IMG/VR virus record: IMGVR_UViG_3300025159_000001
Reading direction: 5' to 3' (one strand)
DNA length: 64,000 bases
DNA from: an uncultured virus (IMG/VR IMGVR_UViG_3300025159_000001)
Lineage: Duplodnaviria > Heunggongvirae > Uroviricota > Caudoviricetes
Shown: positions 1 to 64,000 of the stretch, piece after piece
Layout of the letters: every line of letters starts with the position of its first letter
Numbering within the stretch: position 1 is the first letter of the stretch
Translations under genes and position numbers: made by a program
The notes under the pieces: generated by a model
The model's input: only the letters and a program-made list of their open reading frames with translations
Told to the model about the DNA's origin: nothing
Database searches by the model: none

Positions 1-46
1 GGCTCTTACTATTGTGTACCTGTCAATTACAGAGCAGTGCATATTT

Positions 47-99
47 AAAAACAAATGCTCTCCTCATTATTTAAGAATAGTGGGGAGGCGTTTGTTTTT
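47..99 (+). terminator. Intrinsic (likely bidirectional) terminator
   Basis: Long imperfect hairpin AAAAACAAATGC-T-CTCCTCA...TGGGGAG-GCGTTTGTTTTT with A- and T-tracts on either side. Confidence 0.7.
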
Positions 100-113
100 A
101 AATTTTTTTCGTT

Positions 114-172
114 AAAAAATCCTAGGAAAAATCATAAGAATTGGCATTTAAACTTATCCAAATTTTTACTGA
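114..172. repeat. ~60-bp degenerate repeat, copy 1 (copy 2 at 15710-15767)
   Basis: AAAAATCCTnnGAAAA(A)TCATAAGAAnTnGCATTT...AAATTTTTnCTGA shared by both copies; each lies just downstream of a terminator. Confidence 0.7.
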
Positions 173-190
173 GAATAAGGAGAAAATAAA

Positions 191-544
191 ATGGAAATTA
201 AAAAGTTAGATGATGGAGTCTACACAGTAAGTCTAGACGCTGTAATACTTAGCATAGAAGGAAAAACTTTTTATGAGGAAGAAAACTCTTATGAGTGGGT
301 TTTATACATAACAAAAAATGGGGCTGGATCTGAAAAATTAGAAAACTATATAAAAAGTTTAGACCTAAGACCGGAGAGAGTTTTTGTCGCTAGTGCTTAT
401 GGAACGGAACAGACTTTTTTAATCTTAGATGAAAAACCTATTAAATTAACGACTGTTCAAGGTTCGGGATTTAATTACGGTTCTACTAACATTATAGAGG
501 TAAAAAAACCCTGTGTCGTTTTAATTTTAGCGGAGGATGATTAA
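191..544 (+). CDS. Hypothetical protein
   Basis: 117-aa ORF with AAGGAG RBS. Confidence 0.7.
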   Translation: MEIKKLDDGVYTVSLDAVILSIEGKTFYEEENSYEWVLYITKNGAGSEKLENYIKSLDLRPERVFVASAYGTEQTFLILDEKPIKLTTVQGSGFNYGSTNIIEVKKPCVVLILAEDD

Positions 545-654
545 AATGGTAGAATTATCTTTAAGAGGTTGTGCAATAGTTATAGTTATTGGAGGAATTT
601 TAGGATTGCTAACATTTGTTTCCGGAATATTAAAAATGACTGGAGTATTCTAAG

Positions 655-1017
655 ATGAAACTATTTATAATAGAAAGAGCCTCTGGAGAACCTATTAAAA
701 GTGATAAATTTACTGTTGCCCATAAAAAGGGAATTAAAAAAAATATTTATAAATATCAAGATCATTATGAATCATACCCATCTTTTGATGATTACGTAGA
801 ATTTTTTCAGAAAAACCATTCTCAAGATGCTAATTATCAACTGGATATAGATTATCAAAATAAAACCGTAGCAATAGAATACCCTATCGAATATTATGAA
901 ATTCAAATTAATTCTTTGGAGGATTTAAATCTACTCTATGAAGAATTTGGTGCATTTGTTTATAATGCATACGATCAAGAAAATTTTATACTAATTTATG
1001 ATGATTGTATAGAATAA
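655..1017 (+). CDS. Hypothetical protein
   Basis: 120-aa ORF with GGAG RBS; ends in a YDDCIE tail of the kind seen on small phage proteins. Confidence 0.7.
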   Translation: MKLFIIERASGEPIKSDKFTVAHKKGIKKNIYKYQDHYESYPSFDDYVEFFQKNHSQDANYQLDIDYQNKTVAIEYPIEYYEIQINSLEDLNLLYEEFGAFVYNAYDQENFILIYDDCIE

Positions 1018-1029
1018 GGAGGAAAAACT

Positions 1030-1407
1030 GTGGATAATACAGATAAAATACTAATTAAACTTGGAATTACTCCAACAATAGAAAAAAAGAGGGGAAGATA
1101 TAAAATAACATCTGTAAATATTGGTTTTGATTCGAGGGGATACTACGCACAATTTTTTAGACCTGGAAAAAGTTATTTCATGCCTCCAGTTTATAGGATA
1201 AGTAATAATAGGGAGAGAATTAGACTTCTTCAAGAAAAATCTACTTATCAAACAATCTGGACTTACCCCAATAATTTTCAATTGAATTTCTATTTTGATT
1301 ACAAGTTAATTGATAAATTAGGGAGATTTATTAATAAATTTTATCATCTTTTACTACTTGCTTGGTTATTATTAATCCTTTATTACGCTTACTTTGGAGA
1401 AAAATAA
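1030..1407 (+). CDS. Hypothetical protein with C-terminal transmembrane segment
   Basis: AAGGAGG RBS, GTG start, hydrophobic C-terminus. Confidence 0.65.
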   Translation: MDNTDKILIKLGITPTIEKKRGRYKITSVNIGFDSRGYYAQFFRPGKSYFMPPVYRISNNRERIRLLQEKSTYQTIWTYPNNFQLNFYFDYKLIDKLGRFINKFYHLLLLAWLLLILYYAYFGEK

Positions 1408-1529
1408 AATGACTACACTTTTTCCACCAATTCCAGAAGAAATAGACACCCTAGATGAAATTATCGAAGAAGTTTGGGGAGATTTAAATAGTGAAGATAT
1501 TATTATTACAGAAATAGAGGATCTAGAAT

Positions 1530-1754
1530 ATGAAGGGTGAAATAAGTGGCTCTCCAGCAGAATTAAAAATAGAATTTGAAGATGGAGATAAATATATTTT
1601 ATGGTGGGATTGGAAAGAACTGGAATTTCATTTAAAAAATAAAGTCCTAATAATAGAGGGGGAAGGAATTCCTAATAAACCAATAAAATCCATAATAGTA
1701 ACGAATTGTATCGAAAATGAATCCCCATATACCAGAATTTTCAGTTCATTTTAA
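1530..1754 (+). CDS. Hypothetical protein
   Basis: 74-aa ORF with GAGG RBS in a co-oriented run. Confidence 0.55.
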   Translation: MKGEISGSPAELKIEFEDGDKYILWWDWKELEFHLKNKVLIIEGEGIPNKPIKSIIVTNCIENESPYTRIFSSF

Positions 1755-2100
1755 TTAAAAAGGAGATTTAAAATGAAACTTATTAGAGATGTTTTAATAA
1801 CTTTTCTTATCCCAACTCTTTTGTTTTATTATATTTTAACAACCCCAAATCCTTCTTTGAAGGATTTCTACGAACTTGTATATTATGTTTATACGGGAGA
1901 AATAAAGTGAATAAAATTCTTTTAGTCCTCAGATATGTTTTATTGACCCCATTAGTCGTTATCTTTATAACTGTAGGCACAGTAATTTATCTTCTAATAG
2001 AGAAAAATCCTAGTTATGACGATTTAATGGAATTTCTTTTAGAAAATTTGGAAAAATTAATGTCTGGAAATATATTTGATTAATAAAAAGGAGAAATAAA

Positions 2101-2367
2101 ATGATAGTCTATACAGGTGCAGGAGATACCACAACAATAGAAAATGAATTTAGTAATCTTAAACTTATGATTGATGCAGAATCTACGGATGGTTTTGATA
2201 TTTATCCTCAAGATGATAATTCAGAAGTTTTCTTAGTAGAAATTACAGAGGAGGGGGAGAAATCTTTGCAAATTGTAATTACAGAATCTCCAGAAGAAGT
2301 GAAAATGTTATTTGAGTCATCTTTTGATGAGTATAAAATTCTATATCATTATAAAAAGGAGATATAA
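2101..2367 (+). CDS. Hypothetical acidic protein
   Basis: 88-aa ORF with AAGGAG RBS. Confidence 0.6.
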   Translation: MIVYTGAGDTTTIENEFSNLKLMIDAESTDGFDIYPQDDNSEVFLVEITEEGEKSLQIVITESPEEVKMLFESSFDEYKILYHYKKEI

Positions 2368-2369
2368 AA

Positions 2370-3812
2370 ATGAACCAACTGTTTAAAGCGTTAAGAATAA
2401 AAGATGAACTTACTGAAAATTTAATGCCTACCCATTCTTCTAGTGATAATTATTTATTGGATATGTTCTTTAAAATGGGTGGAAGTAGAGATTTAGATCC
2501 TCAAGAAATTGCTAGAATGTTTAATGGGGCTTGGGGAGAAGATCCGCTATTAACTTTAAAAGCAACTTTTTATAACCGTGACATAAGAGGGGGTCAAGGT
2601 GAAAGAAAATCATTTAGAATTTTCTTTCACATATTATGTAATTTCCATCCAGAAATCGCATTGAAAAATTTTGAAAACGTTATTAAATTCGGCAGATGGG
2701 ATGATATTTTAGTGGCATTAGATTCCCCTCTAGCAGAACCTTGTGCCGACTTTATTTTATTTGCTTTAAAAAATGGGGATGGATTATGTGCGAAATGGAT
2801 GCCAAGAGAAAATAAATCTCTTGGAGAAGTTGCTAAAATTTTAATGAGGATTTGGGGAATTTCTCCCAAGGAATATCGTAAACTTCTCTCTGGAAATACT
2901 CAAGTCGTTGAAAACTTAATGTGCAAAAAAGAATGGGGGGAAATAAATTATGGGCACGTTCCTTCTGTAGCTTCTTTTAAATACAGAAAAGCATTTTTAA
3001 GAAACGATAGAAAGAGGTATGGAGAATATTTAGCTAAAGTAGCAAAGGGGGAGGCTAAAATTCATGCTGAAGCAATTTTCCCCCATACGATTATTCAACC
3101 AATTTTAAAACATCTAACAAAACTTAGTCGTTTTTGGGATTATAAAGAATTATCTGCTGAAGAAATTTCTATGTTACAATCTCAGTGGGTTTCCCTGCCC
3201 AACTGGTTAAATGAAACAGAAAATTTAAATTTAATTACTGTAAATGATGTTTCAGGAAGTATGCATGGACTTCCATTGGAAGTTTGTGTAGCATTAGGAA
3301 TTTATATCTCAGAAAGAAACAAGGGAATTTTTAAAGATGGTTTTATTACGTTCTCCGGTAGACCTCAATTACAATACTTAAAGGGAGATTTAATTTCTAA
3401 AGTTTCCCAACTAATGACAGCAGCTTGGGAAGGTAACACTAATTTAATGGCAGTATTTGATTTACTTTTAAGTTCTGCTGTGAGAGAAAATATTCCAGAA
3501 GAACAAATGCCTAGAATTATTTTAATTCTTTCTGATATGCAGTTTGATTATTGTGTCAGAAATCCTAATTTATCCGCTATGGAAATGATTAAAGCACAAT
3601 ACACGGAACATGGATATAAACTGCCTCAGATTATTTTCTGGAATTTAAGAACAAGCTCTGGAATTCCTGTAAAATTTAATGAAAGTGGCACAGCATTAGT
3701 TTCTGGATTTTCTCCATCATTAATGAAATCAATCGTTGGTGGGGAATTAACTCCAATGAAAATGTTATTAAGTATCTTAAATCAAGAGAGATATAATTCT
3801 GTAACTTTATAA
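2370..3812 (+). CDS. DUF2828-family (TROVE/Ro60-like + vWA) protein
   Basis: Motifs TEN...LDMFF, RDIRGGQGER, GRWDD, AKWMPRE; vWA MIDAS DVSGSM; SDMQFD; IIFWNL; LVSGFSPS. Confidence 0.85.
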   Translation: MNQLFKALRIKDELTENLMPTHSSSDNYLLDMFFKMGGSRDLDPQEIARMFNGAWGEDPLLTLKATFYNRDIRGGQGERKSFRIFFHILCNFHPEIALKNFENVIKFGRWDDILVALDSPLAEPCADFILFALKNGDGLCAKWMPRENKSLGEVAKILMRIWGISPKEYRKLLSGNTQVVENLMCKKEWGEINYGHVPSVASFKYRKAFLRNDRKRYGEYLAKVAKGEAKIHAEAIFPHTIIQPILKHLTKLSRFWDYKELSAEEISMLQSQWVSLPNWLNETENLNLITVNDVSGSMHGLPLEVCVALGIYISERNKGIFKDGFITFSGRPQLQYLKGDLISKVSQLMTAAWEGNTNLMAVFDLLLSSAVRENIPEEQMPRIILILSDMQFDYCVRNPNLSAMEMIKAQYTEHGYKLPQIIFWNLRTSSGIPVKFNESGTALVSGFSPSLMKSIVGGELTPMKMLLSILNQERYNSVTL

Positions 3813-3823
3813 GGAGAATAATT

Positions 3824-4048
3824 ATGACTTTAAAAGAACAGATAGAAAAAGAATACAAAGAAAATTATTTCTTAATTCAAATCAAAAGGGATTTGCTTCT
3901 CCCATATCATTATATAATTTTAGGTAGAATGTTATATAACTTATCTAAAATTACAGAACTAACAATAAAAAGGGAGATCAGATATGAGATTGAACGATGG
4001 CGACAAACAGAGTTTGAAAGAATACAGGGGGAGGTTATTCCTATCTGA
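3824..4048 (+). CDS. Hypothetical protein
   Basis: 74-aa ORF with AAGGAG RBS. Confidence 0.55.
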   Translation: MTLKEQIEKEYKENYFLIQIKRDLLLPYHYIILGRMLYNLSKITELTIKREIRYEIERWRQTEFERIQGEVIPI

Positions 4049-4402
4049 AGATAAATCTTTTACCAGATATTTAATTAGAAAAATAAACACGATCTGTAGA
4101 AAAAGATTTAGAAAAAGGAGAAAAAAATGAAATCTTATTTAGTAACTATAAAGATGGATAGTTTTGTAGTAGCGGATAAGATAAATTACGTAGAGTATGA
4201 TTTATCTTATCTCCAACTTCCTCTACTAGAATTGATTGAGGATTTTGAAAAAACTTTGGAAATTGGGAAGGAGATACAAAAAGAACTGGCCGCTTAAAAC
4301 CTTGTGTCGCTTTAAAAAATTTAGGGGGAAATAAATTCTAGGGGGAATTTTAGTTTCTTTATTCCAAAAAACAAAAAAAAAATAAATTAATAAGGAGAAA
4401 AG

Positions 4403-5503
4403 GTGGATACTATTATTCAAACAGGAGAAACTTGCGGTATTGAATTTGAATCTGACGACCAGTTTTCAGATAATTTTAGAGTTCCAGGTTTTAGGGGTAC
4501 ACACGATGCCTCTATAGAAACCCCGGTAACAATTTCTGAAAATTTTGTGTTATCTCCCGAAAGTTCTCCAGATGCTTTAAGTCTTTTACAAACAAAGAAA
4601 AATTCTACAATGGGTTTAGAATTAGTATCATCAATTTTAGACTCAAATAGTGAACAAACAATTGATTTAATAAAAAGGCTTTGTGGAAATTTATCAGAAA
4701 GGGGGGAGACAGAAATCTCTGAAAGAAGTGGAATTCATTATCATTTTTCTTTGCCGAATCCCTCACTAAAGACTTTAAAATCTTTACTGAGAATCGGGAG
4801 AAATTTGGAAAGCGTTTTATTCACATTAGGGGGGATGGGATATGAATTTAGAGGAGTTAAAAATGATTCAACTTATTGTAGACCCATCACAAAATTTGGG
4901 CCGCCATGTATAAAATATGGTTCAAATTGGGCACAAGTTTTTGATTTGAAAAATTTATTAAAATCTTCATCAGTAAATGATTTTATAATAAGATACGGAG
5001 ATTTATCTAATCATGTTGGTAGATATAATCCTGTAAGATATTGTTGGTTGAATTTATATCCATTATTTCCTTTTGGGGATCAAAAAAATACTGTTGAATT
5101 CAGGATTTTTAACAAAACTTTAAATCCTATGTTTATTTATGCAACTCTAATTTTCTGCAAGAGTATCGTAGGATTTGCACTAAAAAGTGCATATTCTGAT
5201 CTTAAAGAAAATGACTTACTAGAGGAAAACAGTATTTATAATGACTATACTAAACAAGAGGTTATCAACCAATTTTTAAAGTTTTCTTCTCTGGTAAACT
5301 TAAGTGGAGAAATAGTAGATATTTTATTGACAATTTTGGAAAGAAGTCCAGTACCAATTTTAAATAAGGACTTCGTAAAAACTCATCTGAGGAATGAATT
5401 AAGTAGATACTGGAATTATACTATAGACTTTGAACCGATCATTGTTAAAAATCCTAAAAACCCTTTATACGTGGATATTCATACTTTAAGAGGAGACAGA
5501 TAA
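4403..5503 (+). CDS. Putative amidoligase (Amidoligase_2, glutamine-synthetase-like fold)
   Basis: GIEFE, HDASI, GLELVS, SGIHYHF, RYxWLNL and TVEFR motifs. Confidence 0.8.
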   Translation: MDTIIQTGETCGIEFESDDQFSDNFRVPGFRGTHDASIETPVTISENFVLSPESSPDALSLLQTKKNSTMGLELVSSILDSNSEQTIDLIKRLCGNLSERGETEISERSGIHYHFSLPNPSLKTLKSLLRIGRNLESVLFTLGGMGYEFRGVKNDSTYCRPITKFGPPCIKYGSNWAQVFDLKNLLKSSSVNDFIIRYGDLSNHVGRYNPVRYCWLNLYPLFPFGDQKNTVEFRIFNKTLNPMFIYATLIFCKSIVGFALKSAYSDLKENDLLEENSIYNDYTKQEVINQFLKFSSLVNLSGEIVDILLTILERSPVPILNKDFVKTHLRNELSRYWNYTIDFEPIIVKNPKNPLYVDIHTLRGDR

Positions 5504-6757
5504 ATGTGTCAATTAACTTATATAGATTTTAATAGCAAAAAAATCAACCAACTTGTAACTTACTCAGCAGGTTTTATAAATAGTGAAATTAATAAAGATG
5601 GTTTTGGAATTTTTACCCCTCCATCGGGAATTTGGAAAACAAAACTTCAAGCTAGACTTGTAACAAATCTAGGTTCTTGTTTATCAATCATCGGGAAAAA
5701 TCCTGTTTTAGCTCATTCCAGATTAGCTACTTTTTCTTTTGGTGGACAAAAGAAAATAGATAATGAGTTTTCCCACCCGTTTGAGGGAAATAAAATTGTC
5801 TTGGCGCATAATGGTTCACTAGAATTAAAAGAAGAAAAATACAAAGATGTTGATATTAAAGAATTAATTGATTCTCAGATTTTTCATGCAGTATTAGAAG
5901 ATTTATATGCAGATAATAAAACTCTAGAGGAGGCTTTAATAGAGACTGTAGGGAAATTTTATGGAAAGTTTGCCTTCTTAATTTTTGATAAGATTACTAA
6001 TAAATTCTATGCTGTTAGAGGAAAATCTGCTGACTTATATTATGCAGATTTTTACCTGTTTAATTCAGACGAAGTAGTTGGTAGAATAATAAATACTGGA
6101 AAAATTCCCTTAGAAGAAATTTTTGTTTTAGCTTCTAACCTCTGCCAACTAAATTTAAATGTTAGATTCGATTGGGAAAAAACAATCAAATCAATAAAAA
6201 GTTTAGATGAAAATTCTATCTATGCAATAACCCCAACAGAATTAATAAAATACCCTGAAAAAATAGAGGAAACTTCAAAACCTGAAAAAGCAATTATATT
6301 TGGTGGTCACAGACAGGCGGGGCAATATGGTTATCATTGGGAAAATGGTAAATGGATAGACAAAACTAATCATGGAAATCAACGGGTAAAAAATCAAACA
6401 AAAACTGATAATCCGATTTCGGAAAAATTATTCAACATAATGTCTGATTACAGGGTGGATATTTCTTACATTGATGAAATAGCCGCCTTAATTTTTGGAA
6501 GGTCTATACTTAATCTTTCTCACGAAGAATTTGAACTCTTTTCAAAATTTTTAGAGTATACAAGAAGTTCAGCAGTGAAAAGAGTTCTGTCAGATTTTTT
6601 CGATCTAATGACTTTTTCTAAAAGAGGGGCTATAGGGGTACATTTAAATGAGGGGCAAGAAATTTGTTTTCCTTTCTGGTTAGAAAGAGATAGTCATAAG
6701 ATAGATAAAATCCTTGAGGAGAGAAAAAAGGAAGTCAAAAATGCACATGCTATGTAG
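5504..6757 (+). CDS. Class II (Ntn) glutamine amidotransferase domain protein
   Basis: N-terminal Met-Cys; DGFG, HSRLAT, HPF, AHNG and DSQ motifs. Confidence 0.85.
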   Translation: MCQLTYIDFNSKKINQLVTYSAGFINSEINKDGFGIFTPPSGIWKTKLQARLVTNLGSCLSIIGKNPVLAHSRLATFSFGGQKKIDNEFSHPFEGNKIVLAHNGSLELKEEKYKDVDIKELIDSQIFHAVLEDLYADNKTLEEALIETVGKFYGKFAFLIFDKITNKFYAVRGKSADLYYADFYLFNSDEVVGRIINTGKIPLEEIFVLASNLCQLNLNVRFDWEKTIKSIKSLDENSIYAITPTELIKYPEKIEETSKPEKAIIFGGHRQAGQYGYHWENGKWIDKTNHGNQRVKNQTKTDNPISEKLFNIMSDYRVDISYIDEIAALIFGRSILNLSHEEFELFSKFLEYTRSSAVKRVLSDFFDLMTFSKRGAIGVHLNEGQEICFPFWLERDSHKIDKILEERKKEVKNAHAM

Positions 6758-7475
6758 TAAAAAAAGTTTTCCTTCGGGTAGACTCCTTAGAGATACTTTA
6801 CAGGAAATTTTAGGAAAAAAAATTAAGATCACAACTAAAAATTTTAATTTACCTCCAATTGTGAGATATGGAAATCCAGAGTTTTATTATAGAGATGATA
6901 CTATATATAATAGTTCGGATTTTATCCGACTTTGTTCGGATAAAAGAAGATTTAGTAACACTTTAATTGAGAATGAAATTACAGATGTGCCAGTTTTTAG
7001 AAGAGATTCTCAATTAATCTTTCCATTAATAGTTAGAACCAGTTTATTTTTATCAGGGGGTTTAGGAATTATTGTTTGTAGAAATTTAGAAGAATTTGAA
7101 AATATTTGGCAACCCCGCTTTTGGTGGACTCCCTTTATAAAAACTGATTTTGAATTAAGAGTTCACGTATTAGGTGGAAAAATCTCAAAAATATTTAGAA
7201 AAGTTTATAACAACGAGGGTGCAGAAGAATTTCCTATAAGAAATAATCATAATTCACATTTTGTGAAAAAAAATATAGAAAAATATTCTAAACTTGAGGA
7301 GATAGTTGGTCATATAACCAATATTTTTGGTGAAAATAATTTCTTTGCTTTGGATATTGGTTGGGATTCAAGGAATAAAAGATATTTTATCTTTGAGGCT
7401 AATTCTGCACCTGGTTTAAACTTCCTTACTGCTAAGGACTATGCCTCTTTTTTAGCGGAGAGAATTCAAGGATGA
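6741..7475 (+). CDS. ATP-grasp ligase (phiEco32-like)
   Basis: SDK, GGLGI, ELRVHVLGG, FFALDI and FEANSAPGL motifs; ATG at 6741 preferred over TTG at 6714. Confidence 0.8.
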   Translation: MHMLCSKKSFPSGRLLRDTLQEILGKKIKITTKNFNLPPIVRYGNPEFYYRDDTIYNSSDFIRLCSDKRRFSNTLIENEITDVPVFRRDSQLIFPLIVRTSLFLSGGLGIIVCRNLEEFENIWQPRFWWTPFIKTDFELRVHVLGGKISKIFRKVYNNEGAEEFPIRNNHNSHFVKKNIEKYSKLEEIVGHITNIFGENNFFALDIGWDSRNKRYFIFEANSAPGLNFLTAKDYASFLAERIQG

Positions 7476-8254
7476 AATTTTATGGGCAAAATAAAATTAT
7501 AAAAGAACTAGGATTTCTCTTAAAAGAAGTGGATAATGGAAGTAACTATAATATTTTATTCCGTGCTCCTAGTGGATACGGTAAAAGTATGTTAGGACTT
7601 TCTATTTTAAATCATGTAGGTTTATCTAATTCTAGATATTATATTCCTGATAAAGATGGTGAAATAAATTATATAGACTATGACAAAAGATTTCATTTCA
7701 TGGATGAAATCCATACTTTTTCTACACCAGAACTTTTATATCCTATGATGGATAGTAATAATTTTACAATTATTTTAGCTACAAATGAAAGTGGAATTTT
7801 AAAAGAGCCTTTAACTAATAGATGTATACAATTTATTTTTGAAGAATACGCTGAGGGGGAAATGATAGAACTGGTGGAGGATATTTTACAGGAATATAAT
7901 CTCAGAAAAGAATTAATAGAAACTATAGCAAGGGGTGTGAAGGGAAATCCTAGAGTAGCAAAAAAAGTGTGCGAAAGATTAAACTATGTTTTTAGAAATT
8001 ATTTAGTTCCCAAGAGTATTGAAGATTTGACCAAAATATTAGAAGAAATTTTAAGTATATCAGAAGGAGGGCTAAATCAATTGGATAAACATTATTTGGA
8101 AATCTTAGAAAAATTAGGAGGTAGAGCTAGTTTGGATACATTAATAAATTCTACAAGATTTGATAAAGGCACGATCTTAAGAGAAATAGAACCGTTTTTA
8201 ATTTACAAAGGGATGGTAAGAATATCTTCTAGAGGAAGGGAATTAAATGGCTAA
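7472..8254 (+). CDS. ruvB: RuvB-like AAA+ branch-migration ATPase
   Basis: FYGQ, Walker A APSGYGKS, Walker B FMDEIH, LYPMM, PLxNR, GNPR; C-terminal winged helix IEPFLIxKG...RGRE. Confidence 0.75.
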   Translation: MKFYGQNKIIKELGFLLKEVDNGSNYNILFRAPSGYGKSMLGLSILNHVGLSNSRYYIPDKDGEINYIDYDKRFHFMDEIHTFSTPELLYPMMDSNNFTIILATNESGILKEPLTNRCIQFIFEEYAEGEMIELVEDILQEYNLRKELIETIARGVKGNPRVAKKVCERLNYVFRNYLVPKSIEDLTKILEEILSISEGGLNQLDKHYLEILEKLGGRASLDTLINSTRFDKGTILREIEPFLIYKGMVRISSRGRELNG

Positions 8255-9392
8255 TTTTATATCTGAAATAGATTCTAATAAATTTAATAGGACTATAGAA
8301 GCTTTAACTTTTCCATATTCTACAAGAGGTTTTGATTATTACAGATTTTTTAGCATTGAGGCTATTCATATGGGACAAGTAGCCTTTAAAGATAATTGGG
8401 GAATTGCAGTTTATAGTTACAATGAGGACAGAATTTTAAAAATTATCTCAGAAAAAAGTTTACCTTCAACTATGCTAGGGGGGAGAGAACAAATTATACT
8501 AGGATATATACGAAAATATTTCAAATTATCTCCTCTTATAAAAAAGGATGGGCTTACCCATGAATTTATTATAAATTATAATACTGGAGATATAGTATTT
8601 GACCTTACTAATAAAACTTTAAATGGGCTATGGTTTCAAAGACCTCCTTTTGGTTTAAAAGAAAATGATATGATTCTAGCAGCTAGAAGTAATGATCTAT
8701 TAGAATTTAATCCAGTATTCATAGAAAAAAAGGGAGGTACATTAGAAGTAGCTTATTTTACAGATAGATGTAAATATTTATTACCTCCAGCAACATTTTC
8801 TGGTGAGGCTGGCGTTGATGAAGATGTTTTAATAGATCTCTTTTATATTTTCTGTAAGCAAATAGGTAGCGTTGCAGATACTTACTCTTATATAAAACTT
8901 AAAGATTATCTGCCAACACAGTTTTATAAAACAACCTCAGCTATTTTAAGTGGGGGAAATAAAAAATCTGTAGAGAGGCTTGCAACCTTGTGGCACAAAT
9001 TTCTTGTATCTAACTCAAAGGAGGAAGAAAATACTAAACTTCCTAATAAATTAATAGTAAATGGCAATGTTAAAATATATTTATCTAATATTATAAGTTC
9101 AGGGAGAGTTCCCCAAGTAGATGCTGATTCTGTTTGGCCACTAGAAATTGATAAAGATTTAACAGAATTTGGTGTCTTTAATAAAAGCGGAAACAGTTTT
9201 GTGATTCCAGGAAAAAAACTTTTGTTCTTAGTACAATCTACAAAAGATCTAGTTAAAAGAAATGGAGAGTTGCTTAGAAAGTTACAAGAAAAAATAGGGG
9301 GGAATATTTCAATAGTAGTAAATAAAACTGAAGATTATCAAGTAGTATGGGAATATCTTAGAGATTATAAATATGATGGTCTTGGAGAATAA
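8247..9392 (+). CDS. Hypothetical protein
   Basis: 381-aa ORF overlapping the upstream gene; no motif recognised. Confidence 0.7.
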   Translation: MANFISEIDSNKFNRTIEALTFPYSTRGFDYYRFFSIEAIHMGQVAFKDNWGIAVYSYNEDRILKIISEKSLPSTMLGGREQIILGYIRKYFKLSPLIKKDGLTHEFIINYNTGDIVFDLTNKTLNGLWFQRPPFGLKENDMILAARSNDLLEFNPVFIEKKGGTLEVAYFTDRCKYLLPPATFSGEAGVDEDVLIDLFYIFCKQIGSVADTYSYIKLKDYLPTQFYKTTSAILSGGNKKSVERLATLWHKFLVSNSKEEENTKLPNKLIVNGNVKIYLSNIISSGRVPQVDADSVWPLEIDKDLTEFGVFNKSGNSFVIPGKKLLFLVQSTKDLVKRNGELLRKLQEKIGGNISIVVNKTEDYQVVWEYLRDYKYDGLGE

Positions 9393-9395
9393 AAA

Positions 9396-9758
9396 ATGAG
9401 CACGATTCACGATAAATGTAGTGAATTAGTTTATATAGACCTGTCTGGAATAATTACATTAATTTCTAGGTTCTGTATAAGTCCAGGAGGTTTAAAAGTA
9501 GGTATGGGGACAATAAAATTAAAATCAAACCTAAAAGAAGGGGATGTGATTATTTATTGTATGGCTTGTGATAGAAAAGTTGAAATGAAGGAGTTATTAC
9601 ATAATTGTTTCCACTGCGGAAAGCTTCTCAGAGTTTTAAATCTTTTTTATCTAGAAAAATCTGGAGGAGTTTATTGTGAGAATTGTTGTAAGAAATATTT
9701 TTCAGATGAGAGGGGATTTTCCCTTTCTACAACTTTTAGTAAAAAAATCATTATATAA
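9396..9758 (+). CDS. Cys-rich (Zn-binding) protein
   Basis: Three CxxC pairs (CMAC, CFHC, CENC). Confidence 0.6.
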   Translation: MSTIHDKCSELVYIDLSGIITLISRFCISPGGLKVGMGTIKLKSNLKEGDVIIYCMACDRKVEMKELLHNCFHCGKLLRVLNLFYLEKSGGVYCENCCKKYFSDERGFSLSTTFSKKIII

Positions 9759-9772
9759 AAAGGAATTTTAAA

Positions 9773-10639
9773 ATGTTATATGGCACAGATCCAGAGTTTT
9801 TTAGTATTAATGAACAAGGTTTTGTAATTTCTCCAGCTTTATTAATGTTAGATAACGAAATTTATCAAATAGGAGGAGATATTAAACATCCAATTTTTAT
9901 AGAGGAAAAAGAGTATAGTTGGATGATGGATGGAGTAGCTTGGGAATTAACGGTTAAGAAACCACTAACTAATGCAAAAGAGATGAAAGGAATTTTAGAA
10001 TTATCTCTAGAACACCTAGAAAATTTATTCTACGGTTTAAGATACAAAGGAGAAAAACTATCTCTTTATCGAAAACCTGTTGTAAAAATAAATCCTAAAG
10101 ATTACTTGAAATTTTTAGATGATGAACAAGTTTATCAAGGATTTATTTTTGGTTGCGATCCCGATGAAGATGCGTGTGAAACTGAATATAAATGCGAAAC
10201 CGTGGATGTTTTTTCCCATCAATTTAGATATGGTGGTGGACATTTACATTTTTCAGGGGAGGACTTATTTTACGAATTTCCTAGAGTTACAGCGCAACTA
10301 TTTGCAATAACTGTAGGAAATTTTTGTTTAACAAAGTCCCCATTTGTAGAGGAAGAAAAATTAAGAGCTACAACTTATGGAAAACCTGGTAGATTTAGAA
10401 GTCAAATATATCCAGGAGGAATTAAAGGAATAGAATATAGAACTCCTTCTAATTCTTGGACAAGTTTATCAGAAGAGGAGATAGGAGAAATTTTAAATTA
10501 TGGTTTAAAAGTACAGGAATTTATGCATAAGAACTACAAAAATGTAATATCTAATTTATTACCTCCTACTATATCTGCTATACAAAATGCAGACATAGAT
10601 TTAGCAACAAATATCTTAAAAGAATTGGAGAATTTTTAA
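9773..10639 (+). CDS. phiEco32-like COOH-NH2 ligase type 2
   Basis: GTDPEFF, FGCDPD, RYGGGHLHF, YGKPGRFR and GIEYRTPSNSW motifs. Confidence 0.85.
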   Translation: MLYGTDPEFFSINEQGFVISPALLMLDNEIYQIGGDIKHPIFIEEKEYSWMMDGVAWELTVKKPLTNAKEMKGILELSLEHLENLFYGLRYKGEKLSLYRKPVVKINPKDYLKFLDDEQVYQGFIFGCDPDEDACETEYKCETVDVFSHQFRYGGGHLHFSGEDLFYEFPRVTAQLFAITVGNFCLTKSPFVEEEKLRATTYGKPGRFRSQIYPGGIKGIEYRTPSNSWTSLSEEEIGEILNYGLKVQEFMHKNYKNVISNLLPPTISAIQNADIDLATNILKELENF

Positions 10640-10641
10640 TT

Positions 10642-11397
10642 GTGGCACATTATTTTGATATTGGTATTAAAGTCTGGCTAAATTTTGATAAAAAGTTTAC
10701 ACCTAAATTCCTATTAGACAATGAGAATCTTTTCATTTTTAAAACTCACACAAATTGTAGAGAAACGCTTATAAGTTATTTATTTGAAATGTTAACCTCA
10801 TTAAGAAATTTTGTATCTTATAAGGAACTAGATGCGTATACAAAACATGAAATATGTTTTGACAAGGGAAATAAATATACTTATGGATTAGCGAAATATA
10901 TCTCTAGAAACTCCTCTTGTATAGTAAAAGAAGAGTCCTCTAAGATAAAAATAGTTGGAGATGATTGTTTTCCTCCCAGGCTTTATTCTTTAATAACTTT
11001 CTTACCTCATTTAGTAATAAATACAGATTATGAATCAGCTAGTGTTGAGGAAATTTTAGAGGATGTGTTATTTAAAAATTGTGAGTTAATGGGTAAAAAA
11101 ATGATTTTAAATAAAGGGGTTAATCCTGCCTCGGATGAAATCTTAACTTTATTCGCACTATCAAATTTTTTCGAGAGGAATAAAATTCTTCCCAGTTATT
11201 CTGTTAAAGTTCCAGATTCAAACATAGCACAATTTGTTGCTAGAGAACTTGTAAATAGTCGAGGTACTTTAAATGATTTTATTTCCTTTATTAAGAAATA
11301 TAATATTAAATTCACAGATAGATTCTATACTAACGTCTATACAGATAAGAGAGTTACTTTAGGAGAAACTTTAAAAGAGGTACACAAAGATGGATAA
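10642..11397 (+). CDS. Hypothetical protein
   Basis: 251-aa ORF inside the ligase cluster. Confidence 0.65.
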   Translation: MAHYFDIGIKVWLNFDKKFTPKFLLDNENLFIFKTHTNCRETLISYLFEMLTSLRNFVSYKELDAYTKHEICFDKGNKYTYGLAKYISRNSSCIVKEESSKIKIVGDDCFPPRLYSLITFLPHLVINTDYESASVEEILEDVLFKNCELMGKKMILNKGVNPASDEILTLFALSNFFERNKILPSYSVKVPDSNIAQFVARELVNSRGTLNDFISFIKKYNIKFTDRFYTNVYTDKRVTLGETLKEVHKDG

Positions 11398-12265
11398 AAA
11401 TATAAAAGTAGGTTTAGCATTTCCGGCATTTTTTGGTTCATTCAAAGAAATATTTCCAGAATTAGAACTAATTGGTAGTAAAGATCCTAAGAGTTTTGAT
11501 TTAATCCTTTTTTCTGGAGGAGAGGATATTTCTCCTAGATTTTATGGACAACCTCTCACTTATTCTGTAGGGATTAATCCTTACAGAGATGATGTAGAAA
11601 ATAATATTCTAAGAGAGGTTTATAATTCTCAAGTTAAAATTTTAGGGGTTTGTAGGGGGCATCAATTAATTAATGTAGTCTTAGGGGGGGTTTTAGTTCA
11701 AGATATTAAATTATGTTTAGGTGAAAATCATTCTTATTCCCATCCTATAACAGTAACTAAGGATAATTCTTTAATAGGAAAATGTTTTAATCATGTAAAT
11801 TCTTTACATCATCAGGGGGTTGTAAATGTAGGCTCTAAAATAAATGTAACTGCTATTCATGGAAGAATAGTTGAGGCTACAGAATCAAAACAAATTATAA
11901 CTACTCAATTCCATCCTGAATTTATGGTAGGAAAAGAACCCGAAGAATTTTTTAAACTAATAAGATTGTGGGTTACTGATTATGAAAAGCTTGTAAAAAT
12001 GATAAAAGAAAGTAATAAAAAAGCTGCGGAAGAGATTAAAGAATTTACGCCTTTAAAGTTAAAGAAGAAAACTATTATAGAAGATTTAGTAAGAGAAGAT
12101 CGAGAACGTTTGGGCTCTATTCCTCGTGCAGGTTATTCTTTTTCTACTACTATTAATGATAGTAGTACATTTAATACTTCTACAGAACCCGCCGCCCAAA
12201 ATTATAACTATAATCCTACGTGGGTAGAACCTCCACCAGAAGATTTAGAAGGAGAGGAATTTTAA
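11390..12265 (+). CDS. Peptidase C26 / gamma-glutamyl hydrolase family (class I GATase fold)
   Basis: SGGEDISP, LGVCRGHQLINV, VNSLHHQ and QFHPE (Cys-His-Glu triad). Confidence 0.85.
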   Translation: MDKNIKVGLAFPAFFGSFKEIFPELELIGSKDPKSFDLILFSGGEDISPRFYGQPLTYSVGINPYRDDVENNILREVYNSQVKILGVCRGHQLINVVLGGVLVQDIKLCLGENHSYSHPITVTKDNSLIGKCFNHVNSLHHQGVVNVGSKINVTAIHGRIVEATESKQIITTQFHPEFMVGKEPEEFFKLIRLWVTDYEKLVKMIKESNKKAAEEIKEFTPLKLKKKTIIEDLVREDRERLGSIPRAGYSFSTTINDSSTFNTSTEPAAQNYNYNPTWVEPPPEDLEGEEF

Positions 12266-12266
12266 A

Positions 12267-13376
12267 ATGCCAGTATTACCTATCATAGCAAGAACTTATG
12301 CCACAACAGTAGAAAAAGATGTTGGAATCTTTATTAAATTTCTTGATGAGTTTAATGAAGACTCTAAAAGATTTCCATCTTCTCAAGATTGTGGAATTAA
12401 GTATTATGGTTGTTTTGACCCTTATTGGGGTAGAATTAATAATTTAGAAAGCCCTAGAAAAATGTATTTTGCATTTCCAGGATTGCCTTTAACTTTTTAT
12501 AAAGTTGTAGAGGATTTTAATAATAAGTTTAAAAATATAAAAATAATAGTGATATACAGCAGAGAATTTAATTTTTATCATACAAACAGGGATTTTTATC
12601 TCTCACTAGAACATTATATAACTCCCATAGAAAATAAACCTAATTCAACATCAATCCCTATAGCCATCCCAATATTTACTATAGAATTTAACCCTGATTA
12701 TACTAAAGAATCTACATATTTTTATACTTACCTCCTACACCATTTTCTTAGATTGTTATCTTATTCTGAAAGGTTTATACGTATAGATTTTAATGCTGTT
12801 TTAAATGAAACTAAACATCCGGTATACGAGGTTTTAAATGTTAATAACAAACATAAGGGGGGGCGTTCTTTAAGTGATCGTTACATATCTAGAAAGAATT
12901 TCTTACTTCTAGACAATATAGAAATAGCTAATAAAGCCTCTAGGTTTTTAGAAATTTTATATAAAAGGAGTATTCTTGTAAAACAGACAAAAATATTAAA
13001 AGTATTGGCACTATCAGAATCTCCTGAAAATGATGTTATTATTGGAAATAATGAGGAGAGTTTTAAAGAGGGAGATTTAATAATTTGGGGAAGACCTTAT
13101 TATATCTCCCGCGAAGAGGTTCGGATTAGATCTTTGTGTAGGGTTGAGAAAATAATTTCTGAAAAAATTCAATTTTTAGGAAAGTTTAATTCTGGAGATA
13201 TGGGATCTTTTTGTGAAAAAATAAAAATTAGATTATTGATAGATGAAAAAGAACCTGGAGTTTTTAGGCCTAACGATAGTGGGCCTATAATAGTTTATTT
13301 AGCAAAAACTCAGTTTAGAAAAGCTACTGAAGAAGATTTAAAAGAATTTAATTATTCAAACCTTGTGGAGATTTAA
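12267..13376 (+). CDS. Hypothetical protein
   Basis: 369-aa ORF. Confidence 0.65.
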   Translation: MPVLPIIARTYATTVEKDVGIFIKFLDEFNEDSKRFPSSQDCGIKYYGCFDPYWGRINNLESPRKMYFAFPGLPLTFYKVVEDFNNKFKNIKIIVIYSREFNFYHTNRDFYLSLEHYITPIENKPNSTSIPIAIPIFTIEFNPDYTKESTYFYTYLLHHFLRLLSYSERFIRIDFNAVLNETKHPVYEVLNVNNKHKGGRSLSDRYISRKNFLLLDNIEIANKASRFLEILYKRSILVKQTKILKVLALSESPENDVIIGNNEESFKEGDLIIWGRPYYISREEVRIRSLCRVEKIISEKIQFLGKFNSGDMGSFCEKIKIRLLIDEKEPGVFRPNDSGPIIVYLAKTQFRKATEEDLKEFNYSNLVEI

Positions 13377-13379
13377 AAA

Positions 13380-13835
13380 ATGCCTACTTTTAAACAGAAA
13401 CGAGTTTTAAAATATATCTCTGATAAAGATACTTCTACTTTGACATTTGATGATGAATGTGTATTAAAAGAATTTGATAAGGAATCATCTCTGGATGATT
13501 TAGTATATAAATGTTTATATTATACAAATAGTTATTATTCGTGGGTAGAGATTTATCCAGGAAGGTTTGAAATAGAGACCATATCTGGTAAATGGAGAAG
13601 CTCTTTAGATATTTGGAGACATGTTAAACATTTTAGACCTGAAGCTACAATTTTTGAGGTTATGAATAGTTTATATAATATTAAAGAAAGCCTAGTAGGA
13701 CATTACTGTCCTGATATAAGGAGAAGGGTTTTTAAATTAAATAGATTTACGTTTACTTCTGGTTTAATTGATTTAGACTGTCCAGATGAATATGGCTTAT
13801 ATTTTGAAGATTGGAGAGAAATAAATGTTAGCTAG
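13380..13835 (+). CDS. Hypothetical protein
   Basis: 151-aa ORF. Confidence 0.65.
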   Translation: MPTFKQKRVLKYISDKDTSTLTFDDECVLKEFDKESSLDDLVYKCLYYTNSYYSWVEIYPGRFEIETISGKWRSSLDIWRHVKHFRPEATIFEVMNSLYNIKESLVGHYCPDIRRRVFKLNRFTFTSGLIDLDCPDEYGLYFEDWREINVS

Positions 13836-14835
13836 CATGCAAAAAATAAATAAAGTTTTTCCAATTGAAGGTGCTGATAGAATTGAGGGAGTTGAAGTTT
13901 TAGGGTGGAAATGTGTGGTAAGAAAAGGACAATTTAAAGAGGGAGATTTGTGTATCTATATAGAAATAGATACAATAATTCCTAAATATTTATTAACAGA
14001 TAATTTAGAAGATAAAGAAGAAATAAGATTAAAAACTGTTAAAATGAAAGGACAGATCTCACAAGGATTGATTTTGCCAATTAATATTTTAGAAAAATAT
14101 GTAAGCCATCTTGATATATATGAGGATCATGTGGAATTTACGGATGGAACAGCAGAATGGAAAACTTTAGGAATTAATGTAGATATTTCTAAAAATTTAG
14201 GAATTAAAAAATATGAAAAACCCATTCCTTTAAATATGCAAGGAATAATTAAAGGAAACTTCCCAGGATTTTTAAGAAAAACTGATGAAGTAAAAGTTCA
14301 ATCTGAACCCTCTTTATTAGAAAAATTAAAAGGAAAGCCTTATTATATTACTACAAAACTAGATGGGACAAGCGCAACTTATTATAAATTTAATGGAGAA
14401 TTTGGAGTTTGTTCCAGGAATTTAGAACTAGAAAAAGGAGATAATATTTATTGGAGATTAGCAGAAAAATATAAAATAGAAGATTGGCTACCAGAAGGTT
14501 ATGCAATTCAAGGAGAAATTTGTGGAGAGGGAATTCAAAAGAATCCTCTAGGAATAAAGGGGGTTAATTTATATATATTTAATATTATAAAAATATTAGG
14601 GGATATAAAACTATATTGTCCAGATTGGCAAGAGTGGATGGAACATCCCATACTTTTTGTAATACAGGAAGAATACGGGGACTCTTTTAATTATTCTTTA
14701 GAAGAACTTTTAGAAAAAGCCAGAGGAAATTATTCCAGTGGAAAAAGAAAGGAGGGCGTTGTTGTAAGAAGTAAAGATCAAACAATTTCTTTTAAAGTAG
14801 TTAATAATGATTATTTATTAAAGGATGAAGAATGA
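13825..14835 (+). CDS. RNA ligase, DRB0094/Rnl5 family
   Basis: N-terminal OB domain (PIEGADRIE...GWKCVV...YIEID, SQGL); KTDE; motif I TKLDGTS; SRN; QGEICG; EGVVVR; FKVVNNDYLL. Confidence 0.9.
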   Translation: MLASMQKINKVFPIEGADRIEGVEVLGWKCVVRKGQFKEGDLCIYIEIDTIIPKYLLTDNLEDKEEIRLKTVKMKGQISQGLILPINILEKYVSHLDIYEDHVEFTDGTAEWKTLGINVDISKNLGIKKYEKPIPLNMQGIIKGNFPGFLRKTDEVKVQSEPSLLEKLKGKPYYITTKLDGTSATYYKFNGEFGVCSRNLELEKGDNIYWRLAEKYKIEDWLPEGYAIQGEICGEGIQKNPLGIKGVNLYIFNIIKILGDIKLYCPDWQEWMEHPILFVIQEEYGDSFNYSLEELLEKARGNYSSGKRKEGVVVRSKDQTISFKVVNNDYLLKDEE

Positions 14836-15035
14836 AAACAATTAAAAGAAACGCAAATAAAATGTGTATAGGGAAAAAGCCATTTACTTTTGCTACACAA
14901 GCAGATAGAGCTTTGAATAAAATGATAAAGAAAAATGGTTTAAATCCCAATGAAAGATTACATACTTATTATTGCCCATGTTGTTTATATTGGCATATAG
15001 GACATTATAATGAAAACAATAATAATAGTTTTTAA
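14832..15035 (+). CDS. Small Zn-finger protein
   Basis: C...YxCPCC..WHIGH pattern. Confidence 0.55.
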   Translation: MKTIKRNANKMCIGKKPFTFATQADRALNKMIKKNGLNPNERLHTYYCPCCLYWHIGHYNENNNNSF

Positions 15036-15175
15036 ACGCATTAAACTTAATAATCCTACATTTGGAGTAGAATTATATTTTAATTACAATAGATCACTTA
15101 AATCAGTAGATTATCTAACATTTTGGATAGACATATCTTATAAAAGATTTTGGTTTAAACTGGAGTGGAAATAAA

Positions 15176-15382
15176 ATGAATGAAACCTATTTTGCAGTAC
15201 AATTTAAATCTCAGTTAACTAATGAGTGGATTACAGAAGAAAAATATTTTATAGATAATTATGATTCACCACAACAGGCTTTAAATTTAGCTATAAAAAC
15301 TTATGAAAGAGAGGATCTTTATTCAGATTTTGAGAAAAGAATTTTAAAAGTTTCAGGAGAAGTTGTATACGGTGGAGAATAA
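15176..15382 (+). CDS. Hypothetical protein
   Basis: 68-aa ORF with GGAG RBS. Confidence 0.5.
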   Translation: MNETYFAVQFKSQLTNEWITEEKYFIDNYDSPQQALNLAIKTYEREDLYSDFEKRILKVSGEVVYGGE

Positions 15383-15653
15383 AACATGGAAGATAGAATA
15401 AAAAATGCTGGTGATCCTAAAGATATGTTTTTTTCTACAATAGAATTTGAGGAATATCTATGAATATAACAGAATTAATTACCTATTTAGTTAGTATTTT
15501 AGAAACTTATGGAAACTTAGAAATTATTTACTCATCTCTAGATGAAGATCTTGATCCTATTTCGGAGGATTTAGATGGGGAAAACCTTTATGTAAATGAA
15601 ATTGAAAAATATTTAGAAATACATAAAGCATAAAAACTAAATACAATTTATCT

Positions 15654-15697
15654 AAAACCCCTCCTCGGGCTTAATCCGAGGAGGGGTTTTTATTTTG
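15654..15697. terminator. Bidirectional intrinsic terminator where the + and - blocks converge
   Basis: AAAACCCCTCCTCGG-GCTTAAT-CCGAGGAGGGGTTTT, perfect 15-bp stem plus T tract. Confidence 0.9.
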
Positions 15698-15709
15698 TTT
15701 GTTTCATGA

Positions 15710-15767
15710 TAAAAATCCTCAGAAAATCATAAGAACTCGCATTTTACTGTACTTAAATTTTTCCTGA
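15710..15767. repeat. ~60-bp degenerate repeat, copy 2 (copy 1 at 114-172)
   Basis: TAAAAATCCTCAGAAAATCATAAGAACTCGCATTTT...AAATTTTTCCTGA. Confidence 0.7.
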
Positions 15768-15879
15768 ACATCTTTTTAAATAACTAGAATATCTTTCAAT
15801 CCAAAGTTTAGGTTCATAGTTTATATCATCACAACTGAAAGATAAAACTAAACACAATCCTAACAATTTTAATAATTTA

Positions 15880-18444
15880 TTAATCCTTAGGAACTTCATT
15901 ATTAACTCCTACGTTTAAAATCTGAAAACTTTTACTTTTATCCCTATAAATAGTGCCACCCTTTAATCCCATATTCCACATATAAATGAATATATCATAA
16001 ATATCTTCTACTGTAGAATCTTCTGGACAATTAATTGTTTTAGAAACCGCATTAGTCACATAATCCTGCCAAGTTGCCTGAATATCTACGTGCTCTCTCC
16101 AAGAAATCTCATGGGAAGTGCTAAATATGCGTTTTAGTTTTTCTGGAATTTTTTCCAGTCCTTCTAAACTTCCATACTCTTTTACATGAGAGATTACTTG
16201 TTCAATATCTTCTTCTGTTAAACCATATTTCTTTAGTTTTTTCTCTAGTATAGGATTTAATTCTATAATATAATCTTTAGCAATGTTCCCCACACCCTCA
16301 GTAATATTTCTTTTATAAGATAGTGCAAAAAACGGTTCTATACCAGAATTAACTCCTGCAAGTAGAGCAATCGTACCTGTAGGTGCTATTGAAGTTACGG
16401 ATACATTTCTTAAACCTATCTTTCTTATTTCTTCAATATTAAACTTTCCACCACTATACTTAGAATTTAACACTTTTTCTAATGGATAAAGATTAACTCT
16501 ATCTGATTCATACCAAGGGAACTTTCCTTTTTCTTTAGCTAATTCAATAGATTCTAACCAGGAGAAAAATGATATAAACCAACTTAAAAAATTACCTAAT
16601 TTTATTGATTCTTCACTACCGTAGGGAATTTCCAATTCTGCTAAAAGATCAGCAAAACCCATAACCCCCAATCCTAATCTCCTTAATCCTTTAGACCAAC
16701 TATTAATTTCTTCTATTGGAGTATAAGATAAGGTTTGTACATTATCTAGAAATCTTATTGCATTTCTAATTGAAAATTCTAAGAATTCTAAATTTAAACC
16801 TCTATCTCCATCATAAAAAGAATGTAAATTTAAAGAGCCTAAACAGCAAGGTTCGTAAGGCATTAGAGGAATTTCCCCACAATTAGCAGAAACTATACCA
16901 GAATAAATCCCCGCTATAGGTTCGGGATCGGATATAATATAGGTATGTGTACCATCTACAGTACCATTATAAACATCCTCTTTTTCTGTTAGTTTAGTTA
17001 TTCTAATTACTTTATGGTTGTATTTTCTACCTCTTTTAGAACGTCCATGAATTAAATTATGTTTTCTAGGTGTAATAGCTTCTAGATTTTCGGGACGGTT
17101 ATTAATTTCATTCCAGTCTTTATGATGGACTATATATCCTTTAGGGATTTCTCCATAAAAATATTCATATACCATCCTGGCTACATATTTATGTTTAGCT
17201 TTATTATCCCCCCAACCATGTGCACGTAAATGTTTATCAGTAGGATGGATACTGACAGAAAATGCTCTAACAGATTGTCCCCCTCTTAAATCCTCAGCTT
17301 TAGTTTTTTCCCCTCTAATTGTATAAAAACTATGATCTGGTGTACACTTAACCTTTAACCCGCTATCAAATTCCACTTCTACTAAATCTGCATTTTTTCT
17401 GGTTAGTTTTGGTTTTTCCATTATGGAAATTTCAGGGAGTTTAGTTTCTGGATTCCAAGTATACACTAAAACATCATACCCCTCTTTAGCTAAATCTTTA
17501 ATAATTCTAGGCCCATCAAAGACGGTTAAAATCTTTGTATCTCCTGTAATACAGGGATTTGTAGCTACCAAATCTCCTAAGTATGATGTAATATTATCTT
17601 CATTTGCCCTATCATAAAAATAAACTCCAGGGTCTCCACTTTCCCAAGTCATCTTAGAAATTTGTTTTAGTAAATCCTTAGCTGGTAGATTCTTTGTACT
17701 TTTTCCAGTTACTCTAGAGATTAAATCCCAACCTTGACCTGAATTAACTGATTCCATAAATTTATCTGTTAGTATAACAGAAATATTAAAGTGGGAAAGT
17801 TGGTCATCTTGTAAAGTTTTCTCTAGAACTTTGAAATACTTAATACCTTTCTTATCTAAGCTATTCAGCTCTAAATTTCTTTTATATTCCTCTAAAAGTC
17901 TAGTATTCCTAGAATTTGGTTTAGATTTAAAATCTATAAATTTTTCTACGTCAGGATGGTCTATCCTCAACATGCCCATTTGTGCCCCTCTTCTTGAGGC
18001 TTGTTGAATAACCTCGCCAGTTTGATCGAATAAAGACATAAAAGATAATGGGCCACTAGCTTGACCCCTTGTAGTTTTTATAGGTGCACCTTCTTCCCTT
18101 ATATTAGAGAAATCGTAACCTACGCCTCCTCCCCATGCAAAAATCTCTGCCGCATTTTTTAAAGTTTCATAAATCTCTGCTCTAGAATCCCCAATTGGCA
18201 GTACGAAACAATTATTAAGATTCTTTATATTTGTACCAGAATTAGCTATTATTCTACCACCTGGTAAAAATACTGAATTATATATCAGATTAAAAAAAAT
18301 TCTTTCAAACTTTTTCTTATTTTCTTCACTTTCTTCTGCACTAGCTATATAGCTAGCTATTCTAAAACACGCCTGTTCCCAAGTTTCTTCTGGAGAAGTG
18401 GCGTATTTCATTTTAAAAATTTTTTGAGCTTTTTTATCCAACAT
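15880..18444 (-). CDS. nrdJ: Class II (AdoCbl-dependent) ribonucleotide reductase, intein-containing
   Basis: PGGR, NCFV, GGGVG, RRGAQM, HPD, TNP[intein]CGE, CCLGSLNL, RRLGLGVMG, IAPTGT, GIEP, VSKTIN, KGGTIYR; no NrdB in the window. Confidence 0.9.
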   Translation of the reverse strand: MLDKKAQKIFKMKYATSPEETWEQACFRIASYIASAEESEENKKKFERIFFNLIYNSVFLPGGRIIANSGTNIKNLNNCFVLPIGDSRAEIYETLKNAAEIFAWGGGVGYDFSNIREEGAPIKTTRGQASGPLSFMSLFDQTGEVIQQASRRGAQMGMLRIDHPDVEKFIDFKSKPNSRNTRLLEEYKRNLELNSLDKKGIKYFKVLEKTLQDDQLSHFNISVILTDKFMESVNSGQGWDLISRVTGKSTKNLPAKDLLKQISKMTWESGDPGVYFYDRANEDNITSYLGDLVATNPCITGDTKILTVFDGPRIIKDLAKEGYDVLVYTWNPETKLPEISIMEKPKLTRKNADLVEVEFDSGLKVKCTPDHSFYTIRGEKTKAEDLRGGQSVRAFSVSIHPTDKHLRAHGWGDNKAKHKYVARMVYEYFYGEIPKGYIVHHKDWNEINNRPENLEAITPRKHNLIHGRSKRGRKYNHKVIRITKLTEKEDVYNGTVDGTHTYIISDPEPIAGIYSGIVSANCGEIPLMPYEPCCLGSLNLHSFYDGDRGLNLEFLEFSIRNAIRFLDNVQTLSYTPIEEINSWSKGLRRLGLGVMGFADLLAELEIPYGSEESIKLGNFLSWFISFFSWLESIELAKEKGKFPWYESDRVNLYPLEKVLNSKYSGGKFNIEEIRKIGLRNVSVTSIAPTGTIALLAGVNSGIEPFFALSYKRNITEGVGNIAKDYIIELNPILEKKLKKYGLTEEDIEQVISHVKEYGSLEGLEKIPEKLKRIFSTSHEISWREHVDIQATWQDYVTNAVSKTINCPEDSTVEDIYDIFIYMWNMGLKGGTIYRDKSKSFQILNVGVNNEVPKD
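16882..17553 (-). mobile_element. Intein (224 aa) with HNH endonuclease domain, in NrdJ
   Basis: Starts CITGDTKI, block B CTPDHSF, HNH motif VHHKDWNEINNRPENL...H, block F DVYNGTVDGTHTY, ends VSAN before the catalytic Cys of NPCGE. Confidence 0.9.
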
Positions 18445-18715
18445 TCATGTTCTCTCCTCTTTCTTCAGGATATTTTATTGTAATTTTAAACTTTTCTTCT
18501 AGATTATTTTCCTCTACAATAAAAGTATGGTCTTTAACAGCAGCTAAGTCTGAATAACTAGCCTCGAAGGAATTCTTTCCTTGATCCAATAATAAAATTA
18601 AAATAATCGCTACTAAAGTCCCTCTTTCCATCTTAGCAACGGTTAAAAAATTATAAATAACTTTAATCCATTCTAGATGGTTATCTATAATTCCATCTAC
18701 ATGCCTTATATCCAT
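18434..18715 (-). CDS. Hypothetical protein
   Basis: 93-aa ORF overlapping both neighbours. Confidence 0.6.
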   Translation of the reverse strand: MDIRHVDGIIDNHLEWIKVIYNFLTVAKMERGTLVAIILILLLDQGKNSFEASYSDLAAVKDHTFIVEENNLEEKFKITIKYPEERGENMNVG

Positions 18716-19257
18716 TTTCCATGATCCTTTAATTCAGATAAGGATTTAATAAATTGTAGGTTGTTTTCTCTTAGATAGTCTTCATTATGAGAATGAAGTC
18801 TAGGGATAACTTTGCAAACCTTTCCTATGGATTCTATAGACTCTGGTTTATCTTCAACAAATAAATCTAGTTTTAAATTTCTTACTATTTTATCCTTATC
18901 TTCGGAGAAGAAAATATCATCTACAAATAATTTATGCTCGTTAAACCACCATCTAGTACCAGACTGTAAACTTTTATTGTTGCTTTTAACCCCTCTCACA
19001 GTTATAGCATAAACATCCCAACCTAAATTTAGCTTAAAATGATTAATAGTTTCTCTGGCATCATAAAAAGGATTATTAAAATAATAAGATTCATCCTCTA
19101 CTAAACTATACCACCACCCTTCAGAATATTCTTTCCAAGCATATTTCCAAAAATAATTATATTCAAAGTCTATTACCCCTCTTAAATATAAATCTGTCCA
19201 CACATACATATGCCAAGGATATAAAACACCATCTATATCAAATCCTATTTTTTTCAT
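18706..19257 (-). CDS. HAD-superfamily 5'(3')-nucleotidase-like protein
   Basis: FDIDGVL motif I, ITxR, K and FVEDK motif IV. Confidence 0.75.
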   Translation of the reverse strand: MKKIGFDIDGVLYPWHMYVWTDLYLRGVIDFEYNYFWKYAWKEYSEGWWYSLVEDESYYFNNPFYDARETINHFKLNLGWDVYAITVRGVKSNNKSLQSGTRWWFNEHKLFVDDIFFSEDKDKIVRNLKLDLFVEDKPESIESIGKVCKVIPRLHSHNEDYLRENNLQFIKSLSELKDHGKWI

Positions 19258-19733
19258 AGTTCCACTACTCCATTAGAGAAATTTAGCCAATTACCTTTAT
19301 TTATAAAACCCTTGGCTGTATTTAATGCATCTTGCCCATTAAGCTTTACCCAACCATCTATATAAGGTATATTTATAGAAATATTATACTTAATAAAAGA
19401 ATGGGGGCATTTCATACAACCAAATTCCTTCTTAGTTCTAATAGTTAATTGCCCCTTGCTTTTTCCTCGCAAAACGATGCCCAATACAAATATTTCAGAA
19501 TTAGTTATATCAAATCCAGATTTTATAGCATTTATGATACAATCCTGTTCCGCATGAACAGCATAGTCAATGTGAGATAATAACTTTCTATCTTCTACTG
19601 TAGATCTTCTATTTCGACCCGAAGAAATTATTTTTCCTTTCTTAACTAAAACTGCACCAAAACCTATATAAGAATTAGATTCTACCGCCCTTTCTAAACA
19701 AACTTTCCCATAAATATCCTCTCTATAGTTCAT
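19254..19733 (-). CDS. Cytidine/deoxycytidylate deaminase family protein
   Basis: GAVLV...GRN, HAEQ and CxxC (GCMKC). Confidence 0.75.
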   Translation of the reverse strand: MNYREDIYGKVCLERAVESNSYIGFGAVLVKKGKIISSGRNRRSTVEDRKLLSHIDYAVHAEQDCIINAIKSGFDITNSEIFVLGIVLRGKSKGQLTIRTKKEFGCMKCPHSFIKYNISINIPYIDGWVKLNGQDALNTAKGFINKGNWLNFSNGVVEL

Positions 19734-19898
19734 TCTATCTCTGCCTTAAATATTAATTTTATTTCTTCTCCCTTTTTTACTTCTTTTAATATATCATTTA
19801 GTAGATCTTTGGCCATACTAGTCATTATAAATTCTAATATATGCTTGTATTCAGAATAGTTAATATTGTCTTTTAGTATTCTAGAAAGTTCCAATTCT

Positions 19899-20492
19899 CT
19901 ATACATCTAATCTTTCCTTTGCTATTTTATAATATTCTTCTGATATTTCTATACCTATATACTCTCTATTTAATTTCTTAGCTGCTAGACAGACTGTACC
20001 AGAACCCATAAATGGGTCTAATACTACATCTCCCTCTTTGGTTAATTTAGATATAAAGAATTCTGCCCAAGAAGGATCTTGTTCCCATTTATGATGCTTT
20101 TTAGTTTGCCCATCCTTTCCACTTACTATAAAACCATCTCGTATAAAACCTCTACCCATAGGATAAGAATCTTTAACGTACCATAAGATAGGTTTCCACA
20201 TTACTTCAATTCCCATAGCCATTCTAGCGTGTTTACCTTCAAATTGATTCATACAAAACATCCGTCTATACTTTAATTTATTTTCAAATTTTTTGCAAAC
20301 TTCTGGAAGGGCATAGTGTCCAACTATAGTTAATAAGGAGGCACCTTTTTTCATTATTCTAGGACATTCATCAGCTAAATAATCATATGTATATAAGTAT
20401 TCTTTTAGATAGGGCGGGTCTGTTAAAACTAAGTCTACTGAGTTATCTGAAATATTTTTCATAAGTTCTGAACAATCACCTAGGATTATCAT
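19899..20492 (-). CDS. DNA N6-adenine/N4-cytosine methyltransferase (beta class)
   Basis: TDPPY precedes DPFMGSGT. Confidence 0.9.
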   Translation of the reverse strand: MIILGDCSELMKNISDNSVDLVLTDPPYLKEYLYTYDYLADECPRIMKKGASLLTIVGHYALPEVCKKFENKLKYRRMFCMNQFEGKHARMAMGIEVMWKPILWYVKDSYPMGRGFIRDGFIVSGKDGQTKKHHKWEQDPSWAEFFISKLTKEGDVVLDPFMGSGTVCLAAKKLNREYIGIEISEEYYKIAKERLDV

Positions 20493-20517
20493 TCTTTAAA
20501 ATTTTCTTCCTTTTATC

Positions 20518-21030
20518 TTAGTAAATAATTATATTATTATACTTAAGTTCTTCTATATCTTTATCTGGATGATATAGAGTCCCATCGCTGTAAACCTGAA
20601 GATTTAGTGTGGATATTCCTCCACTATCCCCCCTCTCAGTTTTTTCCTTATACAATTCCTTTAATTCGACAAATTCAATACCTGGAATTAATATAGGAAT
20701 AAATAAGAGTTGGGCAATTGCTTCTCCATTTCTAATAAGAATTTCTTCATCTGTAACATTAATAACTTTAACTAATAGTTCTCCCTGATAGCCCTCATCA
20801 ACTATACCACCACCTATAATATAATTACTCCTGCTTTTATTTGTAATCCAACCAAAATATCCTCTTGGTATTTCTACATAAACTCCTGTATGAAATACGA
20901 AAACCTCTCCTGGATATAATTCTCTATATTCCCCTCTCAGTTTAGCATACAGATCTAAACCAGCATCTCTATTATTCTTTCTTGTAGGAAGTTTTGTATC
21001 TTCATCTTCAATTGACATTCTAACAATCAT
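20518..21030 (-). CDS. dut: dUTPase (trimeric)
   Basis: AGLDL, KSR, GIVDEGYQGE, IAQL and RGDSGG motifs. Confidence 0.9.
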   Translation of the reverse strand: MIVRMSIEDEDTKLPTRKNNRDAGLDLYAKLRGEYRELYPGEVFVFHTGVYVEIPRGYFGWITNKSRSNYIIGGGIVDEGYQGELLVKVINVTDEEILIRNGEAIAQLLFIPILIPGIEFVELKELYKEKTERGDSGGISTLNLQVYSDGTLYHPDKDIEELKYNNIIIY

Positions 21031-21042
21031 TTTATATCTCCT

Positions 21043-21285
21043 TTAGATAAACCAACTAAATATTTCCTTTACATTCTCAATAGAATCTGTTATATCTATA
21101 TAAATTTTAGAATGGTATAAAAACTCCTGTCTAAATTCCTCTAAATATTTTCCTAAATCTATTTTAACTTTTTCTAAGTTTTTAGAGGATAATATTATTA
21201 AAAGTTCAGCATTATTTTCATTGTCGTATAATATCACCAAATATTTTCTCATAAGCTTCTTCCACATGCTCCTTTTCCTTTTCAA
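21043..21285 (-). CDS. Hypothetical protein
   Basis: ORF between the MTase and dut; true start probably downstream of 21285. Confidence 0.45.
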   Translation of the reverse strand: MKRKRSMWKKLMRKYLVILYDNENNAELLIILSSKNLEKVKIDLGKYLEEFRQEFLYHSKIYIDITDSIENVKEIFSWFI

Positions 21286-21811
21286 AAGAAATAAAATTTC
21301 TTTTTAGTCTTTTACAAACTTCTGCTACTACAAAAGAACCTGCAAACGGGTCTAAAATTAAATCTCCCTTATTAGAATGATTTAAAATTAAACGTTCTAT
21401 AAGTGATGGGGGTTTTCTAAATGGATGTAGACTCTCATCTACTAAATCTTTAAACACATTTGTATACTGACTCCAATGTCTGTTATTCATCCAAATAGAA
21501 CCTTTAGTATTATAAAAGAAAAGCATTTCCACAAATCTAGAATAACTTTTAGATGTGTTTTTAGTAGAAATGGGTTTAATCCAAAATCCATATTGTTCAG
21601 CAGGTAAAACCCATTGATTTTCAGGTGGACTAAAAACAATTACAACTCCTCTAGAAAGTCTTAGAAATTCCTTGTGCCACTTCAACTTTTCCTCTTCTGA
21701 AAAATCATAGGGTGGATCTGTTAAAATCATATCAACAGACTTATCAGGAAATTGTTCTATTCTCATATAAGAATCTTTAGTCCATAAAACTTTATTTATT
21801 AAATTTTCCAT
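21218..21811 (-). CDS. DNA N6-adenine/N4-cytosine methyltransferase (beta class)
   Basis: TDPPY, HPFRKP and LDPFAGS motifs. Confidence 0.9.
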   Translation of the reverse strand: MENLINKVLWTKDSYMRIEQFPDKSVDMILTDPPYDFSEEEKLKWHKEFLRLSRGVVIVFSPPENQWVLPAEQYGFWIKPISTKNTSKSYSRFVEMLFFYNTKGSIWMNNRHWSQYTNVFKDLVDESLHPFRKPPSLIERLILNHSNKGDLILDPFAGSFVVAEVCKRLKRNFISFEKEKEHVEEAYEKIFGDIIRQ

Positions 21812-21826
21812 GTTTAATCCTTTAAG

Positions 21827-22027
21827 TTACCACAGTTCTATTCTTTTTGGTACAATTTCATTTTTCCTGCCTAAAATAAGTTTAGGATCTATTTTGAAGG
21901 AATCCATAACAGAAATATTTTTTACAGGGGATGAAAAATATCCATCGGAATGTTCCACATAAACAGGTAGATCTCCAAATTCAACTATAACTTTTTTCAA
22001 TTCTTTAATAAGCTCCGATACTTTCAT
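21827..22027 (-). CDS. Hypothetical phage protein
   Basis: MKVSELIKEL...GDLPV pattern of small phage proteins. Confidence 0.55.
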   Translation of the reverse strand: MKVSELIKELKKVIVEFGDLPVYVEHSDGYFSSPVKNISVMDSFKIDPKLILGRKNEIVPKRIELW

Positions 22028-22950
22028 TTCTGTTTTCCTATCAGTTGAAAAGAATATTTAGATTCCTCCTCAACTAGATTAATAAAATCCTCTTTAGTAT
22101 GTCCATCCCAAAAGAAATCTACGGGATCATAACCTTTTTGTTCTATAAAATTCTGAAAACAATATATCTTACAACGTAGCTCTCCTAATACTTTAGCTGA
22201 CTTAATTGCTTCTTCAATACCAGCAACATCATTATCATAAATCAGATAAATCAACTTTTGATTTTTAAATTTATTATACCATTTAGGTAGAATATTTCCA
22301 GATGAGTTTGTACTGATGGCTGGTAAACCATTCTGCATCATAATTATGGCATCAGTTGGCCCTTCTGTAATATAAACAGTATCAACTATTTTCAATATAT
22401 CAGAGTTGTATAGTAGAGAACCCATTTTATAATAACTTCTAATAATCTTTCTAGGATTATCCATTCTCATCTGGAAGTTCATAAAGATACCATCTTCAAA
22501 GAAAGGAATCATAGTGTAATCATTATACCACCCTATTCTAAATTTGTCAATAGTCTCGTCAGAAATTCCTCTTCTATAGAGATAATCTCTTCTTTCTTTA
22601 CTAGAACCTTCTTCATAGAATATCTCTACTAATTTAGGATATACAACTACATCTTCCTTTTCTGTTCTGACATTATAGATAAAGCTTTCAGAATAACTGA
22701 AATCTCTTAGAAACTCTCTAGCACTAGAAAAAGGCATCTTTCTAACTTTGGTTAGATAGATAAGGGCATCTCCTACTATATTCTCTGAATTCCAGTAAAA
22801 GATTCCTTTTTCTGTATCAATAACTAAACTATCATGTTCTACAGATTTTATATATTTTCCTCTGCCCCTTATATTGAGTCCAAAATCTTCTTCTACTAAT
22901 TTCATTAGAATAGGAGTATTTTCATTCATTTCTGCCCTCTTTAAATACAA
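22024..22950 (-). CDS. DNA primase (TOPRIM)
   Basis: YLYRRGI, YITEGPTDA, YDND and YDP motifs; N-terminal primase-like domain. Confidence 0.85.
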   Translation of the reverse strand: MYLKRAEMNENTPILMKLVEEDFGLNIRGRGKYIKSVEHDSLVIDTEKGIFYWNSENIVGDALIYLTKVRKMPFSSAREFLRDFSYSESFIYNVRTEKEDVVVYPKLVEIFYEEGSSKERRDYLYRRGISDETIDKFRIGWYNDYTMIPFFEDGIFMNFQMRMDNPRKIIRSYYKMGSLLYNSDILKIVDTVYITEGPTDAIIMMQNGLPAISTNSSGNILPKWYNKFKNQKLIYLIYDNDVAGIEEAIKSAKVLGELRCKIYCFQNFIEQKGYDPVDFFWDGHTKEDFINLVEEESKYSFQLIGKQK

Positions 22951-23232
22951 CCAAGGATTCTACACAGTTCCATAACTGCTATACCTACTATATAACAGAT
23001 TATAGTAAAGAAAATTACAAGTAATATTAATAACCCTACTTTATCTTCACCGTCACTCATTAGCTTTTTCTTTTCTTCTTCTTGCTCTTCTTAATTCCTC
23101 ACTTTTTTCCTTTTGTTTCTCTACTATAGTAAAAATTGATCGACCATCAACTACCATTTTGGCCCTGTTTTTCTTTTTTCTTTCTCTTCTTAAAGCTCGT
23201 TCTAGCTTAGATATATTGATTCTCATATTATA

Positions 23233-23427
23233 CTAATCTATTTTTTCCCCTTTAAAACCACTTTTCTTTCTAACAGAATTAGCTAAGTCTCCATCTATCT
23301 CTTCTTTTTTACCCATATTAATACTGAATACTCTACCACATACTTCACAGAACCAATATAAATAAGACCCCTCTTCTAAATCTATTCTAGTCAATGTTAA
23401 ACAAGTATGGCAAAAATTACATTTCAT
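23233..23427 (-). CDS. Zn-ribbon protein
   Basis: CNFC...CEVC. Confidence 0.55.
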   Translation of the reverse strand: MKCNFCHTCLTLTRIDLEEGSYLYWFCEVCGRVFSINMGKKEEIDGDLANSVRKKSGFKGEKID

Positions 23428-23431
23428 ATTA

Positions 23432-23908
23432 TTAAAGACGTTTCCTTTGAATTGTAACTATTTTTGGGTATTGTTTAATTCTTAATAATATTACAATAAT
23501 TTCCTCTAAATCACACTGAATTAATCTTGGGACTATATAATTATGCATAATTCCAATTCTTCCCCCAGGTTTTACTAATCTTACTAATTCAGAAGTCCAG
23601 ACGCTCCATTTAGGATATTCTACATTATAAAGCTTATCAGCAAATTCTGGTGTATAAGGCGGGTCTGCCATACCTCCATTAAAACTATTACTTTGTAATG
23701 GAACACAATGAACATCACAAATCAAACCTGGCTTTGTTTCTGGTTTAATATCAATTCTAAACCCAGTTTCAGACAATCCAGCAAAGAAGTGAACATAATC
23801 TGTAGTTTCTAAAATGCGTGGTAAATGCTTTTCAAAATACTTTGGATAACAACCAGGGTATTTACTTGCTGGTCTTGGTAAATACATAATTGAAGTTTTT
23901 AATGTCAT
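23432..23908 (-). CDS. Small amino-methyltransferase-like protein
   Basis: YPGCYP, HFFAG, DIKPE and ADPPY motifs. Confidence 0.7.
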   Translation of the reverse strand: MTLKTSIMYLPRPASKYPGCYPKYFEKHLPRILETTDYVHFFAGLSETGFRIDIKPETKPGLICDVHCVPLQSNSFNGGMADPPYTPEFADKLYNVEYPKWSVWTSELVRLVKPGGRIGIMHNYIVPRLIQCDLEEIIVILLRIKQYPKIVTIQRKRL

Positions 23909-24019
23909 CTAACCTCAACTATACTAATAAGTACAGAACCTAAAACTATACATATAAAAATTATAGCTAATATAACAGGCCAAAGTTGTTTTACAGATTC
24001 CATTAAATATTGACTCCTC

Positions 24020-24979
24020 TTATCCGACTAAACCTTCTTTATATCCATTATCCGTAACAAATATAATTTCACTTTTCTCTCGCAACTCTTGTAAATTTCT
24101 TGCTCCAACATAATAACATGCAAGTTTTATTGCTTCCTCAATCTCTTTCAAAATATCAACTACAGAGCCTTTTGGAGTTATGCTTTTAGTAATACCTTCA
24201 GGAATAGTATCATTTTTACCAATTCCATTTCTTGCGTCTCTACTTGCCATACCACGATAAACTTTTTTACCTAATATTGGAACTTCCTGACAACCTGATA
24301 GCATACCACCAAGCATTACAAAATCTGCACCAAGAGCTAATGCTTTGACTATATCCGCGGTTGTTTTATGACCACCATCAGAGATTAGAGTTATCCCCTC
24401 ACCAGCAGGAAAATATTTTCTAATCGTCTTTATTGCTGAGGCTTGCGGCATACCTACACCGGCAACAGTTCTAGTCGTGCAAGCACTTCCTGAACCAACT
24501 CCTACACGAAAATCTCTTACTCCAATCTTTGCATAATCATTTATTGCAATTGGAGTAACTACATTTCCAGAGATAACTGTACACCCATTTCTTATTAGTT
24601 GTGCACAAAAATCTAAATTCTTTTTAGTATGTCCATGAGCCACATCTAGAATAACCAGAGGGTATTGACCTAAACCCCCAACGAAACTCATAACATAATC
24701 TATTCCCATAGATGGGGAAACTGCAATGCCCCCAGGAATAGAACCCGCTTTGAATAGTTCTCCCCAATCGCAATACCTATGATGGAATCCTAAACCCCCT
24801 GCTTTATAGATTGCATCCATCATCTCTATCTCTGTAATTGTATCCATTGGAGATGACATTACAGGGACGCTCAAACAATACCAATGGAAATAAGAGCGAA
24901 TATCTACATCTTCACGTTCAAGGTCAGAATATTCAGGTAAAATAAGAATATCATCAAAAGTATAGGACTTAGTATTCAT
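24020..24979 (-). CDS. GMP reductase / IMP dehydrogenase family (no CBS domain)
   Basis: TFDDILILP, SSPMDT, LDVAHGH, GVGSGSACTTR, SDGG, ADFVMLG and YRGMAS motifs. Confidence 0.85.
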   Translation of the reverse strand: MNTKSYTFDDILILPEYSDLEREDVDIRSYFHWYCLSVPVMSSPMDTITEIEMMDAIYKAGGLGFHHRYCDWGELFKAGSIPGGIAVSPSMGIDYVMSFVGGLGQYPLVILDVAHGHTKKNLDFCAQLIRNGCTVISGNVVTPIAINDYAKIGVRDFRVGVGSGSACTTRTVAGVGMPQASAIKTIRKYFPAGEGITLISDGGHKTTADIVKALALGADFVMLGGMLSGCQEVPILGKKVYRGMASRDARNGIGKNDTIPEGITKSITPKGSVVDILKEIEEAIKLACYYVGARNLQELREKSEIIFVTDNGYKEGLVG

Positions 24980-25632
24980 AAGATCTCATCAACCAATCCC
25001 AACTTTAAACATTCATCAGCACCAAACCAAGAATCGTGATCTAAAAGTTTTCTAACTTCTTCTTCGTTCATTTTTGTATTTTTAAGGTAGAATTTTACTA
25101 ATGTTTCCATCAAACCTTCTTGTAGCTTCATCTCATCTATAAAATCCCTATGTTTTCCCCACATAACTGTAGAAAATTGATGTATTAACATATAACCACT
25201 TGGTAGGATAAATCTTTTACTACACACGGTAGAAATTAAAGTAGCCGCACTTGCACAAACACCCTCAACAATTGAATATATAGGACTACTAATCTTAGAT
25301 AGTTGATCTGCCATAGCAAAACCAGCAAATAAGTCTCCACCATTAGATTGAATATGTAACCAGATTGGCATATTGAAATCTTTTGGCAACATTCTACTAT
25401 CTTTCTCATTTCTCAATTGACTATCAATCTCCCTAATCCTTCTAATTAAAGCTAGTGTTCTATCTGTATCTACATCAGCGTAGAAATAAACATGATTATC
25501 TATGCTTTCCACAGTTAGCTTTGGGGGAGCATCTGAACCCGATTTAGGAGATTCCATTCTTTTCTCAAAAGCCTTAACTGCTCTTTCTCCTAAATCATAA
25601 AAAGTACCTTGATTAGAAAATCTTGAGAACAT
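24976..25632 (-). CDS. ClpP-like serine protease
   Basis: IQSNGG, CASAAT, MLIHQ, DSWF and LGLVDEI motifs. Confidence 0.85.
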   Translation of the reverse strand: MFSRFSNQGTFYDLGERAVKAFEKRMESPKSGSDAPPKLTVESIDNHVYFYADVDTDRTLALIRRIREIDSQLRNEKDSRMLPKDFNMPIWLHIQSNGGDLFAGFAMADQLSKISSPIYSIVEGVCASAATLISTVCSKRFILPSGYMLIHQFSTVMWGKHRDFIDEMKLQEGLMETLVKFYLKNTKMNEEEVRKLLDHDSWFGADECLKLGLVDEIL

Positions 25633-25710
25633 ATTTTCTCCTATTTAGTAAAGATTAGAATAATAGTTATGATTACCAATAGAATAGTAAGATTGGCAAA
25701 TAGAACTCTT

Positions 25711-25929
25711 TTACTCATTTATTCTCTCTAAGTAATTAGCTACATGCTTAGCTCTAGCTATATCCCATTCTTTCTCAAATCCTAATTCTTTTGCTCTTTC
25801 AGTAATTTCTTCTCTACCAAAAGAGAAATTTAGAGGATTTTCATCAATAGCTTCTAGAGTTTCAATTAATTCTTCTATATAGGGTTTAACATTATCATCA
25901 TACCAACTACCAACATAATCTATGTCCAT
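25711..25929 (-). CDS. Hypothetical protein
   Basis: 72-aa ORF with AAGGAG RBS, directly downstream of the RNA cassette. Confidence 0.6.
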   Translation of the reverse strand: MDIDYVGSWYDDNVKPYIEELIETLEAIDENPLNFSFGREEITERAKELGFEKEWDIARAKHVANYLERINE

Positions 25930-25961
25930 TTTATAAATCTCCTTTTCTTCTTTTATAGATT

Positions 25962-26021
25962 TCAGCTTGCATATCTATATCGAAATAGATGTACCACAGG
26001 TTTTTTTGCTGTATGTAAGCT
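25962..26021 (-). ncRNA. ACAGCAA stem-loop repeat unit A (T-loop-like hairpin)
   Basis: AGCTTACAT-ACAGCAAAAAAA-CCTGTGGTAC-ATCTAT[TTCGAT]ATAGAT-ATGCAAGCT-GA. Confidence 0.6.
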
Positions 26022-26039
26022 ATATTAATTTTTTATAGA

Positions 26040-26095
26040 TCAGACTACATAAAATTGATTTCAAGTCAGTTTGTATTTTTTGCTGTTTGTAGTCT
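26040..26095 (-). ncRNA. ACAGCAA stem-loop repeat unit B (Ser-UGA anticodon-like loop)
   Basis: AGACTACA-A-ACAGCAAAAAA-TAC-AAACTGA[CTTGAAA]TCAATTT-TA-TGTAGTCT-GA. Confidence 0.65.
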
Positions 26096-26110
26096 TATTA
26101 TTTTCCAAAA

Positions 26111-26296
26111 TTGAAGAGGCAGGATTTGAACCTGCTATGGGTTGTTCTTCCTTCTGAGGTTACTTGAGAGTTCTTCCAGCCATTCCTCCGATTTAGTTAC
26201 TGATCCGTTTCTCAGGAATCTCCAACTTTTGCGTTGGCTACATCTATATCGCTACCTTAGGCTACCACAATATGTTCCCACCATATCGCTCTTCAA
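26111..26296 (-). ncRNA. 186-nt tRNA-like RNA with a large structured insert in place of the anticodon loop
   Basis: 8-bp acceptor TTGAAGAG/CTCTTCAA, D arm ATATG[GTGGGAA]CATAT, T arm GCAGG[TTCAAAT]CCTGC. Confidence 0.7.
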
Positions 26297-26315
26297 TATT
26301 CAATTATTAAAGTAA

Positions 26316-26366
26316 TCAGATTGCTTGGTTTATCTTAGACAGGATAATTTGTTGCTGTAAGCAATC
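26316..26366 (-). ncRNA. ACAGCAA stem-loop repeat unit C (Asp-GUC-like loop)
   Basis: GATTGCTT-ACAGCAA-CAAA-TTATC[CTGTCTAA]GATAA-ACC-AAGCAATC-TGA. Confidence 0.65.
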
Positions 26367-26390
26367 ATAACCCAGTGACGAAACATTGAT

Positions 26391-26419
26391 AGTATAGCAC
26401 ACACCTATACAGTTGTCAA
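26391..26419 (-). promoter_or_regulatory. Sigma70-type promoter upstream of the RNA cassette
   Basis: TTGACA-N17-TATACT with extended -10 TG. Confidence 0.85.
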
Positions 26420-26451
26420 GGCATTTTTACCCTTTTAATCAAACTCTAATA

Positions 26452-26775
26452 TTACTTTCTGTAGCCTCTAATATACTCTCTCAGAGGTCTATAACCTGCA
26501 TTGTAAGCTACTAGAGACACTAGAGTAGATAAGAACGCTTGTAATAGAACCCTAGCAAACTCTAACCAACTTGTAGGCATACCATATCCTTCAAAGCCCA
26601 AGAAAGCCAATAGGGGCACTACTGCAATCTCTAACACGGGAAGGAAAAGAGTATATACCCAAGGCGGGAAAGAATAACTTGGATCTTTGATAACAAACTT
26701 TCTCCATACCCATTTCAACAACTGTAGAACAGCCATAGCTAAAGCGCCTGCATAAAGAATAACTTCTGTACTCAT
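26452..26775 (-). CDS. Membrane protein, ~3 transmembrane segments (holin-like)
   Basis: Three hydrophobic segments and a basic C-terminus. Confidence 0.5.
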   Translation of the reverse strand: MSTEVILYAGALAMAVLQLLKWVWRKFVIKDPSYSFPPWVYTLFLPVLEIAVVPLLAFLGFEGYGMPTSWLEFARVLLQAFLSTLVSLVAYNAGYRPLREYIRGYRK

Positions 26776-26788
26776 TTTAAATCTCCTT

Positions 26789-27403
26789 TTAATTTAATTT
26801 TTTAAAAATCTCTTCTGAAATATTTATTGCAATTTTCTTTAGATCTTCTAGTGTAGTTGAAAGATTATTTACAACAATAAAATCATAAACACTTTTACTA
26901 TCTAAAGAAGTTTCACTAATATCTGAACTTAACGAACCATTTAAATTTCCTCTACCATCTGATAAGACTTTAACTGTAAATACATATAATTGTGTAACCT
27001 CCTTTAATCTTTCCTCTTCATTAGGATACCTCCAATCATCTATAATAACAAGGTCGTCCAAAAAAAGACTTCCATCCAAATAATCTATAACACAATTAAC
27101 CCAAAGATTTTCATCATATTCTCTACCAGCATTTCCTATATTCTGCAAAAGTTTTCTACCTCTCTCATCTTTCACACCATCCCAATTAAAATAATCTCTG
27201 GCGCAGTCTTTAACTCCCTCTGCAAAAGGAAAAATATCAGAGGAAAAATCTTCTCTAAGAAAATAATCCATAAGATATTCAGCTAGGGTTGTTTTTCCTA
27301 CGCCTGCCTTACCTGAAATCAAAATTACAACAGAATATTTATCTAAAAAATCTAATTGTGTTTGAATAAGAGTATCCATATTAAACTTCCTCCTTATATT
27401 CAC
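26789..27403 (-). CDS. Deoxynucleoside monophosphate kinase-like P-loop protein
   Basis: SGKAGVGKTT, FAxxVK, RKLLQxxG, IDDWRYPNE and SETSLD motifs. Confidence 0.75.
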   Translation of the reverse strand: MNIRRKFNMDTLIQTQLDFLDKYSVVILISGKAGVGKTTLAEYLMDYFLREDFSSDIFPFAEGVKDCARDYFNWDGVKDERGRKLLQNIGNAGREYDENLWVNCVIDYLDGSLFLDDLVIIDDWRYPNEEERLKEVTQLYVFTVKVLSDGRGNLNGSLSSDISETSLDSKSVYDFIVVNNLSTTLEDLKKIAINISEEIFKKLN

Positions 27404-27590
27404 TTAAAAGTCCTTCTAAAACCTTTGGATGCATTAAACCTCTATATAACATAAATTTTAAGATAGCAAAAAGGTTAAATGTTGGAATAATGATAGAATC
27501 CGAAGTTGTGACAAAAAATCTACTGTTTCTAGCCTTTTTTATAATATACACATCATTATCATCTAGTTTGAAAATCTGTATTTTATCCAT
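27381..27590 (-). CDS. Hypothetical protein
   Basis: 69-aa ORF with GGAG RBS. Confidence 0.55.
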   Translation of the reverse strand: MDKIQIFKLDDNDVYIIKKARNSRFFVTTSDSIIIPTFNLFAILKFMLYRGLMHPKVLEGLLSEYKEEV

Positions 27591-27601
27591 TATAATTTCT
27601 C

Positions 27602-28222
27602 CTAATTATCATAATCCCAATCTAACCATTCTAAAGTTGTTTTTCCAAGCCAACCTTTTTCCCAAACAAATATTCCATAAGCATCTGCATTACTTTTTCT
27701 ATCTCCTGTGAAACTTACCCTTCTAGTAGAAACTAAAACTTGTTTAGGATTTAGTCCTTTAGAGGGGGAGTAGTATTTACTATATCTTTTTTTACTTTCT
27801 AATAAAGAAAGTTTTAAAAGAAATACTAACCAACCTTTATCTTCTAATAAATCTAAACTTTTATCAATAAATTCCTCACTATGTTTATAAGGAGGGTTGC
27901 CTATAATTAAAGTATACTTAGAATCGGTTTCCCAAGATAAAAAATCAGTGTTTTTATACCAGGTATCATAATAAACAGGCTTTTCCACATTTCTAAGCTC
28001 TACACCAGTTATATTAGCGGGGGATTTAACTATTCTAACGGCTTTCCCCCAAACTCCTCCTCCCGCACCTGGATCTAAAACCTCTGCAATCCAATTTCTA
28101 CGAGGAATGAGTATTAACTTCTTAACTAAAACTGCTTCACATAATTCATAGGGTGTAGGATAGAAATCGTTTTCTTTTCTTTTAGGTAAATCTTTTTTAT
28201 TATCTATATAGAGAGTTGGCAT
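27602..28222 (-). CDS. DNA adenine methyltransferase (gamma-type motif order)
   Basis: DFYPTP, LDPGAGGG, then GNPPY. Confidence 0.85.
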   Translation of the reverse strand: MPTLYIDNKKDLPKRKENDFYPTPYELCEAVLVKKLILIPRRNWIAEVLDPGAGGGVWGKAVRIVKSPANITGVELRNVEKPVYYDTWYKNTDFLSWETDSKYTLIIGNPPYKHSEEFIDKSLDLLEDKGWLVFLLKLSLLESKKRYSKYYSPSKGLNPKQVLVSTRRVSFTGDRKSNADAYGIFVWEKGWLGKTTLEWLDWDYDN

Positions 28223-28229
28223 AATCCAC

Positions 28230-28553
28230 CTACATAACTAATTCACTACCAAATTTTACTTCTTCGGCTTCAATTTCATCTTCTAAGAATAGATTACCAC
28301 TGACTTTCTCTAAATAGATAGAAAGAGTTAAAAAAGCACTAGCATAGGCTCTATCTAAATTTTCATTAGTAGCAGATGAAGCTATAGATTTCTCTTCCCA
28401 AGTTTCTCCACCATCTATAGAGCGTTTCTGTATAATTTTATAACTTACTCTCCAGAAATCATTTTTATCTTTTTTACAAAGGACTTCAGAATCTAAAATA
28501 TAACCATTATACTCATCGTCAGATTTGAACATTATATTGATTTCCTCAACCAT
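28230..28553 (-). CDS. Hypothetical protein
   Basis: 107-aa ORF. Confidence 0.55.
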   Translation of the reverse strand: MVEEINIMFKSDDEYNGYILDSEVLCKKDKNDFWRVSYKIIQKRSIDGGETWEEKSIASSATNENLDRAYASAFLTLSIYLEKVSGNLFLEDEIEAEEVKFGSELVM

Positions 28554-29242
28554 TTCCTAGTAAAATCTAATTTATTATGTAACTTCTCAGTTATTATAAC
28601 ATCATAAATATTATGTTCTATAACTATAGCTAAAGCCTCTTTATCTCCATATTTTGCTTTTCTCCATATTTCTTTGTCAATCTTAGTTTTACCATTTATA
28701 CCTAAATAATCACAAACATTATCTAAAGATTTTCTTGTCAATCTTAGTTTAGCTTTTGCAGTAAAATATAGATCCCAATGAAACAATTCTCCATAACCAG
28801 GAAAATCTATCCCATAATGCAAAGCTTTGGCTCTAATAAAGGGTAAATCAAATCTTTCAGAATAATAACCAATTATAATTTTATGTTTTGAAAGTTCTCT
28901 AACTAATTCTTCTACTAATTTTTTATCTCCAGTTCCATTAAATAATTCTTCTTTACTTATTACGGATGTAATTACAGGGCCGTCTTTTACTTTTACTGCC
29001 CAAGACAACATTGTACCAAAATCTGCAAAAAGTCCGTCAGTTTCTATATCGAAATAAGCTATGGAGTATTCTGGATATTGATACCAAGGGTTTTCAGTAA
29101 GTTTTTCAAAAGTCCGGTCATCAGGCCATTTAATTCTACCTTTAGCAAAACATTGTGGATGTTCCTCAATAGTATGTCTATGTATACAACGTAATTCTCT
29201 ACTATATTTTCTAGATTTTGCAACTGCTTCTACTAAATTCAT
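28532..29242 (-). CDS. DEDD/RNase H-like 3'-5' exonuclease (YprB-like)
   Basis: FDIET, FDLPFI, HWDL, SLDNV and HNIYDV motifs. Confidence 0.85.
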   Translation of the reverse strand: MNLVEAVAKSRKYSRELRCIHRHTIEEHPQCFAKGRIKWPDDRTFEKLTENPWYQYPEYSIAYFDIETDGLFADFGTMLSWAVKVKDGPVITSVISKEELFNGTGDKKLVEELVRELSKHKIIIGYYSERFDLPFIRAKALHYGIDFPGYGELFHWDLYFTAKAKLRLTRKSLDNVCDYLGINGKTKIDKEIWRKAKYGDKEALAIVIEHNIYDVIITEKLHNKLDFTRKWLRKSI

Positions 29243-29712
29243 AGTGTATTTTTCTCCATATATTCTACAAGTTTTTCAACCTGTTTTTCATTTAATTCAT
29301 ATTTTTCAACAAACTGTTGCATATAACCTTCGTTAGTAAAGTGTTCTCCTAAATGATAAGCTACTTTATTACAACATGAACTAAATCTTTTCTGTACCGT
29401 TACTAAACTTAATTTTAGTCTCTCTGCTATATCTGATAAAAAAAGCCCTGTCTTGGCTAGTTTAAGAACTTCTAATTCTTTTTTTGTTATCAAACCTACT
29501 TTTCCTAAGAAAGAAATAGCCATTTCTATATCTAAAAGATCTATATAACAATCTGAATCAAAGAAAAATTCTGTATAAGTTAAAGGATTATCTCCCCCCT
29601 CATCATCATAATAGTCTCTATTAGAAGAACCACCCATATTTTCAAAGTTATCTTCTATACCATCACGAATAACTTCACTATTAAATATCAGTTGTTGTAC
29701 ATACCAACTCAT
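29239..29712 (-). CDS. HTH (sigma region 4/LuxR-like) DNA-binding protein
   Basis: LITKKELEVLKL...LSDIAERLKLSLVTVQKR. Confidence 0.6.
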   Translation of the reverse strand: MSWYVQQLIFNSEVIRDGIEDNFENMGGSSNRDYYDDEGGDNPLTYTEFFFDSDCYIDLLDIEMAISFLGKVGLITKKELEVLKLAKTGLFLSDIAERLKLSLVTVQKRFSSCCNKVAYHLGEHFTNEGYMQQFVEKYELNEKQVEKLVEYMEKNTL

Positions 29713-30077
29713 ACTATTAATGTCCTTTCATTCGCTGATTCTGTCCTATAGACATCTATTAACATTTTATAGGTAGAAAACAGCATTTTCTTTTTATCTA
29801 AAAGTGATGTAAATTCTATCAATTTCAATCTTTTATCAAGCAATTTACCATCTATACCTTTATGTTTCCAAGTATTATCTATATAAGCTTGGGAAGGCGG
29901 TTTACCATTAATAAAGAACCTCTCGTCCGTTGTTACTAAAGAATTTAACTCAGCCTCGTCTATTTTTAATTCCAATTCTAATCTACCTTTTTCTAAAGAT
30001 AAATTATAAATATCATCTATTAGAGAATATAGCTTATCAAAATCTGGAATTTCTAATTTAGTCATCATACTTTTCAA
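29709..30077 (-). CDS. Coiled-coil protein, possibly a UvsY-like recombination mediator
   Basis: Helical heptads; lies in the recA/resolvase block. Confidence 0.35.
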   Translation of the reverse strand: MKSMMTKLEIPDFDKLYSLIDDIYNLSLEKGRLELELKIDEAELNSLVTTDERFFINGKPPSQAYIDNTWKHKGIDGKLLDKRLKLIEFTSLLDKKKMLFSTYKMLIDVYRTESANERTLIV

Positions 30078-30453
30078 TCCTTTTAACTATTTTATAATAC
30101 CTTTCACACAATTCAAACGCAATCTTTATTTTTTCAAATTCTACGTCACTATACGAAACTACTAATTCTATAAATCTACTAAAATCTCTATCAGCAGTAT
30201 TATACAACGCTAATGGATTAAAGTCAAGGGGGGATTTCCAACCCCTAAACCCCATATATTCTATTAAAACATCTTGCACATATTCAACCCTCATCCCCAA
30301 ATATTTAGCTATTTTACCATTATTATATCCAAATAGACATCTTTTCAAAATTGGTTGTATAGCTTTATATTCGGTTATATTAACAGGAATACCAGTAACC
30401 ATAAATGCATACTCTTTAAACATTTCCCAAAGATTCTTCGGAGAATTTTTCAT
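30058..30453 (-). CDS. Hypothetical HTH-like protein
   Basis: GYNNGKIAKYLGM...V. Confidence 0.45.
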   Translation of the reverse strand: MKNSPKNLWEMFKEYAFMVTGIPVNITEYKAIQPILKRCLFGYNNGKIAKYLGMRVEYVQDVLIEYMGFRGWKSPLDFNPLALYNTADRDFSRFIELVVSYSDVEFEKIKIAFELCERYYKIVKRIEKYDD

Positions 30454-30871
30454 AAACTAGATCCAACTCTTTTTTAAGATCTCCTACATAATTAATTATA
30501 TCACAAAAGGTATTAAAATCTATAACAATAAAATATTTAATGCCTTCTTTAGCGCCTAAAAATTTACATGCTAATGCTGGAATAGAAAATGTAGAATTAG
30601 CCTCCTCTCTTATTTTATCTAACCACTCTTTTCTAACTAAATGTTGTTTAGCGCCGCCGTAGCCAGTTTTAGCTTCTATTTTAAAGGCTCTGGAAAAACC
30701 TGGAAATTTAGCACTAACATCTCCAGTGAGTAAACCTTCAGAAAGCTGTGTACCTAATGCACCGGAAGCAGGAATTCTTTTAGCTATAGCTTTTTCTATA
30801 TTAGAATTGAATAATTCTACTAATTTAGTCTCCCAATCTGTACCCTTTCTTTTTTGTTTATTAACCATCAT
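30416..30871 (-). CDS. Holliday junction resolvase (Hjc-like PD-(D/E)xK)
   Basis: KRKGxxWE, RIPASGA, GDV and IEAK motifs. Confidence 0.75.
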   Translation of the reverse strand: MMVNKQKRKGTDWETKLVELFNSNIEKAIAKRIPASGALGTQLSEGLLTGDVSAKFPGFSRAFKIEAKTGYGGAKQHLVRKEWLDKIREEANSTFSIPALACKFLGAKEGIKYFIVIDFNTFCDIINYVGDLKKELDLVYEKFSEESLGNV

Positions 30872-30877
30872 AATCTT

Positions 30878-32164
30878 TTACCTTGAAAGTATCTCATTAG
30901 TCTCGGCATTAAAGCTAGAGAATAGAACCCCAACAGGGCCATTTCTGTGTTTTCTTATCAACAATTCCAAGACGCCTTTATCTTTTGTACTGAAGTGATA
31001 TATTTCATCTCTATACAAAAATATGACAATATCAGCATCTTCTTCTAAATTTCCAGATTGCCTCAGGTCGGATAGAATAGGTCTTTTATCCTGCCTAAGT
31101 TCTAATAGTCTATTTAGTTGGGAATAAATTACTATAGTTATCCCTAAATGCCTCGCTAATAATTTTAATTCTCTAGAAATTCTTCCCAACTCATGTGTAG
31201 AATCTTCCCCTCTCTCAGAGAGTAATTGCACATAATCTATATGTACAACTTTGATATTATATAAAGTATGATATTTTTTAATAGTGTTTACTATATAAGA
31301 AATGTTAATTTTATATGTATCATCTACAAATAAGGAAAGGTTTTTTATTTTATCTATGCCAGCTACATATAAATCAACTTGTTTTTGGTTCATTATACCA
31401 AATCTAATATTAAAAATAGGTAGTCCAGTTTTAATAGCTAGAATTCTATTAATCAATACTGATTTACTCATTTCTAAAGAAAATATTAAAGAAGGTACAT
31501 TTTCAAAACCTCCTCTAAGAACTGAATTACACATGAAAGCAGTTTTACCCATACTAGGTCTGCCTGCTACTATTATTAGATCTTCAGGAATATAACCACC
31601 TACTACCCCATCCAAGTTAGAAAAACCCGTTGTTATATCTAACTTCTTCTCTTTATTTATTTTTTCAACAAGTTGTATATAAGCTAATTCTGAAATATCT
31701 CTGACATTACTAACACCGCTACCCCCATATATAGAGTCTAGATTATCTAAATCATTTCTCACAGAGGATATGATTGTATCTACATTATCATAATGTATAC
31801 TATTAGGAATTTTAGCAGATATAGTTAATAACCTTCTAACTTTAAAGTTATTTACTAACATTTTTACAAACTCTAACAAATTTACATTATCATAATCTTG
31901 TTTGGCTAAAGTTTCTAAATAAGCTATACCACCACAATCATTTAACATCCCTCTAGATTCTATAACACTAACTAGATAAGCAAATTCTGGAACATTCCCA
32001 TTTGAAGAAATTATCTTCATATTATCAAAAATATTCTTATTAGGAAGTGCAGAAAACATTTCTGATTTTAATTCATCAATCTCATAAATCTTAGCGGGGG
32101 TTTTTAATAATATAGATAAAACAGCCATCTCTGTTGCAGTTGTATTCTGTATAATATTAGTCAT
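30878..32164 (-). CDS. dnaB: Replicative DNA helicase
   Basis: GRPSMGKT, FSLEMS, IDYVQL, SQLNR, RPILSDLRQSGNLEEDAD and KHRNGP motifs. Confidence 0.95.
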   Translation of the reverse strand: MTNIIQNTTATEMAVLSILLKTPAKIYEIDELKSEMFSALPNKNIFDNMKIISSNGNVPEFAYLVSVIESRGMLNDCGGIAYLETLAKQDYDNVNLLEFVKMLVNNFKVRRLLTISAKIPNSIHYDNVDTIISSVRNDLDNLDSIYGGSGVSNVRDISELAYIQLVEKINKEKKLDITTGFSNLDGVVGGYIPEDLIIVAGRPSMGKTAFMCNSVLRGGFENVPSLIFSLEMSKSVLINRILAIKTGLPIFNIRFGIMNQKQVDLYVAGIDKIKNLSLFVDDTYKINISYIVNTIKKYHTLYNIKVVHIDYVQLLSERGEDSTHELGRISRELKLLARHLGITIVIYSQLNRLLELRQDKRPILSDLRQSGNLEEDADIVIFLYRDEIYHFSTKDKGVLELLIRKHRNGPVGVLFSSFNAETNEILSR

Positions 32165-32549
32165 TAACTGCCTCTCTAAAATTTATTGTTGAAATTTTTA
32201 CTCTGCCTTTCTTGTATAAACTAGATAAGTTCTTCTCTGCCATCTTAGACAGATTGGTCATAGATTCAAAATTAAGATCCTCTATCAATCTCTTTTTAGC
32301 AAAATAAGATAGTAATCTACTAATATTAGATAAATCAATTATTTCCATATCTGTACAATCTAAAATTGAATAGAAAATCAATTCTGCACCATAAATTTTA
32401 TATAGTCTAGCAAATGTTTTGTAAATATTTGTAGGCAGGTTTTCAATTTCATTTGCCTCCTTAAAAAACCCTACTAATATGGGCACTTTATTATCAGAAT
32501 CCAATAATCTACCATAATAAGATTTCACTAAAGATTCATCGTTTTCCAT
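32157..32549 (-). CDS. Hypothetical protein coupled to dnaB
   Basis: 130-aa ORF overlapping the dnaB start. Confidence 0.55.
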   Translation of the reverse strand: MENDESLVKSYYGRLLDSDNKVPILVGFFKEANEIENLPTNIYKTFARLYKIYGAELIFYSILDCTDMEIIDLSNISRLLSYFAKKRLIEDLNFESMTNLSKMAEKNLSSLYKKGRVKISTINFREAVND

Positions 32550-32560
32550 ATTTTTAGATG

Positions 32561-32589
32561 GAGATAGAGACTCTAAGAGTCTCTATCTC
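32561..32589. terminator. Perfect 13-bp hairpin after the SSB gene
   Basis: GAGATAGAGACTC-TAA-GAGTCTCTATCTC; no clear U tract on the - strand. Confidence 0.45.
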
Positions 32590-32607
32590 TTTCTCCTCAA
32601 TAATTAT

Positions 32608-33426
32608 TTATGCATAAAGTTCTGCAATTCTTTTCTGAATATCTTCACTAACTTTAACTGTTTCCTGTGCTAAAGTTTCCTGTGCTAGAGCTTCATTTAC
32701 TGGAGAGGCTCTCCTAGCTAAGAAAATATCCCTTATGGAAACCCCTCTTAAAAGATCAAGGATTTCCTCTGAGGTTAATTCAATAACTGCTCTTGTCAAA
32801 TCAAAAAGAGATTCTACTGGAACTTCTACAGGATCATTATTAGTAGGGACAGGAATTGGAGTAACCGCTTTTTTATCACCAGCTTTAGTAGCAATAAATG
32901 TTATATCAAAGTTATTGATTCCAACCTTGTTCCCCTCTCTATCTAGAATTGATTTATTAAGATCATTGATAATAGTCGCATTTGTATCGCTGATATTTGC
33001 AACCTTTACTTTATTTAAAGGTACTTCTGTAAGATGTGCTATGGGATGTCCATTTGAACATACTGGAGGGTATAAACCTGTAATTCCTCTCTTAATTTCC
33101 TCAGAACATTCTGTACAAATCTTAGTAGGAGTTCTATCCAAAACATTACAATAATGTCTTTTAGATCTTGTAATAAAACCAGGCTGTCTAAGGAAATCTT
33201 TAGGATATTCAGCCATTATCTTTCTGTTTACACTACAAATAGGACAATCGTTTCCTAAACATTTGATAGTAGAGTTTGTTTTTCTCAAAAAATGTGTTTC
33301 AACTGCTAAAGGTTTACCTAAAATTCTAACTAAATGTTGTCCAAAATCAAATCTTAAGAAATCAATTCTACTAAATTTAACTGTATCTTCTCTCTGTGTA
33401 GTATCAAAAAAATTATCTGTGTTCAT
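32608..33426 (-). CDS. Putative ssDNA-binding protein (gp32-like) with Zn ligands
   Basis: VRIL...H...C...CPIC...NVLDR...K...DI pattern; lies between recA and dnaB. Confidence 0.6.
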   Translation of the reverse strand: MNTDNFFDTTQREDTVKFSRIDFLRFDFGQHLVRILGKPLAVETHFLRKTNSTIKCLGNDCPICSVNRKIMAEYPKDFLRQPGFITRSKRHYCNVLDRTPTKICTECSEEIKRGITGLYPPVCSNGHPIAHLTEVPLNKVKVANISDTNATIINDLNKSILDREGNKVGINNFDITFIATKAGDKKAVTPIPVPTNNDPVEVPVESLFDLTRAVIELTSEEILDLLRGVSIRDIFLARRASPVNEALAQETLAQETVKVSEDIQKRIAELYA

Positions 33427-33427
33427 T

Positions 33428-33751
33428 CTATTCTTCCTTTTCTTCTATTTTATATTCTAATTTAACTGGTACAGGCATAATAATATTTTTAAGTTCTTTT
33501 AATGTGTCTAATCTAATAGCTTCTAAATATTTTGTAGCTTCTTCTAAATTAAATTCTTTTAACTCATGTAACAATAAAATATATCTTCTATAATCTAATT
33601 CTGACTGTATAAACATTAACCAACGAATCTTAGAAACAAAAGCATTATCTAAAAACAATTCTACTGGAATTTCATCAAAACTACCTCCCAATCTTAATGT
33701 ATTATAATCCGATAATTTATAAACTCTTTCTACGCTTATATTTCCTTCCAT
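33428..33751 (-). CDS. Hypothetical protein
   Basis: 107-aa ORF with GGAG RBS. Confidence 0.55.
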   Translation of the reverse strand: MEGNISVERVYKLSDYNTLRLGGSFDEIPVELFLDNAFVSKIRWLMFIQSELDYRRYILLLHELKEFNLEEATKYLEAIRLDTLKELKNIIMPVPVKLEYKIEEKEE

Positions 33752-33866
33752 ATCTCCAATTCTCCTTTTTAACCTTTACAAAAATTATGTCCTCTAACAT
33801 TCCTAAAAAAGCTAATGAAGTAATTATTATTCCTATATAAATATTATCCATAAATCTCCCATTCTT

Positions 33867-34889
33867 CTACAATTCAATATCTTCATCAACAAGAAAACTA
33901 TCATCTTTTATACTATTATAACAAGAAATGTTTATTTTGTCAAGTATTATAGGGTTATTATTAAGAAACTCTAATGTTTTATCTATCCCTATACCTAAGG
34001 TTTCATCTTCAAATTTATACCAACCGCCTGCTCTAACTAATATTCCCAACATAGTAGCAAATTCTACTGTATCTCTTACACTATCAATCCCTTTACCAAA
34101 AATAATAGGTATAAAATGTGTTCTAAAAGGGCGGGCTAATTTATTCTTTTTTATGGTAAATCTAGTACCTATGCCTATCTTTTCACCATCTTGCTCTATA
34201 TCCATAGCTTTACTTAATACTATTCTCAAACTAGCAGCATGTTTCCATGAATGTCCACCTGGGGATTCAAACATTTTTATGTAAGAGCCTATCACGTCTC
34301 TAATTTGATTTATACCTATAAAAGCTACATCGCTTCTTCTAAGATCGTACAAATTTCTACTGACAAATATAGTCATCCTTCTAGAAAGTAGCGCAACATT
34401 ATCATCTGTTAATGCGTCTACTTTTACTTTTATGGGAGACATAGAACCTATAGAATCTAAAATAATTAATTTAAATCTTTTAGATTGAATACCGGCTTCT
34501 GCAATTCTTAATGAATCTTCCATTGTTTCGGGTTTTATGAGAAGAAAATTATCTTTATTAAAATCTTCCCCTATAACTCCTCTAACTAAAGACATATCTA
34601 CGCCTTGTTCTGGATCTATATATAAAACTTCATCCCCATCTTTTAATACACTTCTACATACTGATAAAGCTAAGTTTGTTTTTCCAGAACCCTCAGGCCC
34701 GTAGATTTCTGTAAACCTTCTCAGAGGAATTCCACCGACCCCTGTAGAAACATCTAAACTAATAGAGCCTGTTTTAATAGCTACTATAGCTTCTTCTTCA
34801 TCAAGGTCATCCTTTTTCTCATCAAAGATGGCCTCTCCAAACTCTTCTTCCAATAATTCATCAAATGTTTTAACTTTTTTCTTTGCCAT
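33867..34889 (-). CDS. recA: RecA recombinase
   Basis: TGSISLDVSTGVGGIP, EIYGPEGSGKT, YIDPE, ILDSI, INQIR, PGG and KKNK motifs. Confidence 0.95.
   Translation of the reverse strand: MAKKKVKTFDELLEEEFGEAIFDEKKDDLDEEEAIVAIKTGSISLDVSTGVGGIPLRRFTEIYGPEGSGKTNLALSVCRSVLKDGDEVLYIDPEQGVDMSLVRGVIGEDFNKDNFLLIKPETMEDSLRIAEAGIQSKRFKLIILDSIGSMSPIKVKVDALTDDNVALLSRRMTIFVSRNLYDLRRSDVAFIGINQIRDVIGSYIKMFESPGGHSWKHAASLRIVLSKAMDIEQDGEKIGIGTRFTIKKNKLARPFRTHFIPIIFGKGIDSVRDTVEFATMLGILVRAGGWYKFEDETLGIGIDKTLEFLNNNPIILDKINISCYNSIKDDSFLVDEDIEL
33915..33943 (-). promoter_or_regulatory. Consensus sigma70 promoter embedded in the 3' end of recA
   Basis: TTGACA-N17-TATAAT with TG extension. Confidence 0.75.
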
Positions 34890-35082
34890 TATTTTCCTCT
34901 AAATTTAAAATTACATATTTTCCAATTATATTCTTCTCATCCACCATAGAAACAATATAATTATCTAGTTCTGTACCTAAATAATAATCTGGAGTTTCTA
35001 AAACAATTTCTCCTAATTCTGACAGAAAGAATGGTACTATTTCTTTAGTATCTTTATGATAAACAATTAATTTTTTAACCAT
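34870..35082 (-). CDS. Hypothetical protein
   Basis: 70-aa ORF with GGAG RBS. Confidence 0.55.
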   Translation of the reverse strand: MVKKLIVYHKDTKEIVPFFLSELGEIVLETPDYYLGTELDNYIVSMVDEKNIIGKYVILNLEENNGKEKS

Positions 35083-35093
35083 TATTTACTCCA

Positions 35094-36977
35094 TTATTTC
35101 GACCAATAATCTAAGACCCGAAATTCAACTTTTGCAGGAATCTCCTTTAAAAAAGGTTGCTCTGCTTCTAACATGCACTCTTTTACAAATTCTCCTATAT
35201 CTTTACTTTTATCTTCTATAATCTCTAAATCAATTTCATCGTGATTTTGTAAATAAAAATATAAATCATTCTCAGAAAAAGGATTTTTATAAAATATATA
35301 ATTCATAGCTATTTTAGTTATATCTGCACCCCAACCTTGAATCATATGATTCCAACCCTCTCTCATTATTCTTCTTTTATATCTTTCATATTCATAATTA
35401 TCTTTAAATAATGTTTGCTCTTTAAAATGCCTAATCCTACCTAAAGGTGTAACAGCTTTTTTCTGTTTCCAAATTATATCTTGAGTAAAGTCCATAACTT
35501 GTTTTAGTACAGGATAACCTTTATAATATAGATGCCACAAATCTTCAGCCTCTGTCAGACTTAAACCAAAAGTATAAGAAAGTCCTGCTGGTGTGCTACC
35601 ATAAATCATAGCAAAATTGACACCTTTTCCTCTAGATCTTTGTTTATCTGTAACATCATCTAAACTTTTTACATTATACAATATAGCTGCTGTGGCAGTA
35701 TGTACATCTTTATCATTTAAATAGGCTTCTATTATTTTTGGTTCACCAGTTAATGCACCCAAAAGTCTGTACTCTTGTTGAGAATAATCCGCCGAAAGAA
35801 TTTTGTAGCTTTCTCTAGCAATAAAATTCTTTCTAAATTCCATATCTGTAGGTATTTGTTGCATCCTTGAAACAGCGAATCTACCTGTATAAGTACCTAC
35901 TTGATTAAATTCTACATGCAATCTTTTTGTTACTGGATGAATTTCATCTATAAAATTTTGTCCATAAGTAGTAACTCTTTTTATAGCCTCTCTATAATTT
36001 AATAGAATTTTTATTTCAGGAACTGTATTATAAAAAGGTTCTAGAACCTTTTTCCCTGTGCTATTTATATTTAACCCCGTTAAATTAAATATTCTTCTAA
36101 CCTGGGGACGGGAATTTATATTAAAATTTTCTTTAAACCAGGGGAAACAATCTTCCATAAAGGGGATGCTTTCTAACTCTTTCCTAGATTTTTTAGTGGT
36201 AAAAGGAATTATTAGATCATCTGCAAACTCTAGCATATTTTTATATTTAGTTTTATTTAGTTTATTAAAGATTGATGTAAGGAACTCTCCCTCATATTTT
36301 TTAGACTCGACAGTAAATTTTTCAGATAATTCTAACCAACCTTTTTCATTCAACCTAACACCATTAATCTCCATACTGGTGACAGGTGCAATTAATTTAG
36401 ATTCTATATCTACTACACTTAATTGTTTTTGTTTTTTTAAAGTTTTTAATTGATAATCTTTTATTTCTCTCAGATATTTAACATCTAAAGCTGAATACAA
36501 CAACTGTTCATTAGAAAAAAATTCTCTATCATAATCAGCAAAGGTTTCTCTAATTTCTTTATTAATTATAACAAATGTATATTTATTTACTAATTCTTCT
36601 AAAGAATAATATTGTTTACCAATACCCTGATTTATCAGAACTTCTAAAATCATTGTATCATAAACATTAGTTAATAATTCACCAGTATTTTGTTGAATTA
36701 TTTTAAGATCAAATTTAGAATTATGTGCGATTATTTTTTTATCTGTATCCTTGATTAATGTTATAATATATTTAATAAAGTTAATACCTAATTTTCTGAC
36801 ATCTAAAATGTAAATCTTACCATTTATTTCTAATTGTAGTAATAACCACTTAGCTGTAAATGTATCTAAAGAGGTTGTCTCCGTATCTAAGCCTAATTCA
36901 TCAGAATTCTTTAAATCTCCTAAAAAATTAGCTGTATTAATATTCCCATCCTGATATTTATCTATGAATATATACAT
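35094..36977 (-). CDS. polA: Family A DNA polymerase with 3'-5' exonuclease
   Basis: Exonuclease motifs LDTETT, HNSKFD, YSALD; TGRF; motif A ADYSQQEYR; motif B RSRGKGVNFAMIYG; NHMIQG; motif C HDEI. Confidence 0.95.
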   Translation of the reverse strand: MYIFIDKYQDGNINTANFLGDLKNSDELGLDTETTSLDTFTAKWLLLQLEINGKIYILDVRKLGINFIKYIITLIKDTDKKIIAHNSKFDLKIIQQNTGELLTNVYDTMILEVLINQGIGKQYYSLEELVNKYTFVIINKEIRETFADYDREFFSNEQLLYSALDVKYLREIKDYQLKTLKKQKQLSVVDIESKLIAPVTSMEINGVRLNEKGWLELSEKFTVESKKYEGEFLTSIFNKLNKTKYKNMLEFADDLIIPFTTKKSRKELESIPFMEDCFPWFKENFNINSRPQVRRIFNLTGLNINSTGKKVLEPFYNTVPEIKILLNYREAIKRVTTYGQNFIDEIHPVTKRLHVEFNQVGTYTGRFAVSRMQQIPTDMEFRKNFIARESYKILSADYSQQEYRLLGALTGEPKIIEAYLNDKDVHTATAAILYNVKSLDDVTDKQRSRGKGVNFAMIYGSTPAGLSYTFGLSLTEAEDLWHLYYKGYPVLKQVMDFTQDIIWKQKKAVTPLGRIRHFKEQTLFKDNYEYERYKRRIMREGWNHMIQGWGADITKIAMNYIFYKNPFSENDLYFYLQNHDEIDLEIIEDKSKDIGEFVKECMLEAEQPFLKEIPAKVEFRVLDYWSK

Positions 36978-36979
36978 AT

Positions 36980-37327
36980 TTATTTTACTTTCTCTATAAT
37001 AATATCTATTTTACAATCCAATTCTTTTAGAAATTCTTCAATATCATCAAATCTTTCTTCAAGAGAAAGATCCTCTATAGTACCCTCTATGGATTCTGAA
37101 TATATTCTATCTCCTACACATTTTATAGGTTCATATAAAACTGGAGAATCTTTAGCATCTCTTAATATTACTTCTAATTGTTTTATCAAAGATTCTGGAT
37201 CTTCAGATACAATATCAATAGGATCATTTGTGTAGTACATGATTTCGTTTTTTTCATTATAAAAAACTTCATGTATTCCACACCAATCTTTTTCCTCATT
37301 TACAACAATTCTATAATTCCATGTCAT
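36980..37327 (-). CDS. Hypothetical phage protein
   Basis: MTWNYRIV...IHEVFY; AAGGAG RBS. Confidence 0.6.
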   Translation of the reverse strand: MTWNYRIVVNEEKDWCGIHEVFYNEKNEIMYYTNDPIDIVSEDPESLIKQLEVILRDAKDSPVLYEPIKCVGDRIYSESIEGTIEDLSLEERFDDIEEFLKELDCKIDIIIEKVK

Positions 37328-37356
37328 CGTTTTAAATCTCCTTTGTTATTAATATG

Positions 37357-37428
37357 AGCCGATAGTAGGACTCGAACCTACAATCCCTCGTTTACAGGAC
37401 GAGGACTCTACCATTGAGCTATATCGGC
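37357..37428 (-). tRNA. tRNA-Thr(UGU), no encoded CCA, C at position 33
   Basis: GCCGATA-TA-GCTC[AATGGTA]GAGT-C-CTCGT[CCTGTAA]ACGAG-GGATT-GTAGG[TTCGAGT]CCTAC-TATCGGC-T. Confidence 0.85.
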
Positions 37429-37434
37429 ATTATA

Positions 37435-37842
37435 TCATAATCCTGGCCCTATTAGACGTTTATGTCTCATTTTAAACATATCTGTATTAGGAATTTGATG
37501 AAAAGTAACCATACTTTCAGATGGGTATTCCTTTTCGAGTTGTTTTACAATTTCATCAGCAATCTTTTTAATACCTTTTCTACGAGTATAATAGTTCACC
37601 TTTTCTATTTTAACTACAACTGGATCATCCTCATTTAACCAATCAATTGCTATAATCAGAATCATAGGGTGGTATTCTTTTCCATCAAAAGTTACAATTA
37701 ATTCTTTAGCTTCCTCTTCACCATATTTTTCCACTTTTATTCCCTTGTTAGTATCTTGTTCTAAATCCATTTCTGTCCATTTTATAACCAGTATAATCTC
37801 TAATATAATAATTATGCCTATGAGAATCCACTTGATTTCCAT
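37435..37842 (-). CDS. Hypothetical protein with N-terminal transmembrane anchor
   Basis: Hydrophobic N-terminus; AGGAG RBS. Confidence 0.55.
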   Translation of the reverse strand: MEIKWILIGIIIILEIILVIKWTEMDLEQDTNKGIKVEKYGEEEAKELIVTFDGKEYHPMILIIAIDWLNEDDPVVVKIEKVNYYTRRKGIKKIADEIVKQLEKEYPSESMVTFHQIPNTDMFKMRHKRLIGPGL

Positions 37843-37874
37843 TTAATCACTCCTATTATGTATACTTTCTTTAA

Positions 37875-38250
37875 CAAAGTGCCTATCTTAGGCACAATGA
37901 GTCCCTCGGTAACTTTTGGGCTTAGGCAGTCTCGAACATTACGGGAGAGACTTTCCCAACAATAGCGATGAACCTATTTCTAGGATGTTCCAGGTGGCGC
38001 TTTACACCATCGCTATTCCCAACGCCGACAGTCGGAGCAACTTTCGTTGGACTCTCTCCACTCAGCCTCAAAGACTGTTACCGTCTTGCTTTAACGGCAA
38101 TCTTCTGGAATTTTATGCCTCGAACTGTTTAGGTTCTCAAAGAACCCCGAGGGTAAACAGACAAATATAAAGAGGCTATGTTTTGAAACGAGTTATTCTC
38201 CTCCCCCTTCTGAATAACACCACATCCCTAAAAGGATGGCTTATACTACT
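37875..38250 (-). ncRNA. Large structured non-coding RNA, family not recognised
   Basis: More than 10 complementary helices including long-range and crossing pairs, GAAA tetraloops on the - strand, upstream TGnTATAAT and a 3' hairpin. Confidence 0.65.
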
Positions 38251-38256
38251 ATCTAT

Positions 38257-38265
38257 ATTATACCA
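38257..38265 (-). promoter_or_regulatory. Extended -10 promoter for the large ncRNA
   Basis: TGG-TATAAT on the - strand. Confidence 0.55.
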
Positions 38266-38342
38266 AAAAACTTCATTTTTTTATAAGGTTTTTGGTTAGA
38301 GTTTGGTTAAAATAAGATTAGAGTTTTCTAATCTTTATACTA

Positions 38343-38396
38343 TTGACTTTTTACAAAAATCTGGTATAGTATAGCAAGAATATTTCAATTTGTCAA
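38343..38396. promoter_or_regulatory. Overlapping, oppositely oriented sigma70 promoters at the strand switch
   Basis: + strand TTGACT(38343)-N16-TATAGT(38365); - strand TTGACA(38396)-N17-TATACT(38373); the two -10 boxes overlap. Confidence 0.75.
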
Positions 38397-38406
38397 GGAG
38401 AAAACT

Positions 38407-38622
38407 ATGATGGAAGAAAGGGATGCTTTAGAATCAGTTTTAGAATGTTTAGATTATTATGCAGATCATAGTAACTACGAAAGATTTGTTGATCCTGATT
38501 ATTTATGGTCGGGAGAAGAAAAGATTTATGATTCTAGAATAGATGAAGATTTAGGAGATTATGCTAGATATACATTGAGTATTTGTAGTAAAATTTTACA
38601 AAGACTTGTGGAGAAGTTATAA
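38407..38622 (+). CDS. Hypothetical protein
   Basis: 71-aa ORF with AAGGAG RBS. Confidence 0.6.
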   Translation: MMEERDALESVLECLDYYADHSNYERFVDPDYLWSGEEKIYDSRIDEDLGDYARYTLSICSKILQRLVEKL

Positions 38623-38624
38623 AC

Positions 38625-39146
38625 ATGGCAGTGCTTGAGGTTGTCACCAATCCTGCCCCCGTGCTGCGCAGAAAAGCCCGCAAGGTGGCCGAATTTGGGC
38701 CGGATTTGCAGAAACTGGTCGATGACATGGTGGAGACCATGCGAGCCGCCTCGGGCGTTGGGCTGGCAGCACCGCAGGTAGACGTGTCTTTGCGGGTGAT
38801 TGTGGTCGAATTCGGTGACGAGCAGGATGAGGAAGCCCCACCCAAATTGTATACGGTGGTAAACCCGGAGATCGTGCGCGTTTCGCTTGAAACCGAGGTA
38901 GGGAGCGAGGGATGTCTTTCTATCCCCGGATTTGTGGGCGAAGTCGAGCGCCAGGTTGCGGTCACCGTCAAAGGCCAGAACCGGCGAGGCCAAACGATTC
39001 GAATCAAGGCGCAGGGATGGCTGGCGCGCATCTTCCAGCATGAAATCGACCACCTGGATGGCGTGCTGTTTATCGACAGGGCCGAAAAAGTGTGGAGAGT
39101 GGAAGAAGCACTTGATAATAAAAGAGGAATAATGGAGAAATTATGA
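38625..39146 (+). CDS. def: Peptide deformylase (GC-rich, host-derived)
   Basis: GVGLAAPQV, EGCLSIPG and QHEIDHLDG motifs. Confidence 0.95.
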   Translation: MAVLEVVTNPAPVLRRKARKVAEFGPDLQKLVDDMVETMRAASGVGLAAPQVDVSLRVIVVEFGDEQDEEAPPKLYTVVNPEIVRVSLETEVGSEGCLSIPGFVGEVERQVAVTVKGQNRRGQTIRIKAQGWLARIFQHEIDHLDGVLFIDRAEKVWRVEEALDNKRGIMEKL

Positions 39147-39385
39147 CTATTCAAACTAAGCCAGAACCATTTTGCCCTAATTGTGGTGGAAGAATGATTT
39201 TACGCGTACCAAAACCTAAACAATCTTGGAAACCTTTTTGGGGATGTTCTCAATATCCAGATTGTGAGGGTTCAAGAAATATCAGAGAAGATGGAAAGCC
39301 AGAATCAGATGATGACATCATAGACAATTCTTATCAGGGCTATGATCCGTATTTTTTTGAAGGTAAAGACTACTCTGAACGGTAA
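39143..39385 (+). CDS. Topoisomerase-type C4 zinc-ribbon protein
   Basis: CPNCGGRMILR...FWGCSQYPDC. Confidence 0.75.
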   Translation: MTIQTKPEPFCPNCGGRMILRVPKPKQSWKPFWGCSQYPDCEGSRNIREDGKPESDDDIIDNSYQGYDPYFFEGKDYSER

Positions 39386-39638
39386 GCAGGGAATCAAAAT
39401 GTCTAAACTAAGTTTTTGGGATAAAGTATTAGAATGTAAACATGAAAATCTTTATGATGATTTTAGAGGTTGGTTTATAATGTGTAGCACACCTTATTGT
39501 AATTCTATAGGAGAAATTCATTGTAGAGATTGTGGAGCATTTATAACAGAATGTGATTGTTTGACCAACTCTGGTATATCTGGTTGGTCAATGGCCAGAT
39601 GGAGACAATGGGAGAAAAAGAAGTATGGCAATTCTTAG
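39342..39638 (+). CDS. Cys-rich small protein
   Basis: Multiple Cys; true start likely the internal Met (MSKLS). Confidence 0.5.
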   Translation: MIRIFLKVKTTLNGKQGIKMSKLSFWDKVLECKHENLYDDFRGWFIMCSTPYCNSIGEIHCRDCGAFITECDCLTNSGISGWSMARWRQWEKKKYGNS

Positions 39639-39876
39639 AGGCAATAAATGGTATTGTACGATTTGTGATAAAGAGTATACACAAGCTATTGGTGCTACAA
39701 CTTGTGAAAGAAACCATGATGTAATTTATATCCCCTTTTTTAGAGGAGATATTTATAAACTATGGAATTTTATAATGACGGGAGATCATTCTTTACTTTC
39801 AGGGACGTTGATGGACACACTTCTAAAATATAAAGATAAGATAGTTGGGGTTTCTAATGAAGAGGAAATGTTTTAA
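39625..39876 (+). CDS. Zn-finger protein
   Basis: CTIC...C...H. Confidence 0.55.
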   Translation: MAILRGNKWYCTICDKEYTQAIGATTCERNHDVIYIPFFRGDIYKLWNFIMTGDHSLLSGTLMDTLLKYKDKIVGVSNEEEMF

Positions 39877-40090
39877 ATGTGAAGAAGAAATTTTAGACGC
39901 ATATTTTATGTTGGCTATAGACAGACCTTATTATAATCTATTTTTTCATTTAGGTTGTTATAGAGAAATAGAGAATATGGCTTTATTTTTAGAAGAAAAC
40001 AAGGAAAAATTGTATAATTATAATGTAAAAGAGGAAAAAAATGAACGAAAATCAAAAAGAAGACGAAGAAATCTGCCCAATTTGCGGTAG
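39845..40090 (+). CDS. Zn-finger protein
   Basis: CFKC...HLGC. Confidence 0.5.
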   Translation: MGFLMKRKCFKCEEEILDAYFMLAIDRPYYNLFFHLGCYREIENMALFLEENKEKLYNYNVKEEKNERKSKRRRRNLPNLR

Positions 40091-40160
40091 TGATGAATTA
40101 GAAAGACAAGGTAGATGTATAACTTGTATAGAATGTGGATGGAGTAAATGCGAAATTTAA
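40041..40160 (+). CDS. 39-aa Cys-rich peptide resembling the NrdJ C-terminal Zn/redox ribbon (not in the ORF track)
   Basis: MNENQKEDEEICPICGSDELERQGRCITCIECGWSKCEI; GAGGA RBS. Confidence 0.6.
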   Translation: MNENQKEDEEICPICGSDELERQGRCITCIECGWSKCEI

Positions 40161-40462
40161 ATATAGATATGGGCACTCATAGTGAAATGTGTCATTTATG
40201 GCATCCAGGTTGTTTTATCTATAGGTTAGATGATAAAATAAGTTCTTTTCTAGAACATAATACTAAGTATATGTCATATATTTTAATAGCCGATAATTTT
40301 GAAACTGTTCTAGTGGACTATTTACTATCCGCATTAGGTTGGAATATTCGTTCTAATGTAGATAAAGATATAATTCTAATTCAACTTTATAATGGAGATA
40401 TCAAATATAAAGGAACTCCTATAATTATGACGTATCTGAAAAACCAGTTAGAGGTTGTTTAA
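40148..40462 (+). CDS. Hypothetical protein
   Basis: 104-aa ORF. Confidence 0.5.
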   Translation: MRNLNIDMGTHSEMCHLWHPGCFIYRLDDKISSFLEHNTKYMSYILIADNFETVLVDYLLSALGWNIRSNVDKDIILIQLYNGDIKYKGTPIIMTYLKNQLEVV

Positions 40463-41142
40463 TGGTAGAAAAGCTTAGAAATAAAAATCAAATAAGGAAT
40501 CTTAAACAATATGCAGAATTGTCAGATGAGGATTTTGAAGAACTTTGGGCTAAAAAGGTTACTGGAGTAGAAGTTAATAAAGAATTTGAAGAAAGAATCG
40601 AAAGAAAACTAGCTCAATTTGCTGAGGATTATGATATAGACGATTTAAAGATTAATGACAAATTAGTGCTCAGAGCCTTAGCCCAAGCTTTAATTACTCT
40701 TGATGATCTGGAATCTTATTCTTATAGAGAAAGAATTGGTGGTATAGATTTTGATAAAATCCTTTCTATGGAGAAAGTTAATGCAGTAATGACCTCTCTT
40801 AGAAGGGATATTTCTAATATGCAGAATGATCTTAAAATTACAAGAAAAGTCAGGAAGGGAGATAAAGAGGAAAACTTTATAAATTATTTTGAGGATCTTA
40901 AACAAAAGGCAAAAGAATTTTATAGAGAGAAGATGGCGTATGTTTTCTGCCCTAAATGCAAAATGTTATTAGGTACTTTTTGGGTAAGAAGTAATGAAGA
41001 ACCTAAAAATAGATTAGTATTATATTGTGATAGAACTCTTTCAGATGGTAATAAATGTGGAGAAAAAATAACTGTAAACATAAAAGAACTTTATGATAAA
41101 CGTGGTACAAATATTGAAGAAGTTCCGGAGTATTTTAAATGA
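40462..41142 (+). CDS. Coiled-coil + Zn-ribbon protein, possible terminase small subunit
   Basis: Helical body ending L-x-I-T-R-K-x-R, plus CPKC; first gene of the operon leading to the large terminase. Confidence 0.35.
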   Translation: MVEKLRNKNQIRNLKQYAELSDEDFEELWAKKVTGVEVNKEFEERIERKLAQFAEDYDIDDLKINDKLVLRALAQALITLDDLESYSYRERIGGIDFDKILSMEKVNAVMTSLRRDISNMQNDLKITRKVRKGDKEENFINYFEDLKQKAKEFYREKMAYVFCPKCKMLLGTFWVRSNEEPKNRLVLYCDRTLSDGNKCGEKITVNIKELYDKRGTNIEEVPEYFK

Positions 41143-41876
41143 TTACTTTCTCTCAACTTGGAAACTATGGTAGATTTGGAAACCAACTCTTTCAAATAGC
41201 ATCTACTATAGGTATAGCATTAAAGAATGGACATGATTATATATTTCCTATGTGGAAATATTCTGAGTATTTCTCATATCCTTTACCACATTTAAATTTT
41301 TTTGGAAACATAGAATATATAGACGAAAAATTTCAAATAATTGAGGAAACTTCCTCCGGCTATACTGAATTTAATCTACAGAAAAATAAAAACTATGATT
41401 TGAAAGGATATTTTCAAAGTTATAAATACTTTGGAGATTATAAAGAAATATTTTTAAAGTATTTTGAATTAAACAGAGAATATACTATCATTCCTAATGA
41501 TAATGTAATATCTATTCATGTTAGAAGAGGAGATTATATAAATTTACAACATATACATCCTATTTTAGAATTTGAATATTATAAAAAAGCTATGGAACAT
41601 TTCCCAAATGATTCTACTTTTCTAGTTTTTTCTGATGATATGCCTTGGTGTAGAAAAAACTTTAGAGATAAAAATTTTTTATTTATAGAAGATGATCTAA
41701 TAAAAGAATTTAGTTATATGAAAAATTGTAAACATAATATTATAGCAAATAGCTCCCTTTCTTGGTGGGCCGCTTATTTGAATCCTAACCCAAATAAAAT
41801 AATTATAGCACCTAAAGTTTATGTTCTTAATGAGAAAACTGATGATAGAATACCTAAAGAATGGATAAGAATCTAA
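41139..41876 (+). CDS. Glycosyltransferase family 11 (alpha-1,2-fucosyltransferase-like)
   Basis: GRFGNQLFQ, GYFQS, SIHVRRGDY, VFSDD and IIANSSLSWWAAYL motifs. Confidence 0.9.
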   Translation: MITFSQLGNYGRFGNQLFQIASTIGIALKNGHDYIFPMWKYSEYFSYPLPHLNFFGNIEYIDEKFQIIEETSSGYTEFNLQKNKNYDLKGYFQSYKYFGDYKEIFLKYFELNREYTIIPNDNVISIHVRRGDYINLQHIHPILEFEYYKKAMEHFPNDSTFLVFSDDMPWCRKNFRDKNFLFIEDDLIKEFSYMKNCKHNIIANSSLSWWAAYLNPNPNKIIIAPKVYVLNEKTDDRIPKEWIRI

Positions 41877-42484
41877 TGGCAGTATTAGTCAATTCTAGAG
41901 GTTATTGGGAAAATAATACTACTGAAGGACATGGTGTGGATAAAGGATTAGCTAGAGGATTATTAAAATTCTTTGAGTTACAATCTTTAATATTAGATAG
42001 ACAAATTTTTGTGATAGATGTAGGCTGTGGCACAGGTTTTTATACTAATTATATAAATGATAACACAGATAGGGTTATTTGTCATGGCTATGATGGAAAT
42101 CCTAATACACCATTTTTAGCAGGGATAAATTGCGGAGTGTTTGATTTTACTAGAGAAGATGCTTATATTCTTAGAAAACATGATTGGGTTTTATCTTTAG
42201 AAGTTGGAGAACACATCCCTCCTCAATATGAAGATATTTTTATCAATAATTTACATATCCTAAATACTGAGGGAATTGTTTTAAGTTGGTCGATTCCTGA
42301 ATATGGAGGAGATGGGCATGTAAATCCTAAATCTAACAGTTATGTTTTAGATAGGATCACCAAACTAGGATACAGTTTCTTAGAAAAATCTACACAAGTT
42401 TTAAAAGAACAAGTAGCTAAATATCCCCACCCCTGTTATTGGTTTAGAGATACTTTAATGGTTTTTGATAAGGAAAATCTATGA
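41861..42484 (+). CDS. Class I SAM-dependent methyltransferase
   Basis: DVGCGTG, SLEVGEHI and GHVN motifs. Confidence 0.8.
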   Translation: MDKNLMAVLVNSRGYWENNTTEGHGVDKGLARGLLKFFELQSLILDRQIFVIDVGCGTGFYTNYINDNTDRVICHGYDGNPNTPFLAGINCGVFDFTREDAYILRKHDWVLSLEVGEHIPPQYEDIFINNLHILNTEGIVLSWSIPEYGGDGHVNPKSNSYVLDRITKLGYSFLEKSTQVLKEQVAKYPHPCYWFRDTLMVFDKENL

Positions 42485-43188
42485 TTACATATAACTCCCC
42501 CCCTAATTGTCAAGTAGTTGGGTTAGATAATATATATAGAGGTCTATTTAGAAGCCAAGGTTATTTTGTAGATGTGGGTGCATTAGATGGTCTTAATTAT
42601 AGTAATACTCTAGCATTGGCTAATGCTGGATGGCAGGGACTTTGGATTGAGCCGGTAAAAAGATTTTATAATTTTTGTCAAGATAGAATTAATAAAGATT
42701 CTCTAAATATAACAGCGTTGAATTTTGCAGTAGGAAATGTACTAGGAAAAGGAATTATTTATACCGGAGAACATGCGGTAAGTACACTAAATAGAGAATT
42801 TAAAAAAATGTTAGAAAAAGAAGTTTCCTATACAGGTCAAGAGGAATGTGATATTGTGACTCTAGATTGGATTTTTGAAACTATTGTTCCTAAAAATATA
42901 CTGGTTGATGTTCTATCAATTGATGTTGAGGGATATGAATTAGAAGTTTTAAATGGTTTTTCTATTCTAAGGTGGAATCCTAAGATGATTATTATTGAGG
43001 CACATGAGTTTTTTATTGGAGAAAATAGACCAGTTTTATATCCAGAAATAAATAAATATTTCTCCGAAAATCACTATATAAAAATTTATTCAGATGAAAT
43101 AAATAATATATATATAAATCCTAATTGTTTTTTGAGAGGCGGAGGAGTGGAGGAAAATGCTAACTATCTATACAGGTGGGAGTTTTGA
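42481..43188 (+). CDS. FkbM-family methyltransferase
   Basis: VDVGALDG..SNT, GW.GL.IEP and LSIDVEGYE motifs. Confidence 0.85.
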   Translation: MITYNSPPNCQVVGLDNIYRGLFRSQGYFVDVGALDGLNYSNTLALANAGWQGLWIEPVKRFYNFCQDRINKDSLNITALNFAVGNVLGKGIIYTGEHAVSTLNREFKKMLEKEVSYTGQEECDIVTLDWIFETIVPKNILVDVLSIDVEGYELEVLNGFSILRWNPKMIIIEAHEFFIGENRPVLYPEINKYFSENHYIKIYSDEINNIYINPNCFLRGGGVEENANYLYRWEF

Positions 43189-43588
43189 TTTACCACATAT
43201 AGGACATTACAATTTTTTAAGACAATGTAAAGAACTTTTTCCAGACAGTTTTTTAATTGTAGCTTTAAATACAGATGAATTTATTGAGAAATTTAAGGGA
43301 AGAAAGCCCTTATTTTCTTATGAAGAAAGAAAATACTTTTTAGAGTTAATAGAATATGTAGATTCAGTTGTACCTAATGTTGGTAACGAGGATTCTAAAA
43401 AAACTATTCTCATCTATAAACCTAAAATTCTTCTAATAGGAAACGATTGGCTTGAAAAAGATTACTGTTCACAAATGGGTTTTTCTCCTGAATGGTTAAG
43501 AGAACAAAAAATAACTTTGTGCTATCTACCTTATACTGAAGGTATAAGTACAACTGAGATTAAAAGAAGACTAAAAAATGCTGAATAA
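43157..43588 (+). CDS. Cytidylyltransferase/adenylyltransferase (TagD/RfaE-like)
   Basis: GSFDLPHIGH, GNDW and GISTTEI motifs. Confidence 0.85.
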   Translation: MLTIYTGGSFDLPHIGHYNFLRQCKELFPDSFLIVALNTDEFIEKFKGRKPLFSYEERKYFLELIEYVDSVVPNVGNEDSKKTILIYKPKILLIGNDWLEKDYCSQMGFSPEWLREQKITLCYLPYTEGISTTEIKRRLKNAE

Positions 43589-44297
43589 TGTAGTTTGCGT
43601 AACTTTTTCTGGTACAGATATTCATAGAAGATTACAAATTGAGTTTAATAACTTATATAAAGATAATTTCTATACAAACATACTTTATACTTTAGACAGC
43701 ATTAAAAATACTAAATTTTATAATGATAACCTAGACCTGTTTAAATATAGAAAGTATTCTGGCTATTTTCTATGGAAGCCTTATATTATTCTAGAGGCAT
43801 TAAATTCTTTTCCAAATAAATTAATTTTATATATAGATTCCAACCTGAGATTTAAGAATTTTTCAGGATTGGCAAAGTATTTAGATTCTGATTATTTCCT
43901 AATTGGGCATAAAAACTTTATAAACAAACACTGGACTAAAAGAGATACTTTTATTCTTATGGATAGCGATGAGGAAAAGTATTGGGAGGCACATCAAATT
44001 TGGACAACTATACTCGGATTTAATTCTTCAAAGAAAGAATTTTTAGAAGAATATTTACATTATTGTCAAGATGAGAGAATAGTTACGGAACTCCCTAATA
44101 CTCAAGGAAAAGAAAATTTTGAGGGTTTTACAGCCCATCGTTGGGAACAAAGTGTGATGTCTATTTTAGTGGAAAAGTATAATTTAAATTTTCATTGGGA
44201 TTATGATTTTATCCCCCATACTATGTATAAAACTTATCCAGAGGATTTGCTAAAACAAAAGGAAGGGGAGAATAGTGAATTCATTCGATTTCTTTAA
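43578..44297 (+). CDS. Putative glycosyltransferase (GT-A-like)
   Basis: GYFLWKPYII, YIDS and HRWEQSVMSIL motifs; cluster context. Confidence 0.6.
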   Translation: MLNNVVCVTFSGTDIHRRLQIEFNNLYKDNFYTNILYTLDSIKNTKFYNDNLDLFKYRKYSGYFLWKPYIILEALNSFPNKLILYIDSNLRFKNFSGLAKYLDSDYFLIGHKNFINKHWTKRDTFILMDSDEEKYWEAHQIWTTILGFNSSKKEFLEEYLHYCQDERIVTELPNTQGKENFEGFTAHRWEQSVMSILVEKYNLNFHWDYDFIPHTMYKTYPEDLLKQKEGENSEFIRFL

Positions 44298-44952
44298 CAA
44301 AATTTACGCTATTAATTTAGATAGCAGGCCCGATAGATGGAATTCCGCATTGAAGGAATTTGATAGATTAGATATTGTCCCAAGAATTAAAAGAATTCCA
44401 GGTTTTGTAATAAATAAATATCAAGACATTAGAAAAAATGCTTGTATTGGAAACCATCTATCCCATGCTTTTTGTTTAAATCTAGCTAAAGAGGTTAATG
44501 CAAAAAATGTTTTAATTTTTGAGGACGATGTACAATTTATTGACGACACTCTCACTATTCTAGAAAGAAGTATTAACCAACTACCTGAAGATTGGGATAT
44601 GCTATATTTAGGCGCTAATATAGAAAAACCGGCTTATCAAATAAGTGATAACTTAGCCAAGCTAACTTTTGCTTATTCTACGCACGCATATTCTGTAAAT
44701 CTATCTAAACCAGAAAGTTCAGATTTTCTAGATTTATTATTGAAAATAAATCTAGATGAAAATACTATACACAATGATGTAACTTATTGTGAGGAAATTA
44801 TTCCTAATTATAATTGTTATGTTTGTGTGCCTATAATAGCCATTCAACAGCCCTCTTTTTCAGATATAGAACAAAGATTTGTCAATTATGATTGGATGGT
44901 TAGCAGATTTAATTCTAACCTAATAAAAAAAGATGTGGAAGATCAAACCTGA
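44275..44952 (+). CDS. Glycosyltransferase family 25
   Basis: YAINLDSRPDR, SH, LIFEDD, WDMLYLG and THAY motifs. Confidence 0.8.
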   Translation: MNSFDFFNKIYAINLDSRPDRWNSALKEFDRLDIVPRIKRIPGFVINKYQDIRKNACIGNHLSHAFCLNLAKEVNAKNVLIFEDDVQFIDDTLTILERSINQLPEDWDMLYLGANIEKPAYQISDNLAKLTFAYSTHAYSVNLSKPESSDFLDLLLKINLDENTIHNDVTYCEEIIPNYNCYVCVPIIAIQQPSFSDIEQRFVNYDWMVSRFNSNLIKKDVEDQT

Positions 44953-45535
44953 TTTTGTTACTTTCATAATCCCCACATTGGGTAGAAAGAGCTTAAATAA
45001 AACCATTCAATCTCTAATAGATTTAGATGATTGGAATTGGAGAGCCATTATATTATTCGATGGCATAGAACCTATAAAAATAGATTGTATAGATTACTTA
45101 AATGACAATCATTTTATAGTAAAACAAATAGAAAAACTTGGTCATGCAGGATTAGTAAGAAATCAAGCCTTTGATTTAGTAGATACTACATGGACAGCTT
45201 TTTTAGATGATGATGATTTTCTAAAAAGTAGTTATATATCTAAACTTAGAATGTATGCTACAAAACAACCTGAGTTGGATATTATAATATTTACTTATAA
45301 TGATATAGTGAATAAGAATATACAACCTCCACCTGGTACTAGAGATTTTTCATATTGTCACGTAGGTATATCTTTTGCAGTAAAAACAAATTTTATTAGA
45401 GATACAGGAGTTTTATTTCCTCCTGGAGGAATAGAGGACTTCGCTTTTCTAGATTCTTGTAGAAAAGCTGGTGCAAAATATTTAGTCACCAATGACATAC
45501 AATATTTTGTAGGTGGTAGAGGAGTTTGGCGATAA
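44933..45535 (+). CDS. Glycosyltransferase family 2
   Basis: IIPTLGR, G..RN, FLDDDD and ED motifs. Confidence 0.75.
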   Translation: MWKIKPDFVTFIIPTLGRKSLNKTIQSLIDLDDWNWRAIILFDGIEPIKIDCIDYLNDNHFIVKQIEKLGHAGLVRNQAFDLVDTTWTAFLDDDDFLKSSYISKLRMYATKQPELDIIIFTYNDIVNKNIQPPPGTRDFSYCHVGISFAVKTNFIRDTGVLFPPGGIEDFAFLDSCRKAGAKYLVTNDIQYFVGGRGVWR

Positions 45536-46200
45536 TGGGAAAAAATATTAATATTTGCGTACCAACTCTAAATAGATACGATCTATTAGAAAGATTAATA
45601 GACTCTCTATTAAAAAGTACAATTCAGATAACAAAAATTTTTATTGTAGATAATGGGACTAAATTAGATTTAGATTACTTCAACAATAAATACCCCAATC
45701 TATTAATTATTATGAATTTTGGTTATAATTTGGGAATAGCCGCTAGTTGGAATTGGTTTGGAAAATATGTTAATGAGTATAGAATTGTATGTAATGATGA
45801 TATAGTTTTCCATCCCAATGCAGTTAAAGAATTAATTAAAAGTTCAACGCCTGATAGAGTGCCTTTTCCTACAGGTATTCCTGATATGAACGCCTTTTCT
45901 TGTTTTCTATGGAATGATGATATTATAGAAAAAGTTGGCTATTTTGATGAACAAATCTCCCCTAATTATGGTTATTTTGAAGATAATGATTATAATTATA
46001 GGATGAATTTAGTTGGAATAACTATATTACCAGTATCAGAGGCTACAGTAGACCACGATAATAGTTCAACTATTAAGCTATATAGTAAAAGAGAGAAAGA
46101 TGAGCATGATATTAAATTTAGGAGAGCGAGAAGAAATTATCTCAAGAAATGGGGCGGCTTACCTACCAGAGAGATTTTTAAAACTCCGTATAATAAATAA
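45526..46200 (+). CDS. Glycosyltransferase family 2
   Basis: VPTLNR, VDNG, NLGIAASWN, NDD, GYFDE and EDNDY motifs. Confidence 0.85.
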   Translation: MAIMGKNINICVPTLNRYDLLERLIDSLLKSTIQITKIFIVDNGTKLDLDYFNNKYPNLLIIMNFGYNLGIAASWNWFGKYVNEYRIVCNDDIVFHPNAVKELIKSSTPDRVPFPTGIPDMNAFSCFLWNDDIIEKVGYFDEQISPNYGYFEDNDYNYRMNLVGITILPVSEATVDHDNSSTIKLYSKREKDEHDIKFRRARRNYLKKWGGLPTREIFKTPYNK

Positions 46201-46344
46201 TTAGTGTCAATAGTAGAAAAAATAACAAATATATTTAATTTGTCAAATTTTTGTAAAGAACATAATTTAGTAAATTCTTGTATGAATAAAGTTGCTAATG
46301 GTAAATATAAGCAGTACAAAGGATGGAAATTATGTCTATGCTAG
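46201..46344 (+). pseudogene. Relic of a homing-endonuclease C-terminal DNA-binding (NUMOD-like) domain
   Basis: Translates as ...IFNLSNFCKEHNLVNSCMNKVANGKYKQYKGWKLCLC*; no good start. Confidence 0.45.
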
Positions 46345-47900
46345 AGAAGGTTTCACAGGATGAACTTTTCTTATATGAAATTCTAAAAAACCCAGTTCTA
46401 TGTACAGAATTTACATACTCTGTAGATTTGTTAGAACATCAAGTAAGATTTACTTACGACTGGTATCAAAAAGATTTTATCTGTGACTTTAATCAATATG
46501 TTTCCCTTTCCTGTGCTAGATCAGTTGGAAAAAGTCAGGCAATTGTAGGGATTATAATTTGGTTATTAGTTAATAATGTATTTCCTTTAGAATACATTGT
46601 TTACACAGTACCAGGACAAGCACATCTAGAGCCTATCTGGTCTAAGTTAATTAGATATTTTAGAAGTAATTCTTTTCTAAAACTTTTTATAGATCCTAGA
46701 GGGGGAGTTAATGCCTCAGAGCATAGCGTTAAATTGATTAATCATACACATTTGATCTGTAGAATTGCAGGACAAAGCGGTACAGGTGCAAATGTCATTG
46801 GTTTACATACTCCATTTAATATGCTAGACGAGTCTGGATACTATCCTTGGGGTACATGGGTGGAAATGCAGCCTATTTTGAACACATTTACTTCAGGCTT
46901 TAGACAAATGATATCTGGTGTACCAACAGGTTTGAGAGAGAATAATGTATGTTGGCATTGTGACCAAGAAAACTCTAGTTATACTAAGCATAATATCTCT
47001 GCATTACAGAATCCAAGATTTTCAGAAGAAGATAGACTTAAAGCTATAGAACAATATGGTGGTGAAGATTCAGATGATTACTTACATTTGGTTTTGGGAC
47101 AACATGGTAAGCCTATATTTGCATTATTTGATAGAGCATCTATGGCTATTCAAAATTATCCCGTTCATAGACTAACTTTAGATGGTACAAAATTATTTGA
47201 TAATATTGGAGAATATATCACTAAACTAAATATTTTTCCTGGTCTATTGGATAAAAATTCTCCCTGCATATTCGGCATAGATCTTGGATATACAGAACCT
47301 ACGGTAATTCTTATATTAACTTTAGAGAGAAATGGCACTCTAAAATTTCATGGCAGAATTACGCTAGAAAAAGTTAATTATTTTGTTCAAGAAAAAATTA
47401 TAGATATATTAGATACCAGATTCGAACCTGTTGTTATTGGGATTGACGAAGGTGCTGCTGGAAAAGCAGTAATACCTAGATTGACAGAATCTCCAGAATT
47501 TTCTAAGAAAAATTATAAAGATCGTGTCCATCCCGTAAACTTTTCTTCTCAGATTATAATTGGTATAGATTCTGAAGGTAAAGAAATAAAGACCAAAACA
47601 AAGCCTTTCTCTGTGGGAGTTTTACAAGATTACAGTAATAATCATAAAATAATATATTCTTCCACAGATTTAGAATTAATAACAGAACTAGAAAGAATGA
47701 CTTATTCTAAAACTATATCTGGTGATATAGTTTATAGGACTTTAACGGAAAAAGGTGGACAAGCGGGTGCAGATCATATGTCTGCGGCATTACTTTGTGC
47801 GGGTTTAGCGCATTATTTGAATATAGAAAATTTAGACTTCTCCAGAAAAGTTACTAGATTAGCAACTCCTTTCTGGAATTATGGTGGTTATTATGGATAA
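46323..47900 (+). CDS. Terminase large subunit
   Basis: Q motif WYQ, Walker A ARSVGKS, Walker B MLDES, coupling motif SGVP, nuclease GIDLG ... DH; precedes portal and capsid genes. Confidence 0.85.
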   Translation: MEIMSMLEKVSQDELFLYEILKNPVLCTEFTYSVDLLEHQVRFTYDWYQKDFICDFNQYVSLSCARSVGKSQAIVGIIIWLLVNNVFPLEYIVYTVPGQAHLEPIWSKLIRYFRSNSFLKLFIDPRGGVNASEHSVKLINHTHLICRIAGQSGTGANVIGLHTPFNMLDESGYYPWGTWVEMQPILNTFTSGFRQMISGVPTGLRENNVCWHCDQENSSYTKHNISALQNPRFSEEDRLKAIEQYGGEDSDDYLHLVLGQHGKPIFALFDRASMAIQNYPVHRLTLDGTKLFDNIGEYITKLNIFPGLLDKNSPCIFGIDLGYTEPTVILILTLERNGTLKFHGRITLEKVNYFVQEKIIDILDTRFEPVVIGIDEGAAGKAVIPRLTESPEFSKKNYKDRVHPVNFSSQIIIGIDSEGKEIKTKTKPFSVGVLQDYSNNHKIIYSSTDLELITELERMTYSKTISGDIVYRTLTEKGGQAGADHMSAALLCAGLAHYLNIENLDFSRKVTRLATPFWNYGGYYG

Positions 47901-49395
47901 TGATAAAGAAATAGAAAATAAAGAACCAAAGTTAGCTAATGCCCAATTTACAATTTGGGATATGTATTATCCTCAGGGATATATGAGAAATCTTGGGGTA
48001 TGGTCTCCAGAGGAATATGATAAGTTAGATGAAAATCCAAAAACTTATCACAAGTTGGTAAAACAATGTAAATTTTATTATAAAAAAGATCCTATTGGTG
48101 GTACGATAATAAATAAACTCGTAGAATTAGGAATTACAGAATTAATTTTTGATAAGGGAAAACTAAGTGAAAATGAGTTTAGAGTTTTTGATGGGATGAG
48201 GAAGAAAATCAAAAAGTTTATAGAAGCCTGTGCTTTAGAATACTTACTTTCTGGTTTGGTTGTACCAGAGATTAAATATACAGCTACTCCTAAAACTGTA
48301 TTACAGAGACTAGGGATTAAAAAATATACCACATTAGCTTTACCTAATACTATGTGGTTACGTGATCCAGCAACTATGAAGATCAATTCCTCTATGGTTT
48401 TAGATGACCCATCTTACTATGTTATTTTACCAGAAGAATTGGTATTTTTTATCCAAAATAAAGGACAATATCCTGATGGTAATAAAGACCTGGATTTATA
48501 TCAAAAACTTTTACAAGAATATCCAGAATTTGTCAGTCTTGTTATACAGGGTAATAAAGAAGTATTGTTAGACAATCCTCTAGTAATTAGGAGAAAAGTT
48601 TTATCAGATTCTCCTTATCCAATTCCCTACCTAGCTGGTGCTGTAGAAGCTATGAGACATAAAAGAAATCTTAGAAGAATGGATTACTCTTTAGCTTCTA
48701 GAGTTATTACCGCTATTCAATTATTTAAATTGGGTAATGATGAATATCCGGTTACAGATCAAGGAGAATTTGATGCTTTAGAGGCACAAATAAAGAATAG
48801 AGGTATGGCAGGTAGAGATGTTGAAAGAATTTTCCAATTATTTGCTAACCATACTCTAGAGATAAGTTGGGTACTTCCTCCTGTAGATGTATTACTTGAT
48901 GATACTAAATACACGGCAGTTAATCAAGATATTTTCTTTTCTCTAGGTTTTCCTAGAATATTAACTACTGGAGAGACTGAACGTTCTAATTCATCTCAAC
49001 CAGAATTAGCTACAATGTCTCCAGTGAAAACTATGGAGAATATGCAAGAAGACCTTCTAGAAATTGTCGAAAATATTCTAGATAGCATAGCAGAATTGAA
49101 TGATTTTAGAGACAAGCCCACCTTCAGATTTGCTAGTATTAACTTGAGAGAATTTAAAGATTTTGCTGCTGCTATGAAAGATCTTTATGATACAGCTAAT
49201 ATCTCAAGAACTTCTTATGCTAAATTATTCGGCTATAATTGGGATGATGAAGTTACTTTACGTGCAGATGAAGATAAAAAGATGAAAGAATTAGAAGTTG
49301 GCGAATTTGCACCAAGACCTTTCTCTCCAAGTCCAACTAATAAAGAAGCTATCCCCACAGAAAAGCCTAAAGAACAAAACCCCCCAACTGAATAG
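47881..49395 (+). CDS. Portal protein (probable)
   Basis: ~500 aa immediately after the terminase; helical, with KLGND and LGFP patterns. Confidence 0.7.
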   Translation: MVVIMDNDKEIENKEPKLANAQFTIWDMYYPQGYMRNLGVWSPEEYDKLDENPKTYHKLVKQCKFYYKKDPIGGTIINKLVELGITELIFDKGKLSENEFRVFDGMRKKIKKFIEACALEYLLSGLVVPEIKYTATPKTVLQRLGIKKYTTLALPNTMWLRDPATMKINSSMVLDDPSYYVILPEELVFFIQNKGQYPDGNKDLDLYQKLLQEYPEFVSLVIQGNKEVLLDNPLVIRRKVLSDSPYPIPYLAGAVEAMRHKRNLRRMDYSLASRVITAIQLFKLGNDEYPVTDQGEFDALEAQIKNRGMAGRDVERIFQLFANHTLEISWVLPPVDVLLDDTKYTAVNQDIFFSLGFPRILTTGETERSNSSQPELATMSPVKTMENMQEDLLEIVENILDSIAELNDFRDKPTFRFASINLREFKDFAAAMKDLYDTANISRTSYAKLFGYNWDDEVTLRADEDKKMKELEVGEFAPRPFSPSPTNKEAIPTEKPKEQNPPTE

Positions 49396-49523
49396 TTACT
49401 TATATAAGTAAAACATAAGTAATTTGGCAAGTTTTTTTATATTTTTTATTAAAATAAGCAAAATTTGTTATAATATTAATGAATACGGTCTGTGGAAACC
49501 AAATTCCATTTAATGAGGTAGTA

Positions 49524-50531
49524 ATGACTGAAAATAAAAATTTTAATATAACTACCACTATAGAACTTCTAAGAGAAGATGAAAAACTAGAGGGGGAAGC
49601 ATATGCAGGGATTAGCCTAAACCCCTACTTTCAATGGGCTAAAATCGTTGTAACAGATGATATAGCAAATGCTAATAAACAGAGAGTACCAGTAGAAGAA
49701 TTTGATAACATTATAAAAACTGGCATGCTTTCTCCTGTTAAATTAGCCCCAGGAAAAATATCTGATGGGCATCCAGAAGCTTTAGGACATGCTATTGGTA
49801 CTATTGCCAATTTGGTAAAAGAATCTAATAGAATAATTGCCTTAGCTGCACTATGGAAGAAAGAACGTCCAGAAGATATAGAAATGCTTAAAGAGAAGTT
49901 TATAAAAGGACAACCTCCTAATACTTCTTGGGAACTATCCTACTCTGAATCAGAATTTGATAATGCAGGTGTAGAAACCCTTAAGGGCATCTCTCTTAAT
50001 GGTTTGGCAGTGGTAGCCATGCCAGCCTATACTGGAAGGACGGCTTTTGTAGCCATGTCTTCCAGAAATAGTGAGGAGATTGAAATGGAAAAAGAGTTAG
50101 AAGAATTGAAAACTAAAAATGGAGAGTTAGAAGCTGAACTTAAAACTTTGAAAGAAACTTTGAGTCAGAAAGATAAAGAGGCTTCAGATGCAAAAGCTGA
50201 ACTTGAAACTCTCCGAAAATTTAAGACAGATATTGAAGCCGAAAAAGCCGAAGCTGAAAAGTTGGCCTCTATAAAAAGTAAATTTATTGAGGCTGGTTTA
50301 GAGAAAGAGGATGCTTTCTTTGAGGAAAAGAAAGAAATGTTCTTGAAAATGGAAGATACCGCCGTTGATTTTATGGTGCAGGAATTAGTTGCTTTTTCTG
50401 CTGGTAAAGGTTCTGCCTCTGCCGGTTTAGAAAAGAAACCAAAAGTTCCTAATCTTACTTCTACTGGTAGTGACCCTCTTTCTCCTAAAGAGTTAGCAGA
50501 AGCTTTGAGGGAAATGAATAAAAAGAAATAA
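49524..50531 (+). CDS. Prohead protease / scaffold protein (probable)
   Basis: N-terminal NANKQ...H...SWEL...PAY protease-like domain and C-terminal coiled coil; start at 49524 follows a GAGGT RBS. Confidence 0.7.
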   Translation: MTENKNFNITTTIELLREDEKLEGEAYAGISLNPYFQWAKIVVTDDIANANKQRVPVEEFDNIIKTGMLSPVKLAPGKISDGHPEALGHAIGTIANLVKESNRIIALAALWKKERPEDIEMLKEKFIKGQPPNTSWELSYSESEFDNAGVETLKGISLNGLAVVAMPAYTGRTAFVAMSSRNSEEIEMEKELEELKTKNGELEAELKTLKETLSQKDKEASDAKAELETLRKFKTDIEAEKAEAEKLASIKSKFIEAGLEKEDAFFEEKKEMFLKMEDTAVDFMVQELVAFSAGKGSASAGLEKKPKVPNLTSTGSDPLSPKELAEALREMNKKK

Positions 50532-50551
50532 CCTTTGGAGGTTTAAAAATT

Positions 50552-51121
50552 ATGGAACTTAATCATTATGGAGATACAGTTCTAGGCGTTGTAGCAACGG
50601 AAGATATTGTTGAAGGTAGAATGGTGCTTTTAGCTCCACATTCCGCTAGTAGGAATTTTGGGAGTCAGGCCGATTTACCTGGTGTTAAATTACCCGATAC
50701 TTCCGATGAAGCTGCCAGAGCTAGATATATTACAAAATTTGAGCAGGATAATCGTAGCCTGCCTATTTATCAACCTCAGCCTGCATTTGATTTTGCACTT
50801 AGATATGGTTTCGACCAGGCTGAAAATGCCCCATTTAGTGCCGAAGTTTTTATTACCCATCCAGGTGTTCAAGAAGGTAGAACTATTCCCTCAGGCTCTG
50901 GTGCAGTAGTTTATGGTGAAGGAATTTACACCGTAGCTTCTGGTGCGTATGTTTATAGTGCGGATATTGAAAATGTGGGTGCACCTTTGACTGTTGCCGA
51001 TACTGCTAGCGATTCTGCTGGTGATGCGGGCAAGCCAAAGTATTCTACCAGCGGTGTTGTTGGTGAAGTGATTCGCTATGACTCAGAAACTGGCAGACTT
51101 ACATTCAAGATTTTGCATTAA
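50552..51121 (+). CDS. Head decoration / capsid-stabilising protein (probable)
   Basis: Lies between scaffold and major capsid protein; strong GGAGG RBS; Gly/Ala-rich. Confidence 0.55.
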   Translation: MELNHYGDTVLGVVATEDIVEGRMVLLAPHSASRNFGSQADLPGVKLPDTSDEAARARYITKFEQDNRSLPIYQPQPAFDFALRYGFDQAENAPFSAEVFITHPGVQEGRTIPSGSGAVVYGEGIYTVASGAYVYSADIENVGAPLTVADTASDSAGDAGKPKYSTSGVVGEVIRYDSETGRLTFKILH

Positions 51122-51138
51122 TTTGGAGGTAATATAAA

Positions 51139-52059
51139 ATGGCAGATGAATTGAAAGTAAACGAAGCAATTGCTTCCCTTATGAAAGATAAAAGTCAAAG
51201 AGATGCTTTTGCTGAAATGATTGTCGAATATGTGAAACCTAATCACATTACGGTTGATTTTATTAGCCTTCTACTTAATACTCGCAGCCTAAAGCCTGGA
51301 GATTCTCTAGTTAAAAAGCTCAGAAAAGGAATCGAAGTTCACACTTTAGTTCCTGGTTCTATCCACCTTGCACATGAAGTGACTTTGACAGATAGAGTTA
51401 ACTACATGCTAGATGGTTCTGATGTCAAAGTTACCTACAATGAGTGGGAACTTGAAGCCGGAGAAATTGGCACAGTTGATGAGATTAAGCAGGAGATGTT
51501 TGCAAAGCTTAGAGATCACTTTTATAATAAAGTCTTTACAGCTTTGACTACGGTCTGGACAGCAGTTAATACTCCAAATAACTTTACCAGTGTTGGTGGT
51601 GCTATTACTTCTACAGCGTTGGAAGATGCTATTGATAGAATTAATGAGACTACAGGTGGAGTTAAAGCTGTTGTAGGTACTAGAGCAGCCATGACTCCTA
51701 TCACCAAATTTGGTGCTTTTTGGAATGATGGTGGTGGCACTCCTACAGTTTGGGGAATTGATTCCCAATTGGAAGAGGTTGTGCGTAGAGGTATGCTTGG
51801 TAGATACTACGGTGCGCCTTTAATTGTTTTGGATCAGATTTACGATAACTTGGTGGATTTTGCACCTATGCTCCCCACAGACAAAATTCTTGTTATTGGT
51901 GAGAATGTTGGTGAGTTCATCACTTATGGTGAAGCTAAATCTAAGCAGTATGAAGATCCCCGTCCTACACCCCCACAATGGTTCTTAGAACTCTATCAGC
52001 AATACGCGCTGTTGATCTGGAACGCTATGGGTCTTTACGTAATTGGCGGCCTGAGCTAA
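51139..52059 (+). CDS. Major capsid protein (probable)
   Basis: 306 aa, strong GGAGGT RBS, gene order, GMLGRYYGAPL pattern typical of HK97-fold capsids. Confidence 0.75.
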   Translation: MADELKVNEAIASLMKDKSQRDAFAEMIVEYVKPNHITVDFISLLLNTRSLKPGDSLVKKLRKGIEVHTLVPGSIHLAHEVTLTDRVNYMLDGSDVKVTYNEWELEAGEIGTVDEIKQEMFAKLRDHFYNKVFTALTTVWTAVNTPNNFTSVGGAITSTALEDAIDRINETTGGVKAVVGTRAAMTPITKFGAFWNDGGGTPTVWGIDSQLEEVVRRGMLGRYYGAPLIVLDQIYDNLVDFAPMLPTDKILVIGENVGEFITYGEAKSKQYEDPRPTPPQWFLELYQQYALLIWNAMGLYVIGGLS

Positions 52060-52069
52060 AAAATTTAGT

Positions 52070-52612
52070 TTGGTTTTTACAAGGAGAAAAATAATGTTAC
52101 AAGGTACTTTAGATTCTAAAGTTTTTTCACTAATGCAAACGGGACAGCCCTATAAAAGATATATTAAAACAATACTAGGAAAAGTTTATGTAAATGTTTT
52201 AAATCCCTTTTCTGGCAAGCAAGAAGGTAGAATATTAGTTGGTAATCCAAGAAGAAAAGATGAAGACTGTGTTATAGAAATTTGGAGTGAGATGGAAGAT
52301 GCTTTCTTTAAAAGAACTAATAAGAAACACTTTGAAACTGGAAATATTAGAGAGTTTAGGGAAGCTATTAAAACTACAGAAGTAAAATCTCCGAATTTAC
52401 TAACAGAAGAAGAAGTTGATGAAATCCTCTCAATGAGTAATAGATTCTTGGCACTACAGAGTAAAGTAAACCAACTGACTACAATTGCACCAGTATCACG
52501 TCTTTTAGAAAGGGCTAAAGAATTGGATAAATCACAAAAGATAGTTTCTTTTCTAGAATCTAAACTAAGTGAAATCCAAGCTAAAGAATATAGTTCACCT
52601 GAGATTAAATAA
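52070..52612 (+). CDS. Hypothetical protein (likely start ~52093)
   Basis: ORF after the capsid gene; AAGGAG RBS before the internal ATG. Confidence 0.55.
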   Translation: MVFTRRKIMLQGTLDSKVFSLMQTGQPYKRYIKTILGKVYVNVLNPFSGKQEGRILVGNPRRKDEDCVIEIWSEMEDAFFKRTNKKHFETGNIREFREAIKTTEVKSPNLLTEEEVDEILSMSNRFLALQSKVNQLTTIAPVSRLLERAKELDKSQKIVSFLESKLSEIQAKEYSSPEIK

Positions 52613-52633
52613 AATTAATAGGAGAAAAAAAAT

Positions 52634-53230
52634 ATGGCCACAATTGCTTTTGAAGGCTTTATGGGGACTACCCCCGACTGGACTGACCTAGCTGCAAATA
52701 CTTTGGTATTTAGTAGCTCTTTAACCGATTTAACAGCACCTATTACTGTTGCTACATGGCAAGATGGTACACATGCAGGGTCTAATGATCCTGGTACGGA
52801 TCAATGTGGAGCTAATCATATGAACAATGTGAAATGGCTCACCTCTTCAACCATGAGTGTGAATGGTGCTGCTTCTGAAAATATTATTGACGCAAATCTG
52901 GCTGCTAATGAATGTTCTTTGAGAATTCATTTCAACCACTCTTCAGCAGTAGTAGTTACTGGCGTCTCAATTTATTGTTATGATGGTTCTACACCTGCTA
53001 ATCCTGGTGTTGAGGTTGATATGCAGGCATTTGAACGCGGAGTTTCTGCCTCAGCTTGGACAGTATTAAATAACTACAGTGGTTCTGTTGGTGGTACTGG
53101 TAGTGCCATGTCGCTTGCCAACTCTGGTTCAGCGACTGACCATTATTGGTACTTGGCACTTTCCATCAGTCCCGAGACTGTTGGTAGCAAAGCTTTAGTG
53201 GATTTAGGTGCTACATTAACATATAGTTAA
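52634..53230 (+). CDS. Virion structural protein (beta-rich)
   Basis: Ser/Thr/Ala-rich, strong RBS, structural block. Confidence 0.55.
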   Translation: MATIAFEGFMGTTPDWTDLAANTLVFSSSLTDLTAPITVATWQDGTHAGSNDPGTDQCGANHMNNVKWLTSSTMSVNGAASENIIDANLAANECSLRIHFNHSSAVVVTGVSIYCYDGSTPANPGVEVDMQAFERGVSASAWTVLNNYSGSVGGTGSAMSLANSGSATDHYWYLALSISPETVGSKALVDLGATLTYS

Positions 53231-53246
53231 TAAAAGGATAAAAAAA

Positions 53247-53627
53247 ATGGAATCAAGGCATGAAGGTTGGATTGCTAGTCTTAGCAATGGAGAAACTATA
53301 TTTGAACATGAGGCACAACAGGGAGAGATAAGTGCATGGCAACAATTGTTACGTTATCTAAAAGCAACAGGTACAAGAATTACAATGATCCGTCTACAAC
53401 ATGGCAGGGAAACAATTGTAGCAGTACCTAATGCTGATGGTTATGTACAATGTTATCAAATACACAAATCTGTTTTTACTGGTAGAGAACATCGTTTTCA
53501 TGGGATTGGTTCTGTGTTTGGTGATAAAGTTTTCATTACTTGGATGAACGCTATGGGAGAGGTTCTACAAGGAGTAGAACCATTAGAAAAATTCCATGTT
53601 CATTCAACAATGGACTGGCAAACATAG
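53247..53627 (+). CDS. Hypothetical protein
   Basis: 126-aa ORF. Confidence 0.6.
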   Translation: MESRHEGWIASLSNGETIFEHEAQQGEISAWQQLLRYLKATGTRITMIRLQHGRETIVAVPNADGYVQCYQIHKSVFTGREHRFHGIGSVFGDKVFITWMNAMGEVLQGVEPLEKFHVHSTMDWQT

Positions 53628-53647
53628 AATAAAAAACTTAAAGTAAG

Positions 53648-53750
53648 ACAATAAAATACCCCGCTCTTGCCGGATGGCATCCTGGGCAGGGTCATATCAG
53701 ATTTGATATGACTTTGTTTGGTTTCATTCGGTAGGTGCGGGGTTTTTGTT
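53648..53750 (+). ncRNA. ~100-nt G-U-rich rod-like RNA hairpin
   Basis: Nested helices ACCCCGC/GCGGGGT, CTTGCCGGATG/CATTCGGTAGG, CTGGGCAGG/TTTGTTTGG and GTCATATCA/TGATATGAC. Confidence 0.6.
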
Positions 53751-53766
53751 ATAGAGGAGTCTGATA

Positions 53767-55149
53767 ATGACAACTTATTATGTAGATTGGGAAAAAGCAG
53801 ACGACAGCGGCAATGGGCTAACACTTGCCACAGCTAAAAAGACATTAAATGGCGCAGAGGATATTCCGGTTGCCGCTGGGGATCATGTGTGGGTGCGTCC
53901 TGGAGTTTACCGAGAAACATTAACTGTAGATGTATCTGGTTCATCTGGCAACCCAATTACCTATCAGGGCGATGTGGCAGGACAGATATGGCATCCTGGA
54001 GGCGTAGTGCGGATAACGGGAAGTGATAACGATCAAACAGTTGTTAGAGAGTTAGGAATAGACGCAACGTCAAAAAGTTACAGGGTTTTTTCTGGTTTTC
54101 ATTTTGATGCAATTAATAGCCGGGCCATAAATGTTATTGGAAATGGAAATACTGGCTGGATTATTGAAGATATATCTATTACAAATACAAATTCTGGAAT
54201 TTTATTTTCAAACGAGTTATCAAATACAATCATAAGAAGGGCAATAATTTTGAGATTGAGCGGTGTAGGAATAAATTTCTTTACTTTATCAGCTCCAATC
54301 GAAACTACAGGTGTGGTTGTTGAAAATTGCATTATATCTTCTCACATATGGGAACCAGCAATAGAAATGGATAAAATTAGTGGAATACTTGTAAAGAATT
54401 GTTTTTTGTTTGGTTGTGATATAGGTTTGTTGATAGGAAATAATTTAGGTGAAGGGCAAAGCAACTTTATTTATAATTGTGTAATTGCCAAAACTGGAGC
54501 TGGATTATATGCACAGGTATTAGGAGAAATAGTAGAAGATTATAATGTATTGTATAACAATGATAATGATAGGATTAATGTTTCTACTGGCACAAATTCA
54601 ATATCTCATCAACTCCTTACAGAACCACAAATTTTATACCCAGGGCATCATATTGGGTATTCCACCGAATTACTTTCGCGAAATTCGTCTGTTGCCCGCC
54701 GCACTGATAACGGTGATGCCCCCACAGATGACTTTTATGGTATGACCCGCCCAGTCACTAATGGTAAACGCTCCTGGGGGCCAATTCAATTTACTGGTGC
54801 AGTAAGAGATACTACCATCACAGATGGCAGCGGCGCAAGCCTGAAATTGCCCGATGCTGGTGAGCAGTTCTTCATGCGCGTCCCCACCGCTGGAACTCAA
54901 ATGACAATAAGCCTGAAAGTCTACCGAGAAGTCGATTACGCCGGAACGCTCCCACAGCTTATCGTCAGACAGCCTGGGCAGGCTGATGAGACAGATACCG
55001 ATACTGGTAATGCGGAAGAATTTAATACCCTGAGTGTCACCATCTCGCCCGCAACCCTACCGCCCTGGATAGACGTTTTCATCAGATCCAATAATACGGC
55101 AAGCTCCGGCAATTTTTCTACATATTGGGATACTTTAACCGTATCTTAG
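53767..55149 (+). CDS. Right-handed parallel beta-helix (pectin-lyase-like) virion protein
   Basis: TYYVD...D.GNG, AGD.VWV.PG.Y.E, and repeated I..N..I / V.NC strands. Confidence 0.75.
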   Translation: MTTYYVDWEKADDSGNGLTLATAKKTLNGAEDIPVAAGDHVWVRPGVYRETLTVDVSGSSGNPITYQGDVAGQIWHPGGVVRITGSDNDQTVVRELGIDATSKSYRVFSGFHFDAINSRAINVIGNGNTGWIIEDISITNTNSGILFSNELSNTIIRRAIILRLSGVGINFFTLSAPIETTGVVVENCIISSHIWEPAIEMDKISGILVKNCFLFGCDIGLLIGNNLGEGQSNFIYNCVIAKTGAGLYAQVLGEIVEDYNVLYNNDNDRINVSTGTNSISHQLLTEPQILYPGHHIGYSTELLSRNSSVARRTDNGDAPTDDFYGMTRPVTNGKRSWGPIQFTGAVRDTTITDGSGASLKLPDAGEQFFMRVPTAGTQMTISLKVYREVDYAGTLPQLIVRQPGQADETDTDTGNAEEFNTLSVTISPATLPPWIDVFIRSNNTASSGNFSTYWDTLTVS

Positions 55150-55157
55150 GTTGATCT

Positions 55158-58100
55158 ATGCCTACTACTGGTGCACTTCTCCCGCAATCTGCGGTAACTG
55201 CCTCTGAAAGTCCCTGGTCTGATAATGACTGGGTAAATCCGAATAATATCTTTGGCGCGGGTGAGGCAGAGGTTACCGCCGCAACGTTCGATGCGGGCGA
55301 TCAAACCTTTGTCCTAAAAGCATACAACTTCAATTTCAGCTCCATTCCAGATGGAGCAACTATCCTGGGTGTGCGTTGTATTATCAATGCGCGCGAGGCT
55401 GTTGCCCCAGGGTTGATTGATCTGGTGCAATTATTAGACATTAACGGGGCGAAGGTTGGAACTAATCTAGCTGCTACACCGGTCGATTTGACCACCAGCG
55501 CAGCCGATTATACATTCGGTTCGTCAACTAATAAATGGGGTAATGAGCTAACGACAGCCTGGGTCAAGGATGCTGATTTTGGCGTTGCTATCGGTATGCT
55601 GGCAGGTGGAACGGGAAATAATAATGTCGATGTTTTTTGCGATTATGTAACTCTGGAGGTTTTCTATTCGATTGCGATAACAGACAATCAGCCCATTTAT
55701 ATAAAAGGCAAGTCGAGCATCACAGATAATCAACCAATATTTCTCAAGGGAAAAGATCAAAGCACAGACAATCAGCCCATTTATCTAGGCGGCAAATTAT
55801 CCATCTCAGATAACCAACCGATATTTCTGTCGGGCATAGCAACTATTTCGGATAATCAATCTATTTATAGCAAGGGCAGGGCAAATATAGTTGATAACCA
55901 GCCCATTTTTGTTGTTACAGAAGAAGTCCCTTATTCCCCTGTTGATACCGGCCTTTTAGATACCTGGATTACTAACCGTGTCTGGCCCGATATTGCTATC
56001 AAGACCGGAAGTACAGGAGATGTAGATACCTGGATCACCAATAGATTGTGGCCCGATATTTATGTGGTTGGCGAAGAGGCCATGCCCACGGCCAACCAGC
56101 CTATCTACCTCAAGGGAAAGGCCGCAATATCAGACAATCAGCCTGTTTATTTAGCAGGCGGGATTGTAGAGACTGATAACCAATCCGTATTTCTGAAGGG
56201 ACAGGCTGAGCAAACTGATAATCAACCAGTCTATTTGACCGGTCAAGACAGCCATACCGATAATCAACCCGTATATTTAGCGGGCTCTCTTGACATAACC
56301 GACAATCAACCCATTTACCTTGCCGGTAAAGCGGAACAATCGAATAACCAGCCTGTCTATTTATCCGGTAAGAATACCGAACAGGCTAACCAGGGAATTT
56401 ATCTATCCGGCAAGGCGAGCATTACAGATAACCAATCTATATATACCGCAGGCAAAGATACCGAAACCGATAACCAGCCCATCTATATTAGGGGGCAGGA
56501 CACCGAAGCCGCCAACCAGCCTATATTCTTGTCGGGCAAGGATTCTTCAACTAATAACCTGTCAATATTCCTGGCTGGCAAAGCCTCGCTCTCTGACACA
56601 CAGCCCATTTATTTATCGGGCAGCGCAGAGGCCACGAACAACCAGCCCGTATACCTGCAAGGGAAAAACTCGGAGAGCAATAACCAACCGATATTCCTGA
56701 CTGGCGTTGATACTCAAACTGACACACAGCACATCTATCTGGCAGGCTCGCTCGATATTACCGATAACCAGGCAATCTATTTAGCGGGTCGGGAAGAGCA
56801 ATCAAATAGCCAGCCCATATTTACGCGCGGCAAGCAAAGCGAGCAAAACAATCAACCCATATTCCTGGCGGGGAAAGATGAGGCAACAGCTAATCAGCCG
56901 ATCTACCTGGAGGGCGAATCGGCTGCGGTTGAAATCTCAGACAATCAGTCCATATATCTGAGGGGAAGCGCGGAGGAAAGCGCGTCTCAGGCGATCTACC
57001 TTTCCGGGCGGGCAGTCGAAACGGACAATCAACCCGCATTTCTCCAGGGTAAGGCAAGCATAACCGAGAACCAGGAAATCTACCTTGCTGGCAGTGTTCA
57101 GATTCAAAACAATCAGCTTATCTATCTTGCGGGCAAACAAACAACCAGCGCAGTACAGCCCGTTTTCCTGCAAGGCAAGTCTAGTATTACAGATAATCAG
57201 CCGGTTTATTTACTGGGGAAGGCTACAGAGCAAGCATCACAATCCATTTTCCTAAACGGGCAAGCCAGCCTCACGGATAGTCAAGAGATTTTCCTGGCCG
57301 GACGAAACACAGAGGCCAATAACCAGGCCATTTACCTCGCTGGCAAGGCCGAGATTCAAAATAACCAACCCGTCTATCTTGGCGGGCAAGAAAGTGAAAT
57401 CAATAATCAGTCTATATACCTTGCGGGGCAATCATCCCTCACAGAGACGCAGCCGGTTTATCTTGCGGGCAAGGATACCGAGACCAACAACCAGCCGATC
57501 TTCCTGCATGGTCAGGCAATAGAACAAGCTAACCAGCCAGTATTTCTGAACGCTGAAGACACGGCGATCAATAGCCAACCAATTTATTTGCATGGCAAGG
57601 CGAGTGAGGCGAATAACCAGCCAATCTTTATAATCGGTGAAAGCGCACTCTCCAATACCCAATCTATCTACCTCGCCGGTGTTGATACTCATACTGATGT
57701 TCAACCCATCTACTTGACTGGTGGCATTATAGTCACAGAAACGCAATCAGTTTATCTGGTTGGTAAAGCATCTGAGACTGACAATCAATCAATTTTCCTA
57801 TCTGGTAAAATTGAGCTATCCTTCAGTCAATCCATTTATCTAAATGGAAATGCTGAAATCTCCAATAACCGGGCTATTTATACAAGGGGTAAAGCAAGCA
57901 CATCCGATAGCCAAGATATTTATTTATCTGGTGGGATAATTGTCCAGAATAATCAAATAATATACTTAAAAGGTTCTGCTGAAATAATTGATAATCAAGT
58001 TATTTATACTTCCGGTAAGGATAGTATTGCAGATAATCAAACTTGTTATCTTAAAGGACAAAATGTACAAACGAATAATCAACCTATCTATTTGGTTGGG

Positions 58101-60296
58101 AAAGATATACTTTCAGATAATCAAACTATATATACTAGAGGTAAAGATTCTCTTGCGCAAGGCCAAGCCACCTTCACACAAGCCCAAGCGCAGGAGGAAA
58201 AAAACCAGCCTGTCTATTTAAAAGGACAGGCAGAAACTTCTAACAATCAAGAAATTTATCTGATTGGACAAACAACCACATCGGATAACCAAGTTATCTT
58301 TTTACAAGGTGCAGAAGGAGCTACAAATAACCAAGCTATTTATTTGAAAGGTAGTGCAGTTGCTTCAAATAACCAAGAAATATTTTTATCTGGTAGAAAT
58401 TCTGAAACTAATAGCCAACCTTGTTATCTATCAGGTAGAGACTCCCTTTCTAATAATCAAAGTATATTTCTTGTAGGCAAGCAAGAAATAAGTGATAACC
58501 AACCCGCCTATCTAGAAGGACAATCCTCACAAACTGCTAATCAAACTATTTATCTTGTTGGAAAAGCAGTTATTACAGATTCTCAATCTATATACCTAAT
58601 AGGTAAAGCAAGTGATACAGCATCACAAGAAATCTATTTAGCTGGCGGAATAGATGTTATTAATAACCAACCTGTTTATCTAACTGGTAAAAATACGTCT
58701 ATTGCTAATCAACCAATTTATATAGAGGGTGAGGGAGGTATCACAGCCTCACGAAGCATATATCTAAAAGGTAAAGATACTCATACAGATAACCAACCTA
58801 TTTACTTGGTTGGTGGTATCATTGTATCTGAATCACAATCTATTTACCTAGCTGGTAAAGATTCTGAGGATAGCAGCCAGGCTCTGTATCTAAAAGGTAA
58901 GGCCTCTGAAATAGATAACCAACCCGTCTACTTAATAGGTAGGAATGAGATTCTCTCTAGCCAGCCTATTTATCTTAGAAGTAGTGCTGAGATTTCAGAT
59001 AATCAAGAGATATATCTGAGAGGTTCTATAGAAACAACAAACAGTCAAATTATTTATTTGACAGGTGGACAAATTGTTGTTAATAATCAAAATATTTATC
59101 TTACGGGCAAAGATAGCATTAGTAATAACCTCCCTATATATGCTAATGTTGAAGGCAGTATAACAGCTAATCAAGCTATCTACTTAATTGGTAAAAATAC
59201 CGCCTCAAATAATCAGAATGTTTACCTGACTGGTAAAATACAAATAGAAGCCTCCCAAGAGATTTTTATCAAAGGCCGGGCTACAGAACAAAATAACCAA
59301 CCTATTTACTCTATAGGAAAAGATACAGAAACTCAAACACAAGCTATATACTTAGCAGGAAAAGCAGAGAGTTCTAACCCACAATCTATATTCTTATATG
59401 GTAAAGACTCTTCTACTGATAATCAAACTATATACTTAACAGGTAGGGCAGATATTCAAGCCAACCAGCCTATATATTTGGTTGGTGGGATTATTGTACA
59501 GAATAATCAAACTATTTATCTACATGGACAAAATAGTGTAACAGATAGTCAAAGTATTTATCTTGTATCTGGAAATCTTACCTCTGATAACCAACCCATT
59601 TACTTAAAAGGTATAGACACTTCTATAAATAATCAGCCAATATATTCGGCTGGTAAAGACATTGTTCAAAATAGTCAACCAATCTACCTGAATAGTTCGT
59701 TAGAAGCTACAGCTACTCAACCAATATATCTATCTGGTAAAGATATATCTGTAGATACTCAAAATATTTACTTAGTTGGTAAAGAAAGTATCACCAATAA
59801 CCAAGCTATCTACTTAATTGGTCAAGTTGCTATAGAAAATAACCAACCCATTTACTTGACGGGTGCTGGAATTGCTATTTCTGATAACCAGGTAATTTAT
59901 TTATCTGGTAAAAATGATCTTCAAGATAATATACCAATTTACTTAATAGGTTCGTCAGAAATATCTTCTACACAAGATATATATCTAACTGGTTCTTTCT
60001 CCTCAGAAAATAGCCTATCTATCTATCTAACTGGTATTGAAACTATTCAAAGCTCTCAACCTATCTTTGTAGTAGGTTCATTAACAATTACAGATTCTAT
60101 CCCCATATATCTTGATACGAGAGTTTTAGTTATTGCTAATCAACCCATATATCTGAAAGGTACGGCTGTTTTTACAAAAATAATTAGTTTAAAAGGCAGT
60201 TTCAAAGAGAATATAAATCTATCTGGTATATTTACAGAATCTACAGAATTAAAGGGAAGATTTTCTCAATATAAAACTCTAAAAGGGAGTGAATAA
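55158..60296 (+). CDS. 1712-aa repetitive virion fibre-like protein (13-aa repeats)
   Basis: Roughly 110 tandem copies (estimated from length) of xx(D/N)NQPIYLxGKx after a ~170-aa N-terminal domain. Confidence 0.75.
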   Translation: MPTTGALLPQSAVTASESPWSDNDWVNPNNIFGAGEAEVTAATFDAGDQTFVLKAYNFNFSSIPDGATILGVRCIINAREAVAPGLIDLVQLLDINGAKVGTNLAATPVDLTTSAADYTFGSSTNKWGNELTTAWVKDADFGVAIGMLAGGTGNNNVDVFCDYVTLEVFYSIAITDNQPIYIKGKSSITDNQPIFLKGKDQSTDNQPIYLGGKLSISDNQPIFLSGIATISDNQSIYSKGRANIVDNQPIFVVTEEVPYSPVDTGLLDTWITNRVWPDIAIKTGSTGDVDTWITNRLWPDIYVVGEEAMPTANQPIYLKGKAAISDNQPVYLAGGIVETDNQSVFLKGQAEQTDNQPVYLTGQDSHTDNQPVYLAGSLDITDNQPIYLAGKAEQSNNQPVYLSGKNTEQANQGIYLSGKASITDNQSIYTAGKDTETDNQPIYIRGQDTEAANQPIFLSGKDSSTNNLSIFLAGKASLSDTQPIYLSGSAEATNNQPVYLQGKNSESNNQPIFLTGVDTQTDTQHIYLAGSLDITDNQAIYLAGREEQSNSQPIFTRGKQSEQNNQPIFLAGKDEATANQPIYLEGESAAVEISDNQSIYLRGSAEESASQAIYLSGRAVETDNQPAFLQGKASITENQEIYLAGSVQIQNNQLIYLAGKQTTSAVQPVFLQGKSSITDNQPVYLLGKATEQASQSIFLNGQASLTDSQEIFLAGRNTEANNQAIYLAGKAEIQNNQPVYLGGQESEINNQSIYLAGQSSLTETQPVYLAGKDTETNNQPIFLHGQAIEQANQPVFLNAEDTAINSQPIYLHGKASEANNQPIFIIGESALSNTQSIYLAGVDTHTDVQPIYLTGGIIVTETQSVYLVGKASETDNQSIFLSGKIELSFSQSIYLNGNAEISNNRAIYTRGKASTSDSQDIYLSGGIIVQNNQIIYLKGSAEIIDNQVIYTSGKDSIADNQTCYLKGQNVQTNNQPIYLVGKDILSDNQTIYTRGKDSLAQGQATFTQAQAQEEKNQPVYLKGQAETSNNQEIYLIGQTTTSDNQVIFLQGAEGATNNQAIYLKGSAVASNNQEIFLSGRNSETNSQPCYLSGRDSLSNNQSIFLVGKQEISDNQPAYLEGQSSQTANQTIYLVGKAVITDSQSIYLIGKASDTASQEIYLAGGIDVINNQPVYLTGKNTSIANQPIYIEGEGGITASRSIYLKGKDTHTDNQPIYLVGGIIVSESQSIYLAGKDSEDSSQALYLKGKASEIDNQPVYLIGRNEILSSQPIYLRSSAEISDNQEIYLRGSIETTNSQIIYLTGGQIVVNNQNIYLTGKDSISNNLPIYANVEGSITANQAIYLIGKNTASNNQNVYLTGKIQIEASQEIFIKGRATEQNNQPIYSIGKDTETQTQAIYLAGKAESSNPQSIFLYGKDSSTDNQTIYLTGRADIQANQPIYLVGGIIVQNNQTIYLHGQNSVTDSQSIYLVSGNLTSDNQPIYLKGIDTSINNQPIYSAGKDIVQNSQPIYLNSSLEATATQPIYLSGKDISVDTQNIYLVGKESITNNQAIYLIGQVAIENNQPIYLTGAGIAISDNQVIYLSGKNDLQDNIPIYLIGSSEISSTQDIYLTGSFSSENSLSIYLTGIETIQSSQPIFVVGSLTITDSIPIYLDTRVLVIANQPIYLKGTAVFTKIISLKGSFKENINLSGIFTESTELKGRFSQYKTLKGSE

Positions 60297-60343
60297 TTAA
60301 AAAAAATTGCAGGTTTTGTGTATAATTAAGTATAGGAGACAAT

Positions 60344-60688
60344 ATGACAGAGGAACAACAGAATTTTGAAATATACTCTGGAGATACTAATAATATATTA
60401 ATAACTGTTACAAATCTAGAAACCAATGAGCCTAAGGATTTAGATGGTAGTTCTATAGAATGGATTTTATATGATCCTTATTCTGGAGAAGTTTTAATGA
60501 CAAAAACTACAACTAGCGGCGTATCAATTTTAGGCTCTGGAATTTTTGCAGTTATGCTCCTTCCTGAAGATTCTCTTCTAATTCCTCCAGCAGTTTGGTA
60601 TATGCATGAGGCTGAAGTCACAGATTCTCTTGGAATTATTAGTACAGTTACTACAGGATATGTTAGAGTAAAAGGAAGTAAAATATAA
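60344..60688 (+). CDS. BppU-N-like Ig-fold virion protein
   Basis: IYSGDT..I.ITV...P.DLDG pattern. Confidence 0.55.
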   Translation: MTEEQQNFEIYSGDTNNILITVTNLETNEPKDLDGSSIEWILYDPYSGEVLMTKTTTSGVSILGSGIFAVMLLPEDSLLIPPAVWYMHEAEVTDSLGIISTVTTGYVRVKGSKI

Positions 60689-61197
60689 TGGCTACTGTAG
60701 ATATTAGTTATTTAGTACCGCATCTAAGATTATTTATTGGAGACATTTCTCCAGCAACTTACAGATATATTGATGAGTGGCTATTAGTAGCATTAAAGGC
60801 TAGTGTAAAAGTTTTAGGCAGTTGGTGGCCGGATAGAAATAAATATCTAATAGATGAAAGTGGATTAGTTTATAGAAATACTTTAGTAAGTTTTCCAGAA
60901 GCTGAACCTCCTGTTATCCTGCCTGATGATGAAAGACCTATAATTGTGATGGCAACAATTATAATTTTAGAAGGAAGTCTAGAAAATACTGCTTGGAATC
61001 TAGTTTCCTGGAGAGATAATGAAATAGCCTTTTCTAATTTAGAAAGTGGTAGGATGAAAGATAGAAATATAACAAGACTTTGGAATGAACTGTTATATCT
61101 AATAAATCCTCCAACTAAAAAACTTGCCAGAGCTATAAAAAGTAGTTTACCAGGTTATCTAACTAATCCATACGAACGTTCTTTAACAGACCCATAA
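60688..61197 (+). CDS. Putative head-tail adaptor protein
   Basis: LRLFIGD...Y.DE.L pattern; structural block. Confidence 0.45.
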   Translation: MATVDISYLVPHLRLFIGDISPATYRYIDEWLLVALKASVKVLGSWWPDRNKYLIDESGLVYRNTLVSFPEAEPPVILPDDERPIIVMATIIILEGSLENTAWNLVSWRDNEIAFSNLESGRMKDRNITRLWNELLYLINPPTKKLARAIKSSLPGYLTNPYERSLTDP

Positions 61198-61220
61198 AAA
61201 AATAAATAAAGGAAAAAAGG

Positions 61221-63443
61221 ATGCAAAATATATTTTGGATTTCAGATGGAATAGCCAAAACAGGTTTCAGTACGGTAGCAATGAATATAATTAAAAATAT
61301 GCCCAAAGATAGGTATGATGTACATCATTTAGCAATAAATTACTATGGTGATCCGCATACTTATGATTGGAAGATATATCCAGCAGCTATAAAAAATGAT
61401 TTACTAGGATTTAATAGAGTTAAAGATTTTTTACAAGCACCTTTGGATGGAATTTTTATTCTCAATGATGTTTGGGTAATTGATAGATATTTAAAATTGA
61501 TTGAAGAGTTTTATGGAGAAAATCCTCCTCCTCCAATTATTGTTTACTTTCCCATAGATTCTATGTTTTTAGACCCTGAATGGTTTTCAAGATTTCACTT
61601 AGTTAAAAAAGCTTTTACTTATACAAACTTTGGAAAAAATGAAATAGACAGACTAAATTTAAAAGAGTTAGATGTTGGAATAATTCCTCATGGTGTAGAT
61701 TTAAAATCTTTTTATAAAATAGATAAACTCTCAGCTAGAGAAGTTGTTTTTAAAGAAAATTTTGAAGAATTTAAAGACGCTTTTGTAGTATTAAATGCAA
61801 ATAGAAACCAACCTAGAAAAAGAATTGACTTAACAATAGAAGGTTTTTCTAGATTTGTCAAGAATAAACCTAATGATAATATAAAACTTTATTTACATAT
61901 GGGCATAAAAGATGTAGGTTGGGATATTGTTAAATTAAGTGCTAGATTGGGGGTGGATGAAAGATTGATTTTATCTGGTAGCAATATCGGTTCTCCTAAT
62001 ATATCAGAAGAGGTTCTAAATCTTATATATAACTCCGCTGACGTGGGTATAAACACTTGTTATTTACCTGGAACTAAAGTTTTAACTGAGAATGGAAGTA
62101 AAAATATAGAAGAGATTGCTCCAGGAGAAAAGGTATTTTCCCATTTAGGAATATTAAGAGATGTGAAAAAGACCTTTAAATTTAGTAAAAATGACGAAGA
62201 GGTTCTTAAAATCACTCCTTACGGAATTTTACCTCTTACTCTAACTAAAAATCATAAGCTATATTCTATATTACCCCCATATCTCAGATTAAACAGAAAG
62301 TATAAGAAAATTCTTTTGGAAAATTTAGAGCCAGATTTTATAGAGAGTAAATATTTAATGGAAGGTTCTTTACTAACTTTCCCAATAATTAAAGATGAGA
62401 AAATTTCTATAGGCACTAAAACAGCCTTTATTTATGGAGCATTTTTAGCCGAAGGATCTACCAACAAGAGTGGGCTTGTTTTCTCCTTAGATTCGAGAAT
62501 ATATGATGATGAACTAAGAAATGAGATTATTTCTTGTATGAAGGAAGTTTATAGTCTCGAACCTCATATTTCAAATATGGATAGAAATAGACAAAATATT
62601 TATTTTTATTCATCCAAATTGAGCAAAGAATTTAGAGAAAAACTCGGCCCTAATGCCCACAATAAAAAACTTCCTAATGAATTACTTTTTATGAAAAGAG
62701 ATGAAAAATTAGCCCTTCTTAGGGGAGCAATTTTAGGGGATGGAAGTTTCGATCATACCACAATATCCTATACAACAGTTTCAGAAGAGCTGGCTTTACA
62801 AATTTGGTTTATTTTAACTACCCTTGGAGGTATAGCACCGAGCATTAATAAACGAAGTCGAGGCGAATTCGTTGTTAGAGTTTATGGAAATAGTTCTATA
62901 AACTTAGCTAAAGAATGTAATATAATAAATAAAAGTAAAAAATTGGTTCAAGAAAAGAAACAGCAGAGGCCAAAAATTATAGTTACTGAGGACTTCTTGT
63001 ACTACCCCATAAGAAAAATAGAAAAAATTAATTACACCGGCCTTGTCTATGACTTAGAGGTAGATGGAGAACATTCTTATGTTTCACACGTGTCTGGACA
63101 TAATTCTGTTGGTGAAGGTTGGGGATTAGTAAACCATGAACATGCAGTAACTGGCGCACCTCAAATAGTGCCAGCACATTCAGCGTTATTAGAATTATAT
63201 AGAGATAACGGAATCTTAATTCCTATAGATAAATGGGTTTTCAATAAAGATCCATTAACATTAGGTGGAGAAGTTAGGGCAGAAGACGTGGCTATAGCTT
63301 TAGAAAGTATCTATCAAAATAGAGATACTCTATATAACAGACTATCTGAGAAAACCCTTAATAAGTTCGCTGCACCTGAATATGATTGGAAAAATATAGT
63401 AGAGAAATATTGGCTACCGGCTTTTGAGGAAATATGGAAATAA
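61221..63443 (+). CDS. Glycosyltransferase family 4 (GT-B) with intein
   Basis: TGFS, IPHGVD, NRNQPRKR, YNSADV and [intein]SVGEGWGL..HEH motifs. Confidence 0.85.
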   Translation: MQNIFWISDGIAKTGFSTVAMNIIKNMPKDRYDVHHLAINYYGDPHTYDWKIYPAAIKNDLLGFNRVKDFLQAPLDGIFILNDVWVIDRYLKLIEEFYGENPPPPIIVYFPIDSMFLDPEWFSRFHLVKKAFTYTNFGKNEIDRLNLKELDVGIIPHGVDLKSFYKIDKLSAREVVFKENFEEFKDAFVVLNANRNQPRKRIDLTIEGFSRFVKNKPNDNIKLYLHMGIKDVGWDIVKLSARLGVDERLILSGSNIGSPNISEEVLNLIYNSADVGINTCYLPGTKVLTENGSKNIEEIAPGEKVFSHLGILRDVKKTFKFSKNDEEVLKITPYGILPLTLTKNHKLYSILPPYLRLNRKYKKILLENLEPDFIESKYLMEGSLLTFPIIKDEKISIGTKTAFIYGAFLAEGSTNKSGLVFSLDSRIYDDELRNEIISCMKEVYSLEPHISNMDRNRQNIYFYSSKLSKEFREKLGPNAHNKKLPNELLFMKRDEKLALLRGAILGDGSFDHTTISYTTVSEELALQIWFILTTLGGIAPSINKRSRGEFVVRVYGNSSINLAKECNIINKSKKLVQEKKQQRPKIIVTEDFLYYPIRKIEKINYTGLVYDLEVDGEHSYVSHVSGHNSVGEGWGLVNHEHAVTGAPQIVPAHSALLELYRDNGILIPIDKWVFNKDPLTLGGEVRAEDVAIALESIYQNRDTLYNRLSEKTLNKFAAPEYDWKNIVEKYWLPAFEEIWK
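62058..63104 (+). mobile_element. Intein (349 aa) with LAGLIDADG endonuclease, in the GT4 gene
   Basis: Starts CYLPGTKV, block B LTKNHKLY, LAGLIDADG-like GAFLAEGS and RGAILGDGS, block F VYDLEVDGEHSY, ends GHN before Ser. Confidence 0.9.
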
Positions 63444-63877
63444 CTTGGCCTGAGAATACTAAAGATGTTACAGATAAAATTAGAGAAGCTATTGGCAGAG
63501 ATGTCACATTTGTAATTGTAGCTTCTTCCAATCCTTGTACAGTATGTTCCTTAGATCCTGTAACAAACACTTCCACAGATTCGTTTTGTCTCGTTTGTTC
63601 TGGAGACTATTGGATACCAGTTTATGAAGATGAAATTGTCAATGCACACATAACTTGGGGTGGTGTAGACCAACTAGGTTGGGTAACTGGTGGACAATTA
63701 TTTGAAGGAGATTGCAGGATAGGAATATCGTATTCGCAAGAAAATCTAAATATTATAGATAAAACAGAATATGTTGTAGTAGATGGTAGAATTCTACAGA
63801 TAAAGAATAAAATATTCAGAGGTGTACCAGAAATTAATAGGATATTGATAAACTTTATTGAAAAAGGTAAGGAGTAA
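63434..63877 (+). CDS. Putative neck / head-closure protein
   Basis: CTVC...CLVC.G motif followed by a beta-rich body. Confidence 0.45.
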   Translation: MEITWPENTKDVTDKIREAIGRDVTFVIVASSNPCTVCSLDPVTNTSTDSFCLVCSGDYWIPVYEDEIVNAHITWGGVDQLGWVTGGQLFEGDCRIGISYSQENLNIIDKTEYVVVDGRILQIKNKIFRGVPEINRILINFIEKGKE

Positions 63878-64000
63878 TAAGGAAATGGAAAATTTAGGAG
63901 AAGATGGCAGAATTAAAAAATCTGGTGTAATTATCCAAGGTTTTGATATATTGGATGTTACAAAATATATAGCTAGAGCAAGTAAAAGAAAACAGGCAAC

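What the first reader, a model, noticed from the sequence alone, without database searches (positions are those of the whole stretch)
37875..38250. ~370-nt highly structured, probably pseudoknotted ncRNA at the head of the replication operon
Seen in sequence: a GC-enriched intergenic tract with many complementary segments. In + coordinates these are 37961-37970/38008-38017 (10 bp), 37944-37950/38053-38059, 37927-37932/38072-38077, 38125-38131/38154-38160, 38117-38121/38172-38176, 38132-38137/38141-38146, 38078-38084/38094-38100 and 38192-38198/38212-38218. Two further pairs cross these: 37903-37909/38147-38153 (CCCTCGG/CCGAGGG) and 37988-37993/38105-38110. The - strand shows GAAA tetraloops (CAAC-GAAA-GTTG, CCTA-GAAA-TAGG), an upstream TGnTATAAT and a terminal GTGCCTA/TAGGCAC hairpin. 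I cannot match it to RNase P RNA, tmRNA, 6S, raiA or a riboswitch. Inference: a large phage ncRNA or ribozyme of unrecognised class.
Basis: partly seen in the sequence, partly recalled or inferred. Interest (0 to 1): 0.8.

Follow-up and report, generated by a model that had tools for sequence, protein, structure and literature searches.

The report
Large knotted RNA before replication genes
An uncultivated phage carries, just ahead of its DNA-replication genes, a gene for an intricately folded, multiply knotted RNA of about 350 bases that two related phages also keep and that matches no catalogued RNA family; what it does is still unknown.

Summary
Window 37873-38250, read on the minus strand, encodes a real structured non-coding RNA. 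Its conserved core is 38181-37900. Two other uncultivated phage contigs (L007, L004) carry a homologue at the same divergent promoter hub, co-oriented with the PolA/RecA/DnaB block. The three RNAs are only 53-68% identical, yet 223 of 224 helix cells pair (28-40% when one strand is slid). An unbiased scan found 34 compensatory pairs, against a maximum of 9 in 200 shuffles. The model has about 12 nested helices and at least four or five pseudoknots. No Rfam 15 family matches any copy. The 84-aa ORF is not conserved. Function is inferred only. The most likely reading is a stand-alone, early-transcribed folded RNA, because L007 and L004 have a perfect promoter between the RNA and the replication genes. 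A lineage-specific duplicated 3' segment suggests a folding switch tied to the terminal hairpin. Limits are three sequences, no expression data, and 88 PolA relatives whose upstream DNA could not be fetched.

The parts
38368..38396 (-). Strong sigma-70-type promoter (TTGACA-17-TATACT, TG-extended, 11 of 12). It sits back-to-back with the plus-operon promoter 38343-38370 and is the positional equivalent of the RNA promoters of L007 and L004.
38257..38265 (-). The predicted start is near 38250, about 70 nt before the conserved core.
   Evidence: it aligns with the -10 of the L007/L004 RNA promoters
38192..38238 (-). Variable 5' domain with two hairpins (38238-38223 and 38218-38192). L007 and L004 also have hairpins here, but with different sequences.
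37900..38181 (-). Conserved core of the RNA (282 nt). It holds the invariant blocks ACAUAG, AUAUUUGUC, AGGCUGAGUGG, CCGAC, UGUUGG and CCGUAAU, and helices P2, P3, P3a, P4, P5, P6, P6a, P7, P9, P10 and P11.
38147..38153 (-). PK1 5' strand, in the internal loop of P3. It pairs with 37903-37909 in the loop of P11. There are 7 bp in all three RNAs, 5 of them compensatory.
37903..37909 (-). PK1 3' strand, in the loop of hairpin P11.
38105..38110 (-). P-alpha 5' strand. It pairs with 37988-37993 inside the P7 domain, so the pairing crosses P7. It is 5-6 bp with 3 compensatory pairs.
37988..37993 (-). P-alpha 3' strand.
37961..38017 (-). P7 domain. The closing helix 38017-38008/37970-37961 is 10 bp here, 7 and 8 bp in the homologues, with 6 compensatory pairs. 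It encloses P-beta 3' (37999-37996), P-alpha 3' and hairpin P9 (37984-37973, GAAA loop; GUAA in L004).
   Evidence: (I6)
37928..37958 (-). H-type pseudoknot. S1 is 37958-37954/37946-37942 (one compensatory pair). S2, which is P10, is 37952-37947/37933-37928 (4 compensatory pairs). The conserved CCGUAAU spans S1 and loop 3.
37916..37927 (-). P5 3' strand GCCU (37927-37924; it pairs with AGGC at 38068-38065), followed by the PK2 3' strand CCCAA (37920-37916; it pairs with 38022-38018).
37921..37928 (-). X1: an 8-nt word, UGCCUAAG, that recurs at 37894-37887 (X2) as the 5' half of the terminal hairpin. The same duplication, with a different sequence, is present in L007 and L004.
37873..37895 (-). 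Terminal hairpin (7 bp, 37895-37879) followed by UUUGUU. It looks like an intrinsic terminator.

Best explanation
This is the gene of a previously uncatalogued, compactly folded non-coding RNA of about 330-375 nt, on the minus strand, with its conserved core at 38181-37900.

Shown:
- Sigma-70-type promoters lie upstream at the phage's divergent early-promoter hub.
- The RNA can fold into about a dozen helices locked together by at least four or five long-range or pseudoknot pairings (PK1, P-alpha, P-beta, PK2, and the S1/P10 H-type knot).
- It ends in a hairpin.
- Sequence comparison shows selection acting on the RNA fold, not on a protein.

Inferred:
- It is made as a discrete, abundant early transcript and acts as a folded RNA particle in its own right. 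It could be a scaffold, decoy or ribozyme, and might self-associate through the loop-loop pairing PK1. It is less likely to be a simple leader of one gene.
- The 7-8-nt segment just after the core (X1) is duplicated as the 5' half of the terminal hairpin (X2). The 3' half of that hairpin can therefore pair with either copy. Correct folding of the core takes up X1 in P5 and so favours the terminal hairpin. That would couple RNA folding to 3'-end formation and, in this phage, to how much transcription runs on into the replication genes.
For: Homologues and position:
- Homologues lie at the same divergent junction, same orientation, upstream of PolA/RecA, in 2 other contig families.
- A profile search of all 72 fetched loci (209 kb) gives full-length matches only in these three families.

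Fold:
- All 16 helices listed pair perfectly in 3 of 3 RNAs, apart from one mismatch.
- 223 of 224 cells pair, against 28-40% when the 3' strand is slid by 1-8 nt. Substitutions in helices are almost all two-sided.
- Helix positions are less conserved (42-61% identity) than non-helix positions (59-74%).
- RNAalifold on the unbiased MAFFT alignment gives z -4.49 with 0 of 200 shuffles as good; the antisense strand gives z -3.42.
- The unbiased stack scan finds 10 stacks with compensation and 34 compensatory pairs, against a shuffle mean of 1.75 and maximum of 9.

Strand:
- GNRA loops (GAAA, and GUAA in L004) and G-U pairs occur only on the minus strand.
- Promoters scoring 11 of 12 with TG lie upstream in the sense direction in 3 of 3 copies.

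Stand-alone gene:
- L007 and L004 have a 12-of-12 consensus promoter between the RNA's terminal hairpin and the next gene.
- The genes next to the RNA differ in each phage.

X1/X2 duplication:
- The shared words are 8, 7 and 8 nt with lineage-specific sequence. They were reached by 7, 86 and 27 of 5000 shuffles.

Not a known family:
- No Rfam family at gathering score or at E<=10.
Against: - There are only three distinct sequences, and two of them are 68% identical, so there are about two independent comparisons.
- Helices were located by eye on the same sequences that are then counted. only partly remove that bias.
- The single-sequence fold of the sense strand is not exceptional (z -1.87) and the opposite strand scores better (z -3.07).
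- There is no direct evidence on expression.
- In the window itself no promoter was found between the RNA and the first replication-block gene. Here the RNA must at least sometimes be the 5' part of the operon transcript, which fits a leader as well.
- A terminator-like tail is present in 1 of 3 copies only.
- P5 competes with a local hairpin (GUCU/AGGC) that is equally conserved.
- No partner or activity is known.
- L072, a phage with a 41%-identical PolA, has no copy in the 4.5 kb upstream of its PolA gene.
Confidence: 0.5

Rival explanations
1. It is a cis-acting leader or attenuator. The RNA is the 5' untranslated part of the replication-operon transcript. Its folding, perhaps set by a ligand, a protein or tRNA, decides through the X1/X2/Y2 competition whether the terminal hairpin forms and transcription stops before the replication genes. 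It could alternatively modify the polymerase for read-through, as put or EAR RNAs do.
For: - It lies at the head of the replication block and is co-oriented with it in 3 of 3 copies.
- In the window, a terminator-like hairpin with a U-tract follows the RNA, and no promoter lies between the RNA and the first gene.
- The duplicated X1/X2 word gives a mutually exclusive pairing, as in terminator/antiterminator pairs.
- Earlier notes of this scan report other large RNAs before phage polA operons (leads only, not tested).
Against: - L007 and L004 have a 12-of-12 consensus promoter after the RNA, and their terminal hairpins have no U-tract.
- The downstream gene differs in each phage.
- A 280-nt core with four or five pseudoknots is far larger than any known attenuator or riboswitch aptamer (from my own knowledge).
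- Only 1 other minus-strand terminator-like site was found in the operon beyond the RNA's own hairpin, so there is little to antiterminate.
Confidence: 0.2
2. It is an origin-associated primer RNA. The transcript, folded as ColE1 RNA II must be, forms a persistent hybrid near the strand-switch point and is extended by the phage PolA to start replication.
For: - The locus is the divergence point of the two gene blocks and the cumulative GC-skew minimum of the window.
- It is next to a family-A polymerase block.
- L007 and L004 carry a consensus promoter antisense to the 5' part of the RNA, reminiscent of RNA I/RNA II.
Against: - The skew minimum is confounded with gene orientation.
- The antisense promoter is absent from the window copy.
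- No iterons or an obvious unwinding element are conserved. Only a 9-nt direct repeat (2 copies) and small inverted repeats were found at 38253-38335.
- Nothing here tests hybrid formation.
Confidence: 0.1
3. The structure works at the DNA level. A single-stranded DNA fold (a single-strand initiation or primosome-assembly type signal) on the minus strand would be the selected element, and no RNA would be needed.
For: Covariation cannot by itself tell RNA from single-stranded DNA. The position is at a likely replication landmark.
Against: - Strong promoters aim into the element in 3 of 3 copies.
- GNRA-type loops, G-U pairs and an H-type pseudoknot with a 1-nt loop 1 are typical RNA features.
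- Five crossing pairings over 250 nt would need a very long single-stranded DNA stretch.
Confidence: 0.04
4. It is a very divergent member of a described family (RNase P RNA, tmRNA, group I intron, GOLLD/ROOL, T-box and so on) that Rfam models fail to reach.
For: The size and the number of pseudoknots recall tmRNA, RNase P and ROOL. The P-alpha/P7 crossing has the same order as P3/P7 of group I introns (my own comparison from textbook knowledge).
Against: - No hit to any of these families at E<=10 in any of the 3 copies. The listed hits are 12.6-17.2-bit matches to unrelated small families.
- ARAGORN finds no tmRNA in the window, or in the 4 loci scanned, which include L007 and L004.
- No interrupted gene flanks the element.
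- Junction lengths do not fit group I. P7 is 7-10 bp and the segment between the hairpin inside the P7 domain and the P7 3' strand (the position of group I J8/7) is only 2 nt.
Confidence: 0.03
5. The plus-strand 84-aa ORF (37916-38170) is the functional element, and the apparent RNA structure is a by-product.
For: The ORF is open in the window.
Against: - It has no Pfam or PHROG match.
- L007 has no ORF of 40 aa or more on either strand across the element, and L004 has only a 56-aa one elsewhere.
- tblastn of the 84-aa product against both homologous regions gives only E 3.1.
- The substitution pattern is paired, not codon-like.
Confidence: 0.01

Closest known systems
ROOL (RF03087) and GOLLD (RF01998), the large ornate RNAs of phages and prophages
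   Same: They are phage-borne, several hundred nucleotides long, and have many helices and several covarying pseudoknots. They have no known protein partner and no known function. Passages of PMC12286853 read state that a covarying 'tertiary' kissing loop of ROOL is in fact intermolecular. That could also apply to PK1 here.
   Different: No covariance-model match. This RNA is smaller (core 282 nt). It sits at the early-promoter hub before the replication genes, not in tRNA islands; a tRNA is nearby in only 1 of 3 copies. Multimer formation was not tested.
phi29 pRNA (RF00044)
   Same: It is a phage-encoded structured RNA made from an early promoter and working as RNA. Its loop-loop pairing builds a ring (from my own knowledge).
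   Different: No model match. That RNA belongs to a different phage type, with protein-primed replication and about 20 kb. Nothing here links this RNA to packaging.
ColE1 RNA II / RNA I
   Same: It is a long, structure-dependent transcript next to where a family-A polymerase would start. An antisense promoter lies within its 5' part in L007 and L004.
   Different: The antisense promoter is missing in the window. No origin was demonstrated. RNA II has no comparable set of pseudoknots (from my own knowledge).
Terminator/antiterminator leaders (riboswitches, T-box, HK022 put, EAR)
   Same: It sits at the start of a long operon. It has a 3' hairpin that is terminator-like in the window, and a duplicated segment that allows mutually exclusive pairing.
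   Different: No Rfam hit to any such family. A separate consensus promoter follows the RNA in 2 of 3 copies. The core is much larger and more knotted.
Unpublished notes of this scan: 'large knotted RNA before phage polymerase' (e1-6025011, e1-5702915, e1-5785610)
   Same: These are large (420-500 nt), pseudoknotted, uncatalogued RNAs directly upstream of phage PolA operons.
   Different: They come from other genomes (giant freshwater phages with a minimal PolA). Their sequences were not visible, and the look-ups by sequence found no look-alike. Kinship with this RNA is untested.

Membership tests
Any Rfam 15 family (4227 covariance models) | A score at or above the family's gathering threshold. 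| tested here: not met
   At gathering score the whole window gives only tRNA. Loci L004-L007 give only tRNAs. At E<=10 the three RNA regions give only 12.6-17.2-bit matches to unrelated small families.
Bacterial RNase P RNA (RF00010/RF00011) | A model match, with the conserved P4 pseudoknot regions near the 5' and 3' ends. | tested here: not met
   No RNase P match at E<=10 in 3 of 3 copies. The only GGGAAAGUC-like word lies near the 3' end and is not conserved in L007 or L004.
tmRNA | A tRNA-like domain formed by the two ends, a tag reading frame, and detection by ARAGORN or Rfam. | tested here: not met
   ARAGORN finds only tRNA-Thr in the window and no tmRNA in L004, L007, L025 or L027. 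There is no Rfam tmRNA match.
Group I intron (RF00028) | A model match, insertion in a host gene with flanking exons, and a short P7 with J8/7 of about 6-7 nt. | tested here: not met
   No match at E<=10. No interrupted ORF flanks the element. P7 is 7-10 bp, and only 2 nt separate the hairpin inside the P7 domain from the P7 3' strand, the position of group I J8/7. The expected junction lengths are recalled from my own knowledge.
ROOL / GOLLD | A match to RF03087 or RF01998. | tested here: not met
ROOL / GOLLD | RNA-only multimer held together by intermolecular kissing loops. | not testable with these tools
   PK1 is a loop-loop pairing of 7 bp with covariation. Whether it forms in cis or in trans cannot be told from sequence.
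Transcription attenuator / riboswitch-type leader | No promoter between the element and the regulated genes. | tested here: inconclusive
   None was found in the window. A 12-of-12 consensus promoter is present in L007 and L004.
Transcription attenuator / riboswitch-type leader | An intrinsic terminator with a mutually exclusive alternative pairing. | tested here: inconclusive
   A terminator-like site is present in 1 of 3 copies. An alternative pairing through the duplicated X1/X2 word is possible in 3 of 3 copies.
ColE1 RNA II-type primer | A persistent RNA-DNA hybrid at the origin, processed and then extended by a family-A polymerase. | not testable with these tools
   The only evidence is position: the strand-switch point and the GC-skew minimum.
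ColE1 RNA II-type primer | An antisense regulator RNA transcribed from within the 5' part. | tested here: inconclusive
   An antisense consensus promoter lies inside the RNA gene in L007 (3611-3582) and L004 (2745-2717), but not in the window.

The most novel reading that the evidence does not exclude
This would be a new class of ornate phage RNA that works without being a message. It could be an RNA-only assembly in which the covarying loop-loop pairing PK1 joins molecules, as in ROOL, GOLLD or pRNA. It could be a new ribozyme. Or it could be a structured RNA cofactor or primer of the phage's PolA-based replication. It may belong to a wider, still unpublished habit of phages of placing large knotted RNAs before their polymerase genes.
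Probability: 0.25. Interest if true: 0.85.

Novelty: new variant of a known kind. Interest (0 to 1): 0.7.

Why it matters
Large RNAs with many interlocking pseudoknots are rare. Where their roles are known they are ribozymes, ribonucleoprotein cores or self-assembling particles. Only a handful of phage examples exist (pRNA, GOLLD, ROOL), and most of those have no known function.

This RNA is compact, with a core of about 280 nt. It has clear helix boundaries and covariation for both nested and crossing pairings. It sits at the earliest promoter hub, next to the replication genes of an uncultivated phage lineage. A host-like deformylase gene suggests that the host is in the Anaerolineales.

The RNA is a tractable target for probing, multimer tests and cryo-EM. 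It also bears on whether phages commonly use structured RNAs to start or control replication-gene expression.

Tried and rejected
Homologue searches:
- blastn of the RNA against 50,697 GenBank phage records found no match.
- Five scans of the IMG/VR viral contigs with DNA patterns made from the conserved blocks, and one scan each of the metagenome and genome collections, found only the three known contig families. The other hits were short chance matches in tRNAs, coding DNA and GC-rich DNA, judged by eye and by profile search.
- Protein-guided searches with PolA gave two relatives with no RNA match in the part fetched (L008, 24% identity; L072, 41%). A third, L005, ends inside PolA, so its upstream DNA is not on the contig.
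- The same PolA search of the genome collection found nothing. The 135-aa neighbour finds only its own contig. GenBank phages have no PolA above 34% identity.
- There is no second copy in the window.

Expression and population data:
- No RNA holder was listed among public runs.
- Contigs of 4 DNA runs showed no variant letters across 37400-38700, so there is no population-level covariation to use.

Earlier notes of this scan:
- Nothing was found for this genome or by sequence.

Published catalogue (PMC10690425):
- The abstract, passages and supplementary files 3-6 were searched. Files 1 and 2 (zip) could not be read.
- None of the four contig numbers occurs in the files searched.
- The candidate RNAs it lists within 25 bp of DNA_pol_A genes are 37-92 nt long and come from marine or gut viruses.
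- Full-text searches for a described RNA of this kind found none.

Other rejections:
- No covariance model was built. The MAFFT sub-alignment (A4) misplaces several helices, and no unsearched sequence collection was left to scan.
- My own early ideas of a GGC/GCC hairpin inside P7, and of a pairing between the P6 internal loop and UGUUGG, are superseded by P-alpha and the H-type knot.

Full report
**Setting.** The window is about 30% GC and reads as a tailed-phage genome.
- A minus-strand block (37842 down to 15880) encodes a 135-aa protein, tRNA-Thr, a 115-aa protein, family-A DNA polymerase with 3'-5' exonuclease, a RecA/UvsX-like recombinase, DnaB helicase, a Toprim protein, ribonucleotide reductase and nucleotide-metabolism enzymes.
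- A plus-strand block starts at 38407.
- The finding lies in the 564-nt gap between the two blocks. It is a GC island: 0.50 at 37900-38099 against 0.21-0.33 in the adjacent minus-strand block.
- The window's own assembly is not held. An identical copy sits on an IMG/VR contig and on a 90-kb metagenome contig.

**Known families.** Rfam 15 gives only the tRNA at gathering score over the whole window. At E<=10 over 37700-38450 the only hit is a 16-bit partial match to an unrelated sRNA. The two homologous regions likewise give only 12.6-17.2-bit matches to unrelated small families. ARAGORN finds no tmRNA.

**Homologues.**
- The RNA has no blastn match among GenBank phages.
- Loci found through the polymerase showed weak, collinear, same-strand matches directly upstream of PolA in L007 (which is the same as L006).
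- Block searching then revealed a copy in L004.
- The three RNAs share invariant blocks separated by segments of quite different sequence: ACAUAG, AUAUUUGUC, AGGCUGAGUGG, CCGAC, UGUUGG, CCGUAAU.
- Core identity is 55% (window/L007), 53% (window/L004) and 68% (L007/L004).
- Every further scan returned only these three contig families plus short chance matches. A profile search of all 72 fetched loci confirms this.
- These scans need exact block matches. PolA has 88 cluster-level relatives at 32-56% identity whose flanks I could not fetch. 'Three members' is therefore a lower bound.
- The one further relative examined, L072 (PolA 41% identical), has no copy and no comparable gap upstream of PolA.

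**Structure.** I anchored the sequences on the invariant blocks and located the helices in each RNA.
- All pair perfectly in 3 of 3 RNAs, with one mismatch in PK2 of L007, and many have complete sequence turnover. Examples:
  - P2: GCCUC/GAGGC, GUCCC/GGGAC, GUACC/GGUAC
  - PK1: CCCUCGG/CCGAGGG, UCUGAUC/GAUCAGG, CCCCUGG/CCAGGGG
  - P-alpha: UUCCAG/CUGGAA, CCCAG/CUGGG, CUACUG/CAGUAG
  - P7 and P10 likewise
- Over 14 helices, 223 of 224 cells pair (220 Watson-Crick, 3 G-U, 1 mismatch). When the 3' strand is slid by 1-8 nt, 28-40% pair.
- Changes are overwhelmingly two-sided. Helix positions are less conserved than the rest.
- I ran two controls that do not use my helix list:
  - RNAalifold on the plain MAFFT alignment of the core gives z -4.49 on the sense strand (0 of 200 column shuffles as good) and z -3.42 on the antisense strand.
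  - A blind scan of the anchored alignment for stacks of 4 or more pairs kept in all three RNAs finds 29 stacks. Ten of them have compensation, 34 compensatory pairs in all. Shuffles give a mean of 1.75 and a maximum of 9.
- That scan also revealed two more pairings:
  - An H-type pseudoknot formed by UGGGA/UCCCG (UGGUA/UACCG in the homologues) with P10.
  - A 4-bp P-beta.
- The model for the window copy has 108 pairs, 27 of them crossing. Coordinates are verified.

**Strand and coding.**
- The GNRA loops (GAAA; GUAA in L004), the G-U pairs and the better alifold score favour the minus strand.
- Promoters scoring 11 of 12 with a TG extension point into the element from upstream in all three: window 38396-38368, L007 3476-3504, L004 2612-2640. 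In each case the promoter is back-to-back with the promoter of the opposite block.
- The 84-aa plus-strand ORF is not kept. L007 has no ORF of 40 aa or more across the element. tblastn of the ORF product gives only E 3.1.

Eight of the ten are supported, including both pseudoknots. Two are not conserved and clash with covarying P6 and P10: 37944-50/38053-59 and 37927-32/38072-77.

**What it does (inference).**
- The flanking core genes are syntenic, but the genes touching the RNA differ: 135 aa plus tRNA plus 115 aa in the window, three small ORFs in L004, and PolA directly in L007. The RNA is therefore not an operator of one particular gene.
- L007 and L004 have a 12-of-12 consensus promoter abutting the RNA's terminal hairpin. 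There the replication genes do not depend on the RNA's promoter. This favours a separate RNA gene.
- In the window no such promoter is seen, and the hairpin has a U-tract. Here read-through must feed the operon.
- In each RNA the 7-8 nt after P10 (X1) recur as the 5' half of the terminal hairpin (X2), with a lineage-specific sequence: UGCCUAAG, GCCUAGAA, GUCUGGA. These were reached by 7, 27 and 86 of 5000 shuffles.
  - The hairpin's 3' half can therefore pair with either copy.
  - The AGGC of block C can pair with X1 (P5) or with a local GUCU.
  - This looks like a folding switch that ties completion of the core to formation of the 3' hairpin. It is a hypothesis.
- The locus is also the GC-skew minimum. 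L007 and L004 have an antisense consensus promoter inside the RNA gene. These two points keep an origin/primer role alive. However, the skew is confounded with gene orientation, and the antisense promoter is missing in the window.

**Comparison.** The nearest known things by kind are ROOL and GOLLD. They are large, multiply knotted phage RNAs of unknown function that form RNA-only cages. In ROOL a covarying 'tertiary' kissing loop proved to be intermolecular (PMC12286853, passages read). There is no model match to them or to pRNA.
- Earlier notes of this scan describe other large knotted RNAs before phage polymerase genes. These are unchecked leads, and their kinship to this RNA could not be tested.
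- A published catalogue of viral candidate RNAs does not list these contigs in the files I could search. Its PolA-adjacent candidates are 37-92 nt. Two zip supplements could not be read and may bear on this.

**Verdict.** This is a real RNA gene of a new family. Its structure is well supported for three sequences, and its function is open. I put about 0.9 on 'genuine structured RNA not in Rfam'. I put 0.5 on the stand-alone folded-RNA reading, 0.2 on a cis leader or attenuator, and 0.1 on an origin/primer role.

Noticed in passing
window 38625-39146 (+): The peptide deformylase gene is a 57% GC island in a phage of about 30% GC. Its product is 93% identical to a deformylase labelled Anaerolineales bacterium, and 72-86% identical to over a hundred others. 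It looks like a recently captured host gene and a clue to the host. It is absent from the L007 and L004 neighbourhoods.
   Followed up: partly
window 38343-38396; L007 3476-3530; L004 2612-2665: Two near-consensus promoters stand back to back with overlapping, palindromic -10 elements, one for each gene block. The same layout occurs in all three phages, so RNA polymerase binding in one direction probably excludes the other.
   Followed up: partly
L007 3582-3611 (-); L004 2717-2745 (-): An 11-12 of 12 consensus promoter lies antisense inside the RNA gene. Its -35 is the complement of conserved block B plus the first bases of P3. The window copy keeps block B but lacks the promoter.
   Followed up: partly
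window 15880-18444 (-) and 61221-63443 (+): The ribonucleotide reductase large subunit carries an intein with an HNH nuclease. A 740-aa protein carries an intein with LAGLIDADG domains.
   Followed up: no
window 2370-3812 (+), 4403-5503 (+), 11390-12265 (+), 13825-14835 (+): A DUF2828/DUF7788 protein, an amidoligase, a class-I glutamine amidotransferase and an RNA ligase lie in one plus-strand block. This may be an RNA-repair or modification module. No link to the RNA was tested.
   Followed up: no
window 37356-37428 (-): tRNA-Thr (UGU) lies one gene downstream of the RNA. L007 has tRNA-Asn and tRNA-Met 4.5 kb downstream. L004 has none in the locus.
   Followed up: yes
window 50000-58000: GC rises to 0.40-0.47 over the region that includes the 1712-aa ORF (55158-60296). 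That ORF has only weak, scattered Pfam matches.
   Followed up: no
window 38031-38035 and 37956-37960 (-): The invariant blocks CCGAC and GUUGG are complementary to each other, although each is also part of another supported helix (P6 and the H-type knot). This could be an alternative pairing or a coincidence.
   Followed up: no
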